Source: an uncultured Planctomycetia bacterium
GTDB lineage: Bacteria; Planctomycetota; MHYJ01; WSZJ01; CAZWCX01
Assembly (NCBI GenBank): GCA_964632945.1
Contig: CAZWCX010000005.1
Location: forward strand, 9,305-73,304
Length of the DNA: 64,000 nucleotides
Reading direction: 5' to 3'
Shown: one piece after another, positions 1-64,000 of the stretch
How the letters are laid out: each line of letters opens with the position of its first letter
Position numbering within the stretch: the first letter of the stretch is position 1
Notes under the pieces: model-generated
Seen by the model: the letters and a program-made list of their open reading frames with translations, nothing else
Databases searched by the model: none
What the model was told of the DNA's origin: nothing
Program-made: the position numbers and the translations under genes

Positions 1-6
1 CTGCGC

Positions 7-459
7 CTACCCCCCGGGCCCGGCCTCGGGCGGCAGGTATTCGAAGTACTCCTTCAGGTCCTGGATCTCGTGGTCCTTCTGTTCGAGCAGGCTGACGAGC
101 ACGTCCCGGAAACTGACTACGCCGGAAAGCCGGCCCGCATCGGTGATGGGGAGGTGTCGGCAACCAGTCTCGCGCATGATCCGGACTGCGTGGCGGACCG
201 TGTCCTCGCCCTCCACGCAGACGGGGTCCCGGGTCATCACGTCCCCCACGCGCGTGTGGGCGGCGTCCCGGCCTTCGGCGATCACCCGGAAGAGCGCATC
301 GCGCTCCGTGAAGATCCCCACGAGGTCCGCCCCCACCAGCACCGGAAGGGCGCCGATGCCGCGCTGCCTCATCAGGCTGGCGGCCTGCGCGACGGTGGCG
401 GTCGGGGTCGTGTGGGCCACGGTCTGGCCCTGAATGACCTTGTTCAGTTTCCGTTGCAT
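7..459 (-). CDS. CBS-domain pair protein
   Basis: C-terminal part of ORF 7..1125. ATG at 459 preceded by SD AGGAGG. Two CBS repeats (GIGALPVL..LVGIFTERD; CRHLPIT..LSGVVSFRD). Confidence 0.9.
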   Translation of the reverse strand: MQRKLNKVIQGQTVAHTTPTATVAQAASLMRQRGIGALPVLVGADLVGIFTERDALFRVIAEGRDAAHTRVGDVMTRDPVCVEGEDTVRHAVRIMRETGCRHLPITDAGRLSGVVSFRDVLVSLLEQKDHEIQDLKEYFEYLPPEAGPGG

Positions 460-710
460 ATACCCCTCCTGGATTGCGGTCGGGGCCCCGGGACGGAATC
501 GGGGGGCCGCCAACCTGGATTGGACCACACCGGATAGGGTCCGTTTCATCATCGCGTCGGCGGGTGGGCGCGGCGGAGGGAGGCTTGCGCTAGTAGTCTC
601 AGAATACCATCCGGACCGCGCGAGGTCAAGGCGGCTTCCGGGGCCCTCCGGCGGTCGTGCGCGCCGGGGGGAGCCCGCCGCGCGAACCCGGGCGGGACCC
701 GCGGAGAGGC

Positions 711-1097
711 TCAGGGCCACTCCTCGGCCGCCAGCCCGCCCTCGCACCAGGCCGTCCAATCGAAGCGTCGAGGATCGGCGATCAACTCGAGCGATCGCTG
801 CGCCCAGCGGGCGAGTCGCGGATCCTCGAGCTGGCGGGCGCGCTCGAGATGAGGCGAGAGGATCCGGCGCGCCGCCTCGCCACCCTCGAAACGGACGGCG
901 TCGCCCGTCAGCAGGTAGAGGCACTTCAAAAAAAAGATCCGATTCGGACAGGCGGGGTCGGCGGCCAACCGGAGGAAGAGGTCGGCGCGATCGAGGTCCG
1001 TGATCGTCACCGCCCACTCCTGGACCGGTTCGACGGCGTCCGGGTCGTAGGCCCACTCCACGAGCTCGTCGGCGGTGGGGTTGAAGGGATCGTTCAC
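711..1097 (-). CDS. Hypothetical protein (128 aa)
   Basis: ORF with normal globular composition (NPTADELVEWAYDPD...CPNRIFFLKCLYLLTGD), unlike the Arg/Pro-rich shadow frames. Function not recognised. Confidence 0.7.
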   Translation of the reverse strand: MNDPFNPTADELVEWAYDPDAVEPVQEWAVTITDLDRADLFLRLAADPACPNRIFFLKCLYLLTGDAVRFEGGEAARRILSPHLERARQLEDPRLARWAQRSLELIADPRRFDWTAWCEGGLAAEEWP

Positions 1098-1216
1098 GGT
1101 GGGCTCCAGACGGCGATGAAACCATGCTAGAGGCGATCGCGGGACCCTGTCAATGCCGGAAGGGCTGAAGCGGCAGCCCGGAACGCGGACCCGGGAGTTC
1201 GACCCGTTCCGGGCGC

Positions 1217-1245
1217 TTGATCCCCGGCCCGGGTTGCGCTAACGT
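1217..1245 (+). promoter_or_regulatory. Possible sigma70 promoter
   Basis: TTGATC-N17-TAACGT, 32 nt upstream of ATG 1278. Confidence 0.35.
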
Positions 1246-1277
1246 GGACGGGCGGAAATCGAAGGGAGAGGTGCGGA

Positions 1278-1841
1278 ATGCCGATCGCGATCCAATGCTC
1301 CTGCGGGAAGACTCTGCGCGCGCGCGAAGAACAGGCCGGGCGGCGCGTCAAGTGTCCGCACTGCGGGGCTCCCCTGCTGATCCCCGCCGCGACGTCTCCG
1401 GCACCCCCCGGGGGCGCGGGGGACTCGGACACCGACTTTCCCGAAGCGGGCGCGGCCGCCGCGGTCCGCCCGGCCGCGGCCCCGCCCCCCGCCGACCCCG
1501 ACCCGGCCGGCGCGCCCGCGACGGACGAGGACCGTGAGGATGCCCCGGCCGCGGCGGGCGGCTTCCTGGGCGGGATGAAGGCCAAGGTGCAGGCCACGGT
1601 CCAGGCAGGCAAGGAGGAGGCGCAACGACAGGCCCGCCGCGCGCAGATCGCCCTCGAGGTCTCCGAGAAAAAAAAGGAGCTTGAGGAAGTGTACGCACGG
1701 ATCGGCGAAAAGGTGTTCGAAGACCCGGAACTCCGCGCGCTCGTGAACATGGAAGACGTCCTCGGGCAGATCGAGAAACTCGATGCCGAACTGAGGGTGG
1801 CGGAGGACGAGGCGGAGGAGATCCGCCGGAGGCTGGAGTAG
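1278..1841 (+). CDS. Zinc-ribbon protein with acidic linker and coiled-coil C-terminus
   Basis: N-terminal CxC-x18-CxxC (QCSCGK...KCPHCG), a ribbon common in planctomycetes. SD GGAGAGG. Confidence 0.8.
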   Translation: MPIAIQCSCGKTLRAREEQAGRRVKCPHCGAPLLIPAATSPAPPGGAGDSDTDFPEAGAAAAVRPAAAPPPADPDPAGAPATDEDREDAPAAAGGFLGGMKAKVQATVQAGKEEAQRQARRAQIALEVSEKKKELEEVYARIGEKVFEDPELRALVNMEDVLGQIEKLDAELRVAEDEAEEIRRRLE

Positions 1842-1842
1842 C

Positions 1843-2460
1843 ATGACGGATCCGGCCCCCGCCCACCCGCGCGCGCTCTTGTCCCGCCTCGAATTCCGCA
1901 TTCGCAACCTCGAGGCCAAGCGCAAGGGGCTTTGCGGCCGGATCGGCCGCGCCTTGTTCGAGCGCGGACCGACGACGCCTCCGCAGCGCCGGGTGGCGAA
2001 GGACTTCGAGGCGGCGCGACAGGGACTGGCGGCGGTGGCCGCGCTCGAGGCGGAAGACGTCGCGCTGGCCGCGGACTCCGCCGGCACCTCGCGCGGGGCC
2101 CGGCTGGCCCACTCGCTGGCGCAGGTGACCGGGAAGGGGCGGGACTACGCCCGCTCGGTCCAGGTCGAGTCGCGGCAGAAGAAACTCCTCCGCGAGCGCG
2201 CCGAGTGCCTGGCGCGCCTGGGGCGCGCCTTGTCCGCAAAACGAGAGGAAGTGCACGACGAGCGGATCGACCGGATGCTCGCCCAGGCGGACTTGCTGGA
2301 AGCAGAACTCGCCGGCCGCGACGTGGAAGCCCGCACTCTCCAGGAGCAATCGGCTTCGATGGATCCCGCGCTGCGCAAGCGGGTCTATTGGATTGCCGCC
2401 GGGATCGGCGTCCTGTTGCTGGCCTTGTGCTGGTGGATCGCGCTCTCGGTGGTCTTCTGA
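1843..2460 (+). CDS. Coiled-coil protein with C-terminal transmembrane anchor
   Basis: Starts 1 nt after the previous stop. Helical charged body, hydrophobic tail VYWIAAGIGVLLLALCWWIALSVVF. Confidence 0.7.
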   Translation: MTDPAPAHPRALLSRLEFRIRNLEAKRKGLCGRIGRALFERGPTTPPQRRVAKDFEAARQGLAAVAALEAEDVALAADSAGTSRGARLAHSLAQVTGKGRDYARSVQVESRQKKLLRERAECLARLGRALSAKREEVHDERIDRMLAQADLLEAELAGRDVEARTLQEQSASMDPALRKRVYWIAAGIGVLLLALCWWIALSVVF

Positions 2461-2560
2461 CCGCGACGCGCCGGCGCCGACGGTCTTCTCCCGGGCCACC
2501 CTGCTTCGGTTGCTCCGGGCGTCCCCGCGAACGACGAGGGGATTCCGCGCGCGCCGGCGT

Positions 2561-3004
2561 CTACCTCTTGGCGGGAGGAAGGCGCGTCCCGAGAGGCGGT
2601 TCCGCCAGCAGCGTCAGCCCCGGGTCCAATTCCGCGGCCAGGTCGAGCAGCAGGTAGGTGTGACAGGCGCGATCGGGAGTGCGGTACGGGCACATGCACA
2701 TCAGGTAGACGTCGCCGGAGCGCGCTTCCCGGACCAGGACCCGCAGCGCATCGAGCGCGCCGGGGCGCGCGCGAAACTCCTCCCGGTAGCGCCGGCGATA
2801 GTCGATCCGGCGGCACGCCTCCGCATGCGCCTCCCCCGAGGACACCCCGGCTGCGCGGAGGCGCAGTTTTTCTTCGTGGAAGTCGCGCAGGAGTTCTTCC
2901 GAGGGCGCCAGGATCTTGAGTCCGCGGGTCCCGCGGCGCATGACCGGGACCCTCCGGGCGCCCGGCGGCGTCGGGGCGAAGCGGGTGATTCGACCCAGTC
3001 CCAT
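2561..3004 (-). CDS. DUF488-family-like protein
   Basis: LAPSEELL...YRRRYREE...VYLMCMC....ACHTYLL pattern, recalled as typical of DUF488. Confidence 0.65.
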   Translation of the reverse strand: MGLGRITRFAPTPPGARRVPVMRRGTRGLKILAPSEELLRDFHEEKLRLRAAGVSSGEAHAEACRRIDYRRRYREEFRARPGALDALRVLVREARSGDVYLMCMCPYRTPDRACHTYLLLDLAAELDPGLTLLAEPPLGTRLPPAKR

Positions 3005-3123
3005 GACGGTCCTCGCGACAGCCAGAGGGCATTGTGCCGGACCGTGACCGGTCCGTCAATCCGCGACGCCCGGACCCGGAAATTCGTTTCCGATCGAACC
3101 GCGGATGTGGGAAAATTCACGCC

Positions 3124-6100
3124 ATGTCCAGCACGCCTCCCGTCGACCCCCCCCAGGCCGAGACGCGTGCGCCCGGCGCGACCAGAACGGGCCCGCCTTC
3201 CGGCACAGATTTTCCGTTCGGCCGATTCCGGTTGCTTGAACGACTGGGCGCCGGGGGCATGGGGATCGTCCATCGTGCCTGGGATCCGAAACTCGGACGG
3301 CACGTCGCGCTCAAGCGCCTGCGCGTCGACGGGGACTCCGGCATCGAAGTCGCCCGTTTCCTGCGGGAGGCGCGGGTGGCGGCGCGGCTGCGTCATCCCG
3401 GCATCGTCCAGGTTCACGACTCCCTGGAGGTCGACGGTGCGCCGGCGATCGTCATGGAGTGGGTGCAAGGCTGCACCCTGGAGACGTGGCTGGCCGGGAA
3501 TCCGGCCGTGGGGGAGGAATCCCTGCGCCGGCGCGTCGGGTTGCTGCTCGGGATTGCCGAGGCCGTGGGGCACGCTCATGGGGAGGGGGTGATCCACCGG
3601 GATCTGAAGCCGGCGAACGTGCTGATCGACGATCAGGGTCGGCCGCGCGTTGCGGATTTCGGGTTGGCGAGGCGCCTCCCTTTCGCCGGGGGGATGGAGT
3701 CCGCGCCCGCGGCGGCCTTGACCGAGGCCGCCACGGTCCTGGGGACTCCCGCGTACATGAGCCCGGAGCAGGCGCGGGGCGAGTCCGACGGCATCGGTCC
3801 CCGCTCCGACGTCTGGTCCCTCGGCGTGATGCTCTACGAGATGATCACGGGACGGCCGCCGTTCCAACGGGAGAACGGTTGGCGTACGCTCGAAGCCGTG
3901 GCACGGGAGGAGGTCACGCCCCCGTCCGCGACGACCCCCCGGGTATCGCCCCCGCTCGAGGCGATTTGCCTGCGCGCCCTGCACCGGGACCCGGAGCGGC
4001 GCTACAGGGACGGCAAAGCGTTCGCCGACGATCTGCGTCGTTGGCTTGTGGGGGAGTCGGTGCAGGCGGGGCCGGGGGGGCGCGAGTACCGGGCGCGCGT
4101 GTGGATCCAGACCCGACGTCCTGCGCTGGCGGGCGCCCTGGTCGTCGCGATGGCGATCGTCGGCCTGACGGTCTGGGGAATCGCAGGTTCCGGACGACGG
4201 ATGCAGGAGGCGCTCCAGGTCGAAGCGGCGGAGTCGGTGACGTCCTTCGAGGACCGCGTACGTTCGATCGAGATGACCGTCGACGCACGCCGCGACCTTG
4301 CGCGACAGCCGCTGGCGCTGCTCGATCGCTGGATCGCCGAGGGCCCGGACGCCGGGGTCGGCCATGCGTGGCGCGGGCAGGTGCGCCTTCTGCTGGGCGA
4401 CGAAGCGGGCGCCGCGGCCGACTTCGAGCAGGCCTGCCGCCGCTCGCCGGAACGCTGGGAGCCGTGGTGGGTGCGGGGATTCTGGCGCATGGAGCAGTAC
4501 CTGTCGCTCCGCGGTCTGTCTGCATTCCGGATGACGGAGACGGGCGTCGAATCCGACCCCGCGCGCGCGGAGAGCGGCGAGGAAGCCGGCCTGCGGGTCT
4601 CCGCCCTGGCCGACCTCGGGCGCATGGTCCGCTGCTCCGCTGCCGGCGCCGCGGGGAACGACGAGCGGTTGAAGATGGCGCAGGCGCTGGCCGCCCTCGG
4701 TCAGGGGGATGCGGCGGGCTACAGGGAGGCGCTCACACGGCTCGAAGGGTTGAATCTGCCGCGGTCGCACAGGATTCGCGGTCGGGCACTGCATCAGTTG
4801 GGTCGATTCGAAGAGGCGGAAGAAGCCTACACCCGGGTGCTGGAGCGATGGCCCGAGGATGCGGACGCCTGGCGGTCCCGCGCCGTCAGCCGGAATGTTG
4901 CCGGGGTCCTGGCGGCGCAACGCGGGACCGAGCCGCAGGCCCTCCTGGAACGCGCGGAGGCCGACTTCGGCGAGGCCATCCGGTGCGAGCCCGACGAGTC
5001 GGCGGCGTATCTGGGTCGCGCCAACCTCCGGACCTGGCGGGTCAAGGTCCGAATCGACCGCGCGGAAGATCCGACCGGGGCGTTGCAGGAAGCGGAGGAA
5101 GATCTCTTCGAGGCGGGACGCCGGGGAGCCCCGGAGTGGCGCGTGGTCCGGCTGCAAGGTCAGCTTCTGCTCCTCGCGGCCGAATGGGACCGAATCCAGC
5201 ACCGCTCGGCTCGCACCCACATCGAAAGGGCGATCGAGGAGTTCGAGCGCGCGGCGCGGAGCGGTCCCGAGCCCGGGATCGACCGCCTCCTCCAGTCGCG
5301 TGCCTACGTGGCGCTGGCCGCCGATGAGATCGCGGCGCGGCAGGATCCACGCGCGACGTTCGACAAGGCCCTGGCCGCCGTCGACGAAGCCTGCGCGCTC
5401 CTCCCGACCCGCGGCGAGCCCTTGGCGGAACGCGGCGAGATGCGCTTCTCGATGGCGATCGCCGCGGTCCTGTTCGGGCGCGATCCGGTCCCCTTCCTGG
5501 GGCCGGCGATGGAGGATCTCGCCGCCGCGCTGAAGATCCGGCCCGGAGCCGTAAAGACGCTGCGCATCCGCGCCCGTGCGCGCGCCCTTCGCGCCCGGTA
5601 CGAGGACCGGGAACGCGCCGACCTCCACCGCGAAGTCCGCGCCAGCCTGGAAGACCTGGATGCCGTCCTCGCGGTGCTGCCTTCGGATGCCGATCTCCTG
5701 CAGGATCGGGCGCAGATGTGTCTGCGGCTCGGCGAACTCGAAGCATCGTTCGGCGGGGATCCGCGTCCGCACTACCGGTCTGGCGTAACCGCCATCGAGC
5801 GGTTGGAAGGGGCTCCGGTCCGCCAGCCCGGACCGCTGCTCGCGACGCTCGGAGCGCTGCGCTGGCGGCTTGCGCAGGCGGAAGCGGTGCGAGGGGGCGA
5901 TCCCGGCGCTGGATGGACCCGGGCCGTGGCGGACTTGCTGACGGCCCGCGGCCGTTTCGGGTTCGAGACCGGTCACACGCTGGGCCGACTTTACCGGACC
6001 CTCGGTCGATGGGGCGAGGCGGCAGGGGAGTTCGAGCGATTCGGCGGGACCCGGGGCGGATCCCCTGAAGTGGGGCGGGTCCTGGCGGAGGAGTGCCGCG

Positions 6101-6531
6101 CGCTCGACTGGGCCGGCGGCCGGGGATGGGCGGCAGCCTGGCGGCGCGGGGACGAGGCCTTGGCCGGGGGGGACCCCGCGGCGGCCTGGCGGGAGTACGA
6201 GACGGCCGCCGCCGGTCTCTTCGAAGACGTCGGCGGGCTTCCGGAAGCGGAACGGGATCCGCGCCAACGGCCCACGCCGCTGCGGGTCGCCTCGACGGCC
6301 GTGTCGCTTGGCCTGGCTCGCGCCGCAGCGGTGCTGGCCCACGGGGGCGAGGCTTCCGGCGAACCCGCCCGGGCGTCTGATCCGGCCGCACGAGAGCAAT
6401 GGCTCGATCGGATGCTCGAGCATTTGCAGGATGCCTGCGAGCAGGGCGCCGAGATCGCGATGTGGGGCGACGATCCGGTGTTCGCGCCGTTCGCGGAGGA
6501 CCCCCGGTTCCGAAATCTGCGGAGGCGCTGA
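3124..6531 (+). CDS. Ser/Thr protein kinase (Hanks type) with TM segment and TPR-like C-terminus
   Basis: GAGGMG, VALK, HRDLKPANVL, DFG and GTPAYMSPEQ motifs; TM LAGALVVAMAIVGLTVWGIA; helical repeats. Start placed at ATG 3124. Confidence 0.93.
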   Translation: MSSTPPVDPPQAETRAPGATRTGPPSGTDFPFGRFRLLERLGAGGMGIVHRAWDPKLGRHVALKRLRVDGDSGIEVARFLREARVAARLRHPGIVQVHDSLEVDGAPAIVMEWVQGCTLETWLAGNPAVGEESLRRRVGLLLGIAEAVGHAHGEGVIHRDLKPANVLIDDQGRPRVADFGLARRLPFAGGMESAPAAALTEAATVLGTPAYMSPEQARGESDGIGPRSDVWSLGVMLYEMITGRPPFQRENGWRTLEAVAREEVTPPSATTPRVSPPLEAICLRALHRDPERRYRDGKAFADDLRRWLVGESVQAGPGGREYRARVWIQTRRPALAGALVVAMAIVGLTVWGIAGSGRRMQEALQVEAAESVTSFEDRVRSIEMTVDARRDLARQPLALLDRWIAEGPDAGVGHAWRGQVRLLLGDEAGAAADFEQACRRSPERWEPWWVRGFWRMEQYLSLRGLSAFRMTETGVESDPARAESGEEAGLRVSALADLGRMVRCSAAGAAGNDERLKMAQALAALGQGDAAGYREALTRLEGLNLPRSHRIRGRALHQLGRFEEAEEAYTRVLERWPEDADAWRSRAVSRNVAGVLAAQRGTEPQALLERAEADFGEAIRCEPDESAAYLGRANLRTWRVKVRIDRAEDPTGALQEAEEDLFEAGRRGAPEWRVVRLQGQLLLLAAEWDRIQHRSARTHIERAIEEFERAARSGPEPGIDRLLQSRAYVALAADEIAARQDPRATFDKALAAVDEACALLPTRGEPLAERGEMRFSMAIAAVLFGRDPVPFLGPAMEDLAAALKIRPGAVKTLRIRARARALRARYEDRERADLHREVRASLEDLDAVLAVLPSDADLLQDRAQMCLRLGELEASFGGDPRPHYRSGVTAIERLEGAPVRQPGPLLATLGALRWRLAQAEAVRGGDPGAGWTRAVADLLTARGRFGFETGHTLGRLYRTLGRWGEAAGEFERFGGTRGGSPEVGRVLAEECRALDWAGGRGWAAAWRRGDEALAGGDPAAAWREYETAAAGLFEDVGGLPEAERDPRQRPTPLRVASTAVSLGLARAAAVLAHGGEASGEPARASDPAAREQWLDRMLEHLQDACEQGAEIAMWGDDPVFAPFAEDPRFRNLRRR

Positions 6532-6532
6532 A

Positions 6533-9500
6533 ATGGAGCCGGTCTGCGAGACTTGCGAAACCCCGTTGCACGCAGGCGTGTGCCCGCGATGCGAGCCGGC
6601 GCCGGAGGAGGTGGCGGCAACGGTTCGTCGGAATGGGGCGCCTCCCCCCAAGGGTCCGGCGGAGCCATCGGCTCCTTCCTTCGCCTTCGCCGAAACGCAA
6701 CTCCGAGGCGCCGGTTCGCCGCCCGCCACGAATCCCCAGCGGTCGGACGTCGAGGCCACGGCGCTCGACCCTCCCGGCTTGGAAACCTGCCTCGCTTCCG
6801 GCCCTGATTCCGGAGCGGCCGATGCGCAGACCCGGTTCCCGTCCGGGGCGTCCTGGTTGCCCGCTACCCCCGCCCCGCAAGGCAAGAAGTTCGGCCGGTA
6901 CGTGTTGCTCTCGGTCCTCGGGCACGGCACCATGGGGGTGGTGTATCGGGCCTTCGATTCCCAGCTCGGTCGTATGGTGGCGCTCAAGCAGTTGCTGAGG
7001 GAGGAAAATCCGGAGCTCGAAGAGCGTTTCCAGCGGGAGGCGCGCCTCTCGGCCCGACTCCGCCACCCGAATGTCGTACCGGTCCATGACGTCGGCCGCG
7101 AGGAGGGTCGACTCTATCTCGCCATGGAGTTCGTCGAGGGGCGCACCCTCGCGGCGTGGCTGGGGGAGACTCGGGACCTGAAGCGGGCGGGGGATCCGCG
7201 CGGGACGGAGCGGTTGCGCCGCGAAGTCGAGGTCCTGGGGATGGTGGCGGATGCGCTCGGCCATGCGCACGCCCTGGGAGTGGTGCATCGGGACCTCAAG
7301 CCGGGAAACATCCTGCTGGACCGCGAGGGGCGTCCCTATGTCACCGACTTCGGCCTTGCCATGGACGTCGTTCCGTGGAACCGCGAGGAAGGGCCCGGGG
7401 CGGAGCGCATGACCCGCTCCGGACAACTGCTCGGGACGCCGGCCTACATGAGCCCGGAACAGGCTCATGCCCAGTCGGGCACGATTGGTCCGCGCGCCGA
7501 CGTGTGGGCCCTCGGGGTGATCCTCTACGAGGTCCTGACCGGACACCTCCCCTTCGGCGGGAAGACCGCCTGGGACATGATGGCGGCCGTGAAGACGAGG
7601 GAGCCCGCGCCGCCTCGGCAGTTGCGCCCCGAGGTTCCCGGCGACCTCGAGCGGGTCTGCATGGCGGCACTGGTCAAGGAGCCCTCGCGGAGGACCCCGA
7701 CCGCCACGGCCTTCGCCGAGGATCTGCGGCGGTGGTTGAAGGGCGAACCGGTTACGGCATCTCCGCCCGGGCTGGCGTATCGCGGGGCCCGCTGGGCCCG
7801 ACGCCGGATCGCGTGGCTGACGGGCGCAACCGTCCTGGTCCTGTTGGTGGGGTCGGCGATCGTCTCGGTTCACCTCGAGCATCTCCGCGAGGCCGAACGG
7901 CGCCGCTCCGCCCTCGCCCAAGGAGCGGCCGCCGTCCTGCGATTCCAGCGCGAGGTCATGCGCACGCCGATGTCGCAGGACGCCCGCCTGGAACTGGCGC
8001 GGCAGCCCCTCGATGCCTTGTCCAGGATCCCTCCGGGCGATCCGCTGCATGGTTGTGCACTGGCCTGGCGGGCGTGGGTGACACTCCTGTTGGAGGGGCG
8101 GGACGAGACGGTCCGGGAGTTCGACCGGGCCTGCGCCCTGTCGCCCGAGGCCGCCGTTCCATGGCGCCTGCGCGGGCTGTTCCGGCTGGACACCTATGCC
8201 GGCCTGCGCGGGTTGCCGATGAGACGCCTCGGCCCGCTCGGGCTGGACTCCCCCGTCGTGGGGCCCGAGACCGACGAACTGCGCGAACTGCGGGAGGGCG
8301 GTCTTGCCGACCTGGCCCGCGCGCAGGCGCTCGATCCGCGGGACTCGATCGAGGAGATGAACATGGCCCGTGCCCTCGCGGCCGGTTACTCCGGTCGTCC
8401 GGGCGGATGGGAGGAAGCGTTGCGGCTCATGGGCGACGCCGTGTCGGTGCGAACCCACCGCCTGCGCGGGCTCGCGTTCTTCCAGCTCCGTCGCTTTCCG
8501 GAGGCCGTGGTGGAGTTCGGGCACGCGCTGGCCGAGTGGCCCCAGGATCCCGATCTGCATTTTCACCTCGCGCAGTCCCTTCAAGCGACGGCCATCGAGG
8601 CGATGTTGCGCGGCGAGGATCCGGAGCCGCTGTACGGGGAGGCGATCGAGGGGTACGAACGGGCCTCTCGACTGAATTCGAACAAGAGTGCGACCTACCT
8701 TGGACAGCAGGCGGTCGCCTGGATGGAGCTCGGGCTCTCGCGGGTCGCGCGGGGGATTGATCCCCGCGAGGTCTATCGCAAGTCGATCGTCACCCTGCGG
8801 CCCCTGGCGCGTCCGTCGTCGGTGTCCCCCTTTGCCTCGTTCGGGCGGCTCCAATTGGGATTGGTCCTTCGATTGCTCGGCGAAGCGGAGGGCGATTGCG
8901 GCGGGGACCCGCGACCACACTTCCTCGAGGCCATCGCGTCGCTCGACGAGGAGATCGCTCTTTTCCCCGACAACCTGGACGCGCGCAACGCCCGCGGGAA
9001 CGCCTGGCAACGACAGGGGGAGTACACGCGCGACGGGGAGTCGGAAGCCGCCTTCGGGCGCGCCCTGCAGGATTTCGATGCCGCCGTGCGCATGGCGCCC
9101 GACTCCCATCAATCCCTGACGAACCGGGCCTCGTTGCGAGTCAGCATGGCCCGCGCCGCGACCGATCGGGGCGTGGACGTGCGTCCCTGGCTCGAGGCGG
9201 CGATCCGCGACGCCGAGGCGGCCACGAAGACGAGCCCCGGGTCCTTCGGCGGATTTCAGAATCGCGCGGCCGCGCGCCTGATGTCGGCGAAGGAGGCGCT
9301 GCGCCGGGCCGAGGAGCCGTCCGCGCTCCTCGACGGGGCGGCGGAAGACTTCGACGCTGTCCTCGCGTTGAATCCGCGCCACCGGAGCGCCCGTCGCGGC
9401 CGCGGACAAGCGCGATTGCTGAAGGCCTGGCTGCTCCTCAGTCGCAACGGCGACGCAGCGGCGGCGCTGGCGTCCTCTCTGGCGGACCTGGAAGCCGCGG

Positions 9501-10096
9501 CCCGGGGCGAGGATCCCGACGCGACGCCGACATGGATCCAGGCATTGCGCGCCGCGGGCCGGGTCCGCGAGGCGATCCGGGTCGTGGAGTCCTACCGGGA
9601 CGCGCGCGGCGACCGGGCCGCCTGGGCCCGCGGTCGCTTGAACGCCCTGGAGCCGCTGGTTCGATACGAAGGCGAGCCGTGGGTCGCCCTGCATCTGGCC
9701 GGCCGCGACATGGCCTACGACGGGATCCGCCTCGTCTCGAGCGCGCTGCTCGAGCGGGCGCTCGCGGACGAGGCGCGCGTTCGAGAGCGGCTCTCGCCCG
9801 CCGACCTCGGCACGCGCGCCGCCGATCCGGGCCTGCGCGTCGTGCAGGCGGGGGATCGATACAATCTGGCCTACGCCGCCGTTCTGGATGCGGCCGGGAA
9901 GACGGATCCCCGGCTCCCGGCGGTGCGGGAGGTCACGGAGGTGGAGCGCAGCGCGCACGTCGACCGCGCCTTCGCGTTGCTGACGGAGGCCGTGCGCGCG
10001 TTTCCGGCGTACCGCAGCGACATCGCCGACGATCCGTATCTGGAACCGTTGCGAGGCGACCCGCGATTTGCGGCTCTGCTCGCCGAGGGAGAGTGA
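6533..10096 (+). CDS. Ser/Thr protein kinase with TM segment and TPR-like C-terminus
   Basis: ATG 1 nt after the kinase 1 stop. N-terminal CxxC-x8-CxxC; GHGTMG, HRDLKPGNIL, DFG, GTPAYMSPEQ; TM; TPRs. Confidence 0.93.
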   Translation: MEPVCETCETPLHAGVCPRCEPAPEEVAATVRRNGAPPPKGPAEPSAPSFAFAETQLRGAGSPPATNPQRSDVEATALDPPGLETCLASGPDSGAADAQTRFPSGASWLPATPAPQGKKFGRYVLLSVLGHGTMGVVYRAFDSQLGRMVALKQLLREENPELEERFQREARLSARLRHPNVVPVHDVGREEGRLYLAMEFVEGRTLAAWLGETRDLKRAGDPRGTERLRREVEVLGMVADALGHAHALGVVHRDLKPGNILLDREGRPYVTDFGLAMDVVPWNREEGPGAERMTRSGQLLGTPAYMSPEQAHAQSGTIGPRADVWALGVILYEVLTGHLPFGGKTAWDMMAAVKTREPAPPRQLRPEVPGDLERVCMAALVKEPSRRTPTATAFAEDLRRWLKGEPVTASPPGLAYRGARWARRRIAWLTGATVLVLLVGSAIVSVHLEHLREAERRRSALAQGAAAVLRFQREVMRTPMSQDARLELARQPLDALSRIPPGDPLHGCALAWRAWVTLLLEGRDETVREFDRACALSPEAAVPWRLRGLFRLDTYAGLRGLPMRRLGPLGLDSPVVGPETDELRELREGGLADLARAQALDPRDSIEEMNMARALAAGYSGRPGGWEEALRLMGDAVSVRTHRLRGLAFFQLRRFPEAVVEFGHALAEWPQDPDLHFHLAQSLQATAIEAMLRGEDPEPLYGEAIEGYERASRLNSNKSATYLGQQAVAWMELGLSRVARGIDPREVYRKSIVTLRPLARPSSVSPFASFGRLQLGLVLRLLGEAEGDCGGDPRPHFLEAIASLDEEIALFPDNLDARNARGNAWQRQGEYTRDGESEAAFGRALQDFDAAVRMAPDSHQSLTNRASLRVSMARAATDRGVDVRPWLEAAIRDAEAATKTSPGSFGGFQNRAAARLMSAKEALRRAEEPSALLDGAAEDFDAVLALNPRHRSARRGRGQARLLKAWLLLSRNGDAAAALASSLADLEAAARGEDPDATPTWIQALRAAGRVREAIRVVESYRDARGDRAAWARGRLNALEPLVRYEGEPWVALHLAGRDMAYDGIRLVSSALLERALADEARVRERLSPADLGTRAADPGLRVVQAGDRYNLAYAAVLDAAGKTDPRLPAVREVTEVERSAHVDRAFALLTEAVRAFPAYRSDIADDPYLEPLRGDPRFAALLAEGE

Positions 10097-10112
10097 TCAC
10101 GGGAGGTCGAAG

Positions 10113-11819
10113 TTGAGTCCGATTCGCACCCTGATCGGAGGGGCGCTGTTGGCGCTGCTGTCCGTGTCGCGCTCTTCCGGGGACCCCGCCCCGGCCGGGC
10201 CGGAAACGATCTTCGTGAATGCCGACATCTACACGCTCGATCCGGCGGGATCGCGGGCGGAGGCGATGGCCGTCGCCGGCGGGCGCATCGTCCGAATCGG
10301 CTCGCGAACGGCCGTCGAAGCCGGGCGCGGTCCCGACACGCGGGTGATCGACCTCGGCGGGCGCACGGTGCTGCCCGGCTTGATCGACGCCCATGCGCAC
10401 CTGGCGTCGCTGGGGGCGCTCGCCTCGGGGCGTCTGGACTTTTCGGACGCGCGGAGTTTCGCGGAGGTGGTGGCGGCGGTGAAAGAGGCGGCCGGTCGCG
10501 CCCCCGCCGGGCAATGGATCCTGGGTCGCCAGTGGGACCAGGCCGACTGGGGTCAGGAGGAGTTTCCGACGCACGCGGCCCTCTCCGAGGCGGTGCCCGG
10601 ACATCCGGTCTGGCTGGCGCGCGTGGACGGCCACGCTGCGATCGCCAATCGCAAGGCGATGGAGCTCGCGGGCGTCACCCGCGACACGCCGAACCCGGTC
10701 GGCGGGGAAGTGCTGCGCGACGCCGCGGGCGAACCGACGGGCGTCTTCGTGGACAACGCGCTCGACCTGGTGGAACGGGCGATCCCCGCCGAGCGGCGCG
10801 GGGCCTGGCGGGAACTTCTGCTGGCCGCGCAGGAGCGGTGCCTTGCCGCCGGTCTGACCGGCGTCCATGACGCGGGGATGTCGCCGGCGGGGATCGACGC
10901 CCTGAACGCCCTCGCCGGGGAGGGGCGCTGGAAGTTGCGCGCCTACGCCATGGTGGCCGGAGACGAGTCCGGACTGGCCTGGGCCCGGGCCCATTCGCCG
11001 CAGATGGGCGCCCCCGGGGATCGGGTGGTCGTCCGCTGTATCAAGCTCTTCATCGACGGCGCCCTCGGATCGCGGGGCGCCTGGCTGCTTGAGCCGTACA
11101 GCGACCGGCCGACCGGGACCGACGGATCGCCGTATGCGGGACTCCCGGTGACCGAACCGGATCAGGTCTACCGCGTGGCCCGGTGGGCGGCCGGCTCGGG
11201 ATGGCAGGTCGCGACCCATGCGATCGGCGATCGCGGCGTTCGCGAGGTCCTGAACGCGTACGAACGCGTCCTCGCGGAGGTCGGCGGCGGCCGCGATCTC
11301 CGCTTCCGGATCGAGCATTTCCAGTGCGCCGACCCGGCCGACATCGCGCGCCTCGCGCCCTTGGGAGTGATCGCGTCCATGCAGCCCACCCACGCCACGA
11401 GCGACATGCGGTGGGCCGAGGACCGCGTCGGACCCGCGCGCCTGCGCGGTTGCTACGCCTGGGCGTCGGTCCTGCGCAGCGGCGCCGTTCTCGCCTTCGG
11501 TTCGGACTTCCCCGTGGAATCGGAGAATCCGTTCTGGGGCCTCCATGCCGCGGTCACCCGCCAGGACGGGGACGGCCGGCCCGCCGGGGGGTGGCGGATC
11601 GAGGAGGCGCTCTCTCGCGAGCAAGCGCTGCGCGCCTTTACCCTGGGCGCGGCGAGATCCGCCTTTGCGGAAGCCGATCTCGGCAGCCTCGAGCCCGGAA
11701 AGTGGGCGGATTTCGTCGTGCTCGACCGAGACCCGATGACCTGCCCTCCGGCCGAGATTCGCGCGACGGGCTGTCTGCGCACCGTGATCGCGGGCGAAAC
11801 CGTGTTCGAGCGGCGGTGA
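10113..11819 (+). CDS. Secreted metal-dependent amidohydrolase (amidohydrolase_3/YtcJ-like)
   Basis: PGLIDAHAH, IKLFIDGALGSRGA, THAIGDRG, RIEHFQ and FGSDFPV motifs. Signal peptide. TTG start at 10113 after GGAGG. Confidence 0.92.
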   Translation: MSPIRTLIGGALLALLSVSRSSGDPAPAGPETIFVNADIYTLDPAGSRAEAMAVAGGRIVRIGSRTAVEAGRGPDTRVIDLGGRTVLPGLIDAHAHLASLGALASGRLDFSDARSFAEVVAAVKEAAGRAPAGQWILGRQWDQADWGQEEFPTHAALSEAVPGHPVWLARVDGHAAIANRKAMELAGVTRDTPNPVGGEVLRDAAGEPTGVFVDNALDLVERAIPAERRGAWRELLLAAQERCLAAGLTGVHDAGMSPAGIDALNALAGEGRWKLRAYAMVAGDESGLAWARAHSPQMGAPGDRVVVRCIKLFIDGALGSRGAWLLEPYSDRPTGTDGSPYAGLPVTEPDQVYRVARWAAGSGWQVATHAIGDRGVREVLNAYERVLAEVGGGRDLRFRIEHFQCADPADIARLAPLGVIASMQPTHATSDMRWAEDRVGPARLRGCYAWASVLRSGAVLAFGSDFPVESENPFWGLHAAVTRQDGDGRPAGGWRIEEALSREQALRAFTLGAARSAFAEADLGSLEPGKWADFVVLDRDPMTCPPAEIRATGCLRTVIAGETVFERR

Positions 11820-11831
11820 GCCGCGGACGGG

Positions 11832-13397
11832 TCAGAACCCGTAGGTGAGCGAAAAGCCGAACACGTTGCGGTCGAAGTCGAAGTCCTTCACGTTCGACTC
11901 CGCGTCGGTGAGCGTGTAGTAGAGGCTCGCGTCGAGGCCCGGGACGATCGGGCGCGAGAGGTTGATGCTGTAGATCTGGGTGTTGTTCACGCGCCGGTCC
12001 ACGAACCCGTCCCGGAAGTTGGGATGGTGATACGTCGTGTGCACGTGCTGATACGACGCGGTGGCGCGTACGTTCAGCGGCAGGACGTACGACACCGCCC
12101 CCTGGATCGCGTCGGAGTCGTAGTCGAAGTCGGATCCGTCGGTGTGTGAATTCTCGTGCGAGTACGAGAGACGGAACACCAGGGTCGTTTCCGGGATGAA
12201 GAAGTCCTGCGTGAACTGAACCCCGTCGATCGCCCCGTCGAGGTCCTCGGTGTGGAAGACGTTGTCATCGTAGAAGGTTTCCCATCGGAAATTGTACGAA
12301 ACCCGGCTCGCGGTCCAGGACGTCGCCCGCCAGGTCACGAAACCGCCCAGGGAGACCGCATTGTTCAGCTGGACCTGGTCCAGCCACAAGTGGGACCAGG
12401 CGCTGTCCACGCCGACCGAGACCCGGTCGAAGATGCGGTACTCCGGGGTCATGCTGATCCGGTAGAGGAAGATGTCCCGTTCGGAGAGCTGGTCGTTCGT
12501 GTGCAGCAGAGTGAACAGACGGCTGGTCAGGGTGAACCGGTCGGTCGCCTGCCAGCGATACCCGCCGTCGATGGAGAAGGTGCCGCGGAAGGCGTCCAGG
12601 CGGTCGGCGAAGTCCGGGTTGCGCGGCTTGGGTTGCTTCCCCGCGGTCGGAACATTGGTGTCGTACTCGAGGCCGCTGGTGAGGTTGACCCACCAGGGCT
12701 TTCCAGGCGCCCCGGCAACCCGGGTCGGCTGCTTCAACAGGTCGATCGTGCCGGAGATGTTCACCCGCTCCGCGTCGGTGAAATCCTGGGAGAGCGCCCC
12801 CTGGAGGCGGGAAACCGCCTCGTCGCCGCGATTCAGGCCGGTCAGGGCGGCAGCCGTGAGCAATTCGACGCGCAGTCGGGTCTCGGGATCCGGCGTGACC
12901 TTCGCCAGTTCGTCGAGAGCATCCTGGAAGCGCTCGGCGGCGAGCAAGGCCTCGGCGATCGCGATGCGGCTGTAGGCATCCCCGGGGGCGAGTCGGTGGT
13001 ACTCCTCGTAGGCGGCGATCGCCTCCGGGTAACGCTCCGCGACGAAGAACGCGCGGCCGCGTTCGAACGCCACGACGTCGAGGTTGAGCCCCGCGCGGAC
13101 CGCGCGATCGATCAGTTCGAGCGCCTCTTCCGGACGGCCGGTGCGGGACCGGCACTTGGCGAGCAGGAAGATGTAGAGCGGATGGTTGGGGGCGCCGGCG
13201 ACCAGGGCTTCGTAAAGCACCGCGGCGGCGGCGTAGTCCCGTGACTGATAGACCCGGGCGGCCTCGAGAGCGGGGGCGTCTTCGCCGGCAGGAGTCGGGG
13301 ATCCGGCCGCGCCTGCGGGTTCCTGGGCGTAGGGGGAAGTGGCCCAAAGGGCAAGCATGAGCAGCGCGGCGAGCGCCGCGCGCGCGTGGATCTTCAC
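11832..13397 (-). CDS. TPR plus outer-membrane beta-barrel protein (Slam/DUF560-like architecture)
   Basis: Signal peptide, several TPRs, then an alternating beta-strand region starting SGLEYDTNV and ending in the OMP signature FGFSLTYGF. Confidence 0.82.
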   Translation of the reverse strand: MKIHARAALAALLMLALWATSPYAQEPAGAAGSPTPAGEDAPALEAARVYQSRDYAAAAVLYEALVAGAPNHPLYIFLLAKCRSRTGRPEEALELIDRAVRAGLNLDVVAFERGRAFFVAERYPEAIAAYEEYHRLAPGDAYSRIAIAEALLAAERFQDALDELAKVTPDPETRLRVELLTAAALTGLNRGDEAVSRLQGALSQDFTDAERVNISGTIDLLKQPTRVAGAPGKPWWVNLTSGLEYDTNVPTAGKQPKPRNPDFADRLDAFRGTFSIDGGYRWQATDRFTLTSRLFTLLHTNDQLSERDIFLYRISMTPEYRIFDRVSVGVDSAWSHLWLDQVQLNNAVSLGGFVTWRATSWTASRVSYNFRWETFYDDNVFHTEDLDGAIDGVQFTQDFFIPETTLVFRLSYSHENSHTDGSDFDYDSDAIQGAVSYVLPLNVRATASYQHVHTTYHHPNFRDGFVDRRVNNTQIYSINLSRPIVPGLDASLYYTLTDAESNVKDFDFDRNVFGFSLTYGF

Positions 13398-13429
13398 CAG
13401 ACTTCCCTCCGTGCCGCTACCCGCGGCAG

Positions 13430-13457
13430 GTCCCCCCGCGCCGCTGCGCGAGGGGAC
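13430..13457 (-). terminator. Intergenic GC-rich hairpin (attenuator or mRNA stabiliser)
   Basis: GTCCCC-C-CGCGC-CGCT-GCGCG-A-GGGGAC between the small secreted gene and the beta-barrel gene. No clear U-tract. Confidence 0.4.
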
Positions 13458-13474
13458 TCAGCTCTTGACCGGCG

Positions 13475-13966
13475 CTAGTGGGTGCTCTTCGCCGCGTCGA
13501 GCGTCGCCCAATTCGCGTCGCTCGCCTGCTTGCTCGCGTCGTTCGCGGCGGGCGCCGGGCCCTTCGTCGTGCGGGTCACCGCCTGCGCAGCCTGCTGGGC
13601 GAGCAACCGCGCCTGCACTCGGGATTGCGCGGACGCCTGTCCGGCCAGTCGGGCCGCCAGGCTCGCCTGCGTGCGACCGATCTCCTCGACGTTCAGCGTC
13701 GAACTTCCGAGATTCGCCGACACGTTCGCGGTGGCGTCCGCCGCCGTGCTGATGCCGCCGCTCGGCACCGGAACGGGCGCATCCACCGGCCCCGCCACCG
13801 CGGGAGCGATCATCATTGCCGAAGCGGCCATCTGCATCTGTTGGGGAGGATTCGGATCCGGGCACCCCGGGTCCACGCCCGGATTTCAGGTAGGCAGGGC
13901 GAGGGCGCCACAGGGGACGAAGGTCAGGAGCGCGAGCAGCGCGAGGGAACCAATCGCCGTCTTCAT
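13475..13966 (-). CDS. Secreted Pro/Ala-rich protein with an in-frame TGA at codon 27 (candidate UGA-recoded or selenoprotein, 163 aa)
   Basis: SD GGGAGGT, ATG 13966, signal peptide MKTAIGSLALLALLTFVPCGALA, then LPT, TGA (13886..13888), then NPGVDPGCPDP continuing in frame into ORF 13475..13876. Confidence 0.7.
13856..13885 (-). other. SECIS-like hairpin immediately 3' of the in-frame TGA
   Basis: A-ATCCGGGC-GTGGACCCGGGGT-GCCCGGAT, an 8-bp perfect stem. An alternative upper stem GGACC-CGG-GGT(G)CC starts 11 nt after the TGA. Folded by eye only. Confidence 0.45.
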
Positions 13967-14033
13967 GGGGAATTTACCTCCCGATGCGGGTAGCTTGGGC
14001 CACAGGTTTGCCGCCTCCTCCCGTCCCATTCTC

Positions 14034-14057
14034 ATGAATGATACAATCGCCATTCAT
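14034..14057. promoter_or_regulatory. Operator-like inverted repeat
   Basis: ATGAATG-N10-CATTCAT overlapping the -10/+1 region of the promoter for the 13966 gene. Confidence 0.45.
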
Positions 14058-14083
14058 TATACCCCGGTCGCCGGGAAACTCAA
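14056..14083 (-). promoter_or_regulatory. sigma70-type promoter for the 13966 gene and beta-barrel gene
   Basis: Minus strand TTGAGT-N16-TATAAT in an AT-rich intergenic stretch. Confidence 0.6.
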
Positions 14084-14154
14084 GGCCAAAGTCCGAATCG
14101 CGCATAATACGAATCAATGGATTGCAACCTAATCTCGCAAAGCGACTTGTGGTT

Positions 14155-17100
14155 CTACTTCGCCATCCTTTCCAGGAACTTCTTCCAGCGCGGGTCCCCG
14201 TGCAACGGGGCGAGGTCGGTGTCTTTTTCGGTCTGATCCCGGGTTCGCGCGCTGGGGACGATTTTGCCCGAAGGATCCAGTTCCTTTCCCCAGTTCAATT
14301 CCGCCGCCTTCTCGAGTTCCTCGAAGGCCAGGTCCTGGTAGGCCTTTTTCTGGTCCGCGACGACGGCCGGCCGGGTCTGGGATCCGGCCTTGCCGGCGCT
14401 GGCCTGGGCGTAGACGCAGGCCAGGTTGTAGTGGGAAATCGCGATGCGGGATCCGTTCTCCCGCAGGATCTTCTCCACCTCTTCCGGCGTGCACAGCTTG
14501 AAGTATCCGTACAGTTTGTGGAACGCCTGCTCGAAGGCCTTTTCGGCCTCCAAGTACTTCTGGTTGAGGGTCAGGTCGTTGGCGGCGTCGAGGTCCCTGG
14601 TCAGGGTGGCGCGCTGGAGTCCGGCTTCCAGGCCTTCCATGAGCTTGTCGAGTTCGGGGTTCTCGTGGGGGACGACCGAGCGGTAGCGCCGGAACGCGTG
14701 CAGGGCCTTTTCGGCGCCGCCCATGGCGACGTAGAGCATGCCGAGGCTGTGCCAGGCGTCCTTCACGCCGCGATCGATGGCCTGCTGATAGTGTTCCTGG
14801 GCGCGCGCGTAGTACGAGGAGCGCAGGTCCTGGGGGATGTCGAACCAGAAGGCGAGGGTGCCTTCCGCATTGGCGAGCAGCTTGTAGAGTTCCGCGTCCT
14901 CGGGGAAGTCGGCGAGCGCGGCCTCGCAGTCGGCGCGCATGAGGTCGGCGTACTTGAACTTCTCCGCTTCCTTGCCGGCCTGCGAGTATTGTCCGCTCAT
15001 GCCGGCGAGGCAGCGGATGCGCATGCGGCGGGCGTCCTTGTCGGCGGGGCTGCGGTCGAGCGCGCGCGAGAGGTCGGCGAATCCCTTTTCGAAGGCGGGG
15101 GTGGAATCTTCCTTCTGATCGGCGAGGGCCTGGCCGAGGTCGTGCCAGGCGATGCCGCGGGCGCGGGTGAGGGCGGTGTCGTCCGCCTGCCGTGTCAAGA
15201 GCGTGTCGTACAGCGCGATGGCGCTCCGGTAGGATTCGCGCGCGTCCTTGCCGAGGGCACGCTGCGATTCCGCGACGCGGGACAGGAGGCCGGCGCGGCG
15301 GTCGAGGAGGTCGGCGTCGGCCGCCTGGGGATCGGCCTTGGCGAGTGCCGTGAGCGTTTCCTGCAGCGCCGGAAGCGCGGCCTCCACGCGACCCGCGGCC
15401 AGGTGGAGGTCGGCGAGATCGCTCCAGGAGCGGGCGCGGAAGAGCTCGACCGCTGGGGTCGAGGCGACGTCCTTCCAGGCGGCGAGGGTTTCCTCGAGCA
15501 GGGGGAGGGCGCGATCCGCCGGCGAGCGTCCGGTCTCGAAGAGGAGGCGCGCGGTCCAGCCGCGGACGATGGCGGTTCCCGGGAAGGCGGAGTCCCGCGC
15601 GACCAGGGCATCCAGTTCATCCCGGGTGCGCTGGAAGACGCGGTCGGCCCCTTCGGCGGCGGGTTCGGTGGTCAGGGCGCGTGCGAGGGCGGCGATGAAC
15701 CGGTCGCGGGGGACCGACGGGAGTGCGGAGTGGCGCTTGTGCAGTTCGGCGAGGGCGACGAGGGCTTCCTGGGGACGGCCGTCGTCGAGGGCGAGCCGCG
15801 CGAGCGCCCACCATCCCTCATCCGCGGACTCGACCGCCGCGACGGCCTTCTCGAGGGCCGCGCCGGCCGTGCCGTCGGCCCCGTCGCGGAGCGTCCCCGC
15901 GAGGGCGCGGGACAGTTCCAGGAGCGCGGGTTCCTCCGGCCACGCCTGGATCTTCGCCAGGTCCTCGGCGGCCTGGAGGCGCAGGGCGGTCAGCCCGGCG
16001 TCCGCCTTTTCCCATGCCGCGGAACCGGTCCAAGCCGCGAGCGGACCCGGCGGGTCCTCGAGGAGCCGTTCGGCCGTGACTGCGGCCAGCCGGGCCGCGG
16101 ACAGGCGCTCGGCGTACTCGTCCAGGCGCACGCGCGCGCGTTCGAGCCGGGCGGCGGGGAAGTCGGGATGGGCGGTGAGCAGGGCGTCGAGCGCTGCGAT
16201 CGCCGGGTCGCGTTGACCGGCCCACCGGAACGCCGACGCTTCCAGCACCCGGGCCTCGCGTAGATCCTCGATCTCGAGGGTGCCGCGGACGTGTTCGGTG
16301 ACCCGTTGCAGGCCGGTCGGGAGCGATCGCGCGTCCCCCTGACGCGAGGCCACGACCAGTTGGTTGAAGGCGGCTTGCGCGTCCGCCAGCCGTGCCAGGG
16401 CGCGGTTGCGGCGGTCTTCCGCCTCTTTTTTTCCGGTGAGCGCGGCCTCGAGATACGAGGCGCGCTGTTTGGCCCACTCGGTCTGCATGACGAAGTAGCC
16501 GGCCACCCCGAGCGCGGCCACGACGGCGGCGCCCAGCAGAATCGGGGTGCGCTTGCGCTTCACGAAGCGCTTGATCTTGTAGTCGATCGACGGCGCGTGG
16601 GCGAGGATGTGTTCGCCCTTCATGATGCGCCAGAGGTCTTCCGCCATCTCGCCGGCGGTGGGGTAGCGGCGGTCGGGGTCCTTTTCGAGCGCCTTCATGC
16701 ACAGGATGTCGAGCTGGCGGTCGAGGGTCGGCACGACCGCGCTGGGCTGGCGCGGATCCTCGTTGAGGACGCGCTGGATCAGCTGGATCGTTTCACCCCC
16801 TTCGAGCGGCGGTCGCCCGGTGAGCAATTCGTACAACATCGCCCCGAGGGCGTAGATGTCGCTGCGCGGGCCGACCTTGGACTGGTCGCCGGCCGCCTGC
16901 TCGGGCGCCATGTAGAGCACCGTGCCCAGCGTGGCGCCGGACTTGGTGAGGCGCTGTTCCGATTCGGTGAGGTCCTTGGCGAGCCCGAAGTCGGTGATGA
17001 CCGGCTTCTTCGTCTCGAGGTCGATGAGGATGTTCGCCGGCTTGATGTCGCGGTGGACGATCCCCTGGGAATGGGCGTAGTCCATCGCCCGGCAGATCTC

Positions 17101-18582
17101 GTTGGCGAGCTTGATCGCGACCGCGACCTCGAGCCCGCCCGGGCGGCCGTCGCGCGTGCGCGCGCCCTTGGGGAAGAGGTCGTCCTTGGGGGCGCGCACG
17201 ACCTTGTCGAGCGACTTTCCCTCGACGTAGTCCATGACGAGGTAGGGCGTATCGCCGTACATGCCGATGTCGTACACCGCGACGATGCCGGGGTGGCGCA
17301 GCTTCGCCGACGCCCGTCCTTCGCGCCAGAAGCGCGCCTGCAGGAGGTCGGGGTCGCCGCTGGCGGCCGTGAGGACCTTGATGGCGACATAGCGGTTGAG
17401 CTTGGGGTCGTACGCCTTGTAGACCGCGCCCATTCCCCCCTGGCCGAGCTTCTGGACCAGGTAGTAGTCGGCGAAGCGTTGCCCGGTGGCCTTGATCTGC
17501 TCGATCTGGCGAACGTCCAGGCCGGCGCGCGAGGCGATGGTGGTGACGCCGGCGCGGGAGCGGTCGACGCTGCTGTCCGCCTTCGAGGTCGCGGCGGGAG
17601 AGACCTTGGACACGGCCAGCTGGCTGTCTCCCTTCCGGCTGTCCCCCTTGGGAGAATGGCGGGTCTGGTCGACCGCGGAGCGCGGACCGCCCGCGACCGA
17701 GGGGGCGGCTGCGGCGGCGCCGGGGGGATCCATGACCGTGGGCTCATGGGGGGCGAGCCCCGCGGAGTCCGACTTCTCGGGGACCTTGGGCAGATTGGGC
17801 TGGAAGCCCGAGGGGCGGCGACCCGGCGGGATCGGGGGTGCGGGGGTCCGGGCGACCGGCATCTCCGGCATGGTCATGGCCGCCTGGAAGTTCGGGTCCT
17901 GCGGCGAGGGGTCGGCGGCGGAGGAATCTCCGTGCGGGATCCCGGGGGCCGACGCCGGGGGCGGGGCCCCGGGCATGCCCGGGAAGAGCGGCGCCCGGCG
18001 CGGCGGCGTTCCGCTCGCCGGCATCTCGGCCATCGTCATGGCCGCCTGGAAGTTCGGGTCCTGCGGCGAGGGGTCGGCGGTGGAGGAATCGCCGTGCGGA
18101 ATCCCGGGGGCCGAAGCCGGGGGCGGATCCATGGGCAATCCCGGGAAGAGCGGCGCGCGGCGCGGCGGCGTGCCCGTCGACGGCGCGTCGGCCATCGTCA
18201 TCGCCGCCTGGAAGTCGGGGTCGCCCGGGTCCCCGGCGCGCGCCGGATCCGGCGCGCCCGTCCCGCCGAGCGGACTCGCGTCCGACATCGTCATCGCATC
18301 CTGGAACCCCGGGTCGCTCATCCCCACCGCGAAGTCCGCGCCGGGATCGTCCCCCGCGCGCGGGCCGGGCGTGGGGCCCGAGGGCGCGAAGGAACGGGGC
18401 TTCACATCCGCTTCTTCGACCGTGCGCCCGGACGGCTCGCCTTCCTTCTCCGGGGAAGGCCCGCCGAACAGGACGTCGGGTACCGTCTCATCGGGCCGGC
18501 GTTCTCCCTTACCCGGCGGCGTCGGCGGACGCGTGCCGGCCTTCTCGTCCTTCTTCGGGTTCGTTTCGGATGGTTCCACCAT
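14155..18582 (-). CDS. Ser/Thr protein kinase with long Pro-rich repetitive N-terminus, TM segment and TPR C-terminus
   Basis: GQGGMG, VAIK, HRDIKPANIL, DFG and GTVLYMAPEQ motifs; TM ILLGAAVVAALGVAGYFVM; TPRs. Confidence 0.93.
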   Translation of the reverse strand: MVEPSETNPKKDEKAGTRPPTPPGKGERRPDETVPDVLFGGPSPEKEGEPSGRTVEEADVKPRSFAPSGPTPGPRAGDDPGADFAVGMSDPGFQDAMTMSDASPLGGTGAPDPARAGDPGDPDFQAAMTMADAPSTGTPPRRAPLFPGLPMDPPPASAPGIPHGDSSTADPSPQDPNFQAAMTMAEMPASGTPPRRAPLFPGMPGAPPPASAPGIPHGDSSAADPSPQDPNFQAAMTMPEMPVARTPAPPIPPGRRPSGFQPNLPKVPEKSDSAGLAPHEPTVMDPPGAAAAAPSVAGGPRSAVDQTRHSPKGDSRKGDSQLAVSKVSPAATSKADSSVDRSRAGVTTIASRAGLDVRQIEQIKATGQRFADYYLVQKLGQGGMGAVYKAYDPKLNRYVAIKVLTAASGDPDLLQARFWREGRASAKLRHPGIVAVYDIGMYGDTPYLVMDYVEGKSLDKVVRAPKDDLFPKGARTRDGRPGGLEVAVAIKLANEICRAMDYAHSQGIVHRDIKPANILIDLETKKPVITDFGLAKDLTESEQRLTKSGATLGTVLYMAPEQAAGDQSKVGPRSDIYALGAMLYELLTGRPPLEGGETIQLIQRVLNEDPRQPSAVVPTLDRQLDILCMKALEKDPDRRYPTAGEMAEDLWRIMKGEHILAHAPSIDYKIKRFVKRKRTPILLGAAVVAALGVAGYFVMQTEWAKQRASYLEAALTGKKEAEDRRNRALARLADAQAAFNQLVVASRQGDARSLPTGLQRVTEHVRGTLEIEDLREARVLEASAFRWAGQRDPAIAALDALLTAHPDFPAARLERARVRLDEYAERLSAARLAAVTAERLLEDPPGPLAAWTGSAAWEKADAGLTALRLQAAEDLAKIQAWPEEPALLELSRALAGTLRDGADGTAGAALEKAVAAVESADEGWWALARLALDDGRPQEALVALAELHKRHSALPSVPRDRFIAALARALTTEPAAEGADRVFQRTRDELDALVARDSAFPGTAIVRGWTARLLFETGRSPADRALPLLEETLAAWKDVASTPAVELFRARSWSDLADLHLAAGRVEAALPALQETLTALAKADPQAADADLLDRRAGLLSRVAESQRALGKDARESYRSAIALYDTLLTRQADDTALTRARGIAWHDLGQALADQKEDSTPAFEKGFADLSRALDRSPADKDARRMRIRCLAGMSGQYSQAGKEAEKFKYADLMRADCEAALADFPEDAELYKLLANAEGTLAFWFDIPQDLRSSYYARAQEHYQQAIDRGVKDAWHSLGMLYVAMGGAEKALHAFRRYRSVVPHENPELDKLMEGLEAGLQRATLTRDLDAANDLTLNQKYLEAEKAFEQAFHKLYGYFKLCTPEEVEKILRENGSRIAISHYNLACVYAQASAGKAGSQTRPAVVADQKKAYQDLAFEELEKAAELNWGKELDPSGKIVPSARTRDQTEKDTDLAPLHGDPRWKKFLERMAK
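17869..18315 (-). repeat. 162-nt (54-aa) tandem repeat inside the kinase N-terminus
   Basis: The motif CGCCTGGAAG recurs at 17881, 18043 and 18205 (period 162). DPxFQAAMTM occurs three times at that period, plus a degenerate DPGFQDAMTM copy near 18315. Confidence 0.85.
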
Positions 18583-18603
18583 GGTCTTTCCCCTCTCCGC
18601 GAC

Positions 18604-19356
18604 TCAGTCTTTTCTGCCGCTCCAGTCCACGAGGCGACCGGTTTCCATCTCGACCCCGTCCAGGACTCGGCGCGCCTCGACCCACCAGGGATGGCCCGCC
18701 TTCCATACCTGCGTGGAGACGAGGGGTTTTCCGTTGATCTGGGTCTTGATCTCGACCACGGCGGTCCGCCCGCCATCCGCGTACTTCGTCGTCTGGATGA
18801 ACTCCCGCGTGCCCGTGCCGATCGTGTCGGCCACCGTCTCGTCCGTCCCTTCCCGCGGCAATCGGGGCAGGTCGAGCGGAATCAGCAGCCCGGTGTCGGA
18901 GTGGACGTAGGTCTTGGACGGATTGTCGATGACCGAGGAGGTTTCGCCGTCGTCCGTCTGCTCCATCCGCTTCAGCGTGAGGTTCGAGGAGCGAACGATC
19001 AGCGTGACGCGCTCGGTGTCGAACTGATCGTTCGTCATCTCCAGGACGAAACACCGGTTCCCGTCCAGGGTCTTCATCTCGACCACCTGGAACGTGCAGG
19101 TGACCGTCGTCTTCCGGTCCTTCTCGAGTGTCGGCGGTTTGTTCGGCTGCTTCGGATTGACCCCGGCCATCGGATGGCATTCGATCTTCCACCAGTCCCC
19201 GACGGTCCAGGCGGGGGCGACGGTCATCGGGACCTCGTCTTTGGTCCCCGGCGGAGGCTCATCGCCGGGATCCTCGTCCTGGGCGTGCGACAGGGAGGCG
19301 GCCAGAAAGGCGAGCAACCACGCGAACACGAGTCTGCGCAGACAGAAGACGCGCAT
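18604..19356 (-). CDS. Secreted hypothetical protein (beta-rich)
   Basis: C-terminal part of ORF 18604..20001. Signal peptide MRVFCLRRLVFAWLLAFLAASLSHA, then APAWTVGDWWKI...TFQVVEMKTLDG. Confidence 0.75.
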   Translation of the reverse strand: MRVFCLRRLVFAWLLAFLAASLSHAQDEDPGDEPPPGTKDEVPMTVAPAWTVGDWWKIECHPMAGVNPKQPNKPPTLEKDRKTTVTCTFQVVEMKTLDGNRCFVLEMTNDQFDTERVTLIVRSSNLTLKRMEQTDDGETSSVIDNPSKTYVHSDTGLLIPLDLPRLPREGTDETVADTIGTGTREFIQTTKYADGGRTAVVEIKTQINGKPLVSTQVWKAGHPWWVEARRVLDGVEMETGRLVDWSGRKD

Positions 19357-19510
19357 GACGGCCACTCCGGCAACAGGGTGCGGGACCCCTTCATCATAGG
19401 GGCAGGGGAGGTGGCGGGCAACCCTTTCAGCCGGGCGCGGTTTTCGTTGCGGCCGCCGTCCCCCGGCTGGCACAGTGTCGCGATCGGGGGACACGAGAAC
19501 GGGAGAGGCC

Positions 19511-20413
19511 ATGACCAAGCGGCGGGCGCGGATTGCGGCCCCGGATCCCACCGGAGAGTGGGTGGTGCGCAATGGCCGCTTGCGGACCCACGCCGAGGCC
19601 GCGGTGCGGATCAGCCACCCCGGTTTTCGGATCGGTCTGGGGCTGTTCGAGACGCTCCTGGCGGTCGACGGCCGCGTCGTCGCGGCGGCGGAGCATGTCG
19701 AGCGCATGCGCGCGTCCGCGCGCTGGCTGGGACTCCGCGGGACCCCCGCCGCGCCGGCCGTGCGCCGGGGCGTGGCCGAACTGCACGCGGCATGGCGGTC
19801 CGCCGGCGCCTCGCGCGCCGCACTCCGCTTCCTCCTGGTCCGTCTCTCGCTTTCGCCCGCCTCGATCGATGCCCGCACCGCCGACTGGACCTTGACCGCG
19901 GAGCCGATCGACGCCGCGGCACGCGCGCGCCTGCGCCGCGGCGTCGCCTGCGGGCTGTCCTCCTGGCGGCAGCCGTCCACCCACCCGCTCGTCGCGCACA
20001 AGACCCTCGCCTATCTGGACCGCTGGCTCACCACGCGCGACGCGCGTCGTGAAGGGCACTTCGACGACATCCGGCTCGACGACGAGGGGTGCGTGGCCGA
20101 GGGGAGCCTGTCGTCCGTCTTCGTCGTTGCCGACGGCGTGCTGCGCGCCCCGCCGACCGCGGGCGGAATCCTCCCCGGCGTCACCGCCACGGCCGTCCTG
20201 CGCCTCGCGCGCCGGGCGCGCCTGCGGGTCCGAATCGAACCGATCCCCGCCGGCGACCTCCTCGACGCCGAAGAGATCTTTCTCACCAACTCGACCAAGG
20301 GGGTCGTGCCGGTTCTTCGCCTGGACGGCCGTCGGGTGGGGAAGGGGCGTCCCGGACCGGTCACGCGACGGTTGCAGGGGATGCTCGAACGCGCGCTCAC
20401 GGGCGGCGCGTGA
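19511..20413 (+). CDS. Aminotransferase class IV (ADC lyase / branched-chain aminotransferase family)
   Basis: GLGLFETL, HVERM, HKTL (PLP lysine), VAEGSLSSVF, ILPGVT and EEIFLTNS motifs. Confidence 0.88.
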   Translation: MTKRRARIAAPDPTGEWVVRNGRLRTHAEAAVRISHPGFRIGLGLFETLLAVDGRVVAAAEHVERMRASARWLGLRGTPAAPAVRRGVAELHAAWRSAGASRAALRFLLVRLSLSPASIDARTADWTLTAEPIDAAARARLRRGVACGLSSWRQPSTHPLVAHKTLAYLDRWLTTRDARREGHFDDIRLDDEGCVAEGSLSSVFVVADGVLRAPPTAGGILPGVTATAVLRLARRARLRVRIEPIPAGDLLDAEEIFLTNSTKGVVPVLRLDGRRVGKGRPGPVTRRLQGMLERALTGGA

Positions 20414-20492
20414 GCTTCGGCCGCTTCGCGCGGCGCGGGCCGACGACCCGCGGCCGACCGCGCACCCGACGGCGTCCGGGACCGCCCGGCCC

Positions 20493-22877
20493 TCAATAGC
20501 GTTCGTCGCGCGCCCGCCGCCGGTCGAGCACCGGCTTGCGCACGAGCCGGTTCCGGCTCACCGAGTAGCCGCCCGCGTCGAGGATCGCGCCGGCCTCTTC
20601 GTGGGTCGGGTCCAGGATCCGGAGCCGCAACGCGAAGAAGATCGCCGTTTCCTTCACGCGCAGGTCGGTCATCGAATGACACAGCCGCGCCAGCGCCAGC
20701 AGATCGTCCGGACGCAGGACCCCGCGCCGCTCGAGCAACAGGCGATCATACTCGTTGAGCAGCCGGTCGAATTCCACCTTGATCGGCTCCGGTTCCCGGT
20801 CGATCCGCTCCACCTCGGCGGAGTCGTACTGCAGTTCGGCGGACCCCCGGCCGGTGAGCAGCTTGAGCCGGACGATCCGGGCGTCGCGCGCGACGATCTT
20901 CCCGCGCAGGCTGCCGCCGGACTTCAGATGCACCGTGTCGATGAGATAGGGATCGGCCTTGCCCTCGAGATGATGGATGAGAAAGCGGATCATCGTATTG
21001 GCCGGTCCGCTCTCCGGCGTCTCGATGAATCGCTTGTAGAGCCGGATGGCGCGCTCGGGGTCGCGCAGGAAGACGCGGCAGAGGTCGGCCGCGTCGTACG
21101 TCGTGAACGGGTCCGGGGCCGAACGTTCGTGCGCCTTCTCGAACCACTCCACCGCCTCCGCGTACTTCCCGCGCTGCGCCTTGCAGCGGGCGAGGACCTC
21201 GTACCCGCGCGTGAACGCCGGGTTGCGCTGCAGCAGGGCCTCCACGCGCGGCTCGACCTCTTCGGCCTCGCCGAGGCTGAGCCGGAACCGGGCCCAGTGG
21301 TACACGGAGCGCGGGTCTTCGGGATACTCCTTCAGCATCCGCTCGTAGGCCTCGCGCGCGCGCTCGAGCTGCCCCGCGGCGTGCTGCGTCTCGCCGGCGC
21401 GCAGGAGGTCGCCCAGCGGGTCTTCGCCCGCGTTCCAGGTCTTCTGCAGGACCTTGGCCGGCTCCAGGCTGCCCAGGTTGCGTTCGGAAAAGAGGCTGCC
21501 GAAGGTCGCGTTGGGGGTGACCTGCAGGTGCAGCGGGATCGTCCCCAGGGCCTCCATCTGGCGCGCCCGCGCCAGCCGTTCCTGCTCCAGGGTGCCGATG
21601 TCGGTGGACAGAAGAGCCAACACCAGCGCCAGAACCGCCCCGCCCAGCGCGATCCCCCCGAGCGCGAGGCGCGTCGCCGACAGATGGACGACCTCGACCA
21701 GCTTCCCGGTTTGCCCGTTGATCAACAGCCGGTGGTAGTGGCCCTGGTAGTGGTAGCCGATCACGTACACGGGCATCATCACCAGCCGGACCTTGCGGTC
21801 GAGGAAGACGACCCGGACCTCCGGTCCATCCTCGTCGTCGATGTCCAGCCGGTGATGCTTCTGAAACCAGGCCAGTTCCGTGGCGATCACCTTCTCCGTC
21901 ACCCGCTCCCAGCAGGGGTCCTCGGATTCGGCCGGACGCTCGAGCTTGGCGGATCCGAGCATGAGCGGGCGGAACGGGCGAAGCATCCGGTAATTGTAGG
22001 GCAGCAGGCGTCGGAACTGTTCCGGGGGAACGCCCTGCGTGCAGGGGACCCGCTCGTTGTAGTATCCGGCGTGGCTTTCCTCGGCCCCCCCGCCCGGACC
22101 CGGCGCGGGCAGGACGGTGCGGAGGAACTTCCGCCACCGGCGCACCACCGAAGTCATGCGCGACCCGGGTGGCCCGGCGTTCGCCGCCGGAGGAGACGGG
22201 AGGGGCTCGGGGGCGGGCAGCAACCCGGAGAGCGTCGCCGCATCATGGCTCTCCCGCGTGTCGGCGACCGCGGTCGCGGGACCGTCGGGAGGCTCCGCCC
22301 CGCGCGGGTCGGGCTCCGCGCCCTCCGCCGCCACCGCCGAGTCCGCCTCCCCCGCGTCGTCTTCCGGAGAAAGCGGCGGGTGCGTCGGAATCTCGTCCGC
22401 GCCGTCGAGTGTCCCCGCTTCCGCCAGTGAGGTGCGTACGTTGCACGAGATCTGGTAGGTGGGGACGAAATGCGGCATCGGCGGGGCGCTGCGGAGCTGC
22501 TCGCGCACCTCCGCGGGAGCCCACAGATGGCTGCCCAGGTAGGACTGCACGCGGACGCGCGCCTGGTCCGGGTTGATCAGAAAGGGAAGAAAGTAGTGCT
22601 CCTCGAAAGATCCGGTCAGGTCGGGGACCTGGAGGAGCTTGCCGCTGCCGCAGTAGGAGCAGGCGAGGGGGGACAGCTTCGGGTCGAAGAACGTCTCGGC
22701 CGCGCACTGGGGGCAGCGATACCAGCGCCCCTCGGTGAACGCCGGGAAGATGACGGGGGAGCCTTCCTTGGGCGGGCGGAACGGCGAACCGCAGCACGGA
22801 CACTTCGCCTGCGGGCGGACCTCGCCGCCGCGCACTTCCAGCGAGGCGGAGCAGGTTTCGCAGGTGAGCCGAATCAA
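20493..22877 (-). CDS. Multi-zinc-ribbon membrane protein with TPR C-terminal region
   Basis: Four CxxC pairs (CETC, CPCC, CPQC, CSYC); one TM (LALGGIALGGAVLALVLALLS); TPRs; terminal DTVHLKSGGSLRGKIV module. Confidence 0.8.
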   Translation of the reverse strand: MIRLTCETCSASLEVRGGEVRPQAKCPCCGSPFRPPKEGSPVIFPAFTEGRWYRCPQCAAETFFDPKLSPLACSYCGSGKLLQVPDLTGSFEEHYFLPFLINPDQARVRVQSYLGSHLWAPAEVREQLRSAPPMPHFVPTYQISCNVRTSLAEAGTLDGADEIPTHPPLSPEDDAGEADSAVAAEGAEPDPRGAEPPDGPATAVADTRESHDAATLSGLLPAPEPLPSPPAANAGPPGSRMTSVVRRWRKFLRTVLPAPGPGGGAEESHAGYYNERVPCTQGVPPEQFRRLLPYNYRMLRPFRPLMLGSAKLERPAESEDPCWERVTEKVIATELAWFQKHHRLDIDDEDGPEVRVVFLDRKVRLVMMPVYVIGYHYQGHYHRLLINGQTGKLVEVVHLSATRLALGGIALGGAVLALVLALLSTDIGTLEQERLARARQMEALGTIPLHLQVTPNATFGSLFSERNLGSLEPAKVLQKTWNAGEDPLGDLLRAGETQHAAGQLERAREAYERMLKEYPEDPRSVYHWARFRLSLGEAEEVEPRVEALLQRNPAFTRGYEVLARCKAQRGKYAEAVEWFEKAHERSAPDPFTTYDAADLCRVFLRDPERAIRLYKRFIETPESGPANTMIRFLIHHLEGKADPYLIDTVHLKSGGSLRGKIVARDARIVRLKLLTGRGSAELQYDSAEVERIDREPEPIKVEFDRLLNEYDRLLLERRGVLRPDDLLALARLCHSMTDLRVKETAIFFALRLRILDPTHEEAGAILDAGGYSVSRNRLVRKPVLDRRRARDERY

Positions 22878-22954
22878 GGGAGCCTCCCGCGGCGGCGATT
22901 CGGGTGCGCAGGATCAGCCTGTGGTGTAGCACGCGCCGCAGGTGCTGGCAAGAA

Positions 22955-23806
22955 TCAACGCCGCTCCGGGGGCCAGATCCGGATCCGGATGGCCGATCGG
23001 GGCTCGATTCCGTGCGCGTCCCCCGGGATCGGGGTCGGGGGCCAATCGAAGGCGGCGGGTGCCACCCGTCGGATCGGCAGCGAGGGGTCGAACAGGGCCG
23101 GCATGCGGCGCAGGGCGTGGCGCATCTCGACCTGGAGCAATTCCTGACCCGCGCCGAACCAGACGAAAGCCGCCACCAGGACCAGCATGGGCTGAAACAG
23201 CATGCCGGCGAGTCCGAACACGATCGCCAGGGACCGGCCGATGCGGACCGCGATCCGCGTCGCCGAGACGTGCGGCATGGCGTAGGCCAGCAGGGCGCGC
23301 AGGACCCGGCCGCCGTCCATCGGGAAGGCCGGGATCATGTTGAACAACGCGAGCGCGATGTTGAGCAGGACCAGGGTGGCGAGGAATCCGGCGCCGTACT
23401 CCGCCGTAACCGCGTCCGTGCTCCATCCCATCGCCAGCAGCGCGGGGACCAACAGGAGTCCGGCCAGCATCACGTTGACGGCCGGACCGGCGAGGGCGAT
23501 CACCAGCTCCCGGGTCGGATCCTCGGGGATTCGCTCCAGACGCGCGACTCCGCCGATCGGCAGGAGGATGATGTCGCGCGTGCCGATGCCGTAGTGCCGG
23601 GCGGCGAGGGCATGACCGAGTTCATGCAGGACGATGATGCCGAAGGCGCAGAGCATCAGCAACAGGCCTCCCAGCAGCGAGGCCGTCCCGCCGCCTCCGG
23701 AGAGGTGGGCGAACACCACGAGGAGCGGCAGGAACAGGAAGGTGGCGTGAACGTAGACGTCGATGCCGGCCAGGCGTCCGATTTTCCAGGACCACTTCAT
23801 CTTCAT
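22955..23806 (-). CDS. Site-2 protease (M50 family) zinc metalloprotease
   Basis: HELGH, IALAGPAVN and FNMIPAFPMDGGR motifs; several TM segments; no CBS domain. Confidence 0.88.
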   Translation of the reverse strand: MKMKWSWKIGRLAGIDVYVHATFLFLPLLVVFAHLSGGGGTASLLGGLLLMLCAFGIIVLHELGHALAARHYGIGTRDIILLPIGGVARLERIPEDPTRELVIALAGPAVNVMLAGLLLVPALLAMGWSTDAVTAEYGAGFLATLVLLNIALALFNMIPAFPMDGGRVLRALLAYAMPHVSATRIAVRIGRSLAIVFGLAGMLFQPMLVLVAAFVWFGAGQELLQVEMRHALRRMPALFDPSLPIRRVAPAAFDWPPTPIPGDAHGIEPRSAIRIRIWPPERR

Positions 23807-24105
23807 GTTCGGGATCTCCGTGCGGAGTCGATACCGGCCTGCCCAGGGTTGCAATTGCCGTGCCGGGCGCGCGCCGCAGGTCTGCACTCCCTGGATTCAA
23901 ACAGGAAGGGCGCACGCCTTATTCGGGGATTGCCGTGACCCACTCCGGGTCCCGCGCGACAGTCTGTCAAAAGGGCAGGAGGCAGGGCCGAGATCACGGG
24001 GGCAGGCAGATGCGACCGGTCGGCCCCCATCGCGGGATCCGGGGGCTCACGTCGTTGACGCGCGGGACGGAGCGGGGTACCCTGCACGGATCGGAAGGAG
24101 GACCG

Positions 24106-24308
24106 ATGTCGCCGTCGACGGTTCCGGTGTTCGTCACGTCCGTGCTGGCCGCGGTCGCGGGGTTCGGGCTGTTCCTGCACGGAGCGGGGCGGCATGCCGA
24201 CGGCATGGCGTCGAAGCATTGGCCCGCCACGATCGGCAGCGTCATCGAGAGCCGCTGCCGGCGACCTTCGCCCGACTTGCGTACGAGCCGGACGCCTTCG
24301 TGAAGTGA
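24106..24308 (+). pseudogene. Truncated DUF3592-like gene relic
   Basis: SD AAGGAGG, ATG 24106, TM segment, then HWPATIGSVIES (resembling the DUF3592 start). The frame ends after 65 aa, and LAYEPDAF in a shifted frame also stops at once. Confidence 0.4.
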
Positions 24309-24410
24309 AGTCGCGATCCCCGGCCTCGCGACACGGGGATCGGCCAAGGGTTCTTCGCGGATCGTCCGGCAGACTGAAGCGGACGTCTTCCCCCCCCGGC
24401 GACCGGTCGC

Positions 24411-26036
24411 CTATTCCAGCCCCTCGGTGCGCAGTTTCTGCTTGGCCGTCTTTCCTTCCGTGGACTTGGCGTGCTTCGCGGCGAGGAGTTTCAGCAACTC
24501 GCCGCCGAACTCCCGTTCCGCGCCCATCCGCTCGGTGAATCGGTATCCCAGGTAGAGCAGGGCGTCCGGTCGGACGGCGGGCTTCTCCGCCTTGAGGCGC
24601 TTGAGCAGGGGAAAGTCCGGATTCCGGAGCAGGTGGGCGATCTGCACCACGGGAGACTGGGGATCGCTCGACGGTCGGGAGATGTCGAGGTTCATGAAGT
24701 CCAGCCGCGCGAGGGCGAGTTCGTACGTCACCTCCGGGGTGACGAGGTCGTCCCGGTTGACGAGCGCGAGATACTTCGCCGCCGCCTCCGGCTTCTTCGT
24801 TTTGCGCAGCGTGCGCCCCTTGTCGAGCAGGAGATCGACGAGGCGTTTGGGATCGGCCAGGCGCAGCAGTTCGAAATAGACCTTGACCTCTTCCTTGCCG
24901 CCGTCGACGGCGGCGAGGAGTTTCTTGCTGACCGAGAGGCGGGCGGGTCCCTCGAGTTTCACGCCCTGTCCCTTGAGGATCTGCACGAGCGTCCAGCCGC
25001 GGGCGACGCCGTCGAATTTTCCGAAGGCGTCGAGGACGGCCTTGGAGTACGCCGGATTCTGCAGGGCGCGCGCGGCCTCTTCGGCCTGCTTGGGATCGGG
25101 GTGGTCGAGGAGGCCGAGGAGGAGAGCGGCGGACTGCTTCGAGCCGGTGGTGCCGATCGCGCGTTCGGCGTAGAGGCGCACCGCATGGTGGGGGCTTTCG
25201 AGGATTTTCTCCAGGCGCTTCTGTGCGCTCTTGGGCGCGGGGATGCGGGCCAGCACGGCGAGGGCGTGGACCACGACGTTGGCGTAGTCCTCGTCCTCGA
25301 GCAGGGGGAGGAGGGCCTCCGCGAGGGTCGCTTCGTCCTTCGGCTGGATCGGGACGTGGCCGAGGGACAGGAGCGCATTGGCGCGCACCTGGGCAGGTTC
25401 CTTGTGCCCCGTGAAGCGGAGCAGGTGCTTGACCGCTTCGGGCTCGCGGAGGTGGCCGAGCAGTCGGATGGCGGAGACCGCGGCGTTGCGGTTCTTCTTC
25501 GCCTCCGCGCTGCCGAGCAGCTTGGCGCAGCGTTGGAACACCTCGCGGCGTTCCTTGTCGGTCATGGCGTCGATGCGCGTGCGGACGAGGGCGGTGGCGG
25601 TCTTGACGACTTCGTAGTCCTCGTCTTTCATGCATTCCATGAGCAGGTCGAGGGCTTCCTTGCTGCGCATGTGACCGAGCGTCTCGACGACGGCCATCCG
25701 CATGGCGGGGGACTTCCGGTCCAGGTAGGGGGTGAGCGCGGAGATGACGTCCGGTCCGGCGGCGACCAGGAGTTCGCGGGCCTTCGTGCGGAGGGGTTCG
25801 GGCTCGACGAGGGCGGCGATGACGTGTTTCAGCGCGTCGGCGCGGCGGAACTTGCCGAGGGCCTGGAGCGCGTAGGCGCGGGCGAGCGCGGGACCGTCGG
25901 CCAGGAGGCTGCCGAGCTTGCGGACGGTTTCTTCGTTGGCCGACCCGATCTCGCCGAGGACGCGGGCGGCCGCGCACTGCAGCTCGACGTCGGCGGACGA
26001 GAGCATGCCCAGGATGGCGTCCAGCTCGCGCGACAT
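24411..26036 (-). CDS. HEAT-repeat protein
   Basis: Repeated ..AAARVLGEIG / ALQALGKF / AVVETLGHM / AIRLLGHL helical units. Start placed at ATG 26036. Confidence 0.85.
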   Translation of the reverse strand: MSRELDAILGMLSSADVELQCAAARVLGEIGSANEETVRKLGSLLADGPALARAYALQALGKFRRADALKHVIAALVEPEPLRTKARELLVAAGPDVISALTPYLDRKSPAMRMAVVETLGHMRSKEALDLLMECMKDEDYEVVKTATALVRTRIDAMTDKERREVFQRCAKLLGSAEAKKNRNAAVSAIRLLGHLREPEAVKHLLRFTGHKEPAQVRANALLSLGHVPIQPKDEATLAEALLPLLEDEDYANVVVHALAVLARIPAPKSAQKRLEKILESPHHAVRLYAERAIGTTGSKQSAALLLGLLDHPDPKQAEEAARALQNPAYSKAVLDAFGKFDGVARGWTLVQILKGQGVKLEGPARLSVSKKLLAAVDGGKEEVKVYFELLRLADPKRLVDLLLDKGRTLRKTKKPEAAAKYLALVNRDDLVTPEVTYELALARLDFMNLDISRPSSDPQSPVVQIAHLLRNPDFPLLKRLKAEKPAVRPDALLYLGYRFTERMGAEREFGGELLKLLAAKHAKSTEGKTAKQKLRTEGLE

Positions 26037-26206
26037 CGGTGGAATCTCCAAAAAAAAGCAGCCGACGGATTCGCGGATGATAGCGGTCGACCTCGCGCGG
26101 CACAAGCAAATCCGCCCCGGCGTTCGATTTGCTTGCCGCGGGCGGGATCCAGAGGCTACAAAGGGGCGGAAACCTGCCGGGAGCGGTGGCTGATAGGAGA
26201 ACGATC

Positions 26207-27502
26207 GTGCCGGGACGCGTCCTGATCCTCGAGGAAGACGGCAAGCTGGTGGCTTCGTTCGTCAAGGCCCTCACCAAGCAGGGGTGCGAGGTGCTGGTCA
26301 ACCCCGACGTCGAGGCCGGGCTGGAGGACAACCGCAAGCAGGAGTTCGACCTCGTCCTCCTGACGGTGCCGACGGGGGACCGGCCGGCGGCGGAGGTGGT
26401 CCGGCAGCTGCAGGCGGACCGTCCGGAGCTGGACGTGCTGCTGCTGACGCCGGGCGATCCCGTGACCGGGGCGGCGGTGGGGGAGGCGTTGCGCGCCGGG
26501 GCGGGCGGCTGCCTCCCGCGCTCGGCCGACAATCCCGTGTGGGTGCGCACGGCCGTGGAGCGGGTGCTGGCCCTGCGCCGCCTGCGGCGCGAGAAGGAGG
26601 ATCTGCGGCGCCACCTCGAGCGGCACGCCACCGAGGACGCGCTCACCGGGCTTTCCAACAAGCGCGAATTCGACCGGCGCCTCGCCGCCGAGTTCAACCG
26701 CTCGGACCGGATCGCCACGCCGCTGTGCGTCATGCTGGTCGATCTCGACCGGTTCCAGGCGGTCACCGACACCTACGGGCGGGAGGTCGGCGATCGGATC
26801 GTGGTCCGGATCGCGGACGTGCTGCAATCCCAGCTGCGCCCGTACGACGTGCGCGCGCGTCTGGAAGTGGATCAGTTCGGATTGATTCTGCCCGCGATGG
26901 ACGTGTCGCTCGCCCGCTCGGTGGCCGAGCGGTTGCGCAAGGCGATCGAGCGGGCGGAAATCGACCATCAGGGGACGCGGATCGGCGTGACCGCGAGCCT
27001 GGGCGTGGCCGTCTACGGCCTGGACAATTTCGCCGGGCACGAAGCGTTGCTCGACGGCGCCGTGGATGCGCTGAAGCGCGCCAAGATGCGCGGGCGGAAC
27101 CGGACCGTCCTGTTTACCCGGGCGCGCGTGCCGGGGATCCTGCTGGTCGAGGACTCCTCGCACGATGCCGAGTTCCTCAACGCGCTCCTGCGCAGCGAGG
27201 GGTTCGAGGTCAAGATCGTGGAGCGGGGGGAGCAGGCGGTCGACCAGGTCCGGCGCGGCTGGAACGGGTGGATTTTCCTGAGCCTGGGGGTGCAGGATCC
27301 TCCCGGCGTCGAGACGCTGCAGCGGATCCTGCAGATCGCGCCGGGGGCGCAGGTGGTGCTGGCCGTCTCGGATGACGCGATCGCCCAGGTGCCGGCGGCG
27401 CTGGGGCTCGGACCCGCGATCCTGCTGCGCAAGCCGTTCGAATCGGAACAGGTCCGCCGGTTGTTGGTCGGCCTGATGTCGCGTGAGGTGAGCGGGGCAT
27501 AG
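26207..27502 (+). CDS. REC-GGDEF(degenerate)-REC protein, probable c-di-GMP receptor
   Basis: GTG start after AGGAG. EDALTGLSN and VDLDRFQ mark the GGDEF domain; the A-site reads RLEVDQF; I-site RPYD retained; both receiver domains lack the phospho-Asp. Confidence 0.88.
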   Translation: MPGRVLILEEDGKLVASFVKALTKQGCEVLVNPDVEAGLEDNRKQEFDLVLLTVPTGDRPAAEVVRQLQADRPELDVLLLTPGDPVTGAAVGEALRAGAGGCLPRSADNPVWVRTAVERVLALRRLRREKEDLRRHLERHATEDALTGLSNKREFDRRLAAEFNRSDRIATPLCVMLVDLDRFQAVTDTYGREVGDRIVVRIADVLQSQLRPYDVRARLEVDQFGLILPAMDVSLARSVAERLRKAIERAEIDHQGTRIGVTASLGVAVYGLDNFAGHEALLDGAVDALKRAKMRGRNRTVLFTRARVPGILLVEDSSHDAEFLNALLRSEGFEVKIVERGEQAVDQVRRGWNGWIFLSLGVQDPPGVETLQRILQIAPGAQVVLAVSDDAIAQVPAALGLGPAILLRKPFESEQVRRLLVGLMSREVSGA

Positions 27503-27653
27503 TCGCGTGTCCCGGCCGAGCCGCTCCCCGCCGGCGTTCACGCCGAAGGCGGGGCCGCGGACCCGGCGATCGGGCTGGACAAGCCCGGCGGTTGGAAGAG
27601 TTTCACCGGCGTGCCCGCGTCGCACGCTCCGGATGGCCCCCTTCGGTGCGCGC

Positions 27654-28559
27654 ATGGCCCGACGACTCGACTCCGATTCCGTGCGTCGCCACGTCTCCGG
27701 ATTGCTGCGCGAGTACGCGCGGCAGTTTCAGACCCTCTGCCGGCAGGTCCGCCGTCGCATCGAGGACGATCCGGTGCACGACCTGCGGGTGCTCACGCGG
27801 CGCATCCGGTCGGCGCTCTGGGTCGCGCGCCGGCTCGCCCCGGCGTGGGAGTTCGGACTTCTCCGGCGCGCCCTGCGGCGGCTGGGCAGCGTCCTCGGGC
27901 GCCGGCGCATGCTCGATGTGGCGGCCGCGGACGCGGCGCGCTACGGACTCGACGTCGCCCGCCTGGAGCGGCACCGCGCCCACGAAGGGGCCGCACTGAT
28001 CCAGCAGCTCGGGGATGTTCACCGCGTGGCGATCGTGGCGGCGCTCAAGGAGGCCGCGCGCATGGTCCTCCGCTCGACCGACGATCGCCTGGCCGGGGCG
28101 CTCGAGGGGCGCGCCCATCGCCTCGACGCCGCGCTTCGGCACTCCGATCGCGGCAAGGCCGCCCTGCACGAACTGCGCATCGAGGCCAAGCAGGTGCGCT
28201 ACCTCCTGGAGGCGCTTGGGCGCAAGGGCGACTTCCTCCGCGAACTGCAGCGGCGGATCGGTCGCGCGCACGACCTGGAGGTGCTCCAGAAGAGATTCAA
28301 GAAACGACACGAGGCGGTGGCCCGCGATGAGGCGCAGGAACGCGCCGCGGCGGAGCGGATCAAGGGTCGGGTGGTGGGTCGGGCCGTGGAAGTGCTCACG
28401 GCCTGCGTCGGCGCCTTGCGCGGGGAGGAGGCGGCTCCTCCCGCGAAGACGTCGTCCTCCGTTCAGGACCCGAGCGATGCCCACTCCCCACCCCCGACGG
28501 ATTTCGAGGACTCCACGAACCCTGCTGCCGACCCTGCGGCCGGAGAATCCGTCTCCTGA
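27654..28559 (+). CDS. CHAD-domain protein
   Basis: PVHDLRVLTRRIRS, LHELRIEAKQVRYLLE and LQRRIGRAHDLEV motifs. Confidence 0.85.
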   Translation: MARRLDSDSVRRHVSGLLREYARQFQTLCRQVRRRIEDDPVHDLRVLTRRIRSALWVARRLAPAWEFGLLRRALRRLGSVLGRRRMLDVAAADAARYGLDVARLERHRAHEGAALIQQLGDVHRVAIVAALKEAARMVLRSTDDRLAGALEGRAHRLDAALRHSDRGKAALHELRIEAKQVRYLLEALGRKGDFLRELQRRIGRAHDLEVLQKRFKKRHEAVARDEAQERAAAERIKGRVVGRAVEVLTACVGALRGEEAAPPAKTSSSVQDPSDAHSPPPTDFEDSTNPAADPAAGESVS

Positions 28560-28671
28560 CCGGAACCACGGACTGCCGGGACTCGGAGCGACTTCCCCGT
28601 CCGGCAACGGCGGCAACGCCGCCGCCCGCGTGCGGGGCATGTTCTCCCCCGTTCAGCATCGGAAGACCGAC

Positions 28672-30282
28672 ATGAAACTCGGCGTGCTCGACCTCGGCAC
28701 CAACTCGATCCACATTCTCATCGCGGAAATCGGCCGGGACATGAGCTTCGAAGTGGTCGGCCGCGCCAAGGACATGACCCGCCTCGGCGACGGCACGCTC
28801 AAAAGCGGATTCATCGCTCGCGACAAGTTCGATCGCGGCATCTCGGTGGTGAAGCACTTCGTCCAATTGGCGCGCAACCGCGGCGTCAGCAAGATCTTCG
28901 GCGTCGCCACCGCGGCCATTCGCGAGGCGTCCAACGGCGGCGAGTTCCTCGACCGCATCCAGCACGAGGCCGAGATCACGGTCCGCACCGTGACCGGGGA
29001 GGAGGAATCGCGCCTCATCTACCTCGCGGTCCGCCACTTCCTCGACCTGTCGGGGAAGCCGTCGTTGATCATCGACATCGGCGGCGGCTCGGCCGAGTTG
29101 ATCGTCGGCACCGACAAGGCGATCCAGTACGCCCGCAGCCTCAAGCTCGGCGGCGCGCGCCTCAAGGACCTCTTCCTCACCGGCTACCCGGTGCCGAAGG
29201 CGGACCACCAGCACATCCACCGCCACCTGCAAGACAGCCTGCGCCACACGCTCGAGGACCTGAAGGGATTCCCCATCCGCCAGGTGATCGCGACGTCCGG
29301 GACCCTGATCAACCTCGGCTCGGTCATCAGCGCCCGCCGCGACGGCGAACCGCTCACCAACCCGCAGGGATTCTCGTTCGAGCGCGACGAACTGGACGAC
29401 CTTCACAAAATCCTGATTCGCAGCGACGAAACCGAACTGGGACAGCTCAAGGGGATCGACCCCAACCGCAAGGACATCCTGCTCCCGGGGGCCTGCCTGA
29501 CCCTGGAGGTGATGGAGGCGCTGGATCTGGACCGCGTGACCCTCTGCGACAAGGCGATCCGCGAGGGAGTGGTGCTCGACTACATCAGCAAGAACGCGCG
29601 CAAGCTCGCGCTCGAGGCCGAAATCCCGAACGTCCGCCCGCGCACGGTCCTCCAGCTCGCGAATCGGTGCGAATACGACGAGCCCCACGCCCGGGAGACG
29701 GCGCGGCTTGCGCTGCAGCTCTACGACCAGCTGCCCCTGCGCAACCTGCGGCCCGGGGCGCGGGAACTGCTCGAGTATGGGGCCTTGCTTCACGACATCG
29801 GCTACCACGTCAGCTTCGAGCAGCACCACAAGCACGGCTGGTACCTGATCAAGAACGGCGAACTCTCCGGATTCGCACCGGAGGAAATCGACATCCTGGC
29901 ATGCATCGCGCGGTACCACCGCAAGCGGGCGCCGCGCAAACGCGACACGGTGATGGCGGCGCTCACGAAGGAGGACAAGCGCACGGTGGAGACGCTCGCC
30001 GCGATCGTGCGCGTCGCCGACGCCCTCGACCGGAGTCACTTCCACGTGGTCGCTTCGCTCAAGGTGCAGATGCGCCCGCGCCAGGTGACGGTGCGGATCA
30101 CCGCCCAGGAGGATCCGGCGATGGAATTGTGGGCGGCGCGCCAGAAGGTGACGTTGCTGGAAAAGGTGCTCGGGCGCCCGGTCACCTTCGAGCTCGACCG
30201 GCGGACGCAGCAATTCGTCGAGCGCCGCGCCGCCGCCGCACAGAAACCCGGGAGCGAGGGGAAGAAGACCTCGCCCGGATGA
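28672..30282 (+). CDS. ppx: Ppx/GppA exopolyphosphatase with HD domain
   Basis: LDLGTNS, ATAAIREASNG, GEEESRL, DIGGGSAE and LLHDIGY..HHKHG motifs. Alternative start 28639. Confidence 0.92.
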   Translation: MKLGVLDLGTNSIHILIAEIGRDMSFEVVGRAKDMTRLGDGTLKSGFIARDKFDRGISVVKHFVQLARNRGVSKIFGVATAAIREASNGGEFLDRIQHEAEITVRTVTGEEESRLIYLAVRHFLDLSGKPSLIIDIGGGSAELIVGTDKAIQYARSLKLGGARLKDLFLTGYPVPKADHQHIHRHLQDSLRHTLEDLKGFPIRQVIATSGTLINLGSVISARRDGEPLTNPQGFSFERDELDDLHKILIRSDETELGQLKGIDPNRKDILLPGACLTLEVMEALDLDRVTLCDKAIREGVVLDYISKNARKLALEAEIPNVRPRTVLQLANRCEYDEPHARETARLALQLYDQLPLRNLRPGARELLEYGALLHDIGYHVSFEQHHKHGWYLIKNGELSGFAPEEIDILACIARYHRKRAPRKRDTVMAALTKEDKRTVETLAAIVRVADALDRSHFHVVASLKVQMRPRQVTVRITAQEDPAMELWAARQKVTLLEKVLGRPVTFELDRRTQQFVERRAAAAQKPGSEGKKTSPG

Positions 30283-30442
30283 TCCACGAACCGCTTCGCG
30301 GTTCGCGAACCATCCGGCCTCGGCCGGCCAAGCAGGCCGTCCGGAGCGGGACTGCCTCGACCAGCATGCGACACCGCGTCGCGCACGCCGGTCGCCCCGC
30401 GATCCGGGCTGCTGACGCAGCCAGGCGGCCGCGGGCGGATTC

Positions 30443-30472
30443 TTCACGAAGCCGCCGACGCGGCTTCATGAA
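30443..30472. terminator. Hairpin between convergent ppx and desaturase genes
   Basis: TTCAC-GAAGCCGC-CGAC-GCGGCTTC-ATGAA. Confidence 0.5.
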
Positions 30473-30495
30473 TCATCCGGGCCGGCGACCCGTGC

Positions 30496-31500
30496 CTACG
30501 CCGTTTCGCCGCCCGACCCCACCCCGGTTTCCACCGGACCGGCGCCTGCGTGCGCCATCTCCTCCAGCACCTTCGCCGGGATCGGCCGCAGGTCCGAGAC
30601 CAGACCCGCCCAGGACATCGCCCGCAGCACCCAATAGGTGGGGTCGAACTCGTACCAGGCGAATCCCTGGTGCACCGTCGACTGGCAGTAGTGGTGGTTG
30701 TTGTGCCAGCCTTCCCCCATCGTGATCAGCGCCACCAGCCAGTTGTTGCGGCTCTCGTCCGTCGTGACGAATCGCTTCGTCCCGAAGAGGTGGGTCAGCG
30801 AGTTGACCGTGAACGTCCCGTGCGCGAGCACCACGGTGGAAATGAAAAAGCCCCAGATCAACATCTGCCACGCTCCCGTCCCCAGCGCGGGAGCCCAGAT
30901 CTCGAGCCCCCAGCCGAAGAAGAACAGCCCGACGGCGAGCGCCACCGGCACCAGCAGGTCGAACCGGTTCAGAAAGCGCAGTTCCGGATACCGCAGGAGG
31001 TCCGGCACCGACCGGTAGTCCGGTTGGAAATTGGCCAGCGACAGGAACCAGAGCGTGTGGCTCCACCAGAAGCCGTGCCGGATCGGGGAGTGCGCGTCCA
31101 CCTCCTCGTCCGAATGGAGGTGATGGTGCCGGTGGTGCGCCGCCCACCAGATCGGACCCCGCTGCGTCGCAGAGCAGCCGACCAGGGCGAAGGCGAACTG
31201 ACACGCGCGCGAGGTCCGGAACGTCTTGTGCGAGAAGTAGCGATGGTAGAAGCCGGTGATCGCGAACATTCGCACCCAGTAGAGCGCGATCGCGACCCCG
31301 ACCGCCGTCCAGCTCCAGCCGACCCAGATCACGGCAAGGCAGGCGACGTGCATCAGGAAGTACGGGATCGCCCGGAGGTAATCGATCCGGTCCGGTTCGT
31401 CCGGGTTGAACACGTGGCCGCCCAGCGAGGTATCGAACCAGCGGGCGATCGAGCGGATCGTGCGCGCGAAGACCGAACCGGAGGGGGTGGTGGAGGTCAC
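30496..31500 (-). CDS. Acyl-CoA (delta-9-type) fatty acid desaturase
   Basis: Three His boxes: HRYFSH, HHRHHH and WHNNHH. TM segments. GTG start after GGGAG. Confidence 0.93.
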   Translation of the reverse strand: MTSTTPSGSVFARTIRSIARWFDTSLGGHVFNPDEPDRIDYLRAIPYFLMHVACLAVIWVGWSWTAVGVAIALYWVRMFAITGFYHRYFSHKTFRTSRACQFAFALVGCSATQRGPIWWAAHHRHHHLHSDEEVDAHSPIRHGFWWSHTLWFLSLANFQPDYRSVPDLLRYPELRFLNRFDLLVPVALAVGLFFFGWGLEIWAPALGTGAWQMLIWGFFISTVVLAHGTFTVNSLTHLFGTKRFVTTDESRNNWLVALITMGEGWHNNHHYCQSTVHQGFAWYEFDPTYWVLRAMSWAGLVSDLRPIPAKVLEEMAHAGAGPVETGVGSGGETA

Positions 31501-31585
31501 GGCGAGACTCCCAGCAACGGAGGCGAATTTGAAGTAAGGGCATCTTCTCTCCGTCCAGGGGGACGCTCAATACGTATCTCCATGA

Positions 31586-31622
31586 GTCACAAACAAATTG
31601 GCAATGTCACAGGATTGTTACA
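31586..31622. promoter_or_regulatory. OmpR/PhoB-like direct repeats in the divergent desaturase/flgM intergenic region
   Basis: GTCACA (31586), TGTCAC-N5-TGTTAC with 11-bp period (31605, 31616). Confidence 0.35.
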
Positions 31623-31666
31623 TTGGCGTGTGGGTGCCGAAAATGGCAGGTTGCGAATGCTCTGGC

Positions 31667-31694
31667 TCAAGATTTCGTGCCGGATGGCCGATAC
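31667..31694 (+). promoter_or_regulatory. sigma28 (FliA)-type promoter upstream of flgM
   Basis: TCAAGATT-N12-GCCGATAC versus consensus TAAAGTTT-N11/12-GCCGATAA. Confidence 0.6.
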
Positions 31695-31776
31695 AGTAAA
31701 GTACATGGGGAAATTGGTTTGAGGGCGCGCCTGACTGTGAGGGCGGTCAGGGCGTCCGCTAGGAGAGGGTTGGTGC

Positions 31777-32058
31777 ATGGAAATCGTGCGTTCTGATGGT
31801 CCGTCCGGACCGGGGCGCGTCGAGGGACCGCGCCTGGGGTCGGTGAACCCCGCTGCCTCCGTCCCGCTGTCCGCCCGGGGCGACCGGGTGGAAATCTCCG
31901 AAGCCGCGCGCCTTTCTTCCGCCGTCGCGCGCGTTCCCGACGTGCGCACCGAGAAGATCCGCAACCTTCGCGACGTGATCGCCCGGGGCGATTACGAGTC
32001 CGAAGAGAAGTTCCGCATTGCCGTCGAGCGGTTCCTCGACGAACTCGACGGCGCGTAG
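31777..32058 (+). CDS. flgM: Anti-sigma28 factor FlgM
   Basis: 93 aa with DRVEISEAAR...PDVRTEKIRNLRDVIARGDY, the FlgM pattern. sigma28-like promoter upstream. Confidence 0.8.
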   Translation: MEIVRSDGPSGPGRVEGPRLGSVNPAASVPLSARGDRVEISEAARLSSAVARVPDVRTEKIRNLRDVIARGDYESEEKFRIAVERFLDELDGA

Positions 32059-32059
32059 G

Positions 32060-32827
32060 GTGGGACGCATCCTCTGTGCGCGCTGCCTGGGCTCCTTCGA
32101 CGAGGAGCTCATGGCGCGCGAGGGCCGGGAGGTCCTCTGCGCCGATTGCCGACAGCGCGCCCGCGCCGCTCCCCCCCCGGCGCCCGCGCGCTCCCCGGCC
32201 GGGTCCGAGGCGACGCCGGCCGGGACTGCGGACCCGGAGTCTGCGCAGCCGCCCGATTCCCCGTGGGTTGCGGCCTTGCGCCACGAGATCGAGTCGTGGT
32301 GCGCCGGCCGCAATCTCTGGGTGCGCCTCCCGCTCCTGATCTGGTTCCTCCTTATCCTCGCCCGCCACTGGGCGAACCCGGAGTACCAGAGCCTCTTCAA
32401 GCCGCTCAACCTGGGCATCCACGAACTCGGTCACTACCTGTTCGCCGCCTTCGGCAACTTCATGGCCGTTGCCGGCGGGTCGCTCGCCCAATGCCTCGCC
32501 CCCCTCGCCTCGATGATCATGTTCTGGCGGCAGCCGGACTATTTCGCCATCGCCGTGTGCTTCGGCTGGCTGGGCACCAACTGCTTCGACGTGGCCGTGT
32601 ATGCCGGGGATGCCCGCAGCATGGCTCTTCCCCTGGTCACCCCCGGCGGCGGGGAACCGATCCACGACTGGAATTGGCTGCTGGCCCGGATGGGCATGCT
32701 GGAGTGGGATCGCACGATCGAGATCCTCCTGCGCCTCCTCGGGTCCGCCTCCCTGCTTGCCGGAACGGCCGCGGGCGGCTGGATGCTGTGGGTCATGTAC
32801 CGGAATCCGACCCCCCGCCCGCACTGA
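32060..32827 (+). CDS. Membrane protein with N-terminal Zn finger and HExxH motif (M50B-like)
   Basis: GTG 1 nt after the flgM stop. CARC...CADC; NLGIHELGHYLF; HDWNWLL; several TM segments. Confidence 0.75.
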   Translation: MGRILCARCLGSFDEELMAREGREVLCADCRQRARAAPPPAPARSPAGSEATPAGTADPESAQPPDSPWVAALRHEIESWCAGRNLWVRLPLLIWFLLILARHWANPEYQSLFKPLNLGIHELGHYLFAAFGNFMAVAGGSLAQCLAPLASMIMFWRQPDYFAIAVCFGWLGTNCFDVAVYAGDARSMALPLVTPGGGEPIHDWNWLLARMGMLEWDRTIEILLRLLGSASLLAGTAAGGWMLWVMYRNPTPRPH

Positions 32828-32857
32828 CCGGCCGCGCCCGGTTGCCTCCGCCGTCGT

Positions 32858-32886
32858 TTGACACGGTGCGTCGCCGCGAGTACACT
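32858..32886 (+). promoter_or_regulatory. sigma70 promoter for the SRPBCC-ettA operon
   Basis: TTGACA-N17-TACACT. Confidence 0.75.
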
Positions 32887-32912
32887 CCCTGGCTCGAATT
32901 CCGGAGGTCACC

Positions 32913-33422
32913 ATGAATCTCGACGACGCCACGCGCAGCCGCCTGGAGCGCGGCGACGTGATCACCTCCCTGACCGACGTGAACGGACACAAGCGCGCGC
33001 AGGCGCTCGCGCTCATCTCCGCGCCCGTCGACGCCGTCTGGGAGGCGATCACCGACTACGACGAGTACAAGAACTTCATGCCCCACACCAAGGAGAGCAA
33101 GGTGCTCTCGCGCAAGAAAAACGAAGTGCTGTTCCACACCGAGCTCGAATTCCCGATCAAGGAAATCTGGTACGACATCCTCCTCACTCTCGATAAAAAA
33201 AACCACCACGTGGACTGGGTGATGAAGGAGGGGAGCATCCGTTCCAACGAGGGGTCGTGGGACCTGAAGAAGTATGACGGGGACCGGAAGCGGACCTTCG
33301 CGACCTACACCCTCGCGACCGATCCGGGCTTTTTCGTTCCGAAGTTCCTGCTCGAGAAGGCGACCCAGGGGTCGCTTCCGCTGATCATCCAGTCCGTCCG
33401 CAAGCGGGTCGAAAAGGGGTAA
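32913..33422 (+). CDS. SRPBCC/START (polyketide cyclase/COQ10-like) protein
   Basis: ISAPVDAVWEAITDYDEYKNFMPH...NEGSWDL...YTLATDPG. SD GGAGG. Confidence 0.85.
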   Translation: MNLDDATRSRLERGDVITSLTDVNGHKRAQALALISAPVDAVWEAITDYDEYKNFMPHTKESKVLSRKKNEVLFHTELEFPIKEIWYDILLTLDKKNHHVDWVMKEGSIRSNEGSWDLKKYDGDRKRTFATYTLATDPGFFVPKFLLEKATQGSLPLIIQSVRKRVEKG

Positions 33423-33427
33423 GCGTC

Positions 33428-35104
33428 ATGGCCCAGCAATTCATCATGGTCATCAAGGGCTTGCGCAAGTACTACGAGCGCAAGGAGGTCATCCGGGACA
33501 TCTCCCTCTCGTTCTACCCCGGCGCCAAGATCGGCATCCTGGGCGGAAACGGGGCCGGAAAGTCGACCCTGCTCCGGGTCATGGCCGGCGTGGAGAAGGA
33601 CATCGAGGGGGAAGTCTGGCACGCCCCCGGCACCACGATCGGGTATGTCCCGCAGGAACCGCTCCTCGACACGGACAAGGACGTGCGCGGCGTCGTCGAG
33701 GAGGCGGTGGAGCCGGTGCGTCGATTGCTGCAGGAACACGAGGAGATCGGCGCCCGCCTCGGGGAACCGCTCGAACCGGAGGAGATGGAAAAGGCCCTGG
33801 CGCGCCTGGAGACGGTTCAGGCCCAGATTGAGGCCTGCGGCGGGTGGGAGCTCGACCGGCAGCTGGAAATCGCGTCGGACGCGCTGCGTCTGCCCCCCTG
33901 GGACGCCAAGGTGAAGGTCCTCTCCGGCGGGGAGCGGCGGCGGGTGGCGCTCTGTCGCGTGCTCATGCAGCGTCCGGATCTCCTGCTCCTCGACGAACCG
34001 ACCAACCACCTCGATGCCGACACCGTGGCCTGGCTCGAACACCATCTCCAGGAGTATGCCGGATCGGTCATCGCGGTCACGCACGATCGTTACTTCCTGG
34101 ACAACGTCGCCGGCTGGATCCTCGAACTCGATCGCGGCCACGGCATCCCGTGGAAGGGGAATTATTCGAGTTGGCTGGAGCAGAAGAAACAGCGGCTGGA
34201 GCTCGAGGAAAAGGCGGAGACGGCGCGTCAGCGCACCCTGATGCGGGAGCTGGAGTGGGTCCGCATGTCCCCCCGGGCTCGCGTGGCCAAGAGCAAGGCC
34301 CGCCTGAAGGCGTACAACGAACTCGCCGCCCAGGAATTCGAGGAGCGGTCGGAGTCGGTCGTCCTTCAGCTGCCCCCGGGTCCGCAGCTCGGCAATCAGG
34401 TGGTCGAGACCCGCAGCCTGCGCAAGGGGTACGGGGACCGGGTGCTGATCGAGGACCTGACCTTCTCCCTCCCGCCCGGTGGAATCGTCGGGGTGATCGG
34501 CCCGAATGGCGCCGGCAAGACCACGCTCTTCCGCATGATCGTCGGCGAAGAGAAACCCGACTCCGGCGAGCTCGTGGTGGGAAACAGTGTCGTCCTGGCC
34601 TACGTGGACCAGAATCGCGAGACCCTGAACCCCGATCAGAGCGTCTTCCAGGAGGTCTCCGACGGGAAGGAGACCATCAAATTCGGCAAACGGGAGATCA
34701 ACTCCCGGGCCTACCTGGCGCGCTTCAATTTCAAGGGGTCGGACCAACAGAAGAAGGTGGGGGAGCTCTCCGGCGGGGAGCGAAATCGGATCCAGCTCGC
34801 CAAGTTGCTCCGTCGGGGGGGAAATGTCATCCTGCTCGACGAACCGACCAACGACTTGGATGTAGATACGCTTCGCGTCCTGGAGGAGGCCCTGCTGAAC
34901 TTCGCCGGGTGTGCGGTGATCATCAGCCACGACCGGTGGTTCCTGGACCGGATCGCGACCCACATCCTGTCCTTCGAGGGTGAGGGAAGGGTCCGCTGGT
35001 GGGAAGGCAACTACCAGTCCTATCACGAGATGCGCCGTGGCGAACTCGGGGACGCCGCCGATCGGCCGAGTCGCCTGAAGTACAAGAAGTTGATGAAAAC
35101 CTAG
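33428..35104 (+). CDS. ettA: Energy-dependent translational throttle protein EttA (ABC-F)
   Basis: ISLSFYPGAKIG, GGNGAGKST, LSGGERRRVAL, ELEWVRMSPRARVAKSKARL, second ABC domain GPNGAGKTT. Confidence 0.96.
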   Translation: MAQQFIMVIKGLRKYYERKEVIRDISLSFYPGAKIGILGGNGAGKSTLLRVMAGVEKDIEGEVWHAPGTTIGYVPQEPLLDTDKDVRGVVEEAVEPVRRLLQEHEEIGARLGEPLEPEEMEKALARLETVQAQIEACGGWELDRQLEIASDALRLPPWDAKVKVLSGGERRRVALCRVLMQRPDLLLLDEPTNHLDADTVAWLEHHLQEYAGSVIAVTHDRYFLDNVAGWILELDRGHGIPWKGNYSSWLEQKKQRLELEEKAETARQRTLMRELEWVRMSPRARVAKSKARLKAYNELAAQEFEERSESVVLQLPPGPQLGNQVVETRSLRKGYGDRVLIEDLTFSLPPGGIVGVIGPNGAGKTTLFRMIVGEEKPDSGELVVGNSVVLAYVDQNRETLNPDQSVFQEVSDGKETIKFGKREINSRAYLARFNFKGSDQQKKVGELSGGERNRIQLAKLLRRGGNVILLDEPTNDLDVDTLRVLEEALLNFAGCAVIISHDRWFLDRIATHILSFEGEGRVRWWEGNYQSYHEMRRGELGDAADRPSRLKYKKLMKT

Positions 35105-35268
35105 ATTACGTAACCGGTTGTGGAGTCTCCCATGGAACCAACCCGCCCCGGTTCGGTGGCGGCCCGCAGGCAGGGAATCGGGCCGACCGGGACACGGGGA
35201 TCGCGTGACGCCGCCCGCGCGAGGGGGGCTCCCAGGAACGCGCCCAAAGATTCCGAATTGGTAATAGT

Positions 35269-35286
35269 CGTTACTGCGGCGCAACA
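35269..35286 (+). promoter_or_regulatory. Candidate enhancer (UAS) for a sigma54 activator, copy 1
   Basis: CGT-N12-ACA (CGTTACTGCGGCGCAACA), 110 bp upstream of the -24 GG. Matches the site at 36467. Confidence 0.55.
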
Positions 35287-35377
35287 GATAGCCGGGATCG
35301 ATTTTGGGTGGAAATTGGTACGTTTCATTAAGTGCTTATAGATTAATGATTTATTAATTTCACGCTTCAATCGTCTT

Positions 35378-35395
35378 GGGTATGTCGATTGCTAA
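35378..35395 (+). promoter_or_regulatory. sigma54 -24/-12 promoter, copy 1
   Basis: GGGTATG-TCGA-TTGCTAA with GG-N10-GC spacing; AT-rich tract upstream. Confidence 0.65.
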
Positions 35396-35498
35396 CACCC
35401 CTCCCATCGGATTGACAACGAGACGACGAACGATACGGAGACAGAGAGAGTGAATCCCCGCAAGGGGGTCGAGTTGGTTGCGTTGTTGGAGTAGGAAT

Positions 35499-35768
35499 AT
35501 GAAGCACCTGTTCACACTGGCCGCAGTGCTGGTGCTGGTCGGGACGCTCTTCGTGGGCGTGCCTGCCAGCGTGTTCGGGTGACCCCCGCCTGGGGCCCCG
35601 CCTCCCCCGGACATTACGCCTGGCCCGGGTCCGGTTCCGGATCCGCCGGGGGGAGATGATGATGGTGGTGGTGACGACGATGACGGTGGTGGCGACGACG
35701 ACGACGGCGGCCCGGAGACGCAGGTTGATGACGGGCCCGACGCTGGCGAAGAGCGCTATCTGATGTAA
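35499..35768 (+). CDS. Small secreted Pro/Gly/Asp-rich peptide with an in-frame TGA at codon 28, copy 1 (89 aa if read through)
   Basis: SD GGAGTAGGA, MKHLFTLAAVLVLVGTLFVGVPASVFG, TGA (35580..35582), then PPPGAPPPPDITPGPGPVPDPPGGDDDGGGDDDDGGGDDDDGGPETQVDDGPDAGEERYLM-TAA. Missed by the ORF track. Confidence 0.7.
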
Positions 35769-35790
35769 TCGTTCCTCACTTCAGAACATC

Positions 35791-35832
35791 CTCGAGGGCT
35801 CGCGACACCCGTCGCGGGCCTTCGAGTGTTTT
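35791..35832 (+). terminator. Intrinsic terminator after copy 1
   Basis: 16-bp stem CTCGAGGGCTCGCGAC-ACCC-GTCGCGGGCCTTCGAG followed by TGTTTT. Confidence 0.7.
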
Positions 35833-36466
35833 CGGGGTCTTTACAGCCTCTGCACTTGCACGTCCTCGACGGCCGCCCGTCAACCCGCGCGTTGCGGGAG
35901 CTACTGCCGGGCCGGAATCGTGCCGGGCGTCCCCGACGCCGCTCACACCGGAGGCCATGGATCCTGGCTCGCCCCCCGGCTCATCTCGGCTTGGCTGGGA
36001 TCTTTGTAGGGAAGGCTCCGGGAGCAGGCGCGGCGACACAAATGCGGCTCCCGTTGGCCCGGCGTCAGGCCGGCCCGGGTCCAGGCGCACGGAGACCCGC
36101 ACCCGCGCGCGAGCGGGGGGCGGTCGCGGCCGTTCGTGGTGCTCGCCCCTCGGCTCAGGACCCGCGCGCGATCGGGACGCGGTGGCGAGGCGGTCCATGC
36201 CCCGGGCGTGGGCCAAGGACTCCGTCCGAATCGAGCGACCGTCGGCCGCCTTGCCACTTCGATGGATCTTCTTAAAGTGGGCGTTCATGTAGTAGCGTGA
36301 ATGCGAGAAGTGCGGGGCGTGCGCACCCAGGTCCGGGGTGTTCCCCTGCGGTCGAGTTTCCGCCCCGACGCGATCCAGTACCCACCGCCCGTGCCCGAGA
36401 CCCGTCCGATCTCGGTCGGGCCCTCGCCTGAATCGCTACCCTGAGGAAACAGTCATTGGAGTTCCC

Positions 36467-36484
36467 TGTTACCCGTGCGGAACA
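36467..36484 (+). promoter_or_regulatory. Candidate enhancer (UAS) for a sigma54 activator, copy 2
   Basis: TGT-N12-ACA (TGTTACCCGTGCGGAACA), 112 bp upstream of the -24 GG. Confidence 0.55.
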
Positions 36485-36577
36485 AATCGAAAGTCGTGAT
36501 CCAGCGCTGAATTCCAAGTATGGTTTTAAAGCGTTTTATAATAACATGTTGAGAAACAAATAAGAATTCTAGTCCTG

Positions 36578-36595
36578 CGGTACGGTCGTTGCTAA
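36578..36595 (+). promoter_or_regulatory. sigma54 -24/-12 promoter, copy 2
   Basis: CGGTACG-GTCG-TTGCTAA versus consensus TGGCACG-N4-TTGCW; AT-rich tract upstream. Confidence 0.7.
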
Positions 36596-36688
36596 ATGCA
36601 CCCTCGTCCAACACGAACGACGCCGAACGAAACCAACGAAGTAGTGACGGGGCCGCGAGGCCCTGAAGGACCTGTGAAGGAGAGAAGC

Positions 36689-36958
36689 ATGAAGCACCTG
36701 TTCACACTGGCCGCAGTGCTGGTGCTGGTCGGGACGCTCTTCGTGGGCGTGCCTGCCAGCGTGTTCGGGTGACCCCCGCCTGGGGCCCCGCCTCCCCCGG
36801 ACATTACGCCTGGCCCGGGTCCGGTTCCGGATCCGCCGGGGGGAGATGATGATGGTGGTGGTGACGACGATGACGGTGGTGGCGACGACGACGACGGCGG
36901 CCCGGAGACGCAGGTTGATGACGGGCCCGACGCTGGCGAAGAGCGCTATCTGATGTAA
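36689..36958 (+). CDS. Small secreted Pro/Gly/Asp-rich peptide with an in-frame TGA at codon 28, copy 2
   Basis: Identical by eye to 35499..35768. SD AAGGAG. TGA at 36770..36772. Confidence 0.7.
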
Positions 36959-36985
36959 TCTCCTCAACACAGTGGAACGTTCCAG

Positions 36986-37020
36986 AGGGGGCTTGCGATT
37001 GCGATCGCAAGCCCCCTTGT
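36986..37020 (+). terminator. Terminator-like hairpin after copy 2
   Basis: 14-bp stem AGGGGGCTTGCGAT-TGCG-ATCGCAAGCCCCCT followed by TGT. Confidence 0.65.
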
Positions 37021-37130
37021 CCATTTCTCCTCAATCTCGCCGAATCCACGAACTTTCCGCTCGCCCCGAGGGTCTAAGGACCCGGCCATCCTTGATTCGG
37101 AAGTTCCGCAAGCTCCTTCCAGGGATTGGC

Positions 37131-37158
37131 TTGACGACTTCCCGCGACGGGCTATAAT
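37131..37158 (+). promoter_or_regulatory. sigma70 promoter for the 37200..50783 gene run
   Basis: TTGACG-N16-TATAAT. Confidence 0.75.
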
Positions 37159-37199
37159 TCATGAAGTAAAATCCTGCGCCCCCCCTCTAGGAGACGGGC

Positions 37200-39146
37200 A
37201 TGGAGTTGATCCTGAAGAAGGTCAGGGCCATCCAGCGGTGGCTCTTCCTCGTTCGCTTTGGCGAGAACTCGGTACGCCTTCTCTTCTATGCTCTGTGCAT
37301 CTTCTCGCTCCTGGTCCTGCTGGATCGCCTGATCTTCCTCAATGTCGATCTCTACCAGGGCATGGTGATCATGACCGGCACCGCTCTCCTCGGCGCGGCG
37401 GTCTGGGTAGCTCTGTCCCGGATCACCCTCCTGCGTGCCGCCATGGTCGCGGACGAGCAGCTCGGCCTGAAAGAGCGGCTTTCGAGCGCCTTGTCCGTCG
37501 GTCAAGCCGGCACTCCCATGGAGCAGGCCCTGATCCTCGATACCGCCCAGAAGGCGCAGAAGGTGGTCGTCACGCGCACCGCGTCGTTCCGGTTCCCGCG
37601 GGAGTCGCGGTTCTTCTACATCCCCGCGGCCCTCATCGTCCTCTCCCTCATGGTCCTCCCGCCGCTCGACCTCCTGGGTCGGCTCGAGGCCAAGACCATC
37701 AGCGAAGCCAAGAAGGAAGAGGCCAAGAAGGACTCGCTCAAGGTGGAGAAGCGCACCGAGAAGATCAAGAAGCGCCTGGAGGAAAAGAGTCTCCCCGAAC
37801 TCGAGGGCGTGATCAAGAAGCTGGAAGCCCTCTCGGAGGATCTGAAGGCACAGAAGACCGACAAGGTCGACGCAATGGCCAAGCTCTCGAACCTCTCCGA
37901 TGAATTGAAGGATCGTCGCGAGCAGCTCGGGGAGAAGATGGCGGTCAAGCGCGACCTGGAGTCTCTCTCCGGTGAAGAAGGCGAGATGGGCAAACTCGCC
38001 GAGGCCGTCAAGTCGGGGGATTGGGAAGAGGCCAGAGAGCAATTGAAAAACCTCGAGGAGAAGCTCAACAGCGACTCCCTCACGCCCGAGGAGAAGCAGA
38101 AACTCCAGCGGCAGCTTCAGCAACTCGCGAAGTCCCTCAAGAATGATCGCAATCTGGAGCGGCTCGGGAAGTCGCTCGAGAAGCTCGCCGAGCGCATGGA
38201 GAAGGTGCAGGACAAGCTGGGCGAGGAGGATCGCAACTACGCCAGCAAGGCATTCGAAGAACTCGATGAGCAGATGAAGACTCTCGAGGATCTGTCGGAA
38301 GAGGAACTGGAGGAGTTGGAGAAGACCCTCGACGAGCTGGAACAGGCCAAGGACGACCTGACCGAGGAAAACGGCGAGGAAGGCCAGCAGGGCCAAAATG
38401 GCCAGGACGGACAGCAGGGTCAGGAAGGCCAGGAAGGCCAAGAGGGACAGGAAGGTCAGGAAGGCCAGGAAGGCCAGAAGCAGGGCCAGCAGGGCCAGAA
38501 GCAGGGGCAGCAGGGTCAGAAGCAGGGGCAACAGGGTCAGAAAGGCCAACAAGGACAGAAGGGCCAGGAAGGCCAGAAGAAGGGCGGCGACCAGGAGTGC
38601 ATCAATTGCAAGAAGAAGATGAGCCAATCCGGCGGAACCTGAAGTAGCGGCCAGGGCAAGAAGCCCGGGACCTGAAAGGTCCTCGGGGCCTACGGGCTAG
38701 GCCGATCGAAAGCGAACCAGGGTCAAGGCGGCAAGGGCAGCCAGAGCGGCAAGGGTCTGGGATCCGGGGGTCCGGGAACGGGCAAGGGCGGCAAGGTGCC
38801 GGAGAGCGGCAATCGCAATGTCCGATTCGACAAGGAGAAGATCAAGGGGCTCCTGGACAGCAAGGGGGAGATCCTGGGCGGCATCTTCGTAAAGGGCCAG
38901 GCCACCAAGGGCGAGGCCAAGCAGGAGTACGTCGAGGCCTACAAGGCCGAGATTCAGGAATCCACCGACGCGCTCACCAAGGAAGACATTCCTCTCGGTT
39001 ACAAGCAATTCGTCTCGACCTACTTTGACTCGATCGATGGCGCCGGGGAGGATGACTCCGCGGCCGACGAGGGCGCTACACCTCCGTCCGGCGGTTCCCC
39101 CGGGGAGGGGACCAAGCCGACCGAGGGGCAAGGGGGCGGGAAGTAA
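37200..39146 (+). CDS. Membrane-anchored coiled-coil protein of the kind found with MoxR/vWA operons, with two in-frame TGAs (648 aa if read through)
   Basis: ORFs 37200..38642 and 38796..39146 share a frame, interrupted only by TGA 38640..38642 and 38673..38675. N-terminal TMs, coiled coil, GQ repeats, CINC-x10-TGA-x10-TGA, Gly-rich linker, C-terminal ALTKEDIPLGYKQFVSTYFDSI. Confidence 0.75.
38382..38579 (+). repeat. Gly-Gln low-complexity tandem repeats (9- and 21-nt units)
   Basis: GQQGQNGQDGQQGQEGQEGQEGQEGQEGQKQGQQGQKQGQQGQKQGQQGQK... Confidence 0.85.
38654..38666 (+). other. SECIS-like hairpin 11 nt after TGA 38640
   Basis: GGGC-AAGAA-GCCC, extendable by CC/GG past a bulged A. A second hairpin CCCG-GGACC-TGAAA-GGTCC-T-CGGG (38664..38687) holds the next TGA in its loop. 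Confidence 0.4.
38687..38703 (+). other. SECIS-like 17-nt hairpin exactly 11 nt after TGA 38673
   Basis: GGCCTA-CGGGC-TAGGCC, a perfect 6-bp stem with a G-containing loop. Uses codons CTA and CGA, which look rare in this GC-rich context. Confidence 0.6.
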
Positions 39147-39152
39147 CGCAGC

Positions 39153-40214
39153 ATGCATTCTCCCGCTTCCCGGACGGAGCGGCGGCCGCCGCTCTGGATC
39201 CCCGCCGTGGTCGTCGCCCTGTTCGGCCTGGGATGGCTCCTGCTCCTTGCCGGCCATCGTTCCGGGCAGTGGATCGGCCGCGTGGTCGTCTACACCAGCC
39301 TGGACGAGCTCTACTCCGAGCCGATCCTGCGCGAATTCGAGCGCCGCACTTCGGTCCGGGTCGACGTCGTCTATGACAGCGAGGCAACCAAGACGGTCGG
39401 GCTGGCCAACCGGATCCTGTTCGAGCGCCGGAACCCGCGGGCGGACGTGTTCTGGAATTCGGAAATCCTGCACACGATCCGATTGCAGGCCGAAGGGGCG
39501 TTCGAGGCGTATTCCAGCCCGTCGGCCCAGGACATTCCCGCCGAATTCCGGGATCCTGGCGGCGTGTGGACCGGCTTCGCCGCGCGCGCGAGGGTCATCG
39601 GCGCGTACAAGGACGTGCTCACGAAGCAGGGCTATCCGCCGCGAGGCATCGAGGAACTGGTCCACGCGCGTTTCCGGGACCGCATCGGCATCGCCTCGCC
39701 CTTTTTCGGGACCACGGCGACGCACATGGCCGCGCTCTGTCAGGCCCTGGGGAAGAGTCAGACGGTAGCGCTGCTGCAGAAACTGAAGAATCATGGCCTG
39801 CGCGTGTATCCCGGCAATGGCCCGGTCGCCGATGCGGTGGCACGGGGCGAGATCCTGGCCGGGCTCACCGACACCGACGACGTGGCCATTCGCAAGCAGG
39901 CCGGGAAGCCGGTGTTCGCGATCTACCCGGACGCGATGGGGATGGGAACGCTGGTCATCCCGAACACGGTGGCCCTGGTGAAGGGCGGACCGAATCCGGA
40001 GTTCGGTCGGATGCTGATCGACTTCCTGCTTTCGCGCCAGGTCGAAGAGAAGCTGGCCCGCGCACGCGGGCGCCAAATGCCGGTCCGGGACCTCCCGGTT
40101 CCCGAGGGGGACATGACCCTCTCGCAGATCCGGCCGATGAAGGTCGATTGGTCCACCCTGCCGCGGCACTTCGACGAAATCCTGCCCGAGTTGAAGCGGC
40201 TGTTCATGGATTAG
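39153..40214 (+). CDS. ABC transporter substrate-binding protein (Fe3+/thiamine-type cluster D family)
   Basis: VVVYTSLD, PRADVFW, WTGFAARARVI, GLTDTDD and LVIPNTVALVKG motifs. Confidence 0.88.
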   Translation: MHSPASRTERRPPLWIPAVVVALFGLGWLLLLAGHRSGQWIGRVVVYTSLDELYSEPILREFERRTSVRVDVVYDSEATKTVGLANRILFERRNPRADVFWNSEILHTIRLQAEGAFEAYSSPSAQDIPAEFRDPGGVWTGFAARARVIGAYKDVLTKQGYPPRGIEELVHARFRDRIGIASPFFGTTATHMAALCQALGKSQTVALLQKLKNHGLRVYPGNGPVADAVARGEILAGLTDTDDVAIRKQAGKPVFAIYPDAMGMGTLVIPNTVALVKGGPNPEFGRMLIDFLLSRQVEEKLARARGRQMPVRDLPVPEGDMTLSQIRPMKVDWSTLPRHFDEILPELKRLFMD

Positions 40215-40245
40215 CAGGGGCGGTCCGCGCCTCAGGAGGTGGCGG

Positions 40246-41829
40246 GTGCCTCGCCGGGTCGTCGTCCCCGCCGCCGCGATCGCGATTCTCCTCCTCGCGC
40301 TGCTTCCCCTGCTTTGGGTCTACCTCCTGCCCTGGGTCGACGCGGGCGGGGGCGGAGCGTTCCTCCGCGCGCTCCAGGAACCGCTTCGCTGGACCCTTGC
40401 CGCCCGCAGTCTGGCCGTGGCCGGCCTGGCGGCGACGGCGGCGACGGCGATCGGCCTGGCGGTCGGGCTGGCCCCGTCGCTTCCGGCAGGGAGACCGCGC
40501 ACGGTCTGGGCCGCCCTCGCGCTGCTTCCGCTCGCCCTTCCCCCGTACGTCTCGGCGGTCGGATGGATCGGCCTCTGCTCCGGCGAGGGCGGAATCGGGC
40601 GGATCCTGTCGTGGCTCGGATTCGGGCCACCGGACGTTTTTCTGAGGTCGGTCGTCGGGTGCGCCTGGGTGCATGCCCTGGCCTTCTGGCCCTGCGTCGC
40701 GCTGCTGGTGCGCGCGGCGCGGCTCGCGCTCGACCCGGCGGTCGAAGAGGCCGCGCGGCTGCACCTCTCGCCGGGCCGTGCGTGGCGGCGGGTCCTGCTT
40801 CCGGCGGTCGCCCGCGAGGCGCGGGCCGGGGCGGCGATCGTCTTCGTCCTTTCGCTGGCCGACTTCTCGGTGCCGTCGGTCCTGCAGGTCAACGTGTTCG
40901 CCCTCGAGGTCTTCACCCGCTTCGAGCAGAACTACGATCACGTCGCGGCCGCGGCCCTGTCCTTCCCCGTCCTGATCGCCGTCGCGGTGGCGATTTTCCT
41001 CGAGCGCCGCTGGGCGGGCGTCGCGGATCGAGCCTTCTCGCCGCAGGCGCGCCCCTTCGACTCCCCGGCGAGCGGACGGGCCTGGATCGCCCTGGGCCTG
41101 CCCCTGACGCTGGCGGTCGGCATCCCGGTCCTGCAGTTGCTCGTCGATGCCGGCGCCCCCGACGCGTACGTGCGCGTCCTCCTGGTTGCGGGTCGGCCAC
41201 TCGGAAACACCCTGCTGCTCGGATTCGCGGGTGCGCTCTGGGTCGGGCTGGCCGGACTGGTCCTGGCACTGTTGGTCCGCGGCGGGGCCCGCTGGCTCGA
41301 GGGCCCCGCCACCGCCGCCCTGGCGGCCTCGTTCGCGCTTCCCGCCGCGCTCGTCGGCATCGGATTGGCCCTGGTGTGGAATCGGCCCGGCCTCCCCGGA
41401 CTCGTCTACGGGAGCCCGGCCATCCTGCTCCTGGCCTACCTCGCCCGCTTCCTGCTGGTGCCGTTCCGGCTCGTCTGCGGCGGACTCGCATCCGACGAAC
41501 TGGGCGCTGCCCTCGACGCCGCCCGGCTCCACGGCCTGCCGCCGGCCGTCACCCTTTTCCGCGTGGTCCTGCCGTCGCTCACGGAGCACCTTCGCGCCGC
41601 TTCCCTCGCACTCTACGTTTTCATCGTCGGAGAGTTGGCCACCGTCGTGCTGGTCCAGCCCCCGGGATGGGACACCGTGCCGGTGCGCATCTTCCAATTG
41701 GTGCACTACGGGTACGAACGCGAGGTCGCCGCGCTTTGTGTGGTGCTGCTGGTCGCCGTGGTCGTTCCCGTCGCCGTGGCGTGGACCGCGTTCGATTCGG
41801 CCCGCTTGCATCCGCGCAAAGCCCTCTGA
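40246..41829 (+). CDS. ABC transporter permease with two fused TM domains (FbpB-like)
   Basis: About 12 TMs with two EAA loops (VEEAARLHLSP; ALDAARLHGLP). Confidence 0.88.
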   Translation: MPRRVVVPAAAIAILLLALLPLLWVYLLPWVDAGGGGAFLRALQEPLRWTLAARSLAVAGLAATAATAIGLAVGLAPSLPAGRPRTVWAALALLPLALPPYVSAVGWIGLCSGEGGIGRILSWLGFGPPDVFLRSVVGCAWVHALAFWPCVALLVRAARLALDPAVEEAARLHLSPGRAWRRVLLPAVAREARAGAAIVFVLSLADFSVPSVLQVNVFALEVFTRFEQNYDHVAAAALSFPVLIAVAVAIFLERRWAGVADRAFSPQARPFDSPASGRAWIALGLPLTLAVGIPVLQLLVDAGAPDAYVRVLLVAGRPLGNTLLLGFAGALWVGLAGLVLALLVRGGARWLEGPATAALAASFALPAALVGIGLALVWNRPGLPGLVYGSPAILLLAYLARFLLVPFRLVCGGLASDELGAALDAARLHGLPPAVTLFRVVLPSLTEHLRAASLALYVFIVGELATVVLVQPPGWDTVPVRIFQLVHYGYEREVAALCVVLLVAVVVPVAVAWTAFDSARLHPRKAL

Positions 41830-41865
41830 TATCATGACCCGGATTCGGTAAGGATTCAGGCCGCG

Positions 41866-42960
41866 ATGGTTGCGTCGATTCCCACCCTCGGCACACCGGT
41901 CCCGGAGTCTCTCCCTTCGGCGCGGGCGCACGGCCCCGCGCTCGAACTCGAGTCCGTGCGGCTCGAGCGGGCGGGTACTTGCGTCCTCGACGGCGTCTCC
42001 CTGCGCGTGGAGGCCGGCGAACAGGTGGCCGTGTTCGGCCCCACCGGGGCCGGCAAGACGACCCTGTTGCGCGTGATCGCGGGACTGCTGGAGCCGAACG
42101 CGGGGGAAGTGCGCATCGGCGGCCGGACCGTGTGCGGTCGCGGGCCCGCCGAGCCCCCGCATCGGCGCGGGGTGGCCATGGTATTCCAGGGGCTCGCCCT
42201 GTGGCCGAACTTGACCGTCTTCGAACACGCCTTCGAGGCCGCGCGCGCCCGCGGTCTGGACGAAGCGGCCGCCCGGGACGAAGCCAATGCCGCGATCGCC
42301 GCGGTGGCGCTCGAGCCGCTGGCGGGGGAGCGTCCGGCGCGGCTCTCCGGAGGCGAGCGGCAGCGGCTGGCGATGGCGCGCGCCCTGGCAGCGAAACCGC
42401 ACTTGCTGCTGCTGGACGAACCGTTTGCGAACATCGACCGCCCGGCGCGGGATCTCATGATCCGGCGCCTGGATGCCCTCCGGCGCGAGTCCGGCTCGGC
42501 GGTCGTGTGGGTGACGCACGACGTCCATGAAGGCCTGGAAGGATCGGGCCGGGTGGCGATCCTGCGCGCCGGTCGCATCGAGCAGGTCGGCTCTCCCTGC
42601 GAGGTCTTTGCCGCGCCGGTGTCGCGGTTCACCGCGGCGTGCGTCGGGTTTTCCGCCTTTCTGCCGGCGCTGCGCGTCTCCGCAGGCGAGGTCGAAACCC
42701 GCTGGGGCCGCTTCGTGGTCGCCGGCGGCGCCGAAGGGGACGGCGACGGATTCCTCGCCCTGCGCCCCCGGGCGCTGGCGCGGGACGAATCGTCCCCGTT
42801 GCGCGGGATGGTGGCTTCCTGCGGGTTTCGCGACGGCGCATACCTTGCGCGGGTGCAGGTGGACGGAGCGGATCTCGTGTGCGCCGTGCCGGAACCGCTG
42901 GCGCCCGGCATGGAAGTCGGGGTCCGGATCTCCGGTTGCGGAGTTTTCGTGCGTGCCTGA
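41866..42960 (+). CDS. ABC transporter ATP-binding subunit (FbpC/PotA-like)
   Basis: GPTGAGKTT, LSGGERQR, LLLDEPF and VTHD motifs; TOBE-like tail. Confidence 0.92.
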   Translation: MVASIPTLGTPVPESLPSARAHGPALELESVRLERAGTCVLDGVSLRVEAGEQVAVFGPTGAGKTTLLRVIAGLLEPNAGEVRIGGRTVCGRGPAEPPHRRGVAMVFQGLALWPNLTVFEHAFEAARARGLDEAAARDEANAAIAAVALEPLAGERPARLSGGERQRLAMARALAAKPHLLLLDEPFANIDRPARDLMIRRLDALRRESGSAVVWVTHDVHEGLEGSGRVAILRAGRIEQVGSPCEVFAAPVSRFTAACVGFSAFLPALRVSAGEVETRWGRFVVAGGAEGDGDGFLALRPRALARDESSPLRGMVASCGFRDGAYLARVQVDGADLVCAVPEPLAPGMEVGVRISGCGVFVRA

Positions 42961-43038
42961 TCCGGCTGCGACCGGTTGTCCTTCGAGTGCTCTCCTTCGC
43001 GTTCCGGGCCGCGGCCCGAACCGGGAAACGACCTTCGC

Positions 43039-43983
43039 ATGATCGTACTCGTCCCGCGCGGCTTCGTCCGATGGGTCGCGATCCTCGTCCTCGGGATCGC
43101 GATCCCGGGTTGCGACCGCGTCCAGGCCGCGACCCAGCCTTCCGCGCCGGGAGCCTTCATCATCGGCTCCGCCGGCAATCAGCCGGGACGCTTCGTGAAG
43201 CCGCGCGCGGTGGCGGTCGCACCCGACGGGACCGTCTGGGTGATGGACCGGTCCGGCCGTCTGCAGGCGTTCGACGACCGCGGGAACTACCTCCGCGGCT
43301 GGATCATGCGGGACGTCGAAAAGGGAACGCCCGAGGACATCGAGTGCGATCGCGAGGGCAACATCCTGGTCACCGAGACCCACTATGCGAAAATCACCGT
43401 CTATTCGCCCGCCGGGGACGTCGTGCGCGAGTGGGGATCGTGGGGCAAGGAGCCGGGACAATTCATCTACCCGGTGGGACTGGCCGTGGACGCGGACGGC
43501 AACGTCTTCGTGAGCGAATACGGAGGCAATGATCGGGTGCAGAAATTCGACCGGCACGGCAACTTTCTGCTCCAGTGGGGGCGCTTCGGCGAGGCCCGCG
43601 GGGAGTTCACGCGGCCCGAAGACGTGTGCGTCGACGACCGCGGACGCGTCTACGTCGCGGACTCCTGCAACCATCGGATCCAGGTCTTCGACTCCTCGGG
43701 GGCGCTGCTGGACGTCTGGGGCGAAGTGGGCGACGCCCCGGGGCAGTTGCGCTACCCGTACGACGTCGAGATCCGGCCGGACGGCGATCTCGTCGTCTGC
43801 GAGTACGGCAATCACCGCGTGCAGCGCATGACCCCGGAGGGCCGGCCGCGGTCCTCGTGGGGCCGCGTCGGTCGGGCCGACGGCGAGCTCAACTTCCCTT
43901 GGGATCTCGCGGTCGACCGGCAGGGCCGCTGCCTCGTCGCCGACACGCAGAACCATCGCGTGCAACGGTTCACACTCGATTGA
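43039..43983 (+). CDS. NHL-repeat six-bladed beta-propeller protein
   Basis: Repeated GxFxxPxGxAVDxxGxVYVxDxxNHRxQxF units; N-terminal signal or lipoprotein-like segment (ILVLGIAIPGC). Confidence 0.9.
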   Translation: MIVLVPRGFVRWVAILVLGIAIPGCDRVQAATQPSAPGAFIIGSAGNQPGRFVKPRAVAVAPDGTVWVMDRSGRLQAFDDRGNYLRGWIMRDVEKGTPEDIECDREGNILVTETHYAKITVYSPAGDVVREWGSWGKEPGQFIYPVGLAVDADGNVFVSEYGGNDRVQKFDRHGNFLLQWGRFGEARGEFTRPEDVCVDDRGRVYVADSCNHRIQVFDSSGALLDVWGEVGDAPGQLRYPYDVEIRPDGDLVVCEYGNHRVQRMTPEGRPRSSWGRVGRADGELNFPWDLAVDRQGRCLVADTQNHRVQRFTLD

Positions 43984-43990
43984 GGCGTCG

Positions 43991-46927
43991 ATGACCTTCA
44001 GCTTTCTCAACCCCACCGCGCTGCTCCTGCTGGCGCTCCTGCCGGCGGTGTGGTTCCTCGTCCGGCACTCCCGCGCCGGGCTGGAGCCGGGACGCAAGAT
44101 CGCGTCGCTCGTGGTCCGCATGCTCATCGTCCTGCTGCTGGTCCTCGCGTTGGCCGAGATGCAGATGGTTCGGGAGACCGATCGGCTGGCGGTGATCTTC
44201 TGTTACGACAACTCGGAGAGCGTTCCGGCGGATCTCAAGCGATCCGCGACCGAGTACCTGAAGCAGAAGACCGCCGAGATGAAAAAGAACGACATGGCAG
44301 GGATGGTCGTCTTCGGCGGCGATGCGTCGATGGAGCTGTCGGCGACCAACCTGGTCGCGATCCGGCCGAATCCGAGCTCCGTGGTCGAAACCCGGGCGAC
44401 GAACATCAGCGCCGCCGTCCGCCTGGCCCTGGCGGCGTTCCCCGAAGGCACCCAGCGGCGGATGGTCCTGCTCACCGACGGCAATGAAAACCAGGGCACG
44501 GCGATGGCGGAGGCCGAAAATGCCCGGGTGAACGGCGTGAAGATCGACGTCCTCCCGCTCTCCTACGGACACGAGCGCGAGGTCTTGTTCGAGAGCATGG
44601 TCCTGCCGGCCCAGGTGCAGAAGAACGAGACCTTCGACGTCAAGATGGTGGTGAACGCGCTGCAGGACGGGAAGGGCCGGCTGCAACTGTTCGAGAACGG
44701 GGAACTCGTGGCCAACGAGGAAGTCGAGTTCAGCGCGGGCAAGAACGTCTTCGTGATCCCGCGCAAGATCGACGAGCCCGGGTTCAAGACGTACGAAGCC
44801 GTGATCACGACGGATCGGGCCGAGGACAGCGTTGCCGAGAACAACCGCGCGTACGCCTTCACCTACATCCAGGGCGAGCCGAAGGTGCTGTACATCGAGG
44901 CGGACGAGGCGGCCGCGGGGTATCTGATCGGCGCCCTGGAGCAGGAGAACATCCGCGTCGAGGCGCGCAATCTGGCCGGCTTGCCGACGTCGGTCGCCGA
45001 GCTGCAGAACTTCGATTCGCTCGTATTCTCGAATGTTCCCGCGTATGCCCTGTCGCGCGATCAGATGAAGATGATTGCCAGCGCCGTGCGCGATCTCGGG
45101 CTGGGCTTCGTCATGATCGGCGGGGACGAGAGCTTCGGGGCGGGGGGCTGGCAGGGGACCCCGATCGAGGAGATCCTGCCGGTTTCCATGGACATCCCGC
45201 AGCGCAAGGTGATGCCCAAGGGGGCCCTGGCGGTGATTCTTCACACCTGCGAGTTCGCCGACGGGAATACCTGGGCGAAGGAGATCGCCAAGGCGGCGCT
45301 CCACGCCCTCTCCAAGCACGACCTCTACGGCGTCCTGGTGTACGACATGCGCGGAGAGCGCTGGGCGATCCCGTTGGTGGAAGCGTCCGACAAGGCGCGC
45401 CTGGTGCGGGAGATCGACACTCTGAACCCGCTGGACATGCCCTCGTTCGACCCGACGCTCCAGCACGCCTACGCGGGTCTGAAGAACTGCAGCGCCGCGC
45501 TTCGCCACATCGTAATCATCTCCGACGGGGACCCGAGTCAGCCCTCCCCGGGCCTCGCCACCGCGATCGTCAACGCCAAGATCACGATCAGCACCGTCTG
45601 CATCAACCCGCACAGTCCGCGCGACTCGACCGTGATGCAGCAGTTGTCGATCTGGGGCAAGGGACGCCACTACGACGTGGTCAATCCCCGCCACCTCCCG
45701 CAGATCTTCGTCAAGGAGGCGGCGGTCATCCGCAAGTCGCTGATCTTCGAAGAGACGTTCATCCCCCGCACGGTCTACTTCTCCGAGGTGATCCGCGGCC
45801 TCGCCGCGGGCGAGATCCCCTCCCTGCACGGGTACGTGGCCACTTCCCCCAAGCCGCGGGCGGAAGTCCCCATGGTGAGCCCCAAGGAGGACGCCGACCC
45901 GATCCTGGCGCACTGGCGACACGGAATGGGCAAGACCGCCGCCTTCACGTCGGACGCGAAGAACCGCTGGGGGGCCAACTGGGTGACCTGGGCGAAGTAC
46001 GCCAAATTCTGGGGCCAGGTCGTGCGCTGGACCCTGCGCGAAACCGGTCGCGGCGATCTGCGGGTGGTCAGCCAGGTCCGCGACGGCCAAGGCGTCGTTA
46101 CGGTGGATGCGGTCGACCGCGAGGGGAAGTTCGTCAACTTCATGGAGATGCGGGCGCGCCTGGTGGATCCCGAGTTCGAGGGCCGGGATCTCCGCTTCGA
46201 GCAGACCGGTCCCGGCCGATATGAGGCCCGCTTCCCGGCCGACCAGGTCGGGCCGTACATGGTGAACATCGAGCATCAGGGCGAATCCGGCGTCAAGGGC
46301 CAGACCAGCCTCGGCGTCGCGGTCTCGTACGCCGCGGAGTACAAGGACGTGGATGCGAACGTCGCCTTGCTCACACGCCTGGCCGAATCCACCGGCGGGA
46401 GGCTCCTGACCCCGGCCGACGACGTCTTCCTGCACGACGCCACGCGCACCCGGGTGCCCCAGGACCTATGGCCGACGCTGCTTTGGCTGGCGGTTTTGCT
46501 TTTCCCACTCGACGTCTTCCTGCGCCGGGTCATGGTCGACATGAAGGAGGTCCGCAAGGCGCTGGAGAAGGTCGCGGCCCATCTGCCCCTGATCGGCGCG
46601 CGCTTCCGTAAGGAGCGGCCCGCCGTCGACCCGACCCTGTCCGCGCTGCTGGCCCGCAAGGAATCGCTGCGCAAGCAGGAGGCGGAACGCAAGGTCTTCC
46701 AGGCCAGCGAAGAGGAACTCAAGGAATCCCCGGCGATGCCGACCACCTTCGCGCCGAGCGTCGGCGCTCCGGGCAAGGCCCGTCCGGCCGAACCGGCCGC
46801 CCGCCGCGACAAGCCCGCCGAGGTCGCCAAAGCCGCCGGCGCGGAGGACGAGGACGGCTACACCAACCGGCTGCTCAAGGCCAAGAAGCGGGCCATGGAG
46901 GACATGAAGAAGAAGCCGGGAGAATAG
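43991..46927 (+). CDS. vWA-domain protein with glutamine-amidotransferase-like domain
   Basis: BatA-like N-terminal TM; MIDAS DNSES and LLTDGNEN; GLGFVMIGGDESFGAGG; a second, degenerate vWA domain. Confidence 0.88.
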   Translation: MTFSFLNPTALLLLALLPAVWFLVRHSRAGLEPGRKIASLVVRMLIVLLLVLALAEMQMVRETDRLAVIFCYDNSESVPADLKRSATEYLKQKTAEMKKNDMAGMVVFGGDASMELSATNLVAIRPNPSSVVETRATNISAAVRLALAAFPEGTQRRMVLLTDGNENQGTAMAEAENARVNGVKIDVLPLSYGHEREVLFESMVLPAQVQKNETFDVKMVVNALQDGKGRLQLFENGELVANEEVEFSAGKNVFVIPRKIDEPGFKTYEAVITTDRAEDSVAENNRAYAFTYIQGEPKVLYIEADEAAAGYLIGALEQENIRVEARNLAGLPTSVAELQNFDSLVFSNVPAYALSRDQMKMIASAVRDLGLGFVMIGGDESFGAGGWQGTPIEEILPVSMDIPQRKVMPKGALAVILHTCEFADGNTWAKEIAKAALHALSKHDLYGVLVYDMRGERWAIPLVEASDKARLVREIDTLNPLDMPSFDPTLQHAYAGLKNCSAALRHIVIISDGDPSQPSPGLATAIVNAKITISTVCINPHSPRDSTVMQQLSIWGKGRHYDVVNPRHLPQIFVKEAAVIRKSLIFEETFIPRTVYFSEVIRGLAAGEIPSLHGYVATSPKPRAEVPMVSPKEDADPILAHWRHGMGKTAAFTSDAKNRWGANWVTWAKYAKFWGQVVRWTLRETGRGDLRVVSQVRDGQGVVTVDAVDREGKFVNFMEMRARLVDPEFEGRDLRFEQTGPGRYEARFPADQVGPYMVNIEHQGESGVKGQTSLGVAVSYAAEYKDVDANVALLTRLAESTGGRLLTPADDVFLHDATRTRVPQDLWPTLLWLAVLLFPLDVFLRRVMVDMKEVRKALEKVAAHLPLIGARFRKERPAVDPTLSALLARKESLRKQEAERKVFQASEEELKESPAMPTTFAPSVGAPGKARPAEPAARRDKPAEVAKAAGAEDEDGYTNRLLKAKKRAMEDMKKKPGE

Positions 46928-46994
46928 CGGGGCGCCCGCGCCCCCGGAATTCCCTCACGATTCGTCGTTCGAAACCCTCTCGAGGAACGCCCGA

Positions 46995-48005
<1,011 letters not shown>

Positions 48006-48015
48006 CGGAGATACG

Positions 48016-48906
48016 ATGCCCACCAAGGCCACCGACCTGCTCGACGCCGACTTCATGGCGAAGCTGGACCAGCTCAACCTGGTCTCGCGCAAGATTTTCA
48101 CCGGGCGCATGAAGGGCGAGCGGCGGAGCAAGAAGAAGGGGTTCTCGGTCGAGTTCGCGGACTATCGCGACTACGCCCACGGCGACGACCTGCGGTTCAT
48201 CGACTGGAACGTGTACGGCCGGCTCGACCGGATCTTCATCAAGCTCTTCTACGAGGAAGAGGACCTCCACGTCTACGTGCTGGTCGACGCCAGCGATTCG
48301 ATGACGTTCGGCTCCCCGTCGAAATTCGACTACGCCCGGCGGGTGGCGGCCGCGCTCGGCTACATCGGCATCAGCAACCAGGACCGCGTGTCGGTCCAGG
48401 CCCTCTCCGCCGACGGGTTCCAGGTCTTCCCGCTCGCGCGCGGAAAGAAGATGGCCTGGCGCATGTTCGACTTCATCTCCGGCCTCAAGGCGGGCGGCGG
48501 AACCTCGCTCACGCGGAGCTGCAAGGAGTTCACCATCCGCAATCGCGGCAAGGGGATCCTCGTCATCCTCTCCGATTTCCTGGACAAGGACGGCTACGAG
48601 CAGGGGCTCAAGCAGTTCATGTACAATCACATGGACGTCTTCGTCCTTCACCTCCTGTCGCCCGAAGAGATCGACCCGCCGATGGTGGGCGACCTCCGCC
48701 TGATCGACGTCGAGGACGCCGACGTCGCGGAGGTCTCCGTCACCGCGGGACTCCTCGCCTCCTACAAGCGAAACCTGGCGGCCTACTGCCAGCGCCTCAA
48801 GGAGTTTTGCACCCATCACGGGTTCGCCTACCTGTTCACCAGCACCGCCGTGCCGTTCGACCAGCTGGTGCTGAACTACCTGCGCCAGGCCGGCATGTTC
48901 AAATAG
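48016..48906 (+). CDS. DUF58-domain protein
   Basis: SVEFADYRDYAHGDDLRFIDWN...LVDASDSM motifs; adjacent to moxR. Confidence 0.92.
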   Translation: MPTKATDLLDADFMAKLDQLNLVSRKIFTGRMKGERRSKKKGFSVEFADYRDYAHGDDLRFIDWNVYGRLDRIFIKLFYEEEDLHVYVLVDASDSMTFGSPSKFDYARRVAAALGYIGISNQDRVSVQALSADGFQVFPLARGKKMAWRMFDFISGLKAGGGTSLTRSCKEFTIRNRGKGILVILSDFLDKDGYEQGLKQFMYNHMDVFVLHLLSPEEIDPPMVGDLRLIDVEDADVAEVSVTAGLLASYKRNLAAYCQRLKEFCTHHGFAYLFTSTAVPFDQLVLNYLRQAGMFK

Positions 48907-48914
48907 GGAAGACG

Positions 48915-50783
48915 ATGGGCAATTTCCTCGACCCGGGAGCCTTCGCCCTGCTCGGGCTGCTGCCCGTCATCGTCCTGTTCTACATCCTGAAGCTGAAGCG
49001 GAAGGAGCATGTGATCGCGTCGACCTTCCTGTGGCGGAAGAGCATCGACGACCTGCGCGTGAACGCGCCGTTCCAGAAGCTGCGCCAGAACCTGCTCCTC
49101 TACCTGCAGCTCTTCTTCCTCGCGCTGGCCGTCTTCGCGATGGCGCGCCCGTTCCTCAAACTCCGCGGCTTCGAGGGGCAGAGCGTCATTCTGCTCTTCG
49201 ATACCTCCGCCAGCATGCTCGCCACCGACGTCGAGCCCACGCGGTTCGAAGCCGCCCGGCGCATGGCGATCGAGATGGTGGATGACATGAGCCGCGGCGA
49301 CAAGATGATGGTCATCACCTTCGACGCGAAGTCGGCGACGGTCTGCTCCCTGACCACCGATCGATCCCTCCTGCGCCGGGTGATCGGTTCCCTGGAGGCG
49401 CGCCAGACGCGCACCAGCATCCGCGAGGCGCTCACCATCGCCCAGGCCGCGGCGTCCGCGCAGGACAATCCGGAAATCGTGATCCTGAGCGACGGCGGCT
49501 TCCCCGACCTGCCCGCAAACCTCGACGTCAAGGCGCGCGTCAGCTACATCGCGGTCGGGAAACGCAGCCGCAACCTCGGTATCGTCGGTCTGGAGCCGCG
49601 CCGAAACGTGGACGTCGGCAACGAATACGAGGTCTTCTGCAAGGTCCAGAATTCGACGGAAACGGACTGGGCCGGCGTCGTGGAGTTCCACCTCAACGGA
49701 CAGCTTACCGACGCGAAAGAAATCAAGATCCCCAAGGGGGATCGCGGCAGCGTCCTGTTCAACCGGCCCGGCATCACCGACGGCGTCGTGCAGGCCCGTC
49801 TCCAGGGGGAAGACGATCTCTCCTGCGACGACCAGGCCTGGCTCGTGCTCGCGCCGGAGCGGAAAACCTCCGTCCTGCTCGTGACCTCCGGCGGGAACTA
49901 CTTCCTGGAGAAGGTGCTCGACAAGGATCCGACCCTGCGTGTGGAACGCGCCAGCCCTTCCACGTTCGAGTCGATCCCGGCCGGAGAGTTCGAGAAGTGG
50001 GACGTGTTCGTCTTCGACGGCGTGTCTCCCGAGCGGCTCCCCGCACAGGGACGGTTTCTATTCTTCCACGCCATCCCCAAGCTGCAGGGGTTCGAGGACG
50101 GCGGAGAACTTCCGTCCCCGACGGTGCTCGACTGGTCGCGCGCGCATCCGGCCAACCGGTTCGTCAACTTCGCGAACCTCGAGGTCATGAAGGCCCGATT
50201 GGTGAAGTACCCGAAGTGGGCGGAGCAGATCCTGGAGGCCGAGGGCGGGCCGCTGATTCTGTCGCTTGACCGGGAACTGACCCGGGCCCTGATCACCACC
50301 TTCGACGTGTTCGAAAGCGACTGGCCCCTTCGCCTGTCGTTCCCGATCTTCGTCGCCAACTCGATGCAGTGGCTGGGCGGACGCGACCGCATGTCCGCGG
50401 GGGAGCAGGTCCGGACCGGCGAGGTGTACTCGTTCATGCCCGATCGGGGCGCTCGCGAGGTCACCATCACGCTCCCGGGCGGGGAACCCGTGACCCTGCC
50501 GGTGGGGAGCGAGCGACGGTTGCTCTTCGGCGAGACTCGGCGCATCGGACTGTATGCCGTGAGCATCGCCGAACGACCCGACCGCTTTTTCGCCGCCAAC
50601 CTCCTGGATCCGAACGAGTCCGCCACCCTCCCGAAGGAGTCCTTCCGGGTCGGCGATCAATTGGTGAAGGGGACGAAGGAACCGGTGGAGGCCAACCGGG
50701 AGGTCTGGCATTGGCTCGCCATCCTCGCGCTCACCCTGCTGATGGCGGAGTGGTACATCTTCAATCGGCGGGTCTTCCTCTAG
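48915..50783 (+). CDS. BatA N-terminal plus vWA domain protein
   Basis: FLDPGAFALLGLLPVIVLFYILK, STFLW, MIDAS DTSASM, LSDG; C-terminal TM (WHWLAILALTLLMAEW). Confidence 0.9.
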   Translation: MGNFLDPGAFALLGLLPVIVLFYILKLKRKEHVIASTFLWRKSIDDLRVNAPFQKLRQNLLLYLQLFFLALAVFAMARPFLKLRGFEGQSVILLFDTSASMLATDVEPTRFEAARRMAIEMVDDMSRGDKMMVITFDAKSATVCSLTTDRSLLRRVIGSLEARQTRTSIREALTIAQAAASAQDNPEIVILSDGGFPDLPANLDVKARVSYIAVGKRSRNLGIVGLEPRRNVDVGNEYEVFCKVQNSTETDWAGVVEFHLNGQLTDAKEIKIPKGDRGSVLFNRPGITDGVVQARLQGEDDLSCDDQAWLVLAPERKTSVLLVTSGGNYFLEKVLDKDPTLRVERASPSTFESIPAGEFEKWDVFVFDGVSPERLPAQGRFLFFHAIPKLQGFEDGGELPSPTVLDWSRAHPANRFVNFANLEVMKARLVKYPKWAEQILEAEGGPLILSLDRELTRALITTFDVFESDWPLRLSFPIFVANSMQWLGGRDRMSAGEQVRTGEVYSFMPDRGAREVTITLPGGEPVTLPVGSERRLLFGETRRIGLYAVSIAERPDRFFAANLLDPNESATLPKESFRVGDQLVKGTKEPVEANREVWHWLAILALTLLMAEWYIFNRRVFL

Positions 50784-50817
50784 CCGACGCTCCGGCGCCC
50801 TCCCTGCGGGAAAAACC

Positions 50818-50845
50818 TTGATGGGAGCGGCCCCGCGGCTATAAT
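50818..50845 (+). promoter_or_regulatory. sigma70 promoter of tRNA-Gln
   Basis: TTGATG-N16-TATAAT, 19 nt upstream of the tRNA. Confidence 0.65.
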
Positions 50846-50864
50846 GGCCGTACTCGTCTCCTCT

Positions 50865-50935
50865 TGGGGCGTGGTGTAACGGTAGCACGACAGACTCTGG
50901 ATCTGTCTGTCTAGGTTCGAATCCTAGCGCCCCAG
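50865..50935 (+). tRNA. tRNA-Gln (anticodon CTG), CCA not encoded
   Basis: Acceptor stem TGGGGCG/CGCCCCA, anticodon arm ACAGA-CTCTGGA-TCTGT, T arm CTAGG-TTCGAAT-CCTAG. Confidence 0.95.
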
Positions 50936-51016
50936 CTTCCTGCCGACCCTGCGGGCTCCCGGCGCGGACCGCGCCCGGGAACCCGGGTCCGAACGCCCGT
51001 CGGACCGAGTTGCACC

Positions 51017-52906
51017 ATGGCCCTCCCCCCGAGTTCCCGCTCCGCCACCGGCCGAATCACCGTCCATGCGCGCGGATTCGGCTTCCTCGTGTGCGAGGAC
51101 GCCGGCGGGCGTCTCGATGCCTTCATTGCGCCGCCGGACCTGCAGCCGTTTCTGGCCGACGATCTGGCCGCGGCCACCGTCCGACAGGGGCAGGACGGCC
51201 GTTGGACTGCCGCAGACCTGCAGTTGGTCGAACGCCGGCGCGAACGGATCTTCGGGGAAGTCGTCTTCCGCCGCACGGCACCGTGGTTGCGTCCCGACCG
51301 GGAAGTGGGCAATACCGATCTAAGACTCGAAGCGCAGGGGGTCACGCTGCGCACCGGGGACGCGGTGATCGCGCGACCGACCCCGCAGGGCGCCGCAGTC
51401 GTCCGCGTGCTCGCTGCCGGGGAGGACCGGTCGCTGGCGCGAACGACGGCGCGTCACGACCTCCGGGAGGATTTCGAACCCGGCTGCCATGCGGAAGCCA
51501 GGCAGGTGGCCGGGCGCCCCCACGCGCTGGGGGCGCGCCGAGACCTGCGCGGGATCCCGCTGCTCACGGTCGACGCGGCCCACACCCGGGACATCGACGA
51601 CGCCGTCGCCGTCCTCCCGGCCGGGCCGGACGGAGCCCTGCGCCTGTTGGTGGCCATCTCCGACGTCGGGGCCTTCGTTCCCGAGGGTTCCGTGCTGGAT
51701 CTCGCCGCTCGTGACCGCGCCACGAGCGTCTACCTCGCCGGTCGCACGCTGCCCATGTTCCCCGAGGAACTCTCGGCCGGGTGGCTGAGTCTGAACCCGG
51801 GCGTGGACCGGGCCTGCCTCGCCGCAGAGTTGCGGCTGGACCCGGAAGGGACGGTGACGTCGGTCGACGTGTACGAGGGGCTGCTCCGCTCCCGGGCCCG
51901 GCTCGACTACACGGAGACGGCGGCGTTCCTCGACCGGGGCGTGATTTCGCCGGCGATGGGCCCGGTGGCGGAGGCGATGCCGTGGTTGCGGGCGGCCTCG
52001 GCGCGCCTGGCGATCGCGCGCCAACGGCGCGGCGGGGTGAAGATGTCGCGCGAGGAAACGCGGATCACGTTCGATGCCGGCAGCGGGGAGGCGACCGGTC
52101 TGGAAAGCGTGCGACCGACGAGCGCGCACGCCATGATCGAACGATTCATGGTGGCCGCCAACGAGGCGATGGCGCACTGGCTCGTCGACCGGGGCGTGGG
52201 AACGCTTTTTCGTTCCCATGCGCAGCCGAACGTCGAGCGGGTGCGGGATTTGGCGGACTTTGCGCGAAATTTCGGTTTCGCGGCCGGCTTCGCATCGTCG
52301 ATCACGCCCCTGGCGCTGGCCGCATTCGAAGCGCAGGTGACGGGGGCCGACTGCGAACCGGCCCTGCGGGCCGTTCTCCTGCGCTCGCTCGGGCCCGCCC
52401 AGTACGTCGGGACCGCGGCGCCCCACTTCGGCCTGGCCGCGGATCGGTATCTGCACTTCACCTCTCCGATCCGGCGCTACGCCGACCTGGTGGTGCACCG
52501 GACCGTAAAGGCCTACCTGCAGGGGGAACGGGAGTTCGCGGGGCGTGCGGAGGTTCTCGGGCGCCTGGCGGAACACGTCAACCGACGCGCCCGCGCGGCG
52601 TCGCGCGCGGAGGCGGACCGTCGCCGGACGCTGTTCGCGCGCCTCTTCGCGTCCCGGGTCGGCGAGGAGCTTCCCGCCCGGGTCGTCCAGGTGCGTCCCT
52701 TCGGGCTCATCGTGCAGCTCGACGGCACCTGGGTGGAGGGAGTGCTGCCTGCGGAGACGCTTCCCGACGGGCCCTACGCGATCGACGACCGCGAGACGGC
52801 GCTGAGGGGCGCGGCGCGGGAGTTCGCGATCGGAGTCCCGCTGCGGGTCCGCGTGGCCTCGAGCGATGAGGGCGCGGGGCGGATCGAGTTCGCGCTCGCG
52901 CCGTAG
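51017..52906 (+). CDS. RNB-domain exoribonuclease (RNase R/II family)
   Basis: Cold-shock-like HARGFGF, catalytic TVDAAHTRDIDDA, IERFMVAANE, HFTSPIRRYADL, C-terminal S1 domain. Confidence 0.92.
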   Translation: MALPPSSRSATGRITVHARGFGFLVCEDAGGRLDAFIAPPDLQPFLADDLAAATVRQGQDGRWTAADLQLVERRRERIFGEVVFRRTAPWLRPDREVGNTDLRLEAQGVTLRTGDAVIARPTPQGAAVVRVLAAGEDRSLARTTARHDLREDFEPGCHAEARQVAGRPHALGARRDLRGIPLLTVDAAHTRDIDDAVAVLPAGPDGALRLLVAISDVGAFVPEGSVLDLAARDRATSVYLAGRTLPMFPEELSAGWLSLNPGVDRACLAAELRLDPEGTVTSVDVYEGLLRSRARLDYTETAAFLDRGVISPAMGPVAEAMPWLRAASARLAIARQRRGGVKMSREETRITFDAGSGEATGLESVRPTSAHAMIERFMVAANEAMAHWLVDRGVGTLFRSHAQPNVERVRDLADFARNFGFAAGFASSITPLALAAFEAQVTGADCEPALRAVLLRSLGPAQYVGTAAPHFGLAADRYLHFTSPIRRYADLVVHRTVKAYLQGEREFAGRAEVLGRLAEHVNRRARAASRAEADRRRTLFARLFASRVGEELPARVVQVRPFGLIVQLDGTWVEGVLPAETLPDGPYAIDDRETALRGAAREFAIGVPLRVRVASSDEGAGRIEFALAP

Positions 52907-53024
52907 CCGGCCGGGCGGCATGGCGCGCAGCCGACCGGCCCCTTCGCGATCGCGGACCGGGTTCGGCCGCGGGGCGGACGAATCCGTCGCGCCTCTCCGC
53001 GGTCCCGATCGCGTGGAGGTCGGG

Positions 53025-54113
53025 TTACCTCGCCGCCCGGTGCTGCAGCAGGGCGCGCCAGGCTTCCGGATCCGCCGGCAGAGGGACGCCGGAAAGCAGC
53101 TTGAGCGCGCCGTGGGCAGCCGCCGCGACGTCCGGCTGCGCGTCGCCGAGAAGCTCCACCAATCGCGGCATGCCGTCTTTGTACTTCAAGAGCGCGCAGG
53201 CGATCGCGGCTTCCTGTCGGACCGACGGTTCGGCGTCGACGAGGAGGGCGGGCAGAAGGGGCTTGAGGCCCCGGTCCAGGTGCCAGCGCATCGCGCGCAC
53301 GGCGGCTGCGCGCAACGGCGGGCGGCCGGAATCGAGAAACGTTCGGACCAGCTCTCGCGTTCCGGCGCGATCCACCGCGGCGCATGCGAACAGGAGCCGG
53401 CCGGCCGGCTCCGGGTCGAGCGAGCGGATCAGGCTCGCGAGCGAAAAGTCCTCGCGATTCCGATTCCGCTCGTACCACCGGCCGATCCCTCGCAAGGAGG
53501 GTTCCGCGAGGAACGGGTCGTCGGCGGAGGCGAGCCGAAGCAGGCCGGCAAGGGCCTCCGCGGCATCGTGGACGCCGAGCGCCTCGGCGGCCGCCTGACG
53601 AACGACCACGATCGGATCGTCGGCGAGGTCGAGGAGGATCGGGACTCCCTCCGGATCCGCCGAATCCGCCAATCGCCGCACGAGAGCAAGTCGCGCCGCG
53701 GTGTCCTGAGAGCGGGCGATCTCTTCGTCCGCTCCCGGCCCGGAGTGCGCCGTCGCCCCGAACTCGGGTCGCGGCGGCGGGGAGCAGCGGTGGGTGGCCG
53801 ATCGCGCCGACCCGATCCGGCCATCGGCGGATCGGGATGCTGCACGCGTCACCGGCGCGTTGCGGGCCCCCATCCGAGGGACGGTGCGGGCCGGTGGATC
53901 GGAGGCGGGCTGCGCCTGGGGCACCACCTTCACCACGTCGGTCGCCGAAACGCTGATTCTTCCGAAATCGGTCGTGAGGGTCCAGACCCGGTCGGTCTTT
54001 TCAATCCCGCTCGCGTCCAGAATGCGCCCGTTGCTCAGGTGAACTTCATCCGCCGCCGCCGTGGAGAGGATCGCCGACGCCAACAGCGCCATCGATCCCG
54101 CGCAGAGTCTCAT
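53025..54113 (-). CDS. Secreted HEAT-repeat protein
   Basis: Signal peptide, DEVHLSNGRIL module, HEAT repeats (VRQAAAEALG, VRQEAAIACA). Start uncertain. Confidence 0.75.
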   Translation of the reverse strand: MRLCAGSMALLASAILSTAAADEVHLSNGRILDASGIEKTDRVWTLTTDFGRISVSATDVVKVVPQAQPASDPPARTVPRMGARNAPVTRAASRSADGRIGSARSATHRCSPPPRPEFGATAHSGPGADEEIARSQDTAARLALVRRLADSADPEGVPILLDLADDPIVVVRQAAAEALGVHDAAEALAGLLRLASADDPFLAEPSLRGIGRWYERNRNREDFSLASLIRSLDPEPAGRLLFACAAVDRAGTRELVRTFLDSGRPPLRAAAVRAMRWHLDRGLKPLLPALLVDAEPSVRQEAAIACALLKYKDGMPRLVELLGDAQPDVAAAAHGALKLLSGVPLPADPEAWRALLQHRAAR

Positions 54114-54150
54114 CGAAGTGGTCACGCCGAATCCTCCTCCCCCAGAATCC

Positions 54151-55737
54151 CTATTTGCCGTTCCCCTTGCCCTTGCCGCCGCCGACTTTGAATCCGCCCT
54201 GTCCGCCCGTGTCCGGACTGCTGCCATAGCCGTTTCCGGCTCCACCGGCGCTCGCCGGAGGTTCGCTGGACTGATAGGCCAACGCCTGCGCAGGGGGCGC
54301 ATAGGCGAGCAGGGGAGAGATCTCCATCCAGCCCTGCATCCGATACGTGGGCGGCGGCAGCATCATGTCCTCGATGAACCCGAGGAGTCCGGCCACTGCA
54401 CGATCGAGGTGGTTCTGGTTGAATTGAACGTGCACGTTGCCGTCGAAGTCGACCTCGGCGTAGCCGTCCTGCGACTGGCTTCCGTCGACGCCGACGCTGA
54501 CGCTGCCCAGAACGTTGAACACCCCCTGGGCGTTGGTGGCCTTGAATTGCGCGGTGCCGCCGAAGATGCCGACCCAACCGTGCATGTTCACGCCGCCGCT
54601 GCCGACCTCGAAGTGGGCGGTGTCGTTGGGCGCGGCGCCGGCCATCAGCATGACCGCGCCGTTGATCAGCGTGTTCGAGTTGCCGCTCGCCGAGGCGATC
54701 ACCAGGTCGGCCGCGGACCCGTCATTCCCCAGGGCGATCACGTTTCCCTGGATCGTGACCGTTCCGCCGTTGTTCAGGAACTTGGCCCCGCCGCCGCTCG
54801 CGCCCAGCAGGATGACCGTGCCGTCCCAATGGAACTGGTTGTTGTTGGTGACTTCCAGGCTCCCGCCCCGGATGACCAGGGTGCCCGAGCCGTTGATGTT
54901 GGAGTTCGCCTGCAGGGAAGCACCGTCGATGACCGTGATGCCGGGGCCCAGGGTGGTCGGCGTCGTGAAGTGGGTCGAACCCGGCCCGTAGACCCGGTTC
55001 GCCCCCGGAATCAACGAGGTCTCCGTCTTGTCGACCAGGCGCGTGCGCAGGAGCTCCAGCTTCTCCGCGTCCCACTCGGGCGTGGGCATCGGGAGGATCG
55101 GAACCTCGGCCGTCTCTCCGGTCGAGGCCGTGTAGCTCACGTCCGGCGTTCCTCGGAAGGTGTTTTCGCTCACCGCCCCGCTGACGATCTTCGGGATCAG
55201 GTCTTCCATGAGGGTGGTGTACGTATCCGGATCTTCCACTCCGACCGCCGGCAATCCCCCGGACATCCCGCTGATCAGGACGTTGCGATTGCTCGACGTC
55301 TCGGTATCGAGCGCCGAAGCGGAACCGGCGGGGCCGACGATGGTGATCGCGGCCCGATTCACCGGGATCGGCAACGCGGGAACGACGACCGTGCGCACCG
55401 CCCGCGAGAATTGCTGGTTTGAACCGACCGAGTCGACGATGAATCGGTCGTCGGCGCGAACCGCCCGGGCGTCGAAGGCGATGCCTCCCACCTGGCCGGT
55501 CACGTTTCCCGGGCCCCCCCGGTTCAGGTCCGCAATGGCCTCATGCAGCCCGGCCTCGGCCGCCATCAGCGCCTTCACGTTTTCGGAGGCCGTGAGAGAG
55601 TCGGTGCTGTGGGCCAGGGAGACGCCCATGAGGGCGGCGCTGAACGCGAGGAAGAGGACGGTGAGCATCACCGCGACGAGGAGGGCCGCCCCGTGCCGGG
55701 AGCCGGCGGTTCGATTCAGGAAACTGGGCGTGCGCAT
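54151..55737 (-). CDS. PilX-like minor pilin/pseudopilin with large beta-rich C-terminal domain
   Basis: RHG|AALLVAVML class III-like signal, ALMAAEAGLHEA PilX N-terminal motif, Gly/Asn-rich beta repeats. Confidence 0.8.
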   Translation of the reverse strand: MRTPSFLNRTAGSRHGAALLVAVMLTVLFLAFSAALMGVSLAHSTDSLTASENVKALMAAEAGLHEAIADLNRGGPGNVTGQVGGIAFDARAVRADDRFIVDSVGSNQQFSRAVRTVVVPALPIPVNRAAITIVGPAGSASALDTETSSNRNVLISGMSGGLPAVGVEDPDTYTTLMEDLIPKIVSGAVSENTFRGTPDVSYTASTGETAEVPILPMPTPEWDAEKLELLRTRLVDKTETSLIPGANRVYGPGSTHFTTPTTLGPGITVIDGASLQANSNINGSGTLVIRGGSLEVTNNNQFHWDGTVILLGASGGGAKFLNNGGTVTIQGNVIALGNDGSAADLVIASASGNSNTLINGAVMLMAGAAPNDTAHFEVGSGGVNMHGWVGIFGGTAQFKATNAQGVFNVLGSVSVGVDGSQSQDGYAEVDFDGNVHVQFNQNHLDRAVAGLLGFIEDMMLPPPTYRMQGWMEISPLLAYAPPAQALAYQSSEPPASAGGAGNGYGSSPDTGGQGGFKVGGGKGKGNGK

Positions 55738-55768
55738 GGTTCACTCCGCGAAAGGGTGAATCGGCCGT

Positions 55769-56326
55769 TCAGTTGCGAGGAAACACCGACGTCTCGAGCG
55801 AACGAACGATCATGCTGCCGTACGGACCCGGCAGTTCCAGGGAGAGCCGGATGGTCAGCTTGTTCGTCAGCACCGGGTCCCGCTCCAGGCGAAAACCATT
55901 GGCCTGCAATCGGGAAACCAGGACCTCCGTGCGACCGTTCTGGGTGCGCGTCACTTCCCCCCAGTTCGCCGTCGCGTTCCAACGGTAGGCGTACGTGACG
56001 CTGGGTCCGTAGATCGGCGCCATCCCGCTGAATCCGGTGACTTCCTGGAAGACCAGCGTCTGGCCGCTCCCCGGCGAGACCGGAATCTGCGTGTGCACCT
56101 GGGACAACGGGGAGTTGCGCATCTCCGAGCTGAGGATCTCCATGGCGCGCAGGGCCTCTCCCTCCAGCGTGGCCACGGTCACCTCGACCTGGAATTCGTC
56201 GGTCGACGTGCGCAACAGGGACAGCGTGATCGAGATGAGTCCGACCAGCACGGTGGTGGACACGAGCATCTCGACGATCGTGAAGCCGGCTCTCCCGCGA
56301 GGCGCGCGAAGTCGGGGTTGCGACAT
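55769..56326 (-). CDS. Prepilin-type N-terminal cleavage/methylation protein (PilW/GspJ-like)
   Basis: AG|FTIVEMLV. Confidence 0.85.
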   Translation of the reverse strand: MSQPRLRAPRGRAGFTIVEMLVSTTVLVGLISITLSLLRTSTDEFQVEVTVATLEGEALRAMEILSSEMRNSPLSQVHTQIPVSPGSGQTLVFQEVTGFSGMAPIYGPSVTYAYRWNATANWGEVTRTQNGRTEVLVSRLQANGFRLERDPVLTNKLTIRLSLELPGPYGSMIVRSLETSVFPRN

Positions 56327-56336
56327 CGGAGATCTC

Positions 56337-56783
56337 CTAGCGGCTGGTCATACGGGTGGAGTACGAAGTCGTCCGCGGCTCGTGGATCCCCTGCCAGGCG
56401 ATGGTGACGGTGATCTCGAGCACCGTGGGCGCCGCCCCCACCTGGACCGCCGTGACCCGACCGGCCGGGTTGGGAAAGAGCCCGGGCACGTCGAAGGTCA
56501 CCGTCTGGCCGGCGTAGGTGCCGACCACCCGGTCGAAGGTCTGGCCCTGCAGCTCGTCCACCTTGGCCCGGGCCGCATTCGCCGCGACGGTCGTCTCCTG
56601 GGCCGTCATGGACGCCTTGGCCATGTAGGTGTACGAGGAGATGGTGCCGAGAATGCCGATGGCGATGATCGAAGCGGCGACGATGAGTTCGATCAGCGTG
56701 AATCCGTCGCACCCGAAGCGCGAATGGCGGGCGTGGGCCGCCGCGGAGCGTTGCGGGCGGTCGGTATGGCGCAGGCAAGTCAT
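56337..56783 (-). CDS. Prepilin-type N-terminal cleavage/methylation protein (PilV/GspI-like)
   Basis: DG|FTLIELIV; C-terminal LEITVTIAW. Confidence 0.85.
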   Translation of the reverse strand: MTCLRHTDRPQRSAAAHARHSRFGCDGFTLIELIVAASIIAIGILGTISSYTYMAKASMTAQETTVAANAARAKVDELQGQTFDRVVGTYAGQTVTFDVPGLFPNPAGRVTAVQVGAAPTVLEITVTIAWQGIHEPRTTSYSTRMTSR

Positions 56784-56902
56784 GGATCCCCCTCGGAGTC
56801 GTTCGCAAGACGGCGAACGGACTCTCTTCCCCAGGTTGGGAGATCTTGCCTGCGCGGTGTGTTCGGTCGGGTCACCTTGGGTGTGGATGCATCTGAAATG
56901 TA

Positions 56903-56931
56903 TTTATACTTCATCATCGGGTCTCCGTCAA
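56903..56931 (-). promoter_or_regulatory. sigma70 promoter for the minor pilin cluster
   Basis: Minus strand TTGACG-N17-TATAAA. Confidence 0.7.
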
Positions 56932-57183
56932 GATCATTTTCATTCTGCGCCCGTAACGGCGAAAGAAGGGCAGCAAGCGACGAGAGCGGATCACAAGGTA
57001 ATGTGTTCCTAGATCTTGCGACGCACCAGGGGGACGGAAGCCGGCGGGCCCGCGCGTTCCCCGAGGGGAAGCGGGGCGGTAAAAATCGTTGCCTCTGCCG
57101 GAGGCCCCCCCTAGAATCCCGCGATGGATGAAAATCAGGGTCGTCTACGGTCCGACGAAACGATGAAGAGGGGAGGGAATCCC

Positions 57184-58086
57184 ATGATTCCGTTCCAGAC
57201 CCGGTGGACGGGCGTTCGCGGGCGCGCCGTGATTGCGTTGTTGATGCTGTCGTTTGGGTCCAGCCACCTCCTCGCTCATACGCCCCCGGCACCCACGCCG
57301 GCCCCTGCGGGCGGGCCGGTGGTTTCCATTCCCGCGCGTCCGTCGGGTGCCCCGACCGGCAGCGCCTTCCTCGCCCAGACCAAGGGTCTCACGCGTGCCC
57401 AGCGCGAGGACGCGATCCTCGCCCAGTTGGCCGCGGGAAATGTCCCCGCCTTCCTGCGGGAGTGGCGGAAGGTGACGGTGGTTGCGGCGGGAGCGGACGG
57501 CAAGAGTCGGACCTGCACGTACCGAGTCCTCCCGGACTATCTGGCCATCGGAACGGACGCCGACTTCGTGCGGATTCCGATGGGGTCGCGGACGGCGCAA
57601 AAGGTCGCCGACCTCTTCGGCGCGTCGCTGCCGACCCGCCGCATGGTCGACCAGGTCTGGAAGGCGTCGGAGGTGAAGCTGTCCCCGATTCCGCTCCCGC
57701 CGGGAGCGATCATGACCACGAATTACTACTACGGACTGCATCACACCAAGGTGGAAGCGAAGCGCAAGGTCTTCCCGCTCGGCGTGCTCACCGCGGGCCA
57801 CAAGAAGGACGTGGTGATTTCCAATCGCCTGCTCTGGTATCCCGCCCGGGTGGCCATCTACGGCTGGCACTTCACCACCGGGAAGCCGATTCAGCCGTTG
57901 AGCACGGTGCACGAGCACTCGTATGCCGATTACAGCCACGGCATCCGTCTCATCGATGCCACGGTGACCGTCGACGGCGTGGACATGCCGTTGGTCGACG
58001 TGCTCAAGTCGCCCGTGATGCACAAGTTGCTGAGCGACGAAGGGGTGATGCCGTCCCCGCGCGTCCCCGGCGTTCCGAAGCCCTGA
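57184..58086 (+). CDS. Secreted protein of unknown function
   Basis: Signal peptide, Pro-rich linker, globular domain with AGHKKDVV, VAIYGWH, IQPLSTVH and YADYSHGIRL. Confidence 0.8.
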   Translation: MIPFQTRWTGVRGRAVIALLMLSFGSSHLLAHTPPAPTPAPAGGPVVSIPARPSGAPTGSAFLAQTKGLTRAQREDAILAQLAAGNVPAFLREWRKVTVVAAGADGKSRTCTYRVLPDYLAIGTDADFVRIPMGSRTAQKVADLFGASLPTRRMVDQVWKASEVKLSPIPLPPGAIMTTNYYYGLHHTKVEAKRKVFPLGVLTAGHKKDVVISNRLLWYPARVAIYGWHFTTGKPIQPLSTVHEHSYADYSHGIRLIDATVTVDGVDMPLVDVLKSPVMHKLLSDEGVMPSPRVPGVPKP

Positions 58087-58344
58087 AGCCGCGCTCGCCC
58101 CCCCTCGAGGGGGGAAGATCCCGGCGCCACCCGCCGGGATCGGGCGGTCCTCCGCGCCGCACGCGGCCGGAGTCTATTCCGGCAGGCCGTCGCAACAAGT
58201 CTCGACGATGGCGTGACACTTCACGCAGTGAAGCTTGCCGCGGATGTGCGCCAGTTCCGTGCCGCCGCAGACCGGGCACGTCGTTCGGCGCGGACGCGGA
58301 CAGGAGTTTTTCTCCCGGGGGGTGGGCGGCATGGCCATTCTCCG

Positions 58345-60234
58345 CTACCCGGTCGCGAACAGCCAGAGGATGGGGGCGAGGAAGACCAGGGGGAAGATCC
58401 ATCGGGAGAGCCGGGCGGACCGGCGTGCGCCTTCTTCCCGTCCCCGCAGGAGCAGGCTCTGTTCGTACACGACCTGGACGAGGCACAAGCAGATCATGAC
58501 GTATGCGTCGAGAAAGAACCAGTCCGCCTTCACGACATACCCGGCCTCCGGCAAGTGTCCGGCGTGGGCGATGTGCAGCCCGATGCAGTTCAGCAAGGCC
58601 AGGATGCCGAGGCAGATCTTCGCGTCGAAGTGTTGGGGGTCGATCCAGAAGACGATGAATCCCATGGAAACCGCCACCAGCAGGGGCAACAGGAGTTTGA
58701 CGGCGTAGCGGGCCACCGTGCGGCGGACGTCGATCGAGAATTCATACCGCGAGGAGCGTCCCTGCCACTCGTCCCGGTCGATGGTGCCGAAGTCGGTCTC
58801 GTACTGCTTCGTATAGGAGCGATGTGCAACCTTCTCGATGCGCCAATCGTGGATTTCGAGACCTTCGGCGAGGAAGGCGTGGCGCAGGTCCGCTCCGCGG
58901 GCCGCGAGGTCGTCGGGCACGAAGACGAGCTTTTCGGATCCCTGCCACCGGTGTTCCAGGATCATCGCGAGGCGCTGACGGTCGAAGGGGTAGTCCGACA
59001 GCAGGAAATTGGACCGCAGGCGGACCGTCAGACGGCGGCTCTGGCGATTCCAACCGTTCTTGCGGATCACGCGCGCGCCTTCGTCGATCGACTCGATGAC
59101 TCCGTTCACCACGGCGAACTCGAACGGCCCGTCCGACTCCTGAAACAACCGTCCCTGCCAGCGGAACCAGACGTACCCGTCGAACAGGAACGTGCCGCTG
59201 ACGGTGTCGAGCTCGGAGATCGAGTAAGCGTAGACCCCGACGAGGACCTTGATCGGGTACCGCGTCGTCACGGCAGTGTCGAGGTGGGCGGACAGTCCGT
59301 CATGCAGAGGGAGCACGGAACGCTGCGAGGTGAGCGCGGCCCCGACGGGCTGGAGGAGCGGGGTGGTCCGGCGGAGTTCCTGGGCCGAGGCGAACAGGGT
59401 CTCGGAGAGATCCCGGGCGACGTCCCGTCCCATCCGATCCGTGGTCGCCAGGACATAGTCGAGTTCCAGGGCGGCCATTTCCAGCGGCCGGCCGTAGGCG
59501 GCCGCGGAGATTCGGCCGCGGCGCAGGTAGGGGTGGGCGGTCAGGACCCGGTCGATGTTCCGGGTCGCCCCGTGCTGCAGCGCCCCTTCGAGGGGAAGCA
59601 GAACGGATCCCGAATGGAGGGCTTCTCGCAGGCCCGGATGAGGGACGGCGGCCGGCAACAGGGCCGCATCGAGTTCCCCGGACTCCAGCCGGGCGGCGAG
59701 GGAGGCCTCGTCGGTTCGCACCACCACCACGTCCGCCGGGTCGAGCCCGTGGGCGCGCAGGATTTCCCAGCAGGGAAGCGCCCCGCCGTTCTCGCTCGAG
59801 CCCAGGGACACCCGCTTCCCGCGCAATCCGGCCGGCCCCCCGAAGGTCGCTCCCGGTCGGGCGACCATGTGGATCGCGGCCTCGTGCAGAAGGCCAAGGA
59901 CCCGAAGTTCCGGGTGGGGGACGTCGAATTCGCCTTCCCCACGGAATGCCTGCCAGAGGACATCCGCCCGCACGATCGCGACGGCCGCCGAGCCGTCGAT
60001 CAGTCGCCGGGCGTTTTCCACGGACCCCCAGGTGGGGAGGTAGCGGACCGTGCTCAACTTGGCATGGCGTTGGAACACGGTTTCGAGGGCGCGCCCGACC
60101 GTCTCGTACTCGCCGCCCGGCGGGCCGCCGGCCAGGAGGAGTTCCTCGGCCGGGACCGGGCAGGCGCCGAAGACCCATCCGAGCACGAACGCGGCGATCG
60201 GGAGGCCCCGGACGGTTCGGGGGATACGCCGCAT
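58345..60234 (-). CDS. TAXI-type periplasmic binding domain fused to a pentameric ligand-gated ion channel (GLIC/ELIC-like)
   Basis: Signal peptide; TAXI-like GGPPGGEY, TWGSVEN, RGKRVSLG and PLHDG; then pLGIC VLVGVY, YPFDRQ, M1 LLLPL, FWID, LPEAGY and M4 SRWIFP. Confidence 0.85.
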   Translation of the reverse strand: MRRIPRTVRGLPIAAFVLGWVFGACPVPAEELLLAGGPPGGEYETVGRALETVFQRHAKLSTVRYLPTWGSVENARRLIDGSAAVAIVRADVLWQAFRGEGEFDVPHPELRVLGLLHEAAIHMVARPGATFGGPAGLRGKRVSLGSSENGGALPCWEILRAHGLDPADVVVVRTDEASLAARLESGELDAALLPAAVPHPGLREALHSGSVLLPLEGALQHGATRNIDRVLTAHPYLRRGRISAAAYGRPLEMAALELDYVLATTDRMGRDVARDLSETLFASAQELRRTTPLLQPVGAALTSQRSVLPLHDGLSAHLDTAVTTRYPIKVLVGVYAYSISELDTVSGTFLFDGYVWFRWQGRLFQESDGPFEFAVVNGVIESIDEGARVIRKNGWNRQSRRLTVRLRSNFLLSDYPFDRQRLAMILEHRWQGSEKLVFVPDDLAARGADLRHAFLAEGLEIHDWRIEKVAHRSYTKQYETDFGTIDRDEWQGRSSRYEFSIDVRRTVARYAVKLLLPLLVAVSMGFIVFWIDPQHFDAKICLGILALLNCIGLHIAHAGHLPEAGYVVKADWFFLDAYVMICLCLVQVVYEQSLLLRGREEGARRSARLSRWIFPLVFLAPILWLFATG

Positions 60235-60537
60235 CGCGCGTCCTCGAGGAATCGGGCCGATGAGAGCAGGTGTGGGGATTCTAGCCGTCCCGGGGCGATC
60301 GCGGCCAACGAAATCGAGGTCGCTCGGGACCCGGCCGGGACGAAGGTCGTCGATTCGCTTCGCCCAGAGAGTCGGCCGCGAAACGGCGACCTCCGCGCGA
60401 GCTCCCCGCTCCACGCGGGGGGCGACCGAGTCGTCTCATGGTCGCGGAGCTTCACGGGCGGCGGCGCCTGCCGTCGGGTCCGTTGACGCGAAACGGACCG
60501 CGGGCTAGGATGGGTCGAAACGCCTGACGGGGATGCC

Positions 60538-61515
60538 ATGAAGACGTACGTGCGACCCACCCTCAAGAAGCCCGTGGCCCTCTTCGTCGCCATCCTGCTG
60601 CTCACCATCGGGCTGTCCATTCTCTGGAACGTCGTGCTGGTTCACGACTACAACCGCATTCGCGAACTGGCCACCGCGGACACGCGGTCGGCCGGGGAGT
60701 ATCACGGGCTCTATCTCGCCCTCGGCACCGCGATCTTCGTCGCCATCATCGGACTCGTGGTGTGGCTGGCCGTCACGTTGTTCGCGGCCGTCAAGTTCAA
60801 CCAGCAGATGTCGATGTTCCTGGCCAGCGTGAGCCACGAGCTCAACTCCCCGCTCTCGGCGATCAAGCTCTATGCGCAGACCTTGCGCTCGAGCGGACTC
60901 TCGGAAGAGGAGCGCCTGGGATTCGTCACCACGATCCTGGCGAACGTGGACCGGTTGACGAGCCAGATCCGCAACATCCTGCGTGCGGCGCAGGAGGAGC
61001 AGGACCGCCTGAGCCCTTCGCTGGAAACGGTCAGTCTCGGCACCTTTCTATCCGAATACGCGAACGAATGTCGGGGCGTCCTGGAACGTCGGTCCCCGGG
61101 GGGGGAGATCCGCTTCCTGGGCGGAGGGGAGTTTCCGGTTCGCATCGACACCGGCATGTTCCGCCAGATCCTCGACAATCTCGTCGACAACGCGGTCAAG
61201 TACGCGGGCAAGGAACCGCCGAAGATCGAGATCACCTGTTGCCAGGGCCCCGACGGTCGCGCCGCCATCGAGGTTGCGGACCACGGTCGGGGGATCCCGC
61301 AGGAGGTCCTTCCCCGCTTGTTCGAGCGGTTTCGTCGGTTCGAATCGGACGTCCCGGCCCACCGGCGCGAAGGGATCGGACTCGGGCTTTCCATCGTTCG
61401 GTCGCTCGTCGGCGTGCACGGGGGAACGGTGGATGCGCGGAGCGAGGGAGCGGGCATGGGCACGACGTTTCGCATCGTCCTGCCGCGGGCCGAGGCCCAC
61501 GAGGTGGTCGCGTGA
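60538..61515 (+). CDS. Sensor histidine kinase
   Basis: Two TM segments, H-box SHELNSPL, N-box NLVDNAVKY, DHGRGI and GIGLGL. Confidence 0.93.
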   Translation: MKTYVRPTLKKPVALFVAILLLTIGLSILWNVVLVHDYNRIRELATADTRSAGEYHGLYLALGTAIFVAIIGLVVWLAVTLFAAVKFNQQMSMFLASVSHELNSPLSAIKLYAQTLRSSGLSEEERLGFVTTILANVDRLTSQIRNILRAAQEEQDRLSPSLETVSLGTFLSEYANECRGVLERRSPGGEIRFLGGGEFPVRIDTGMFRQILDNLVDNAVKYAGKEPPKIEITCCQGPDGRAAIEVADHGRGIPQEVLPRLFERFRRFESDVPAHRREGIGLGLSIVRSLVGVHGGTVDARSEGAGMGTTFRIVLPRAEAHEVVA

Positions 61516-62210
61516 GTCACATCTTGATCGTCGAGGATGAGCAGGACCTGGCGGCCGGCATCGCCTTCAACCTGCGCAATGCCGGCTATCATGCCACCGT
61601 TGCTTCGGATGGCGAGAAGGCCGTCGAATTGCTCGCCAAGACCGACTTCGACCTCGTGCTCCTCGACCTCATGTTGCCGGGGATGGACGGACTGGAGGTG
61701 ACGCGAAGGGTTCGGGAGGGAGGAAACTACTGCCCGATCGTCATGCTGACCGCCAAGGGGCAGGCGGAGGACGTCGTCCGCGGGCTGAATGCGGGTGCCG
61801 ATGACTACGTCACCAAGCCCTTCGACTTGGATCTGCTGCTGGCGCGAATTCGCAGCTTCCTGCGCCGGCAGGTCTGGGGGCGGGAAAACGCACCGGGCGG
61901 TCCGCCGCCGCGATTGGCGTTCGGGGAATGCTGGATCGACTTCAAGACCTTCCGCGCGCGCACGGTCGACGGGGAGGAGATCGAGTTGTCCTCCAAGGAG
62001 GCGCGCATCATGGCGATGTTCGCGTCCCGCGAAGGGGCGGTGATCACCCGAGCGCAGCTACTGCAGGAGGTCTGGGGGCTCCCGGCCACCTTCGAGACGC
62101 GGACGGTCGAGAACTTCATTTCCCGCCTGCGGAAGTACTTCGAGACCACCCCGGGGAGCCCGACCCACATCCTGTCGGTTCGCGGCATCGGGTATCGATT
62201 CGAGCGCTGA
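61512..62210 (+). CDS. OmpR/PhoB-family response regulator
   Basis: GTG overlaps the kinase TGA (GTGA). IVEDE, LDLMLPGMDG, DDYVTKPF, winged helix ending VRGIGYRF. Confidence 0.94.
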   Translation: MSHILIVEDEQDLAAGIAFNLRNAGYHATVASDGEKAVELLAKTDFDLVLLDLMLPGMDGLEVTRRVREGGNYCPIVMLTAKGQAEDVVRGLNAGADDYVTKPFDLDLLLARIRSFLRRQVWGRENAPGGPPPRLAFGECWIDFKTFRARTVDGEEIELSSKEARIMAMFASREGAVITRAQLLQEVWGLPATFETRTVENFISRLRKYFETTPGSPTHILSVRGIGYRFER

Positions 62211-62260
62211 GCGGACCCGCTCCTGGACCGGGAGGGGGGGCTCATGTCCTGACGGGCGCG

Positions 62261-64000
62261 TCACCGCGATCGAGTCAAATTGGCGCGCGCCTTATCCAGG
62301 TTCTCCCCGAACCGGCGGGTCACGTCCTCGTCCTTCTTTACCGACCGATCCGCCAGTGCCTCCTGGAGGCTCGTCCGCTTCCGTTCCACCAGGTCCAGGG
62401 CCTCCGCGCGCCAGGCATCTCCTTCGATCCGGTCGGATTGGAGGTAGGCGAACGCGTCGGCGATCCAAGGGTAGCTGTAGCGAAGCTGGTTCGAGCCGTA
62501 TTCTTCGAGATTCAGCAGGTGGTACCGGTGGCGCGTTTCGGCGGTCACGTGCCCCTTCGCGTCCAGAAGTCGATGGCAGCTGTAGCGCAGCGGGACATTG
62601 CCGGGCTCGAGGACGTGATCGAGCAGGAAGCGAAGGCACGGTTCGTAGAACAGGACCCCGATGACGCCGATGGCATTCTCCACCTGTGCGGTCCCGTACT
62701 TCTCCAGAATCGGAAGTCCGTCGTAGTGCTGATCGTGGGTGAACGGTTTCACGGCCTCGGGCTTGTCGAGCCAGTTCTTCACGAAGTAGTCGGTGGCCTG
62801 GTCGTGGAATTCGTCGAAGAAATCGACGCACTGAAAGAGGTTGAGCCGGTGGTACTCGAACTGTTCGGCGACCGGGATCTCGGCAATGCGGCTGCACACT
62901 CCATAGGCGTGCAGGCGCGCCGGGACCTCGGAGTCGAGGTTGACCCGGGGGCGGAACCGGGCGATCGCCTCCTCCGGGTATTGGCGCGCGATCATCTCCC
63001 ACAGGGTCGGCCCGTCGCCGGAGGTGGGGGAGAGTTCGTTCTTTTCGGCGTATCGCAGCAAGGTCTCGCGGACCCTGGATTCGGCGGCGAGCGTAGGATC
63101 GAGGCGGAGGGCGGCGGCGATGTGTTCGACGATTTTCGAGACGTAGCGCTGGGGGGCCTGGTCGGCGGCCAGGGCGTAGTCGAGCAGGCGGCGGCCGACC
63201 TCGGGGAGTTTCTCATGCCGTTTCCAGAGCAGATCGAGGGCTTCGTTCCAGGACTGTCCGCCGCGGGCCATGAGCCGGGAGGCCTGTTCGAGGAGGACGC
63301 GATCGGCGAGCGCGTCGAGGCCGGGAATGTAGCCGCGGTCCTTGCGTTGGGACTCGAGCCAGGTGAGCGCCTGCGCGTGGTCGCCGGTGGCGGCGAAGGC
63401 GGCGACCTGGGCCTCCGCGAGTTCCCGGGCGAGATCCGGGATGCGCGGGTCGGCGGGACGTTCGGCGAAGCGCCGGTCGACCCGCTCCCAGGCTTGCACC
63501 CATCCCCCCGCGCGCGCCGCCTCCCGGGCCTCCTGCGCCCAGTCGGACCGTTGCGTCCACCACCAGGTGGCCCAGGAGCTGCCGCCCGCCAACGCGAGCG
63601 CGGCCGCCGCCAGGACCCAGGGCCTCGAGCGGCGGCGATCTCCGATGCGGCTGCGGCGCTCCGCTTCGGAAGGTTCGAGCGCCCGACCCCGGACCGTTTC
63701 GAGGATGCGCCGGTACTGGTCCGAGGCGTCGTCCTGGATCAGGCGATAGACCTTGATCGGCTCCGGCACGCCCTTCAGGATCCGTTCCCCGACTTCGCTC
63801 GAGGGGACCTCCGTCTTGTTCATCGCCAGGTAGACGGCGTGCGTGAAATAGACCTCTCCCGGTTCGGTGATCGTGTTGATCCGCGAGGCCACGTTCACCG
63901 GTTCCCCGAAGATGTCGTCGGTGGTGATCTGGACCTCGCCCGTGTTGATCGCGACCCGGACCTCCATCCGGGCGGACTCCGGCGCGGCGGCGTTGTAGTC
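62261..64000 (-). CDS. Class III adenylate/guanylate cyclase-domain membrane protein (5' end outside the window)
   Basis: VRVAINTGEV, DIFGEPVNVASRI and ILKGVPEPIKVY motifs, then a TM segment and a large helical C-terminal domain. Confidence 0.88.
   Translation of the reverse strand, partial: DYNAAAPESARMEVRVAINTGEVQITTDDIFGEPVNVASRINTITEPGEVYFTHAVYLAMNKTEVPSSEVGERILKGVPEPIKVYRLIQDDASDQYRRILETVRGRALEPSEAERRSRIGDRRRSRPWVLAAAALALAGGSSWATWWWTQRSDWAQEAREAARAGGWVQAWERVDRRFAERPADPRIPDLARELAEAQVAAFAATGDHAQALTWLESQRKDRGYIPGLDALADRVLLEQASRLMARGGQSWNEALDLLWKRHEKLPEVGRRLLDYALAADQAPQRYVSKIVEHIAAALRLDPTLAAESRVRETLLRYAEKNELSPTSGDGPTLWEMIARQYPEEAIARFRPRVNLDSEVPARLHAYGVCSRIAEIPVAEQFEYHRLNLFQCVDFFDEFHDQATDYFVKNWLDKPEAVKPFTHDQHYDGLPILEKYGTAQVENAIGVIGVLFYEPCLRFLLDHVLEPGNVPLRYSCHRLLDAKGHVTAETRHRYHLLNLEEYGSNQLRYSYPWIADAFAYLQSDRIEGDAWRAEALDLVERKRTSLQEALADRSVKKDEDVTRRFGENLDKARANLTRSR

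Follow-up and report, generated by a model that had tools for sequence, protein, structure and literature searches.

The gene studied here lies on the forward strand of a 64,000-nucleotide stretch of DNA from an uncultured Planctomycetia bacterium, the whole of which we call the window. A single frame opens with the ATG at 37200 and runs through 648 sense or recoded codons to a TAA at 39144-39146; its only other in-frame stops are two TGA triplets, at codons 481 and 492 (Table 1). Each is preceded by a Gly-Thr pair (GGA ACC TGA and GGG ACC TGA), and with Cys467 (38598-38600) and Cys470 (38607-38609) they form the arrangement C467-x2-C470-x10-TGA481-x10-TGA492. An earlier note on this DNA had reported the two TGAs, the frame open to 39146, this spacing, and the GT before both TGAs, and the sequence bears out each of these to the nucleotide. 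Gene callers divide the frame into 37200..38642 (480 residues) and 38796..39146 (116 residues), the second of which appeared in our protein search as a separate entry, P0128.

Table 1. Features of the gene with two in-frame UGAs and of the genes that follow it (window positions)
Feature	Position	Strand	Basis or remark
Whole gene	37200..39146	+	648 codons plus TAA; two UGAs proposed to be read through
N-terminal membrane anchor	37278..37676	+	read from the translation
Charged helical (coiled-coil-like) region, residues ~160-390	37677..38369	+	weak SMC/Rad50/MCE-type coiled-coil matches only
Gly/Gln-rich low-complexity linker (GQEGQEGQ..., GQKQGQQ...)	38370..38597	+	translation
Cys/Sec motif C467-x2-C470-x10-U481-x10-U492 (U, proposed Sec)	38598..38675	+	translation, orthologues
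UGA1, codon 481, proposed Sec	38640..38642	+	Cys (TGC) in orthologue L008
Small alternative hairpin GGGC-AAGAA-GCCC	38654..38666	+	+15..+27 from UGA1
Candidate SECIS for UGA1	38664..38687	+	core GGGACCU-GAA-AGGUCCU (38667-38683), extendable
UGA2, codon 492, proposed Sec	38673..38675	+	TGA in 5/5 distinct orthologues
Tail: Gly-rich spacer, then conserved C-terminal domain, ending ..EDIPLGYKQFVSTYFDSI	38676..39143	+	homologue alignment
Putative SECIS for UGA2	38687..38703	+	17-nt GGCCUA-CGGGC-UAGGCC
Substrate-binding protein, ABC importer	39153-40214	+	Pfam/NCBIfam
Permease, ABC importer	40246-41829	+	Pfam/NCBIfam
ATPase, ABC importer	41866-42960	+	Pfam/NCBIfam
NHL-repeat protein	42976-43983	+	Pfam/NCBIfam

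Architecture of the predicted protein

The membrane anchor comprises three hydrophobic segments (residues ~27-47, 54-73, and 138-159), among which lies a conserved loop, A-x3-DExLGLKERLSSAL; in the homologue alignment A81, D85, and R93 are conserved. The distribution of charge, read by inspection rather than computed, suggests that the N terminus lies inside and the C-terminal part outside, and by this charge rule everything past the third membrane segment is probably extracytoplasmic. The linker that carries the motif differs in length between orthologues, including differences in repeat number among L001, L006, and L007. Pfam and NCBIfam models returned only coiled-coil or collagen-like noise for the window protein and 19 relatives.

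The tail is matched by 558 representative clusters, and its C-terminal domain spans residues ~540-612 (38817-39035). The earlier note had likened the end of the protein to that of such proteins, and the stretch in question, IPLGYKQFVSTYF, belongs to the block that the family conserves best, where P598, Y608, and F609 are nearly invariant. It had also taken the tail to be part of the same gene, in agreement with the homologues P0002, P0003, P0012, P0024, and others, which are single open reading frames that include the tail. An AlphaFold2 (AF2) model of the last 194 residues, built from 28 sequences (pLDDT 55), shows two C-terminal helices at low confidence; it contains nothing reliable at the motif and is too poor to judge a metal site.

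In-frame TGAs in orthologues and their exchange with cysteine

Four further orthologues, 35-71% identical to the window protein, were recovered from other metagenomes and metagenome-assembled genomes (MAGs), and the second TGA is present in all four. Three of them keep both TGAs, at the same codons: L001/L006/L007 (71% identity), L005/L012, and L010/L013 (the latter two at 35-38%), and the motif C-x2-C-x10-U-x10-U is common to the window gene, L001, L005, and L010. The recurrence of both TGAs in these genes, which come from independent groundwater and bioreactor assemblies, is more than chance. In the fourth orthologue, L008/L009, the second TGA is kept and the first is TGC, giving C-x2-C-x10-C-x11-U in L008; this is the cysteine counterpart that the earlier note had suggested looking for. 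With the window gene counted, both UGAs are conserved in four distinct orthologues and the second in five. No Cys counterpart for U492 was found within the close clade.

More distant relatives carry one to three in-frame TGAs at the same spot, and here too cysteine takes the place of the UGA: L017 and L004 have CPS-U where L003, P0055, and P0076 have CPSC. Across 10 distinct family genes we counted 17 TGAs, no TAA or TAG, and no frameshifts, and all 10 run in frame into the C-terminal domain. The L002 clade departs from this pattern in that its U is out of line with the Cys of Cys-type relatives (C-QGG-x-U versus C-QGG-S-D). Profile scans of metagenomes and genomes gave no new loci except L013, which is the same as L010, and did not retrieve the window's own genome; a scan from a more diverse alignment yielded no usable pattern, and a further protein search from the close-orthologue alignment added no close relatives.

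The full-length homologues are single open reading frames. Cysteine occurs in the region in 68 of 115, with four or more Cys in 21, and the Cys-type arrangement is often CxxC-x9/10-CxxC. The remaining 47 (~40%) have no Cys there at all, and the family can therefore do without the site; a site that is Cys-less in ~40% of a family is unusual for Sec.

Selection and sequence integrity

The tail is under purifying selection. Its dN/dS, a quantity the earlier note had proposed computing, is 0.22 between the window gene and L001, 0.17 against L008, and 0.26 between L005 and L010 (0.17-0.26 in close pairs), and the upstream part gives similar values. Between the window gene and L001, synonymous conservation is raised around the UGAs (23 of 28 codons versus a 60% background, P = 0.007). 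Two contigs from public runs, one from DNA and one from a metatranscriptome, cover 38326-39097 and beyond with zero differences, the metatranscriptome contig crossing both UGAs and the tail. We also considered whether a frameshift might bypass the TGAs. In the +2 frame a stop follows immediately (CTG AAG TAG), and passage through the +1 frame would take a pair of shifts that cancel each other ahead of the TAG at 38698; both routes were rejected.

Hairpins downstream of the UGAs

A bacterial SECIS element is a stem-loop directly after the UGA whose apical loop lies ~16-37 nt from that codon and has a G near its start. The hairpin that follows UGA2 begins 11 nt past that codon and places a G-rich loop at +21..+25. 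Aligned over five orthologues, 94% of its cells are paired, compared with 23-51% in slid controls, and three of seven pairs have changed on both sides, with compensatory changes across two subclades. In the L002 clade, one G-C pair has become A-U through a Gly-to-Ser change together with a synonymous Ala change.

The candidate for UGA1 is farther from its codon than the classical spacing (loop at +34), and UGA2 itself sits in its apical loop, at +34..+36 from UGA1. The four genes with two UGAs here (window, L001, L005, and L010) each have a hairpin that places UGA2 in its loop, and L008, where position 1 is Cys, has none; the register of the hairpin's 5' arm differs between the two subclades. 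A smaller hairpin between UGA1 and UGA2 was tried as a SECIS and rejected: L008, with Cys at the first position, has it in an even stronger form, and L005 and L010 lack it. This hairpin is probably incidental.

Across the family, a SECIS-like hairpin follows 15 of the 17 UGAs versus 25% of 5,554 other in-frame positions in the same genes (P = 8e-8). A hit needed at least 5 bp of stem, a loop start at +17..+36, and G as the first or second loop base; these criteria follow the published model of bacterial SECIS elements and were set once the first examples had been inspected, and several of the sites are phylogenetically related. When relatives are collapsed to 10 sites, nine are hits (P ~3e-5 by our own arithmetic). 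The stems in L017 and L002 are only 4 bp long. A search of Rfam gave nothing at gathering score and one chance sRNA match in the region (E = 3).

Genomic neighborhood

The gene stands first in a closely packed run of co-directional genes, which continues with an ABC importer and an NHL-repeat protein (Table 1). This block, 39153..43983 (+), is syntenic in L004, L005, L008, L010/L013, and L017, and L002/L014 and L003 have unrelated neighbors. At the end of the run, within 5-8 kb, stand a VWA/GATase1-like protein, MoxR (AAA_3), and a BatA-VWA protein (43991-50783). In its place at the head of such a run the window gene resembles members of Bat/MoxR-vWA operons, but the flanks of relatives, which end before any MoxR could appear, show the ABC and NHL genes or unrelated ones. 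The earlier note had called the protein MoxR-associated; co-directional proximity within the window agrees with that description, but the conserved neighbors are the ABC importer and the NHL protein.

TGA serves as the normal stop of the permease, ATPase, and NHL genes, with the next gene's start after each, and a scan of the 64-kb window for other TGA-interrupted coding frames gave adjacent genes only. None of selA, selB, selC, or selD lies in the 64-kb window; Planctomycetes with the complete Sec machinery have been documented (PMC4807772). Small genes that would encode Sec peptides near the window gene have no copy in the relatives' flanks by tblastn.

Discussion

We propose that 37200..39146 is one selenoprotein gene with two selenocysteines, U481 and U492, which encodes a membrane coiled-coil protein and is recoded by SelB and SECIS elements. 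On the sequence comparisons above, we hold this to be very probable. The residue inserted at both UGAs is most likely Sec, and each hairpin would serve the UGA given for it in Table 1. The conservation of the UGAs, their exchange with Cys, and the hairpins also favor the earlier note's suggestion of a possible new selenoprotein family, and no model or inventory entry fits the protein.

If the UGAs were read through without Sec, whether through context-dependent leakiness or because a near-cognate or suppressor tRNA inserts Trp, Cys, Gly, or Arg, the hairpins would only slow RF2 or pause the ribosome. We judge this improbable. Termination could in principle be modulated by an A or G right after the UGA and by hairpins with a UGA in their loop, and the site is dispensable in ~40% of the family; against this, the UGAs swap specifically with Cys codons (TGC in L008; CPSC versus CPS-U), the hairpins have SelB-type geometry (17 nt long at an 11-nt spacing, with GG or GU in the loop at +22..+24 at most sites), and TGA is the normal stop for neighboring genes. 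Moreover, L004 has three UGAs within 55 nt, which would make leaky read-through extremely inefficient.

It is very improbable that the locus makes two products, one stopping at UGA481 and the other a tail protein begun at the internal GTG at 38796. Gene callers annotate it in this way in every assembly examined, and ~64 of the best 150 representative tail matches are short open reading frames with a Met start. The full-length relatives are, however, single open reading frames, and the interruptions are TGA in 17 of 17 cases. A separate tail would have no signal or anchor. The earlier note had asked whether homologues are separate genes with their own start at 38796, and the orthologues indicate otherwise: the stretch from UGA1 to the called start, including the 40 codons between UGA2 and 38796, is conserved in frame, there is no conserved start at 38796, and KVLGAYGLGRSK within this stretch is identical in L001 at dS ~0.9. 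The called starts are not homologous (38796 in the window, 2039 in L001, 4001 in L005, and 2643 in L010) and are often the Met of GMGGPG.

Two stops within 36 nt of a low-complexity region would normally suggest damage, but pseudogene decay, like a fault of assembly or sequencing, is extremely improbable here, as the same TGAs occur in independent assemblies from several studies and in public DNA and RNA runs, there are no frameshifts, purifying selection acts on both sides, and the UGAs persist across lineages only 35% identical. That UGA is reassigned throughout the genome (code 4 or 25), an idea for which nothing speaks except the in-frame TGAs themselves, has a negligible probability given that TGA ends the permease, ATPase, and NHL genes next door and that reading through TGA in other frames yields adjacent genes only.

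Under the selenoprotein reading, SelB with Sec-tRNA(Sec) would be recruited by the hairpin just 3' of each UGA, the ordinary bacterial route. The hairpin at 38687-38703 would serve UGA2 with classical geometry, and that at 38664-38687 would serve UGA1. A ribosome moving past UGA1 would melt the UGA1 hairpin and so expose UGA2, whose own SECIS would be ready. With UGAs 24-36 nt apart, such nesting of SECIS elements, one UGA in the loop of the previous hairpin, is forced. Failure of the ribosome at either UGA would likely leave a form of 480 or 491 residues without the C-terminal domain, and if such truncated forms exist, their proportion to the full-length form would depend on the supply of selenium.

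The mature protein would consist of three membrane segments, a coiled coil, a linker, the motif C-x2-C-x10-U-x10-U, and a small C-terminal domain. The same spot in relatives holds CxxC...CxxC, often of the DnaJ-like form CxxCxGxG, so the four Cys/Sec residues probably make up one four-ligand site. Its most likely role is to bind a thiophilic metal or to switch back and forth between the selenenyl-sulfide and selenol states. More broadly, though we think it unlikely in full, the family might carry an evolvable extracytoplasmic Cys/Sec "knuckle" where, in separate lineages and more than once, Sec took the place of Cys at one to three positions. The nested SECIS elements would then tie synthesis of the C-terminal domain to selenium supply and make the gene a selenium-gated isoform switch, and the gene could form a periplasmic module for selenium or a thiophilic metal with the conserved ABC importer and NHL protein and with the putative secreted Sec peptides nearby (35499-35765 and 36689-36955).

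The evidence points to a family that is missing from current selenoprotein inventories and whose gene is routinely split in two by gene callers: none of the 119 prokaryotic selenoprotein families catalogued in the May 2026 review (PMC13188914) fits the window protein, and in every assembly examined the gene is annotated as two entries, one a truncated protein and the other an orphan "hypothetical protein." The short open reading frames among the best tail matches suggest that this error is systematic, in Planctomycetota and in other phyla. Because the Sec count varies from one to three between lineages and Sec exchanges with Cys, the family could serve to study the origin of Sec sites, and its closely spaced UGAs offer a compact natural test of SelB reloading. 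On our reading, Sec would take the place of Cys in what is likely a four-ligand, extracytoplasmic site, a situation that is uncommon compared with redox motifs of the thioredoxin fold.

Comparison with known systems

The genes described here share with the SECIS/SelB system of the Escherichia coli fdhF type the UGA, the 11-nt spacing, the hairpin of ~17 nt, and a loop G at ~+22..+24, a geometry that holds for UGA2 of the window gene and for L003, L004, L008, L014, and L015. They differ from fdhF in having two or three UGAs 24-36 nt apart with nested SECIS candidates, the second UGA lying in the loop of the preceding hairpin, and in their loop sequences (CGGGC, GGU, AGUU, and GAA).

Among known selenoproteins, the FmdB family (TIGR02605, UxxU, two Sec) likewise has Sec for Cys in a CxxC-type, zinc-ribbon-like motif, and the dual-CXXC or metal-binding double selenoproteins NF041197, NF041115, and NF045648 also have two Sec per protein (PMC13188914). 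There is no sequence relationship to any of these, and neither the window protein nor 19 relatives gave an NCBIfam match to them. The motif here lies instead in the low-complexity linker of a coiled-coil membrane protein of 650 residues, its spacing is C-x2-C-x10-U-x10-U, and the proposed Sec residues vary in number (one to three) and position by lineage.

The third likeness is to the DnaJ zinc finger (PF00684), since Cys-type relatives have two CxxCxGxG units 10 residues apart, as in P0012 (CKECQGSG..CPGCKGSG), P0024, and P0043. Weak DnaJ_CXXCXGXG and Anti-TRAP matches were obtained for two of 20 members, far below threshold (E ~0.005); PF00684 did not match the window protein, whose motif, CINCKKKM, is without GxG. 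Compared with the DnaJ zinc finger and Anti-TRAP, the window gene would replace the second CxxC by two Sec residues 10 residues apart.

A conserved gene read through two in-frame TGA codons

The plus-strand frame that opens with the ATG at 37200 and closes with the TAA at 39144-39146 is interrupted exactly twice, both times by TGA. We consider it very likely that this frame is a genuine selenoprotein gene, conserved among relatives and encoding two selenocysteines (Sec, U); the recoding mechanism would be the ordinary bacterial one. On re-reading the frame we recovered the motif of the earlier note, C467-x2-C470-x10-U481-x10-U492, in the local sequence ..QECINCKKKMSQSGGT-U-SSGQGKKPGT-U-KVLGAYGLGRSK.. 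The ORF listing divides the gene into 37200..38642 (480 aa) and 38796..39146 (116 aa).

TGA-containing genes, TGA codons and the UGA2 hairpin in the window
Feature	Position	Strand	Basis or details
TGA, codon 481 (UGA1)	38640-38642	+	frame translation
TGA, codon 492 (UGA2)	38673-38675	+	frame translation
UGA2 hairpin GGCCUA-CGGGC-UAGGCC	38687-38703	+	17 nt, 11 nt after codon, loop +21..+25
Two identical small genes	35499-35765, 36689-36955	+	just upstream of the two-TGA gene
Secreted protein with in-frame TGA 13888-13886	13475-13966	-	translation, predicted signal peptide

An assembly error is excluded, because public contigs from DNA (X1) and from a metatranscriptome (X2) cover 38326-39097 and beyond with zero differences from the window. 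Both halves of the gene lie on the single RNA-derived contig, with DNA carry-over possible in that library. Global reassignment of UGA is likewise excluded: TGA is the stop codon of the adjoining permease (41829), ATPase (42960), and NHL (43983) genes, and a scan for other read-through frames turned up just adjacent genes.

A separate gene starting at 38796 is very unlikely. As the earlier note had proposed, sequence comparison argues that the tail, the coding part after UGA2, belongs to the same protein as the upstream part, because single-ORF homologues of 560-690 residues span 90-98% of the read-through protein, the tail is under selection, the stretch from UGA2 to 38796 shows in-frame conservation, and gene-caller start sites vary among orthologues, many being the conserved Met of a GMGGPG motif. 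Between the window and its closest relative (dS ≈0.9-1.2), dN/dS is 0.16 for the upstream part and 0.22 for the tail; further tail values are 0.17 for the window versus L008 and 0.26 for L005 versus L010, a range of 0.17-0.26 in close pairs for a check that the earlier note had suggested.

The TGA codons are conserved among relatives

P0001, the closest relative (71% identity; contig L001), ends at the same point, and reading on through the TGAs of L001 yields SCINCKKKVGQTGGT-U-KSGQGSKPGT-U-KVLGAYGLGRSK followed by a conserved tail. Additional orthologues were found through a tail-alignment search for small "orphan tail" proteins and then their contigs. Two Planctomycetota MAGs, one from groundwater (L005, equivalent to L012) and another (L010, equivalent to L013), carry C-x2-C-x10-U-x11-U. 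In L008/L009 the pattern is C-x2-C-x10-C-x11-U with a TGC codon at the first position, so that comparing Cys with TGA in homologues, as suggested earlier, reveals cysteine at the first TGA site. More distant members have TGA at the same protein location within C-x4-U (L002, L014, L015/16), CPSC-x11-C-x8-U (L003), CPS-U-x9-U-x7-U (L004), or CPS-U-x16-CGKC (L017/18). The 17 interruptions counted in ten distinct genes are all TGA, with neither TAA nor TAG among them; frameshifts are absent, and all ten frames run on into the conserved C-terminal domain. The family is widely mis-split in annotation.

SECIS-like hairpins follow the TGA codons

Using thresholds modeled on the published bacterial SECIS and set after the first cases had been inspected (unbroken stem of 5 bp or more with at most one G-U; 3-11 nt loop beginning at +17..+36; G in the first two loop bases), we detected a hairpin at 15 of 17 UGA sites, compared with 25% of 5,554 other in-frame positions in the same genes (P = 8e-8). 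When related sites are merged, leaving 10 that are roughly independent, nine have a hairpin (P ≈3e-5, our own arithmetic from the same numbers). In its geometry the UGA2 hairpin matches the minimal SECIS of E. coli fdhF. In a five-orthologue alignment, 94% of the cells in its helix are paired versus 23-51% in slid controls, with two-sided changes in three of seven pairs (CG/GC, UA/CG, AU/CG). The L002 clade has an AGUU loop at +23..+26, and one G-C pair becomes A-U there through a Gly-to-Ser change on one side of the stem and a synonymous change in an Ala codon on the other, an anecdotal case of three sequences.

The putative SECIS elements of the gene are nested. After UGA1 is a hairpin holding UGA2 in its apical loop, conserved in all four two-Sec genes: GGGACCU-GAA-AGGUCCU in the window and L001, (C)G(U/C)CCGGC-GAAGGCUGAAA-GCCGGGC(G) in L005 and L010. 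It is absent from L008, which has Cys at the first position, and L004 shows like nesting: the hairpin that follows UGA2 holds UGA3 in its loop. UGA1 is also followed by a smaller hairpin at +15..+27, which is probably incidental. Synonymous sites near the UGAs are conserved at 23 of 28 codons between the window and L001 versus 60% elsewhere (P = 0.007); other pairs were not significant. No Rfam model matches the region.

Protein architecture and the Cys/Sec patch

Three hydrophobic segments surround a conserved DExLGLKERLSS loop at the N terminus, followed by a long helical region rich in charged residues, a Gly/Gln-rich linker whose length varies, the Cys/Sec patch, a spacer rich in Gly, and a conserved C-terminal block of ≈75 residues. 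Because positive charges precede segment 1 and separate segments 2 and 3, the topology suggests that everything past residue 160 is extracytoplasmic. AF2 modeled the last 194 residues poorly (pLDDT 55), with just two C-terminal helices visible. Among the near-identical L001, L006, and L007, the linker (equivalent to 38400-38560 in the window) varies by whole GEKQGQQ units, with 468 versus 482 residues before UGA1; repeat slippage is thus changing its length.

Across 115 full-length family members, the last 330 residues contain no Cys in 47, two in 30, and at least four in 21, typically as CxxC-x9/10-CxxC. Roles for the Cys/Sec site and for the whole protein we infer: the potential ligands total four in the window (C,C,U,U) and in the variants of L008 and L003 (C,C,C,U), L017 (C,U,C,C), and L004 (C,U,U,U), which would fit a putative single four-ligand metal site or selenenyl-sulfide redox center.

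Genomic neighborhood

Seven nucleotides after the gene begins an ABC importer (PhnS/SfuA-like binding protein, permease, ATPase; all matches below family cut-offs), followed by genes for NHL-repeat, VWA/GATase1-like, MoxR, and BatA-VWA proteins, all co-directional. The importer/NHL set is the conserved partner, because a binding-protein gene lies 3' of the homologue in L004, L005, L008, and L010/13, the full transporter plus NHL in L013, and NHL alone in L017; L002/L014 and L003 have other neighbors. The MoxR association of the earlier note holds in the window as co-directional proximity. In relatives the flanks covered end short of where MoxR could lie, and MoxR linkage is shown only here. 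The plus-strand run at 37200-50783 comprises ten co-directional genes with gaps of 7-68 nt, the 978-aa VWA/GATase1-like gene being followed by MoxR, a short gene (48005-48807), and BatA-VWA; it may be a single long operon, and tRNA-Gln follows at 50865. In both C-x4-U loci, at L002 9838-10152 and L014 7017-7331, thioredoxin and phosphoglucomutase genes lie close downstream on the opposite strand.

Sec machinery and other TGA-interrupted genes

No sel genes occur within the 64-kb window, whose sole tRNA is tRNA-Gln; Planctomycetes with complete Sec machinery are on record (PMC4807772). Other in-frame TGAs, at 35580, 36770, and 13888(-), are candidate Sec codons at most. The two small genes encode signal peptide MKHLFTLAAVLVLVGTLFVGVPASVFG, TGA, and a Pro-rich, poly-Asp/Gly acidic peptide ending EERYLM. 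The one hairpin that follows their TGA, CCCC-GCCU-GGGG, lies very near the codon (loop +9..+12) and so does not resemble a typical SECIS; the genes have no NCBIfam match and do not recur in the flanks of related loci. In the minus-strand gene, the TGA falls four residues past the predicted signal-peptide end (..ALALPT-U-NPGVDPGC..), directly followed by an 8-bp hairpin, AUCCGGGC...GCCCGGAU. Its product, a possible further extracytoplasmic selenoprotein, has no NCBIfam match. Genes for two very large Ser/Thr protein kinases, whose extensions are TPR or of unknown type, 6308-10096 (+; 1262 aa) and 14155-18582 (-; 1475 aa), bracket this gene.

Comparison with known families

The gene represents an uncatalogued family, in line with the proposal of a possible new selenoprotein family. 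No Pfam or NCBIfam family matches the protein, including the NCBIfam models of surveyed selenoprotein families; it is missing from the table of 119 families and subfamilies in PMC13188914, which takes in the families that recent surveys cover with NCBIfam models; and nothing comparable is mentioned in the deep-Sep and BSepDB papers. Several Cys-type relatives have paired CxxCxGxG motifs, as do DnaJ and Anti-TRAP, whose models a few relatives match below threshold. Although unrelated in sequence and architecture, the FmdB family (UxxU), MbdU, and dual-CXXC proteins set precedents both for Sec within motifs of the CxxC or metal-binding type and for proteins with two to three Sec.

Follow-up and report, generated by a model that had tools for sequence, protein, structure and literature searches.

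Two in-frame TGA triplets interrupt an otherwise continuous reading frame on the forward strand of the 64,000-nucleotide stretch of DNA analyzed here (the window), which raises the question whether they end one gene ahead of a second or are both decoded within a single mRNA, and, if so, by which RNA elements. The frame of 648 codons is broken solely at these two positions; both TGAs share the frame of the ORF called at 37200..38642, which continues to the terminal TAA (Table 1). A preliminary description of the locus had proposed that nested SECIS-like hairpins allow the recoding of both UGAs. We put at roughly 0.7 the probability that the locus is one gene for a membrane-anchored coiled-coil protein in which both UGAs encode selenocysteine (Sec), served by two SECIS elements arranged in tandem, SECIS-1 (hairpin H1b) and SECIS-2 (hairpin H2). 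In the following, W denotes the sequence of the window itself, and L- and P-numbers denote related lineages and homologues; ten lineages are readable as DNA (L001-group, L003/4, L005/L011, L017, L009, L015, L010, L020, L018 and L021).

Table 1. Features of the two-TGA gene and its candidate RNA elements (window coordinates).
Feature	Position	Strand	Energy (kcal/mol)	Remarks
Complete coding sequence	37200..39146	+		648 residues with both TGAs read through; ends at TAA 39144-39146
C-I-N-C (Cys467, Cys470)	38598..38609	+		First half of Cys/Sec cluster; CxxC conserved in relatives
TGA 1, residue 481	38640..38642	+		Candidate selenocysteine; context GGT-U; TGA in W, L001, L005, L017; TGC in L003/L004
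Hairpin H1a, GGGC-AAGAA-GCCC	38654..38666	+	-5.8	GGGC 38654-57, AAGAA 38658-62, GCCC 38663-66; loop starts 15 nt after UGA
Hairpin H1b	38664..38687	+	-9.0	Candidate SECIS for TGA 1; TGA 2 in loop; upper stem GGGACCU/AGGUCCU (38667-38673/38677-38683); apical loop GAA (38674-38676)
TGA 2, residue 492	38673..38675	+		Candidate selenocysteine; TGA in W, L001, L003/L004, L005, L017, L009
Forty codons from TGA 2 to first possible restart codon (GTG 38796)	38676..38795	+		Family-wide G-x-G-M-G-G-P-G-x-G-x-G-G
Alternative hairpin AGGUCC-UCG-GGGCCU	38677..38691	+	-6.8	Overlaps H1b and H2; exclusive with either
Hairpin H2, GGCCUA-CGGGC-UAGGCC	38687..38703	+	-7.9	Candidate SECIS for TGA 2; 17 nt; GGCCTA 38687-92, CGGGC 38693-97, TAGGCC 38698-38703
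CTA, sole CTA codon of the gene	38697..38699	+		Loop/3'-arm junction of H2

Near the N-terminus of the 648-residue protein lie three membrane helices (residues 27-45, 54-72 and 138-156). A long coiled coil, a low-complexity stretch rich in G and Q and a Cys/Sec motif come next; the conserved C-terminal domain carries ..KGEILGGIFVKG..EDIPLGYKQFVSTYFDSI. The Cys/Sec cluster follows the pattern C-x2-C-x10-U-x10-U (C467, C470, U481, U492), and its CxxC half reads CINC, CITC, CQKC, CPSC, CPDC or CPYC among the relatives. Homologues of 560-690 aa run uninterrupted through the TGA region. No Pfam or NCBIfam family reached the cut-off for the read-through protein or for either half, none of the more than 120 homologues has a recorded Pfam domain, and a PDB profile search found no solved relative. 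AlphaFold2, applied to the C-terminal 192 residues with 12 aligned sequences, gave a mean pLDDT of 50.7 and no usable model. According to the positive-inside rule, the whole C-terminal part including the Sec cluster is predicted to face the periplasm. On that predicted side, the cluster is more likely a redox-active thiol/selenol or metal-binding site than a cytoplasmic zinc finger.

As a reference for the hairpins we used the bSECIS consensus of Zhang & Gladyshev, as restated in PMC13188914, which calls for a loop of 3-9 nt, an upper stem of 4-16 bp, a G in the first two loop positions, a distance of 16-37 nt from the UGA and an energy of at most -7.5 kcal/mol. Both H2 (6-bp stem, loop CGGGC, 17 nt, -7.9 kcal/mol) and H1b (6-7 bp stem, loop GAA, 31 nt, -9.0 kcal/mol) fall within the model, whereas H1a fails on loop G and spacing. 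A fit of this kind means little because 48% of the window's random TGA triplets satisfy the published model as well; given that pass rate, it was dropped as a classifier and kept as a membership check only. In Rfam, no RNA family matched. Folding energy did not single out the segment either: RNAfold of positions 38630-38720 gave z = -0.60 against dinucleotide shuffles, protein-preserving synonymous recoding gave p values of 0.07 (site 1) and 0.81 (site 2), and the MFE of seven lineages compared with synonymous recodings ranged from p = 0.07 to 0.99 across sites. Formally, this counts against the hairpins as first proposed, for which an energy beyond shuffled and codon-preserving controls had been expected. 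The energy test has little power because the DNA is Gly-rich, with about 65% GC locally. That the hairpins exceed chance is instead borne out by conservation, namely by the suppression of synonymous changes and by the recurrence of equivalent hairpins in other lineages.

As the preliminary description had pointed out, TGA 2 is followed by 11 nt (38676-38686, AAGGTCCTCGG) and then by the 17-nt hairpin H2, the loop of which starts 17 nt after the UGA. H2 is identical in L001 and reads GGCCUAC-GGC-GUAGGCC in L003. Using a stricter hairpin test, defined after the data had been seen (stem of at least 6 bp, 3-5 nt loop starting (N)G[G/U], 17-27 nt past the site-2 or single UGA), such elements are found in five of seven independent lineages; random TGA triplets of the window pass at a rate of only 5%, and a hairpin of this kind is present in 2-3% of arbitrary 17-nt spans. 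Hereby, the loops read CGGGC and GGC in W/L003, GGU in L005/L017, GGC in L009, GGC in L015 and CGGGA in L018. The stems of 6-9 bp differ in sequence among these lineages, i.e. structure is kept past the site-2 or single UGA while sequence changes. L010, L020 and L021 show weak hairpins only (4-5 bp), and no comparable hairpin lies downstream of the Cys codons of L003 and L009. Formal covariation counting was rejected because the hairpins do not occupy homologous alignment columns, and any alignment would be fitted to structure.

A second line of evidence comes from synonymous sites. Between W and its nearest relative L001, synonymous differences amount to 188/457 (41%) gene-wide and to 1/20 codons in the TGA/hairpin segment (residues 480-501), the lowest window of the gene. 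RNA-level constraint evidently acts on this segment. The earlier remark that CTA and CGA codons are atypical here holds for CTA, which makes up one of 486 Leu codons in seven neighboring genes and one of 76 in this gene, but not for CGA, which at 5-7% of Arg codons is merely mildly rare. Taken together, the frozen synonymous sites, the sole CTA codon and the replacement of the hairpin elsewhere by GG-loop stems support the proposal that H2 acts as SECIS of the second UGA.

For the first UGA, the preliminary description had put forward H1a, which indeed follows TGA 1 after 11 nt (38643-38653, AGTAGCGGCCA), and had regarded the hairpin with the second TGA in its loop (GGACC 38668-72, TGAAA 38673-77, GGTCC 38678-82) as its competitor. 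The latter hairpin is present, but as part of H1b it is probably the better SECIS candidate for UGA-1, being found solely where site 1 is TGA. In H1b, the closing U and the two bases that open the loop come from TGA 2, the apical loop starts 31 nt after TGA 1, and a lower stem CCCG/CGGG with a bulged U is optional. H1b occurs in all four two-TGA lineages and is broken in both site-1-Cys lineages, L003 and L009, with stems around UGA-2 of 7, 7, 7 and 8 in the former vs. 3 and 3 in the latter. Its core changes from ACCU-GAA-AGGU (W, L001) to GGCU-GAA-AGCC (L005, L017), pairing being kept by compensatory changes; in L005 and L017 the strong outer stem closes an 11-nt loop, which is above the 9-nt limit of the model. 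Synonymous recoding gave no significant result for the stem around UGA-2 (P = 0.16-0.30), the pairing of which is set mostly by the amino-acid sequence. Given that it is not rare for this protein, the case for H1b therefore rests on the comparison of two independent two-TGA clades with the two site-1-Cys lineages.

It appears unlikely that both UGAs encode Sec with the first one served by H1a, or by H1a and H1b as alternative folds, instead of by H1b alone. Like the minimal E. coli fdhF element, H1a lies 11 nt after its UGA, it is conserved in W and L001, with a G in second place of the L001 loop (AGCAA), and when extended to CCAGGGC..GCCCGGG it reaches -9.0 kcal/mol and overlaps H1b. Yet in W its loop lacks a G at either of its first two positions, and the loop spacing of 15 nt is outside the 16-37 nt range. 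Moreover, in two lineages with TGA at site 1 H1a shrinks to 3 bp (L005) or is missing (L017), and it reaches its greatest strength (6 bp) in L003, which carries a Cys codon there. Its stem is accounted for by the conserved G-x-K-P-G codons, and we consider H1a probably incidental. With H1b assigned to UGA-1 and H2 to UGA-2, as we propose, the elements are not nested as first described but lie in tandem, 38667-38683 followed by 38687-38703.

Quite unlikely, too, is a split gene, in which the TGAs are true stops that separate a 480-residue coiled-coil membrane protein from a C-terminal protein of some 116-156 residues with its own initiation, the hairpins being by-products of Gly-/GC-rich coding. 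Gene callers do divide the locus in this way in every lineage; in the L010/L020 clade, which has no clean Cys partner, an ATG (often) or TTG lies 3-9 codons past the TGA, and the unremarkable folding energy would be expected as well. Against this, the break is a TGA in 10/10 lineages and a TAA or TAG in 0/10, and the C-terminal part follows in the same frame in 10/10, where independent genes would share a frame in about 1 in 3 cases. Indels between lineages after TGA 2 are all multiples of three, and the called 'restart' starts sit at different, non-homologous positions in each lineage. Codons 38676-38795 must be translated because they hold the family-wide glycine-rich stretch (Table 1), the conserved GMGGPG motif lying upstream of every possible restart codon in W. 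In addition, synonymous sites are frozen exactly at the TGA/hairpin segment, and Cys codons take the place of TGA in some relatives, as detailed below. TGA serves as an ordinary stop in other genes of the window, and thus the genetic code is not reassigned. It is very probable that a single mRNA has both of its UGAs recoded.

Very unlikely, in our view, is readthrough that does not involve Sec, i.e. decoding by a near-cognate tRNA (Trp, Cys or Arg) at low efficiency, perhaps aided by the hairpins, to yield short and long forms. Frame and downstream conservation require readthrough alone. However, TGA and Cys are exchanged at three different positions of one Cys cluster, which is the classic signature of Sec. 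In L003/L004 the codon aligned with site 1 is TGC (Cys), with conserved flanks, L021 reads CPS-U where L009, P0004 and P0077 have CPSC at the equivalent place, and site 2 aligns plausibly, albeit in low-complexity sequence, with the Cys of distant homologues of the 'GxCQGG' type (P0006). At comparable positions, the Cys of full-length homologues stands in a 'Gx-C-[KQ]GG' or CxxC context. Furthermore, the hairpins show the G-G/U loop and the spacing common to SelB-type SECIS elements. Of the features by which the field recognizes bacterial selenoprotein genes (e.g. deep-Sep, PMC12013277), those found here are an in-frame TGA with coding conservation on both sides, aligned Cys homologues and TGA-containing orthologues elsewhere (10/10 lineages); a profile search returned 51 short C-terminal fragments of the family. 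Many homologues have no Cys at all in the Sec-site region, a low-complexity and poorly conserved stretch, which is unusual for a selenoprotein active site. A complete Sec machinery exists in some Planctomycetes (PMC4807772), which we take as a lead only, not as support; within the 64-kb window no tRNA-Sec was found, and a motif scan found no SelB-like translation-GTPase motif. From the exchange pattern we infer selenocysteine as the residue inserted at 481 and 492.

A pseudogene or sequencing artefact, which two stops 33 nt apart in a repetitive low-complexity region of the kind that assemblies can render poorly might suggest, is effectively refuted: contigs of two separate runs (one DNA, one metatranscriptomic) cover 38400-39097 and 38400-39132 with zero differences and carry both TGAs on one molecule, so that these are not assembly errors, the TGAs recur in relatives with 68% protein identity and in more distant ones, and there are no frameshifts and no other stops.

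For the preferred reading, one gene with two Sec codons and tandem elements, the following course of decoding can be envisaged. SECIS-1 (38664/7-38683/7) would present its apical loop GAA 31 nt past UGA-1, with UGA-2 within that loop, and SECIS-2 (38687-38703) its loop CGGGC 17 nt past UGA-2. The ribosome would pause at UGA-1, and SECIS-1, not yet drawn into the mRNA channel, would meanwhile present SelB with Sec-tRNA; elongation would then melt SECIS-1 and bring UGA-2 into the A site, whereupon SECIS-2 at the channel entrance would recruit a second SelB complex. A bolder version, which we regard as speculative and rather doubtful, would make this the first bacterial coupled SECIS pair and part of an exported selenium system. 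Hereby, the ribosome, by melting SECIS-1, would set the timing of both SECIS-2 folding and the second delivery of SelB, the hairpin at 38677-38691 being exclusive with both elements. Along with neighboring secreted 'signal peptide-U-PPPG' peptides, the protein could then belong to a selenium-based system for redox or metal handling that is exported, is specific to Planctomycetota and to uncultured bacteria allied with them, and has Sec moving among three cluster positions.

The locus resembles bacterial genes with an intragenic SECIS, the prototype of which is fdhF, in its in-frame UGA with Cys at the same position in homologues, in a stem-loop directly downstream within the coding sequence, and in a small apical loop with G followed by G/U at a UGA-loop distance of 16-37 nt. 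It differs from them in having two UGAs, at a distance of 33 nt, that each require an element of their own, in placing the second UGA within the apical loop of the first element, and in that Sec resides in a low-complexity linker rather than a thioredoxin-like active site. The minimal E. coli fdhF SECIS is said, after work by Liu et al. from 1998, to be a 17-nt hairpin located 11 nt after the UGA. H2 shares this length and spacing in W, L001 and L003; the distance from UGA to hairpin base is 9-20 nt in other lineages. The E. coli element has a bulged U and a G-U in its loop, whereas H2 has no bulged U and a loop of CGGGC or GGC.

More than one Sec per polypeptide, in several cases within Cys-cluster or metal-binding motifs, is also known from catalogued bacterial selenoproteins with 2-3 Sec, for example the UxxU metal-binding protein (NF041115), the FmdB-family UxxU protein, TsoB with UxxxxU (NF045694), MbdU and ferredoxin-thioredoxin reductase (PMC13188914, Table 1). 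In the catalogued UxxU and UxxxxU proteins the UGAs are 9-15 nt apart, so that one SECIS could be in range of both; here they are 33-36 nt apart, and therefore no single hairpin lies within 16-37 nt of both. In contrast to these families, no NCBIfam selenoprotein model matches the 648-residue protein. With respect to the cluster itself, the 'dual CXXC motif small protein' (NF041197) and the DnaJ-type CxxCxGxG arrangement are similar in that four Cys-type ligands are arranged as two pairs within some 25 Gly-rich residues, and Cys-form homologues such as P0013, P0025 and P0044 indeed read CxxCxGxG-x6-CxxCxGxG. Here, however, the second pair is U-x10-U and not CxxC, no profile matches, the cluster is predicted to lie outside the cytoplasm, and many family members are devoid of the motif.

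Prokaryotic selenoproteins are catalogued in 119 families, most of them with NCBIfam or Pfam models (PMC13188914), and the present protein family is not among them. If confirmed, it would add an uncatalogued selenoprotein family, one mis-annotated in every genome and metagenome that holds it because every gene caller splits it. For a selenoprotein, membrane anchoring and a probably periplasmic-facing site are unusual, as are the linker position of Sec and the Sec/Cys swap at three positions of a single cluster. The gene would also offer a natural test bed for the recoding of two UGAs that are too distant for one SECIS and too close for independent elements, with the alternating TGA and TGC lineages, with and without H1b, as a ready-made mutational series.

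Within the window, the gene does not belong to a MoxR/vWA operon: its neighbors encode an ABC-F ATPase, two small peptides and an ABC substrate-binding protein; a VWA/GATase1-like neighbor is present in L018. A neighboring small secreted-peptide gene retains an in-frame TGA of its own in the relative L006, which we record as a lead only.

The gene at 37200-39146 is read here as encoding a selenoprotein with two selenocysteine (Sec) residues, whose UGA codons would be decoded with the help of tandem selenocysteine insertion sequence (SECIS) elements; we give this reading a probability of about 0.72. Both TGAs (UGA-1 and UGA-2) share the frame of the ORF that ends at the first of them, and no other stop precedes the TAA. 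Read through both, the product has 648 residues and contains the motif C467-I-N-C470-x10-U481-x10-U492, in which U denotes candidate Sec. The preliminary description had placed one hairpin 11 nt after each UGA (here H1a and H2) and a further hairpin with UGA-2 in its loop; all three are present in the sequence. The codon CTA, which it rightly considered atypical, is used once among the 486 Leu codons of seven nearby genes and once among the 76 of the candidate gene, where it lies at the junction of the H2 loop and 3' arm. While these observations are confirmed, their interpretation finds partial support: recoding of two UGAs and the assignment of H2 to UGA-2 are favoured, that of H1a to UGA-1 is not.

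Features of the window bearing on the candidate selenoprotein gene and on other in-frame TGAs
Feature	Position	Strand	Detail
ORF with in-frame TGA	13475-14053	-	TGA 13886-13888
Two long ORFs in one frame	14155-20001	-	TGA near 18604
Ppx/GppA stop	30282		TGA
Small peptide gene, copy 1	35500-35768	+	TGA 35580
Small peptide gene, copy 2	36690-36958	+	TGA 36770
Candidate gene, ORF to UGA-1	37200-38642	+	
G/Q-rich repeat	38400-38580	+	GQEGQE / GQQGQK
UGA-1	38640-38642	+	
H1a	38654-38666	+	GGGC-AAGAA-GCCC
H1b, stem around UGA-2	38667-38683	+	GGGACCU-GAA-AGGUCCU; -9.0 kcal/mol
Further hairpin of the preliminary description	38668-38682	+	GGACC-TGAAA-GGTCC
UGA-2	38673-38675	+	
Third hairpin	38677-38691	+	AGGUCC-UCG-GGGCCU
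H2	38687-38703	+	17 nt
Single CTA codon	38697-38699	+	
First possible restart	38796	+	GTG
Stop of candidate gene	39146	+	TAA
ABC substrate-binding gene	39153-41829		

Related lineages were gathered by a search with a C-terminal fragment, a profile of such fragments and scans of genomes and metagenomes, and ten were readable as DNA from the fetched contigs. In 10/10 an N-terminal ORF ends in TGA and a C-terminal ORF follows in the same frame. Across the lineage motifs, TGA and Cys codons alternate at three sites within a single cluster, the usual hallmark of selenocysteine by the criteria in PMC12013277.

Cysteine/selenocysteine motifs and hairpins downstream of the UGA (the second, where there are two) by lineage; W, the window
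Lineage	Motif	Hairpin	Distance past UGA
W	CINC-x10-U-x10-U	GGCCUA-CGGGC-UAGGCC	
L001 group	CINC-x10-U-x10-U	identical to W	
L003/L004	CITC-x10-C(TGC)-x11-U	GGCCUAC-GGC-GUAGGCC (L003)	
L005/L011	CQKC-x10-U-x11-U	GGGCCAA-GGU-UUGGCCC (L005)	24 nt
L017	CQKC-x10-U-x11-U	CGGGCCAA-GGU-UUGGCCCG	24 nt
L009	CPSC-x10-C-x8-U	GAAACGGCC-GGC-GGCCGUUUU	18 nt
L015	CPDC-x8-C-x8-U	CCAGCCC-GGC-GGGCUGG	27 nt
L018	CPYC-x28-U	GGCCGCU-CGGGA-AGCGGCC	19 nt
L021	CPS-U-x16-CGKC	4-5 bp only	
L010, L020	C-x4-U	GGCC/CAGCC-AGUU-GGCC/GGCUG, 4-5 bp only	19 nt

Translation through the TGAs is further supported, as judged from sequence comparison, by the family-wide GMGGPGxGxGG stretch within the 40 codons between UGA-2 and the first possible restart, by the frame-preserving nature of indels between lineages in this region, and by the gene-caller 'restart' position, which is non-homologous and differs from lineage to lineage. 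Other genes in the window, for example Ppx/GppA, end normally in TGA, so the genetic code has not been reassigned. Contigs of a bioreactor metagenome, one from a DNA run and one from a metatranscriptomic run, are identical to the candidate gene over 38400-39097 and 38400-39132, and both TGAs are therefore on one molecule. A large clade of unclassified bacteria (proteins P0127-P0165) has C-terminal fragments beginning MGSQLAEQIAQLK.. or MAAQIAAIQQ..; it has the motif C-x4-TGA, followed 3-9 codons later by an ATG or TTG. In its two members read as DNA (L010 3983, L020 2489) the frame is kept, and no clean Cys partner was seen in this clade.

Provided that Sec decoding is real, H2 is quite probably the SECIS of UGA-2. 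The window and L001 products share 68% identity (BLASTP), and their genes differ synonymously at 188 of 457 identical-amino-acid codons (41%). Over residues 480-501 this falls to 1 of 20, the lowest window in the gene, for which we estimate a binomial probability of ~1e-3 (two TGAs excluded, before correction for ~44 overlapping windows); the sole change, CTC to CTT, falls in none of the stems. In L003, replacement of Leu-CTA by Val-GTA together with GGG to GGC lengthens the stem and retains the loop core. The stems of L005, L017, L009, L015 and L018 are unlike that of H2 and close the same kind of loop, and the loop shared by L010 and L020 is accompanied by a G-C to A-U exchange. Under a stricter test (spacing 16-37 nt, stem ≥6 bp, and a 3-5-nt loop that opens with (N)G[G/U]), which overstates significance because it was defined after the data had been seen, five of seven independent lineages pass compared to 5% of random TGA triplets, such hairpins occur in 2-3% of arbitrary 17-nt spans, and the chance under protein-preserving synonymous recoding is 0.05 (window), 0.22 (L005), 0.07 (L009) and 0.43 (L015); the direction of the result is clear. 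In L003 and L009, no hairpin of this kind lies downstream of the Cys codon (that of site 1 in L003).

The preliminary description had set folding energy against shuffled and codon-preserving controls as one of its checks. RNAfold yields -34.2 kcal/mol for 38630-38720, compared to -32.0 ± 3.7 kcal/mol for dinucleotide shuffles (z = -0.60). Synonymous recoding of the 48 nt that follow each TGA, using codons sampled from the gene's own usage, gives p = 0.07 for site 1 and p = 0.81 for site 2, and values in six relatives are equally unremarkable. Energies no better than controls would refute the idea by that yardstick, but the energy test has almost no power here. Of 200 random TGA triplets in the window, 96 satisfy even the published consensus for bacterial SECIS elements (bSECIS model: loop 3-9 nt, stem ≥4 bp, a G among the first two loop nucleotides, UGA-to-loop distance 16-37 nt, ≤ -7.5 kcal/mol; PMC13188914).

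For UGA-1, H1a has a loop that begins 15 nt past the UGA and lacks a G among its first two nucleotides. The hairpin shrinks to 3 bp in L005, is missing in L017 and takes its strongest form (UCGGGC-AACAA-GCCCGG) in L003, a lineage with Cys at site 1; it is explained by conserved G-x-K-P-G codons. H1b makes the better candidate: its loop starts 31 nt past UGA-1, it satisfies the bSECIS model, and a CCCG/CGGG lower stem with a bulged U could lengthen it. The core reads ACCU-GAA-AGGU in the window and L001 and GGCU-GAA-AGCC in L005 and L017; pairing is retained although amino-acid replacements (T to G, V to P) alter both sides. An outer 7-bp stem is present in addition in L005 and L017, which differ in it by a C-G to U-G change. 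In L003 and L009, which have Cys at site 1, no stem around the UGA exceeds 3 bp, versus 7, 7, 7 and 8 bp in the four two-TGA lineages. As this sets two independent clades against two lineages, the case is suggestive but not proof, and H1b-type stems are not improbable given the protein sequences (P = 0.16-0.30). We put H1b as the SECIS of UGA-1, again if Sec decoding is real, at roughly even odds.

No one hairpin can serve both UGAs; the H2 loop lies 17 nt from UGA-2 and 50 nt from UGA-1. While UGA-1 occupies the A site, H1b, beginning 24 nt downstream, would be intact and present SelB with Sec-tRNA. Translation would then unwind H1b, UGA-2 would pass from its loop into the A site, and H2, now beginning 11 nt downstream, would recruit a second SelB complex. 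The third hairpin overlaps both H1b and H2.

The locus would function in the manner of ordinary bacterial selenoprotein genes whose SECIS is intragenic, except that the second UGA belongs to the first element. Some catalogued bacterial proteins contain 2-3 Sec (PMC13188914); where a two-Sec motif (UxxU, UxxxxU) is given, one SECIS could be within range of both codons, whereas the UGAs here are 33-36 nt apart. No resemblance to this family was found in the 2026 catalogue of 119 families and subfamilies (PMC13188914), and the protein matches no Pfam or NCBIfam model above cut-off. Neither tRNA-Sec nor a SelB-like GTPase was found within the 64-kb window. Complete Sec machinery exists in some Planctomycetes (PMC4807772); this literature and the in-frame TGA of the neighbouring peptide gene point towards Sec as leads only.

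The read-through protein has 259 homologues; the best 120 of 259, from Planctomycetota, Phycisphaerae and unclassified MAGs, are mostly 560-690 residues long, uninterrupted across the TGA region and without a Pfam domain on record. A PDB profile search returned no match and AlphaFold no usable model. A basic N-terminus and three hydrophobic helices (residues 27-45, 54-72 and 138-156) would, by the positive-inside rule, place residues 157-648 outside the cytoplasm. The helices are followed by a long coiled coil, the G/Q-rich repeat, the Cys/Sec cluster and a conserved C-terminal domain ending ..EDIPLGYKQFVSTYFDSI. As the Sec sites are in a low-complexity region where many homologues lack Cys, these residues are not a universal active site. 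The repeat gives weak collagen-like profile matches, and relatives that are otherwise identical differ in its copy number (468 residues precede the first TGA in L001, 482 in L006/L007). Nearby in the window lie an ABC-F ATPase gene, the two small peptide gene copies and the ABC substrate-binding gene, which also lies 3' of the homologue in L003, L005, L016 and L017; in L018 (2881-5384) the homologue is followed by an NHL-repeat gene and a large VWA/GATase1-like gene.

The near-identical small peptide genes encode a signal peptide ending ..SVFG, then the TGA and 61 in-frame codons (PPPGAPPPP.., GDDD repeats). The same gene lies 5' of the homologue in L006 (759-1040), with TGA and frame kept and indels in-frame, and by its sequence looks like a second exported selenoprotein candidate. 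A simple scan yielded no hairpin with an early loop G; the gene contains a long conserved hairpin, CUGGGGCC...GGUUCCGG. The minus-strand ORF at 13475-14053 is the third secreted protein of the window with a TGA just past the signal peptide (..LALPT, then NPGVDPGCP...), and has a hairpin CCGGG-GUG-CCCGG with its loop 20 nt past the TGA. Finally, two long high-GC3 ORFs of 468 and 1482 codons, the larger a Ser/Thr-kinase/TPR-like protein, share a frame with a single TGA between them, which may be chance adjacency.
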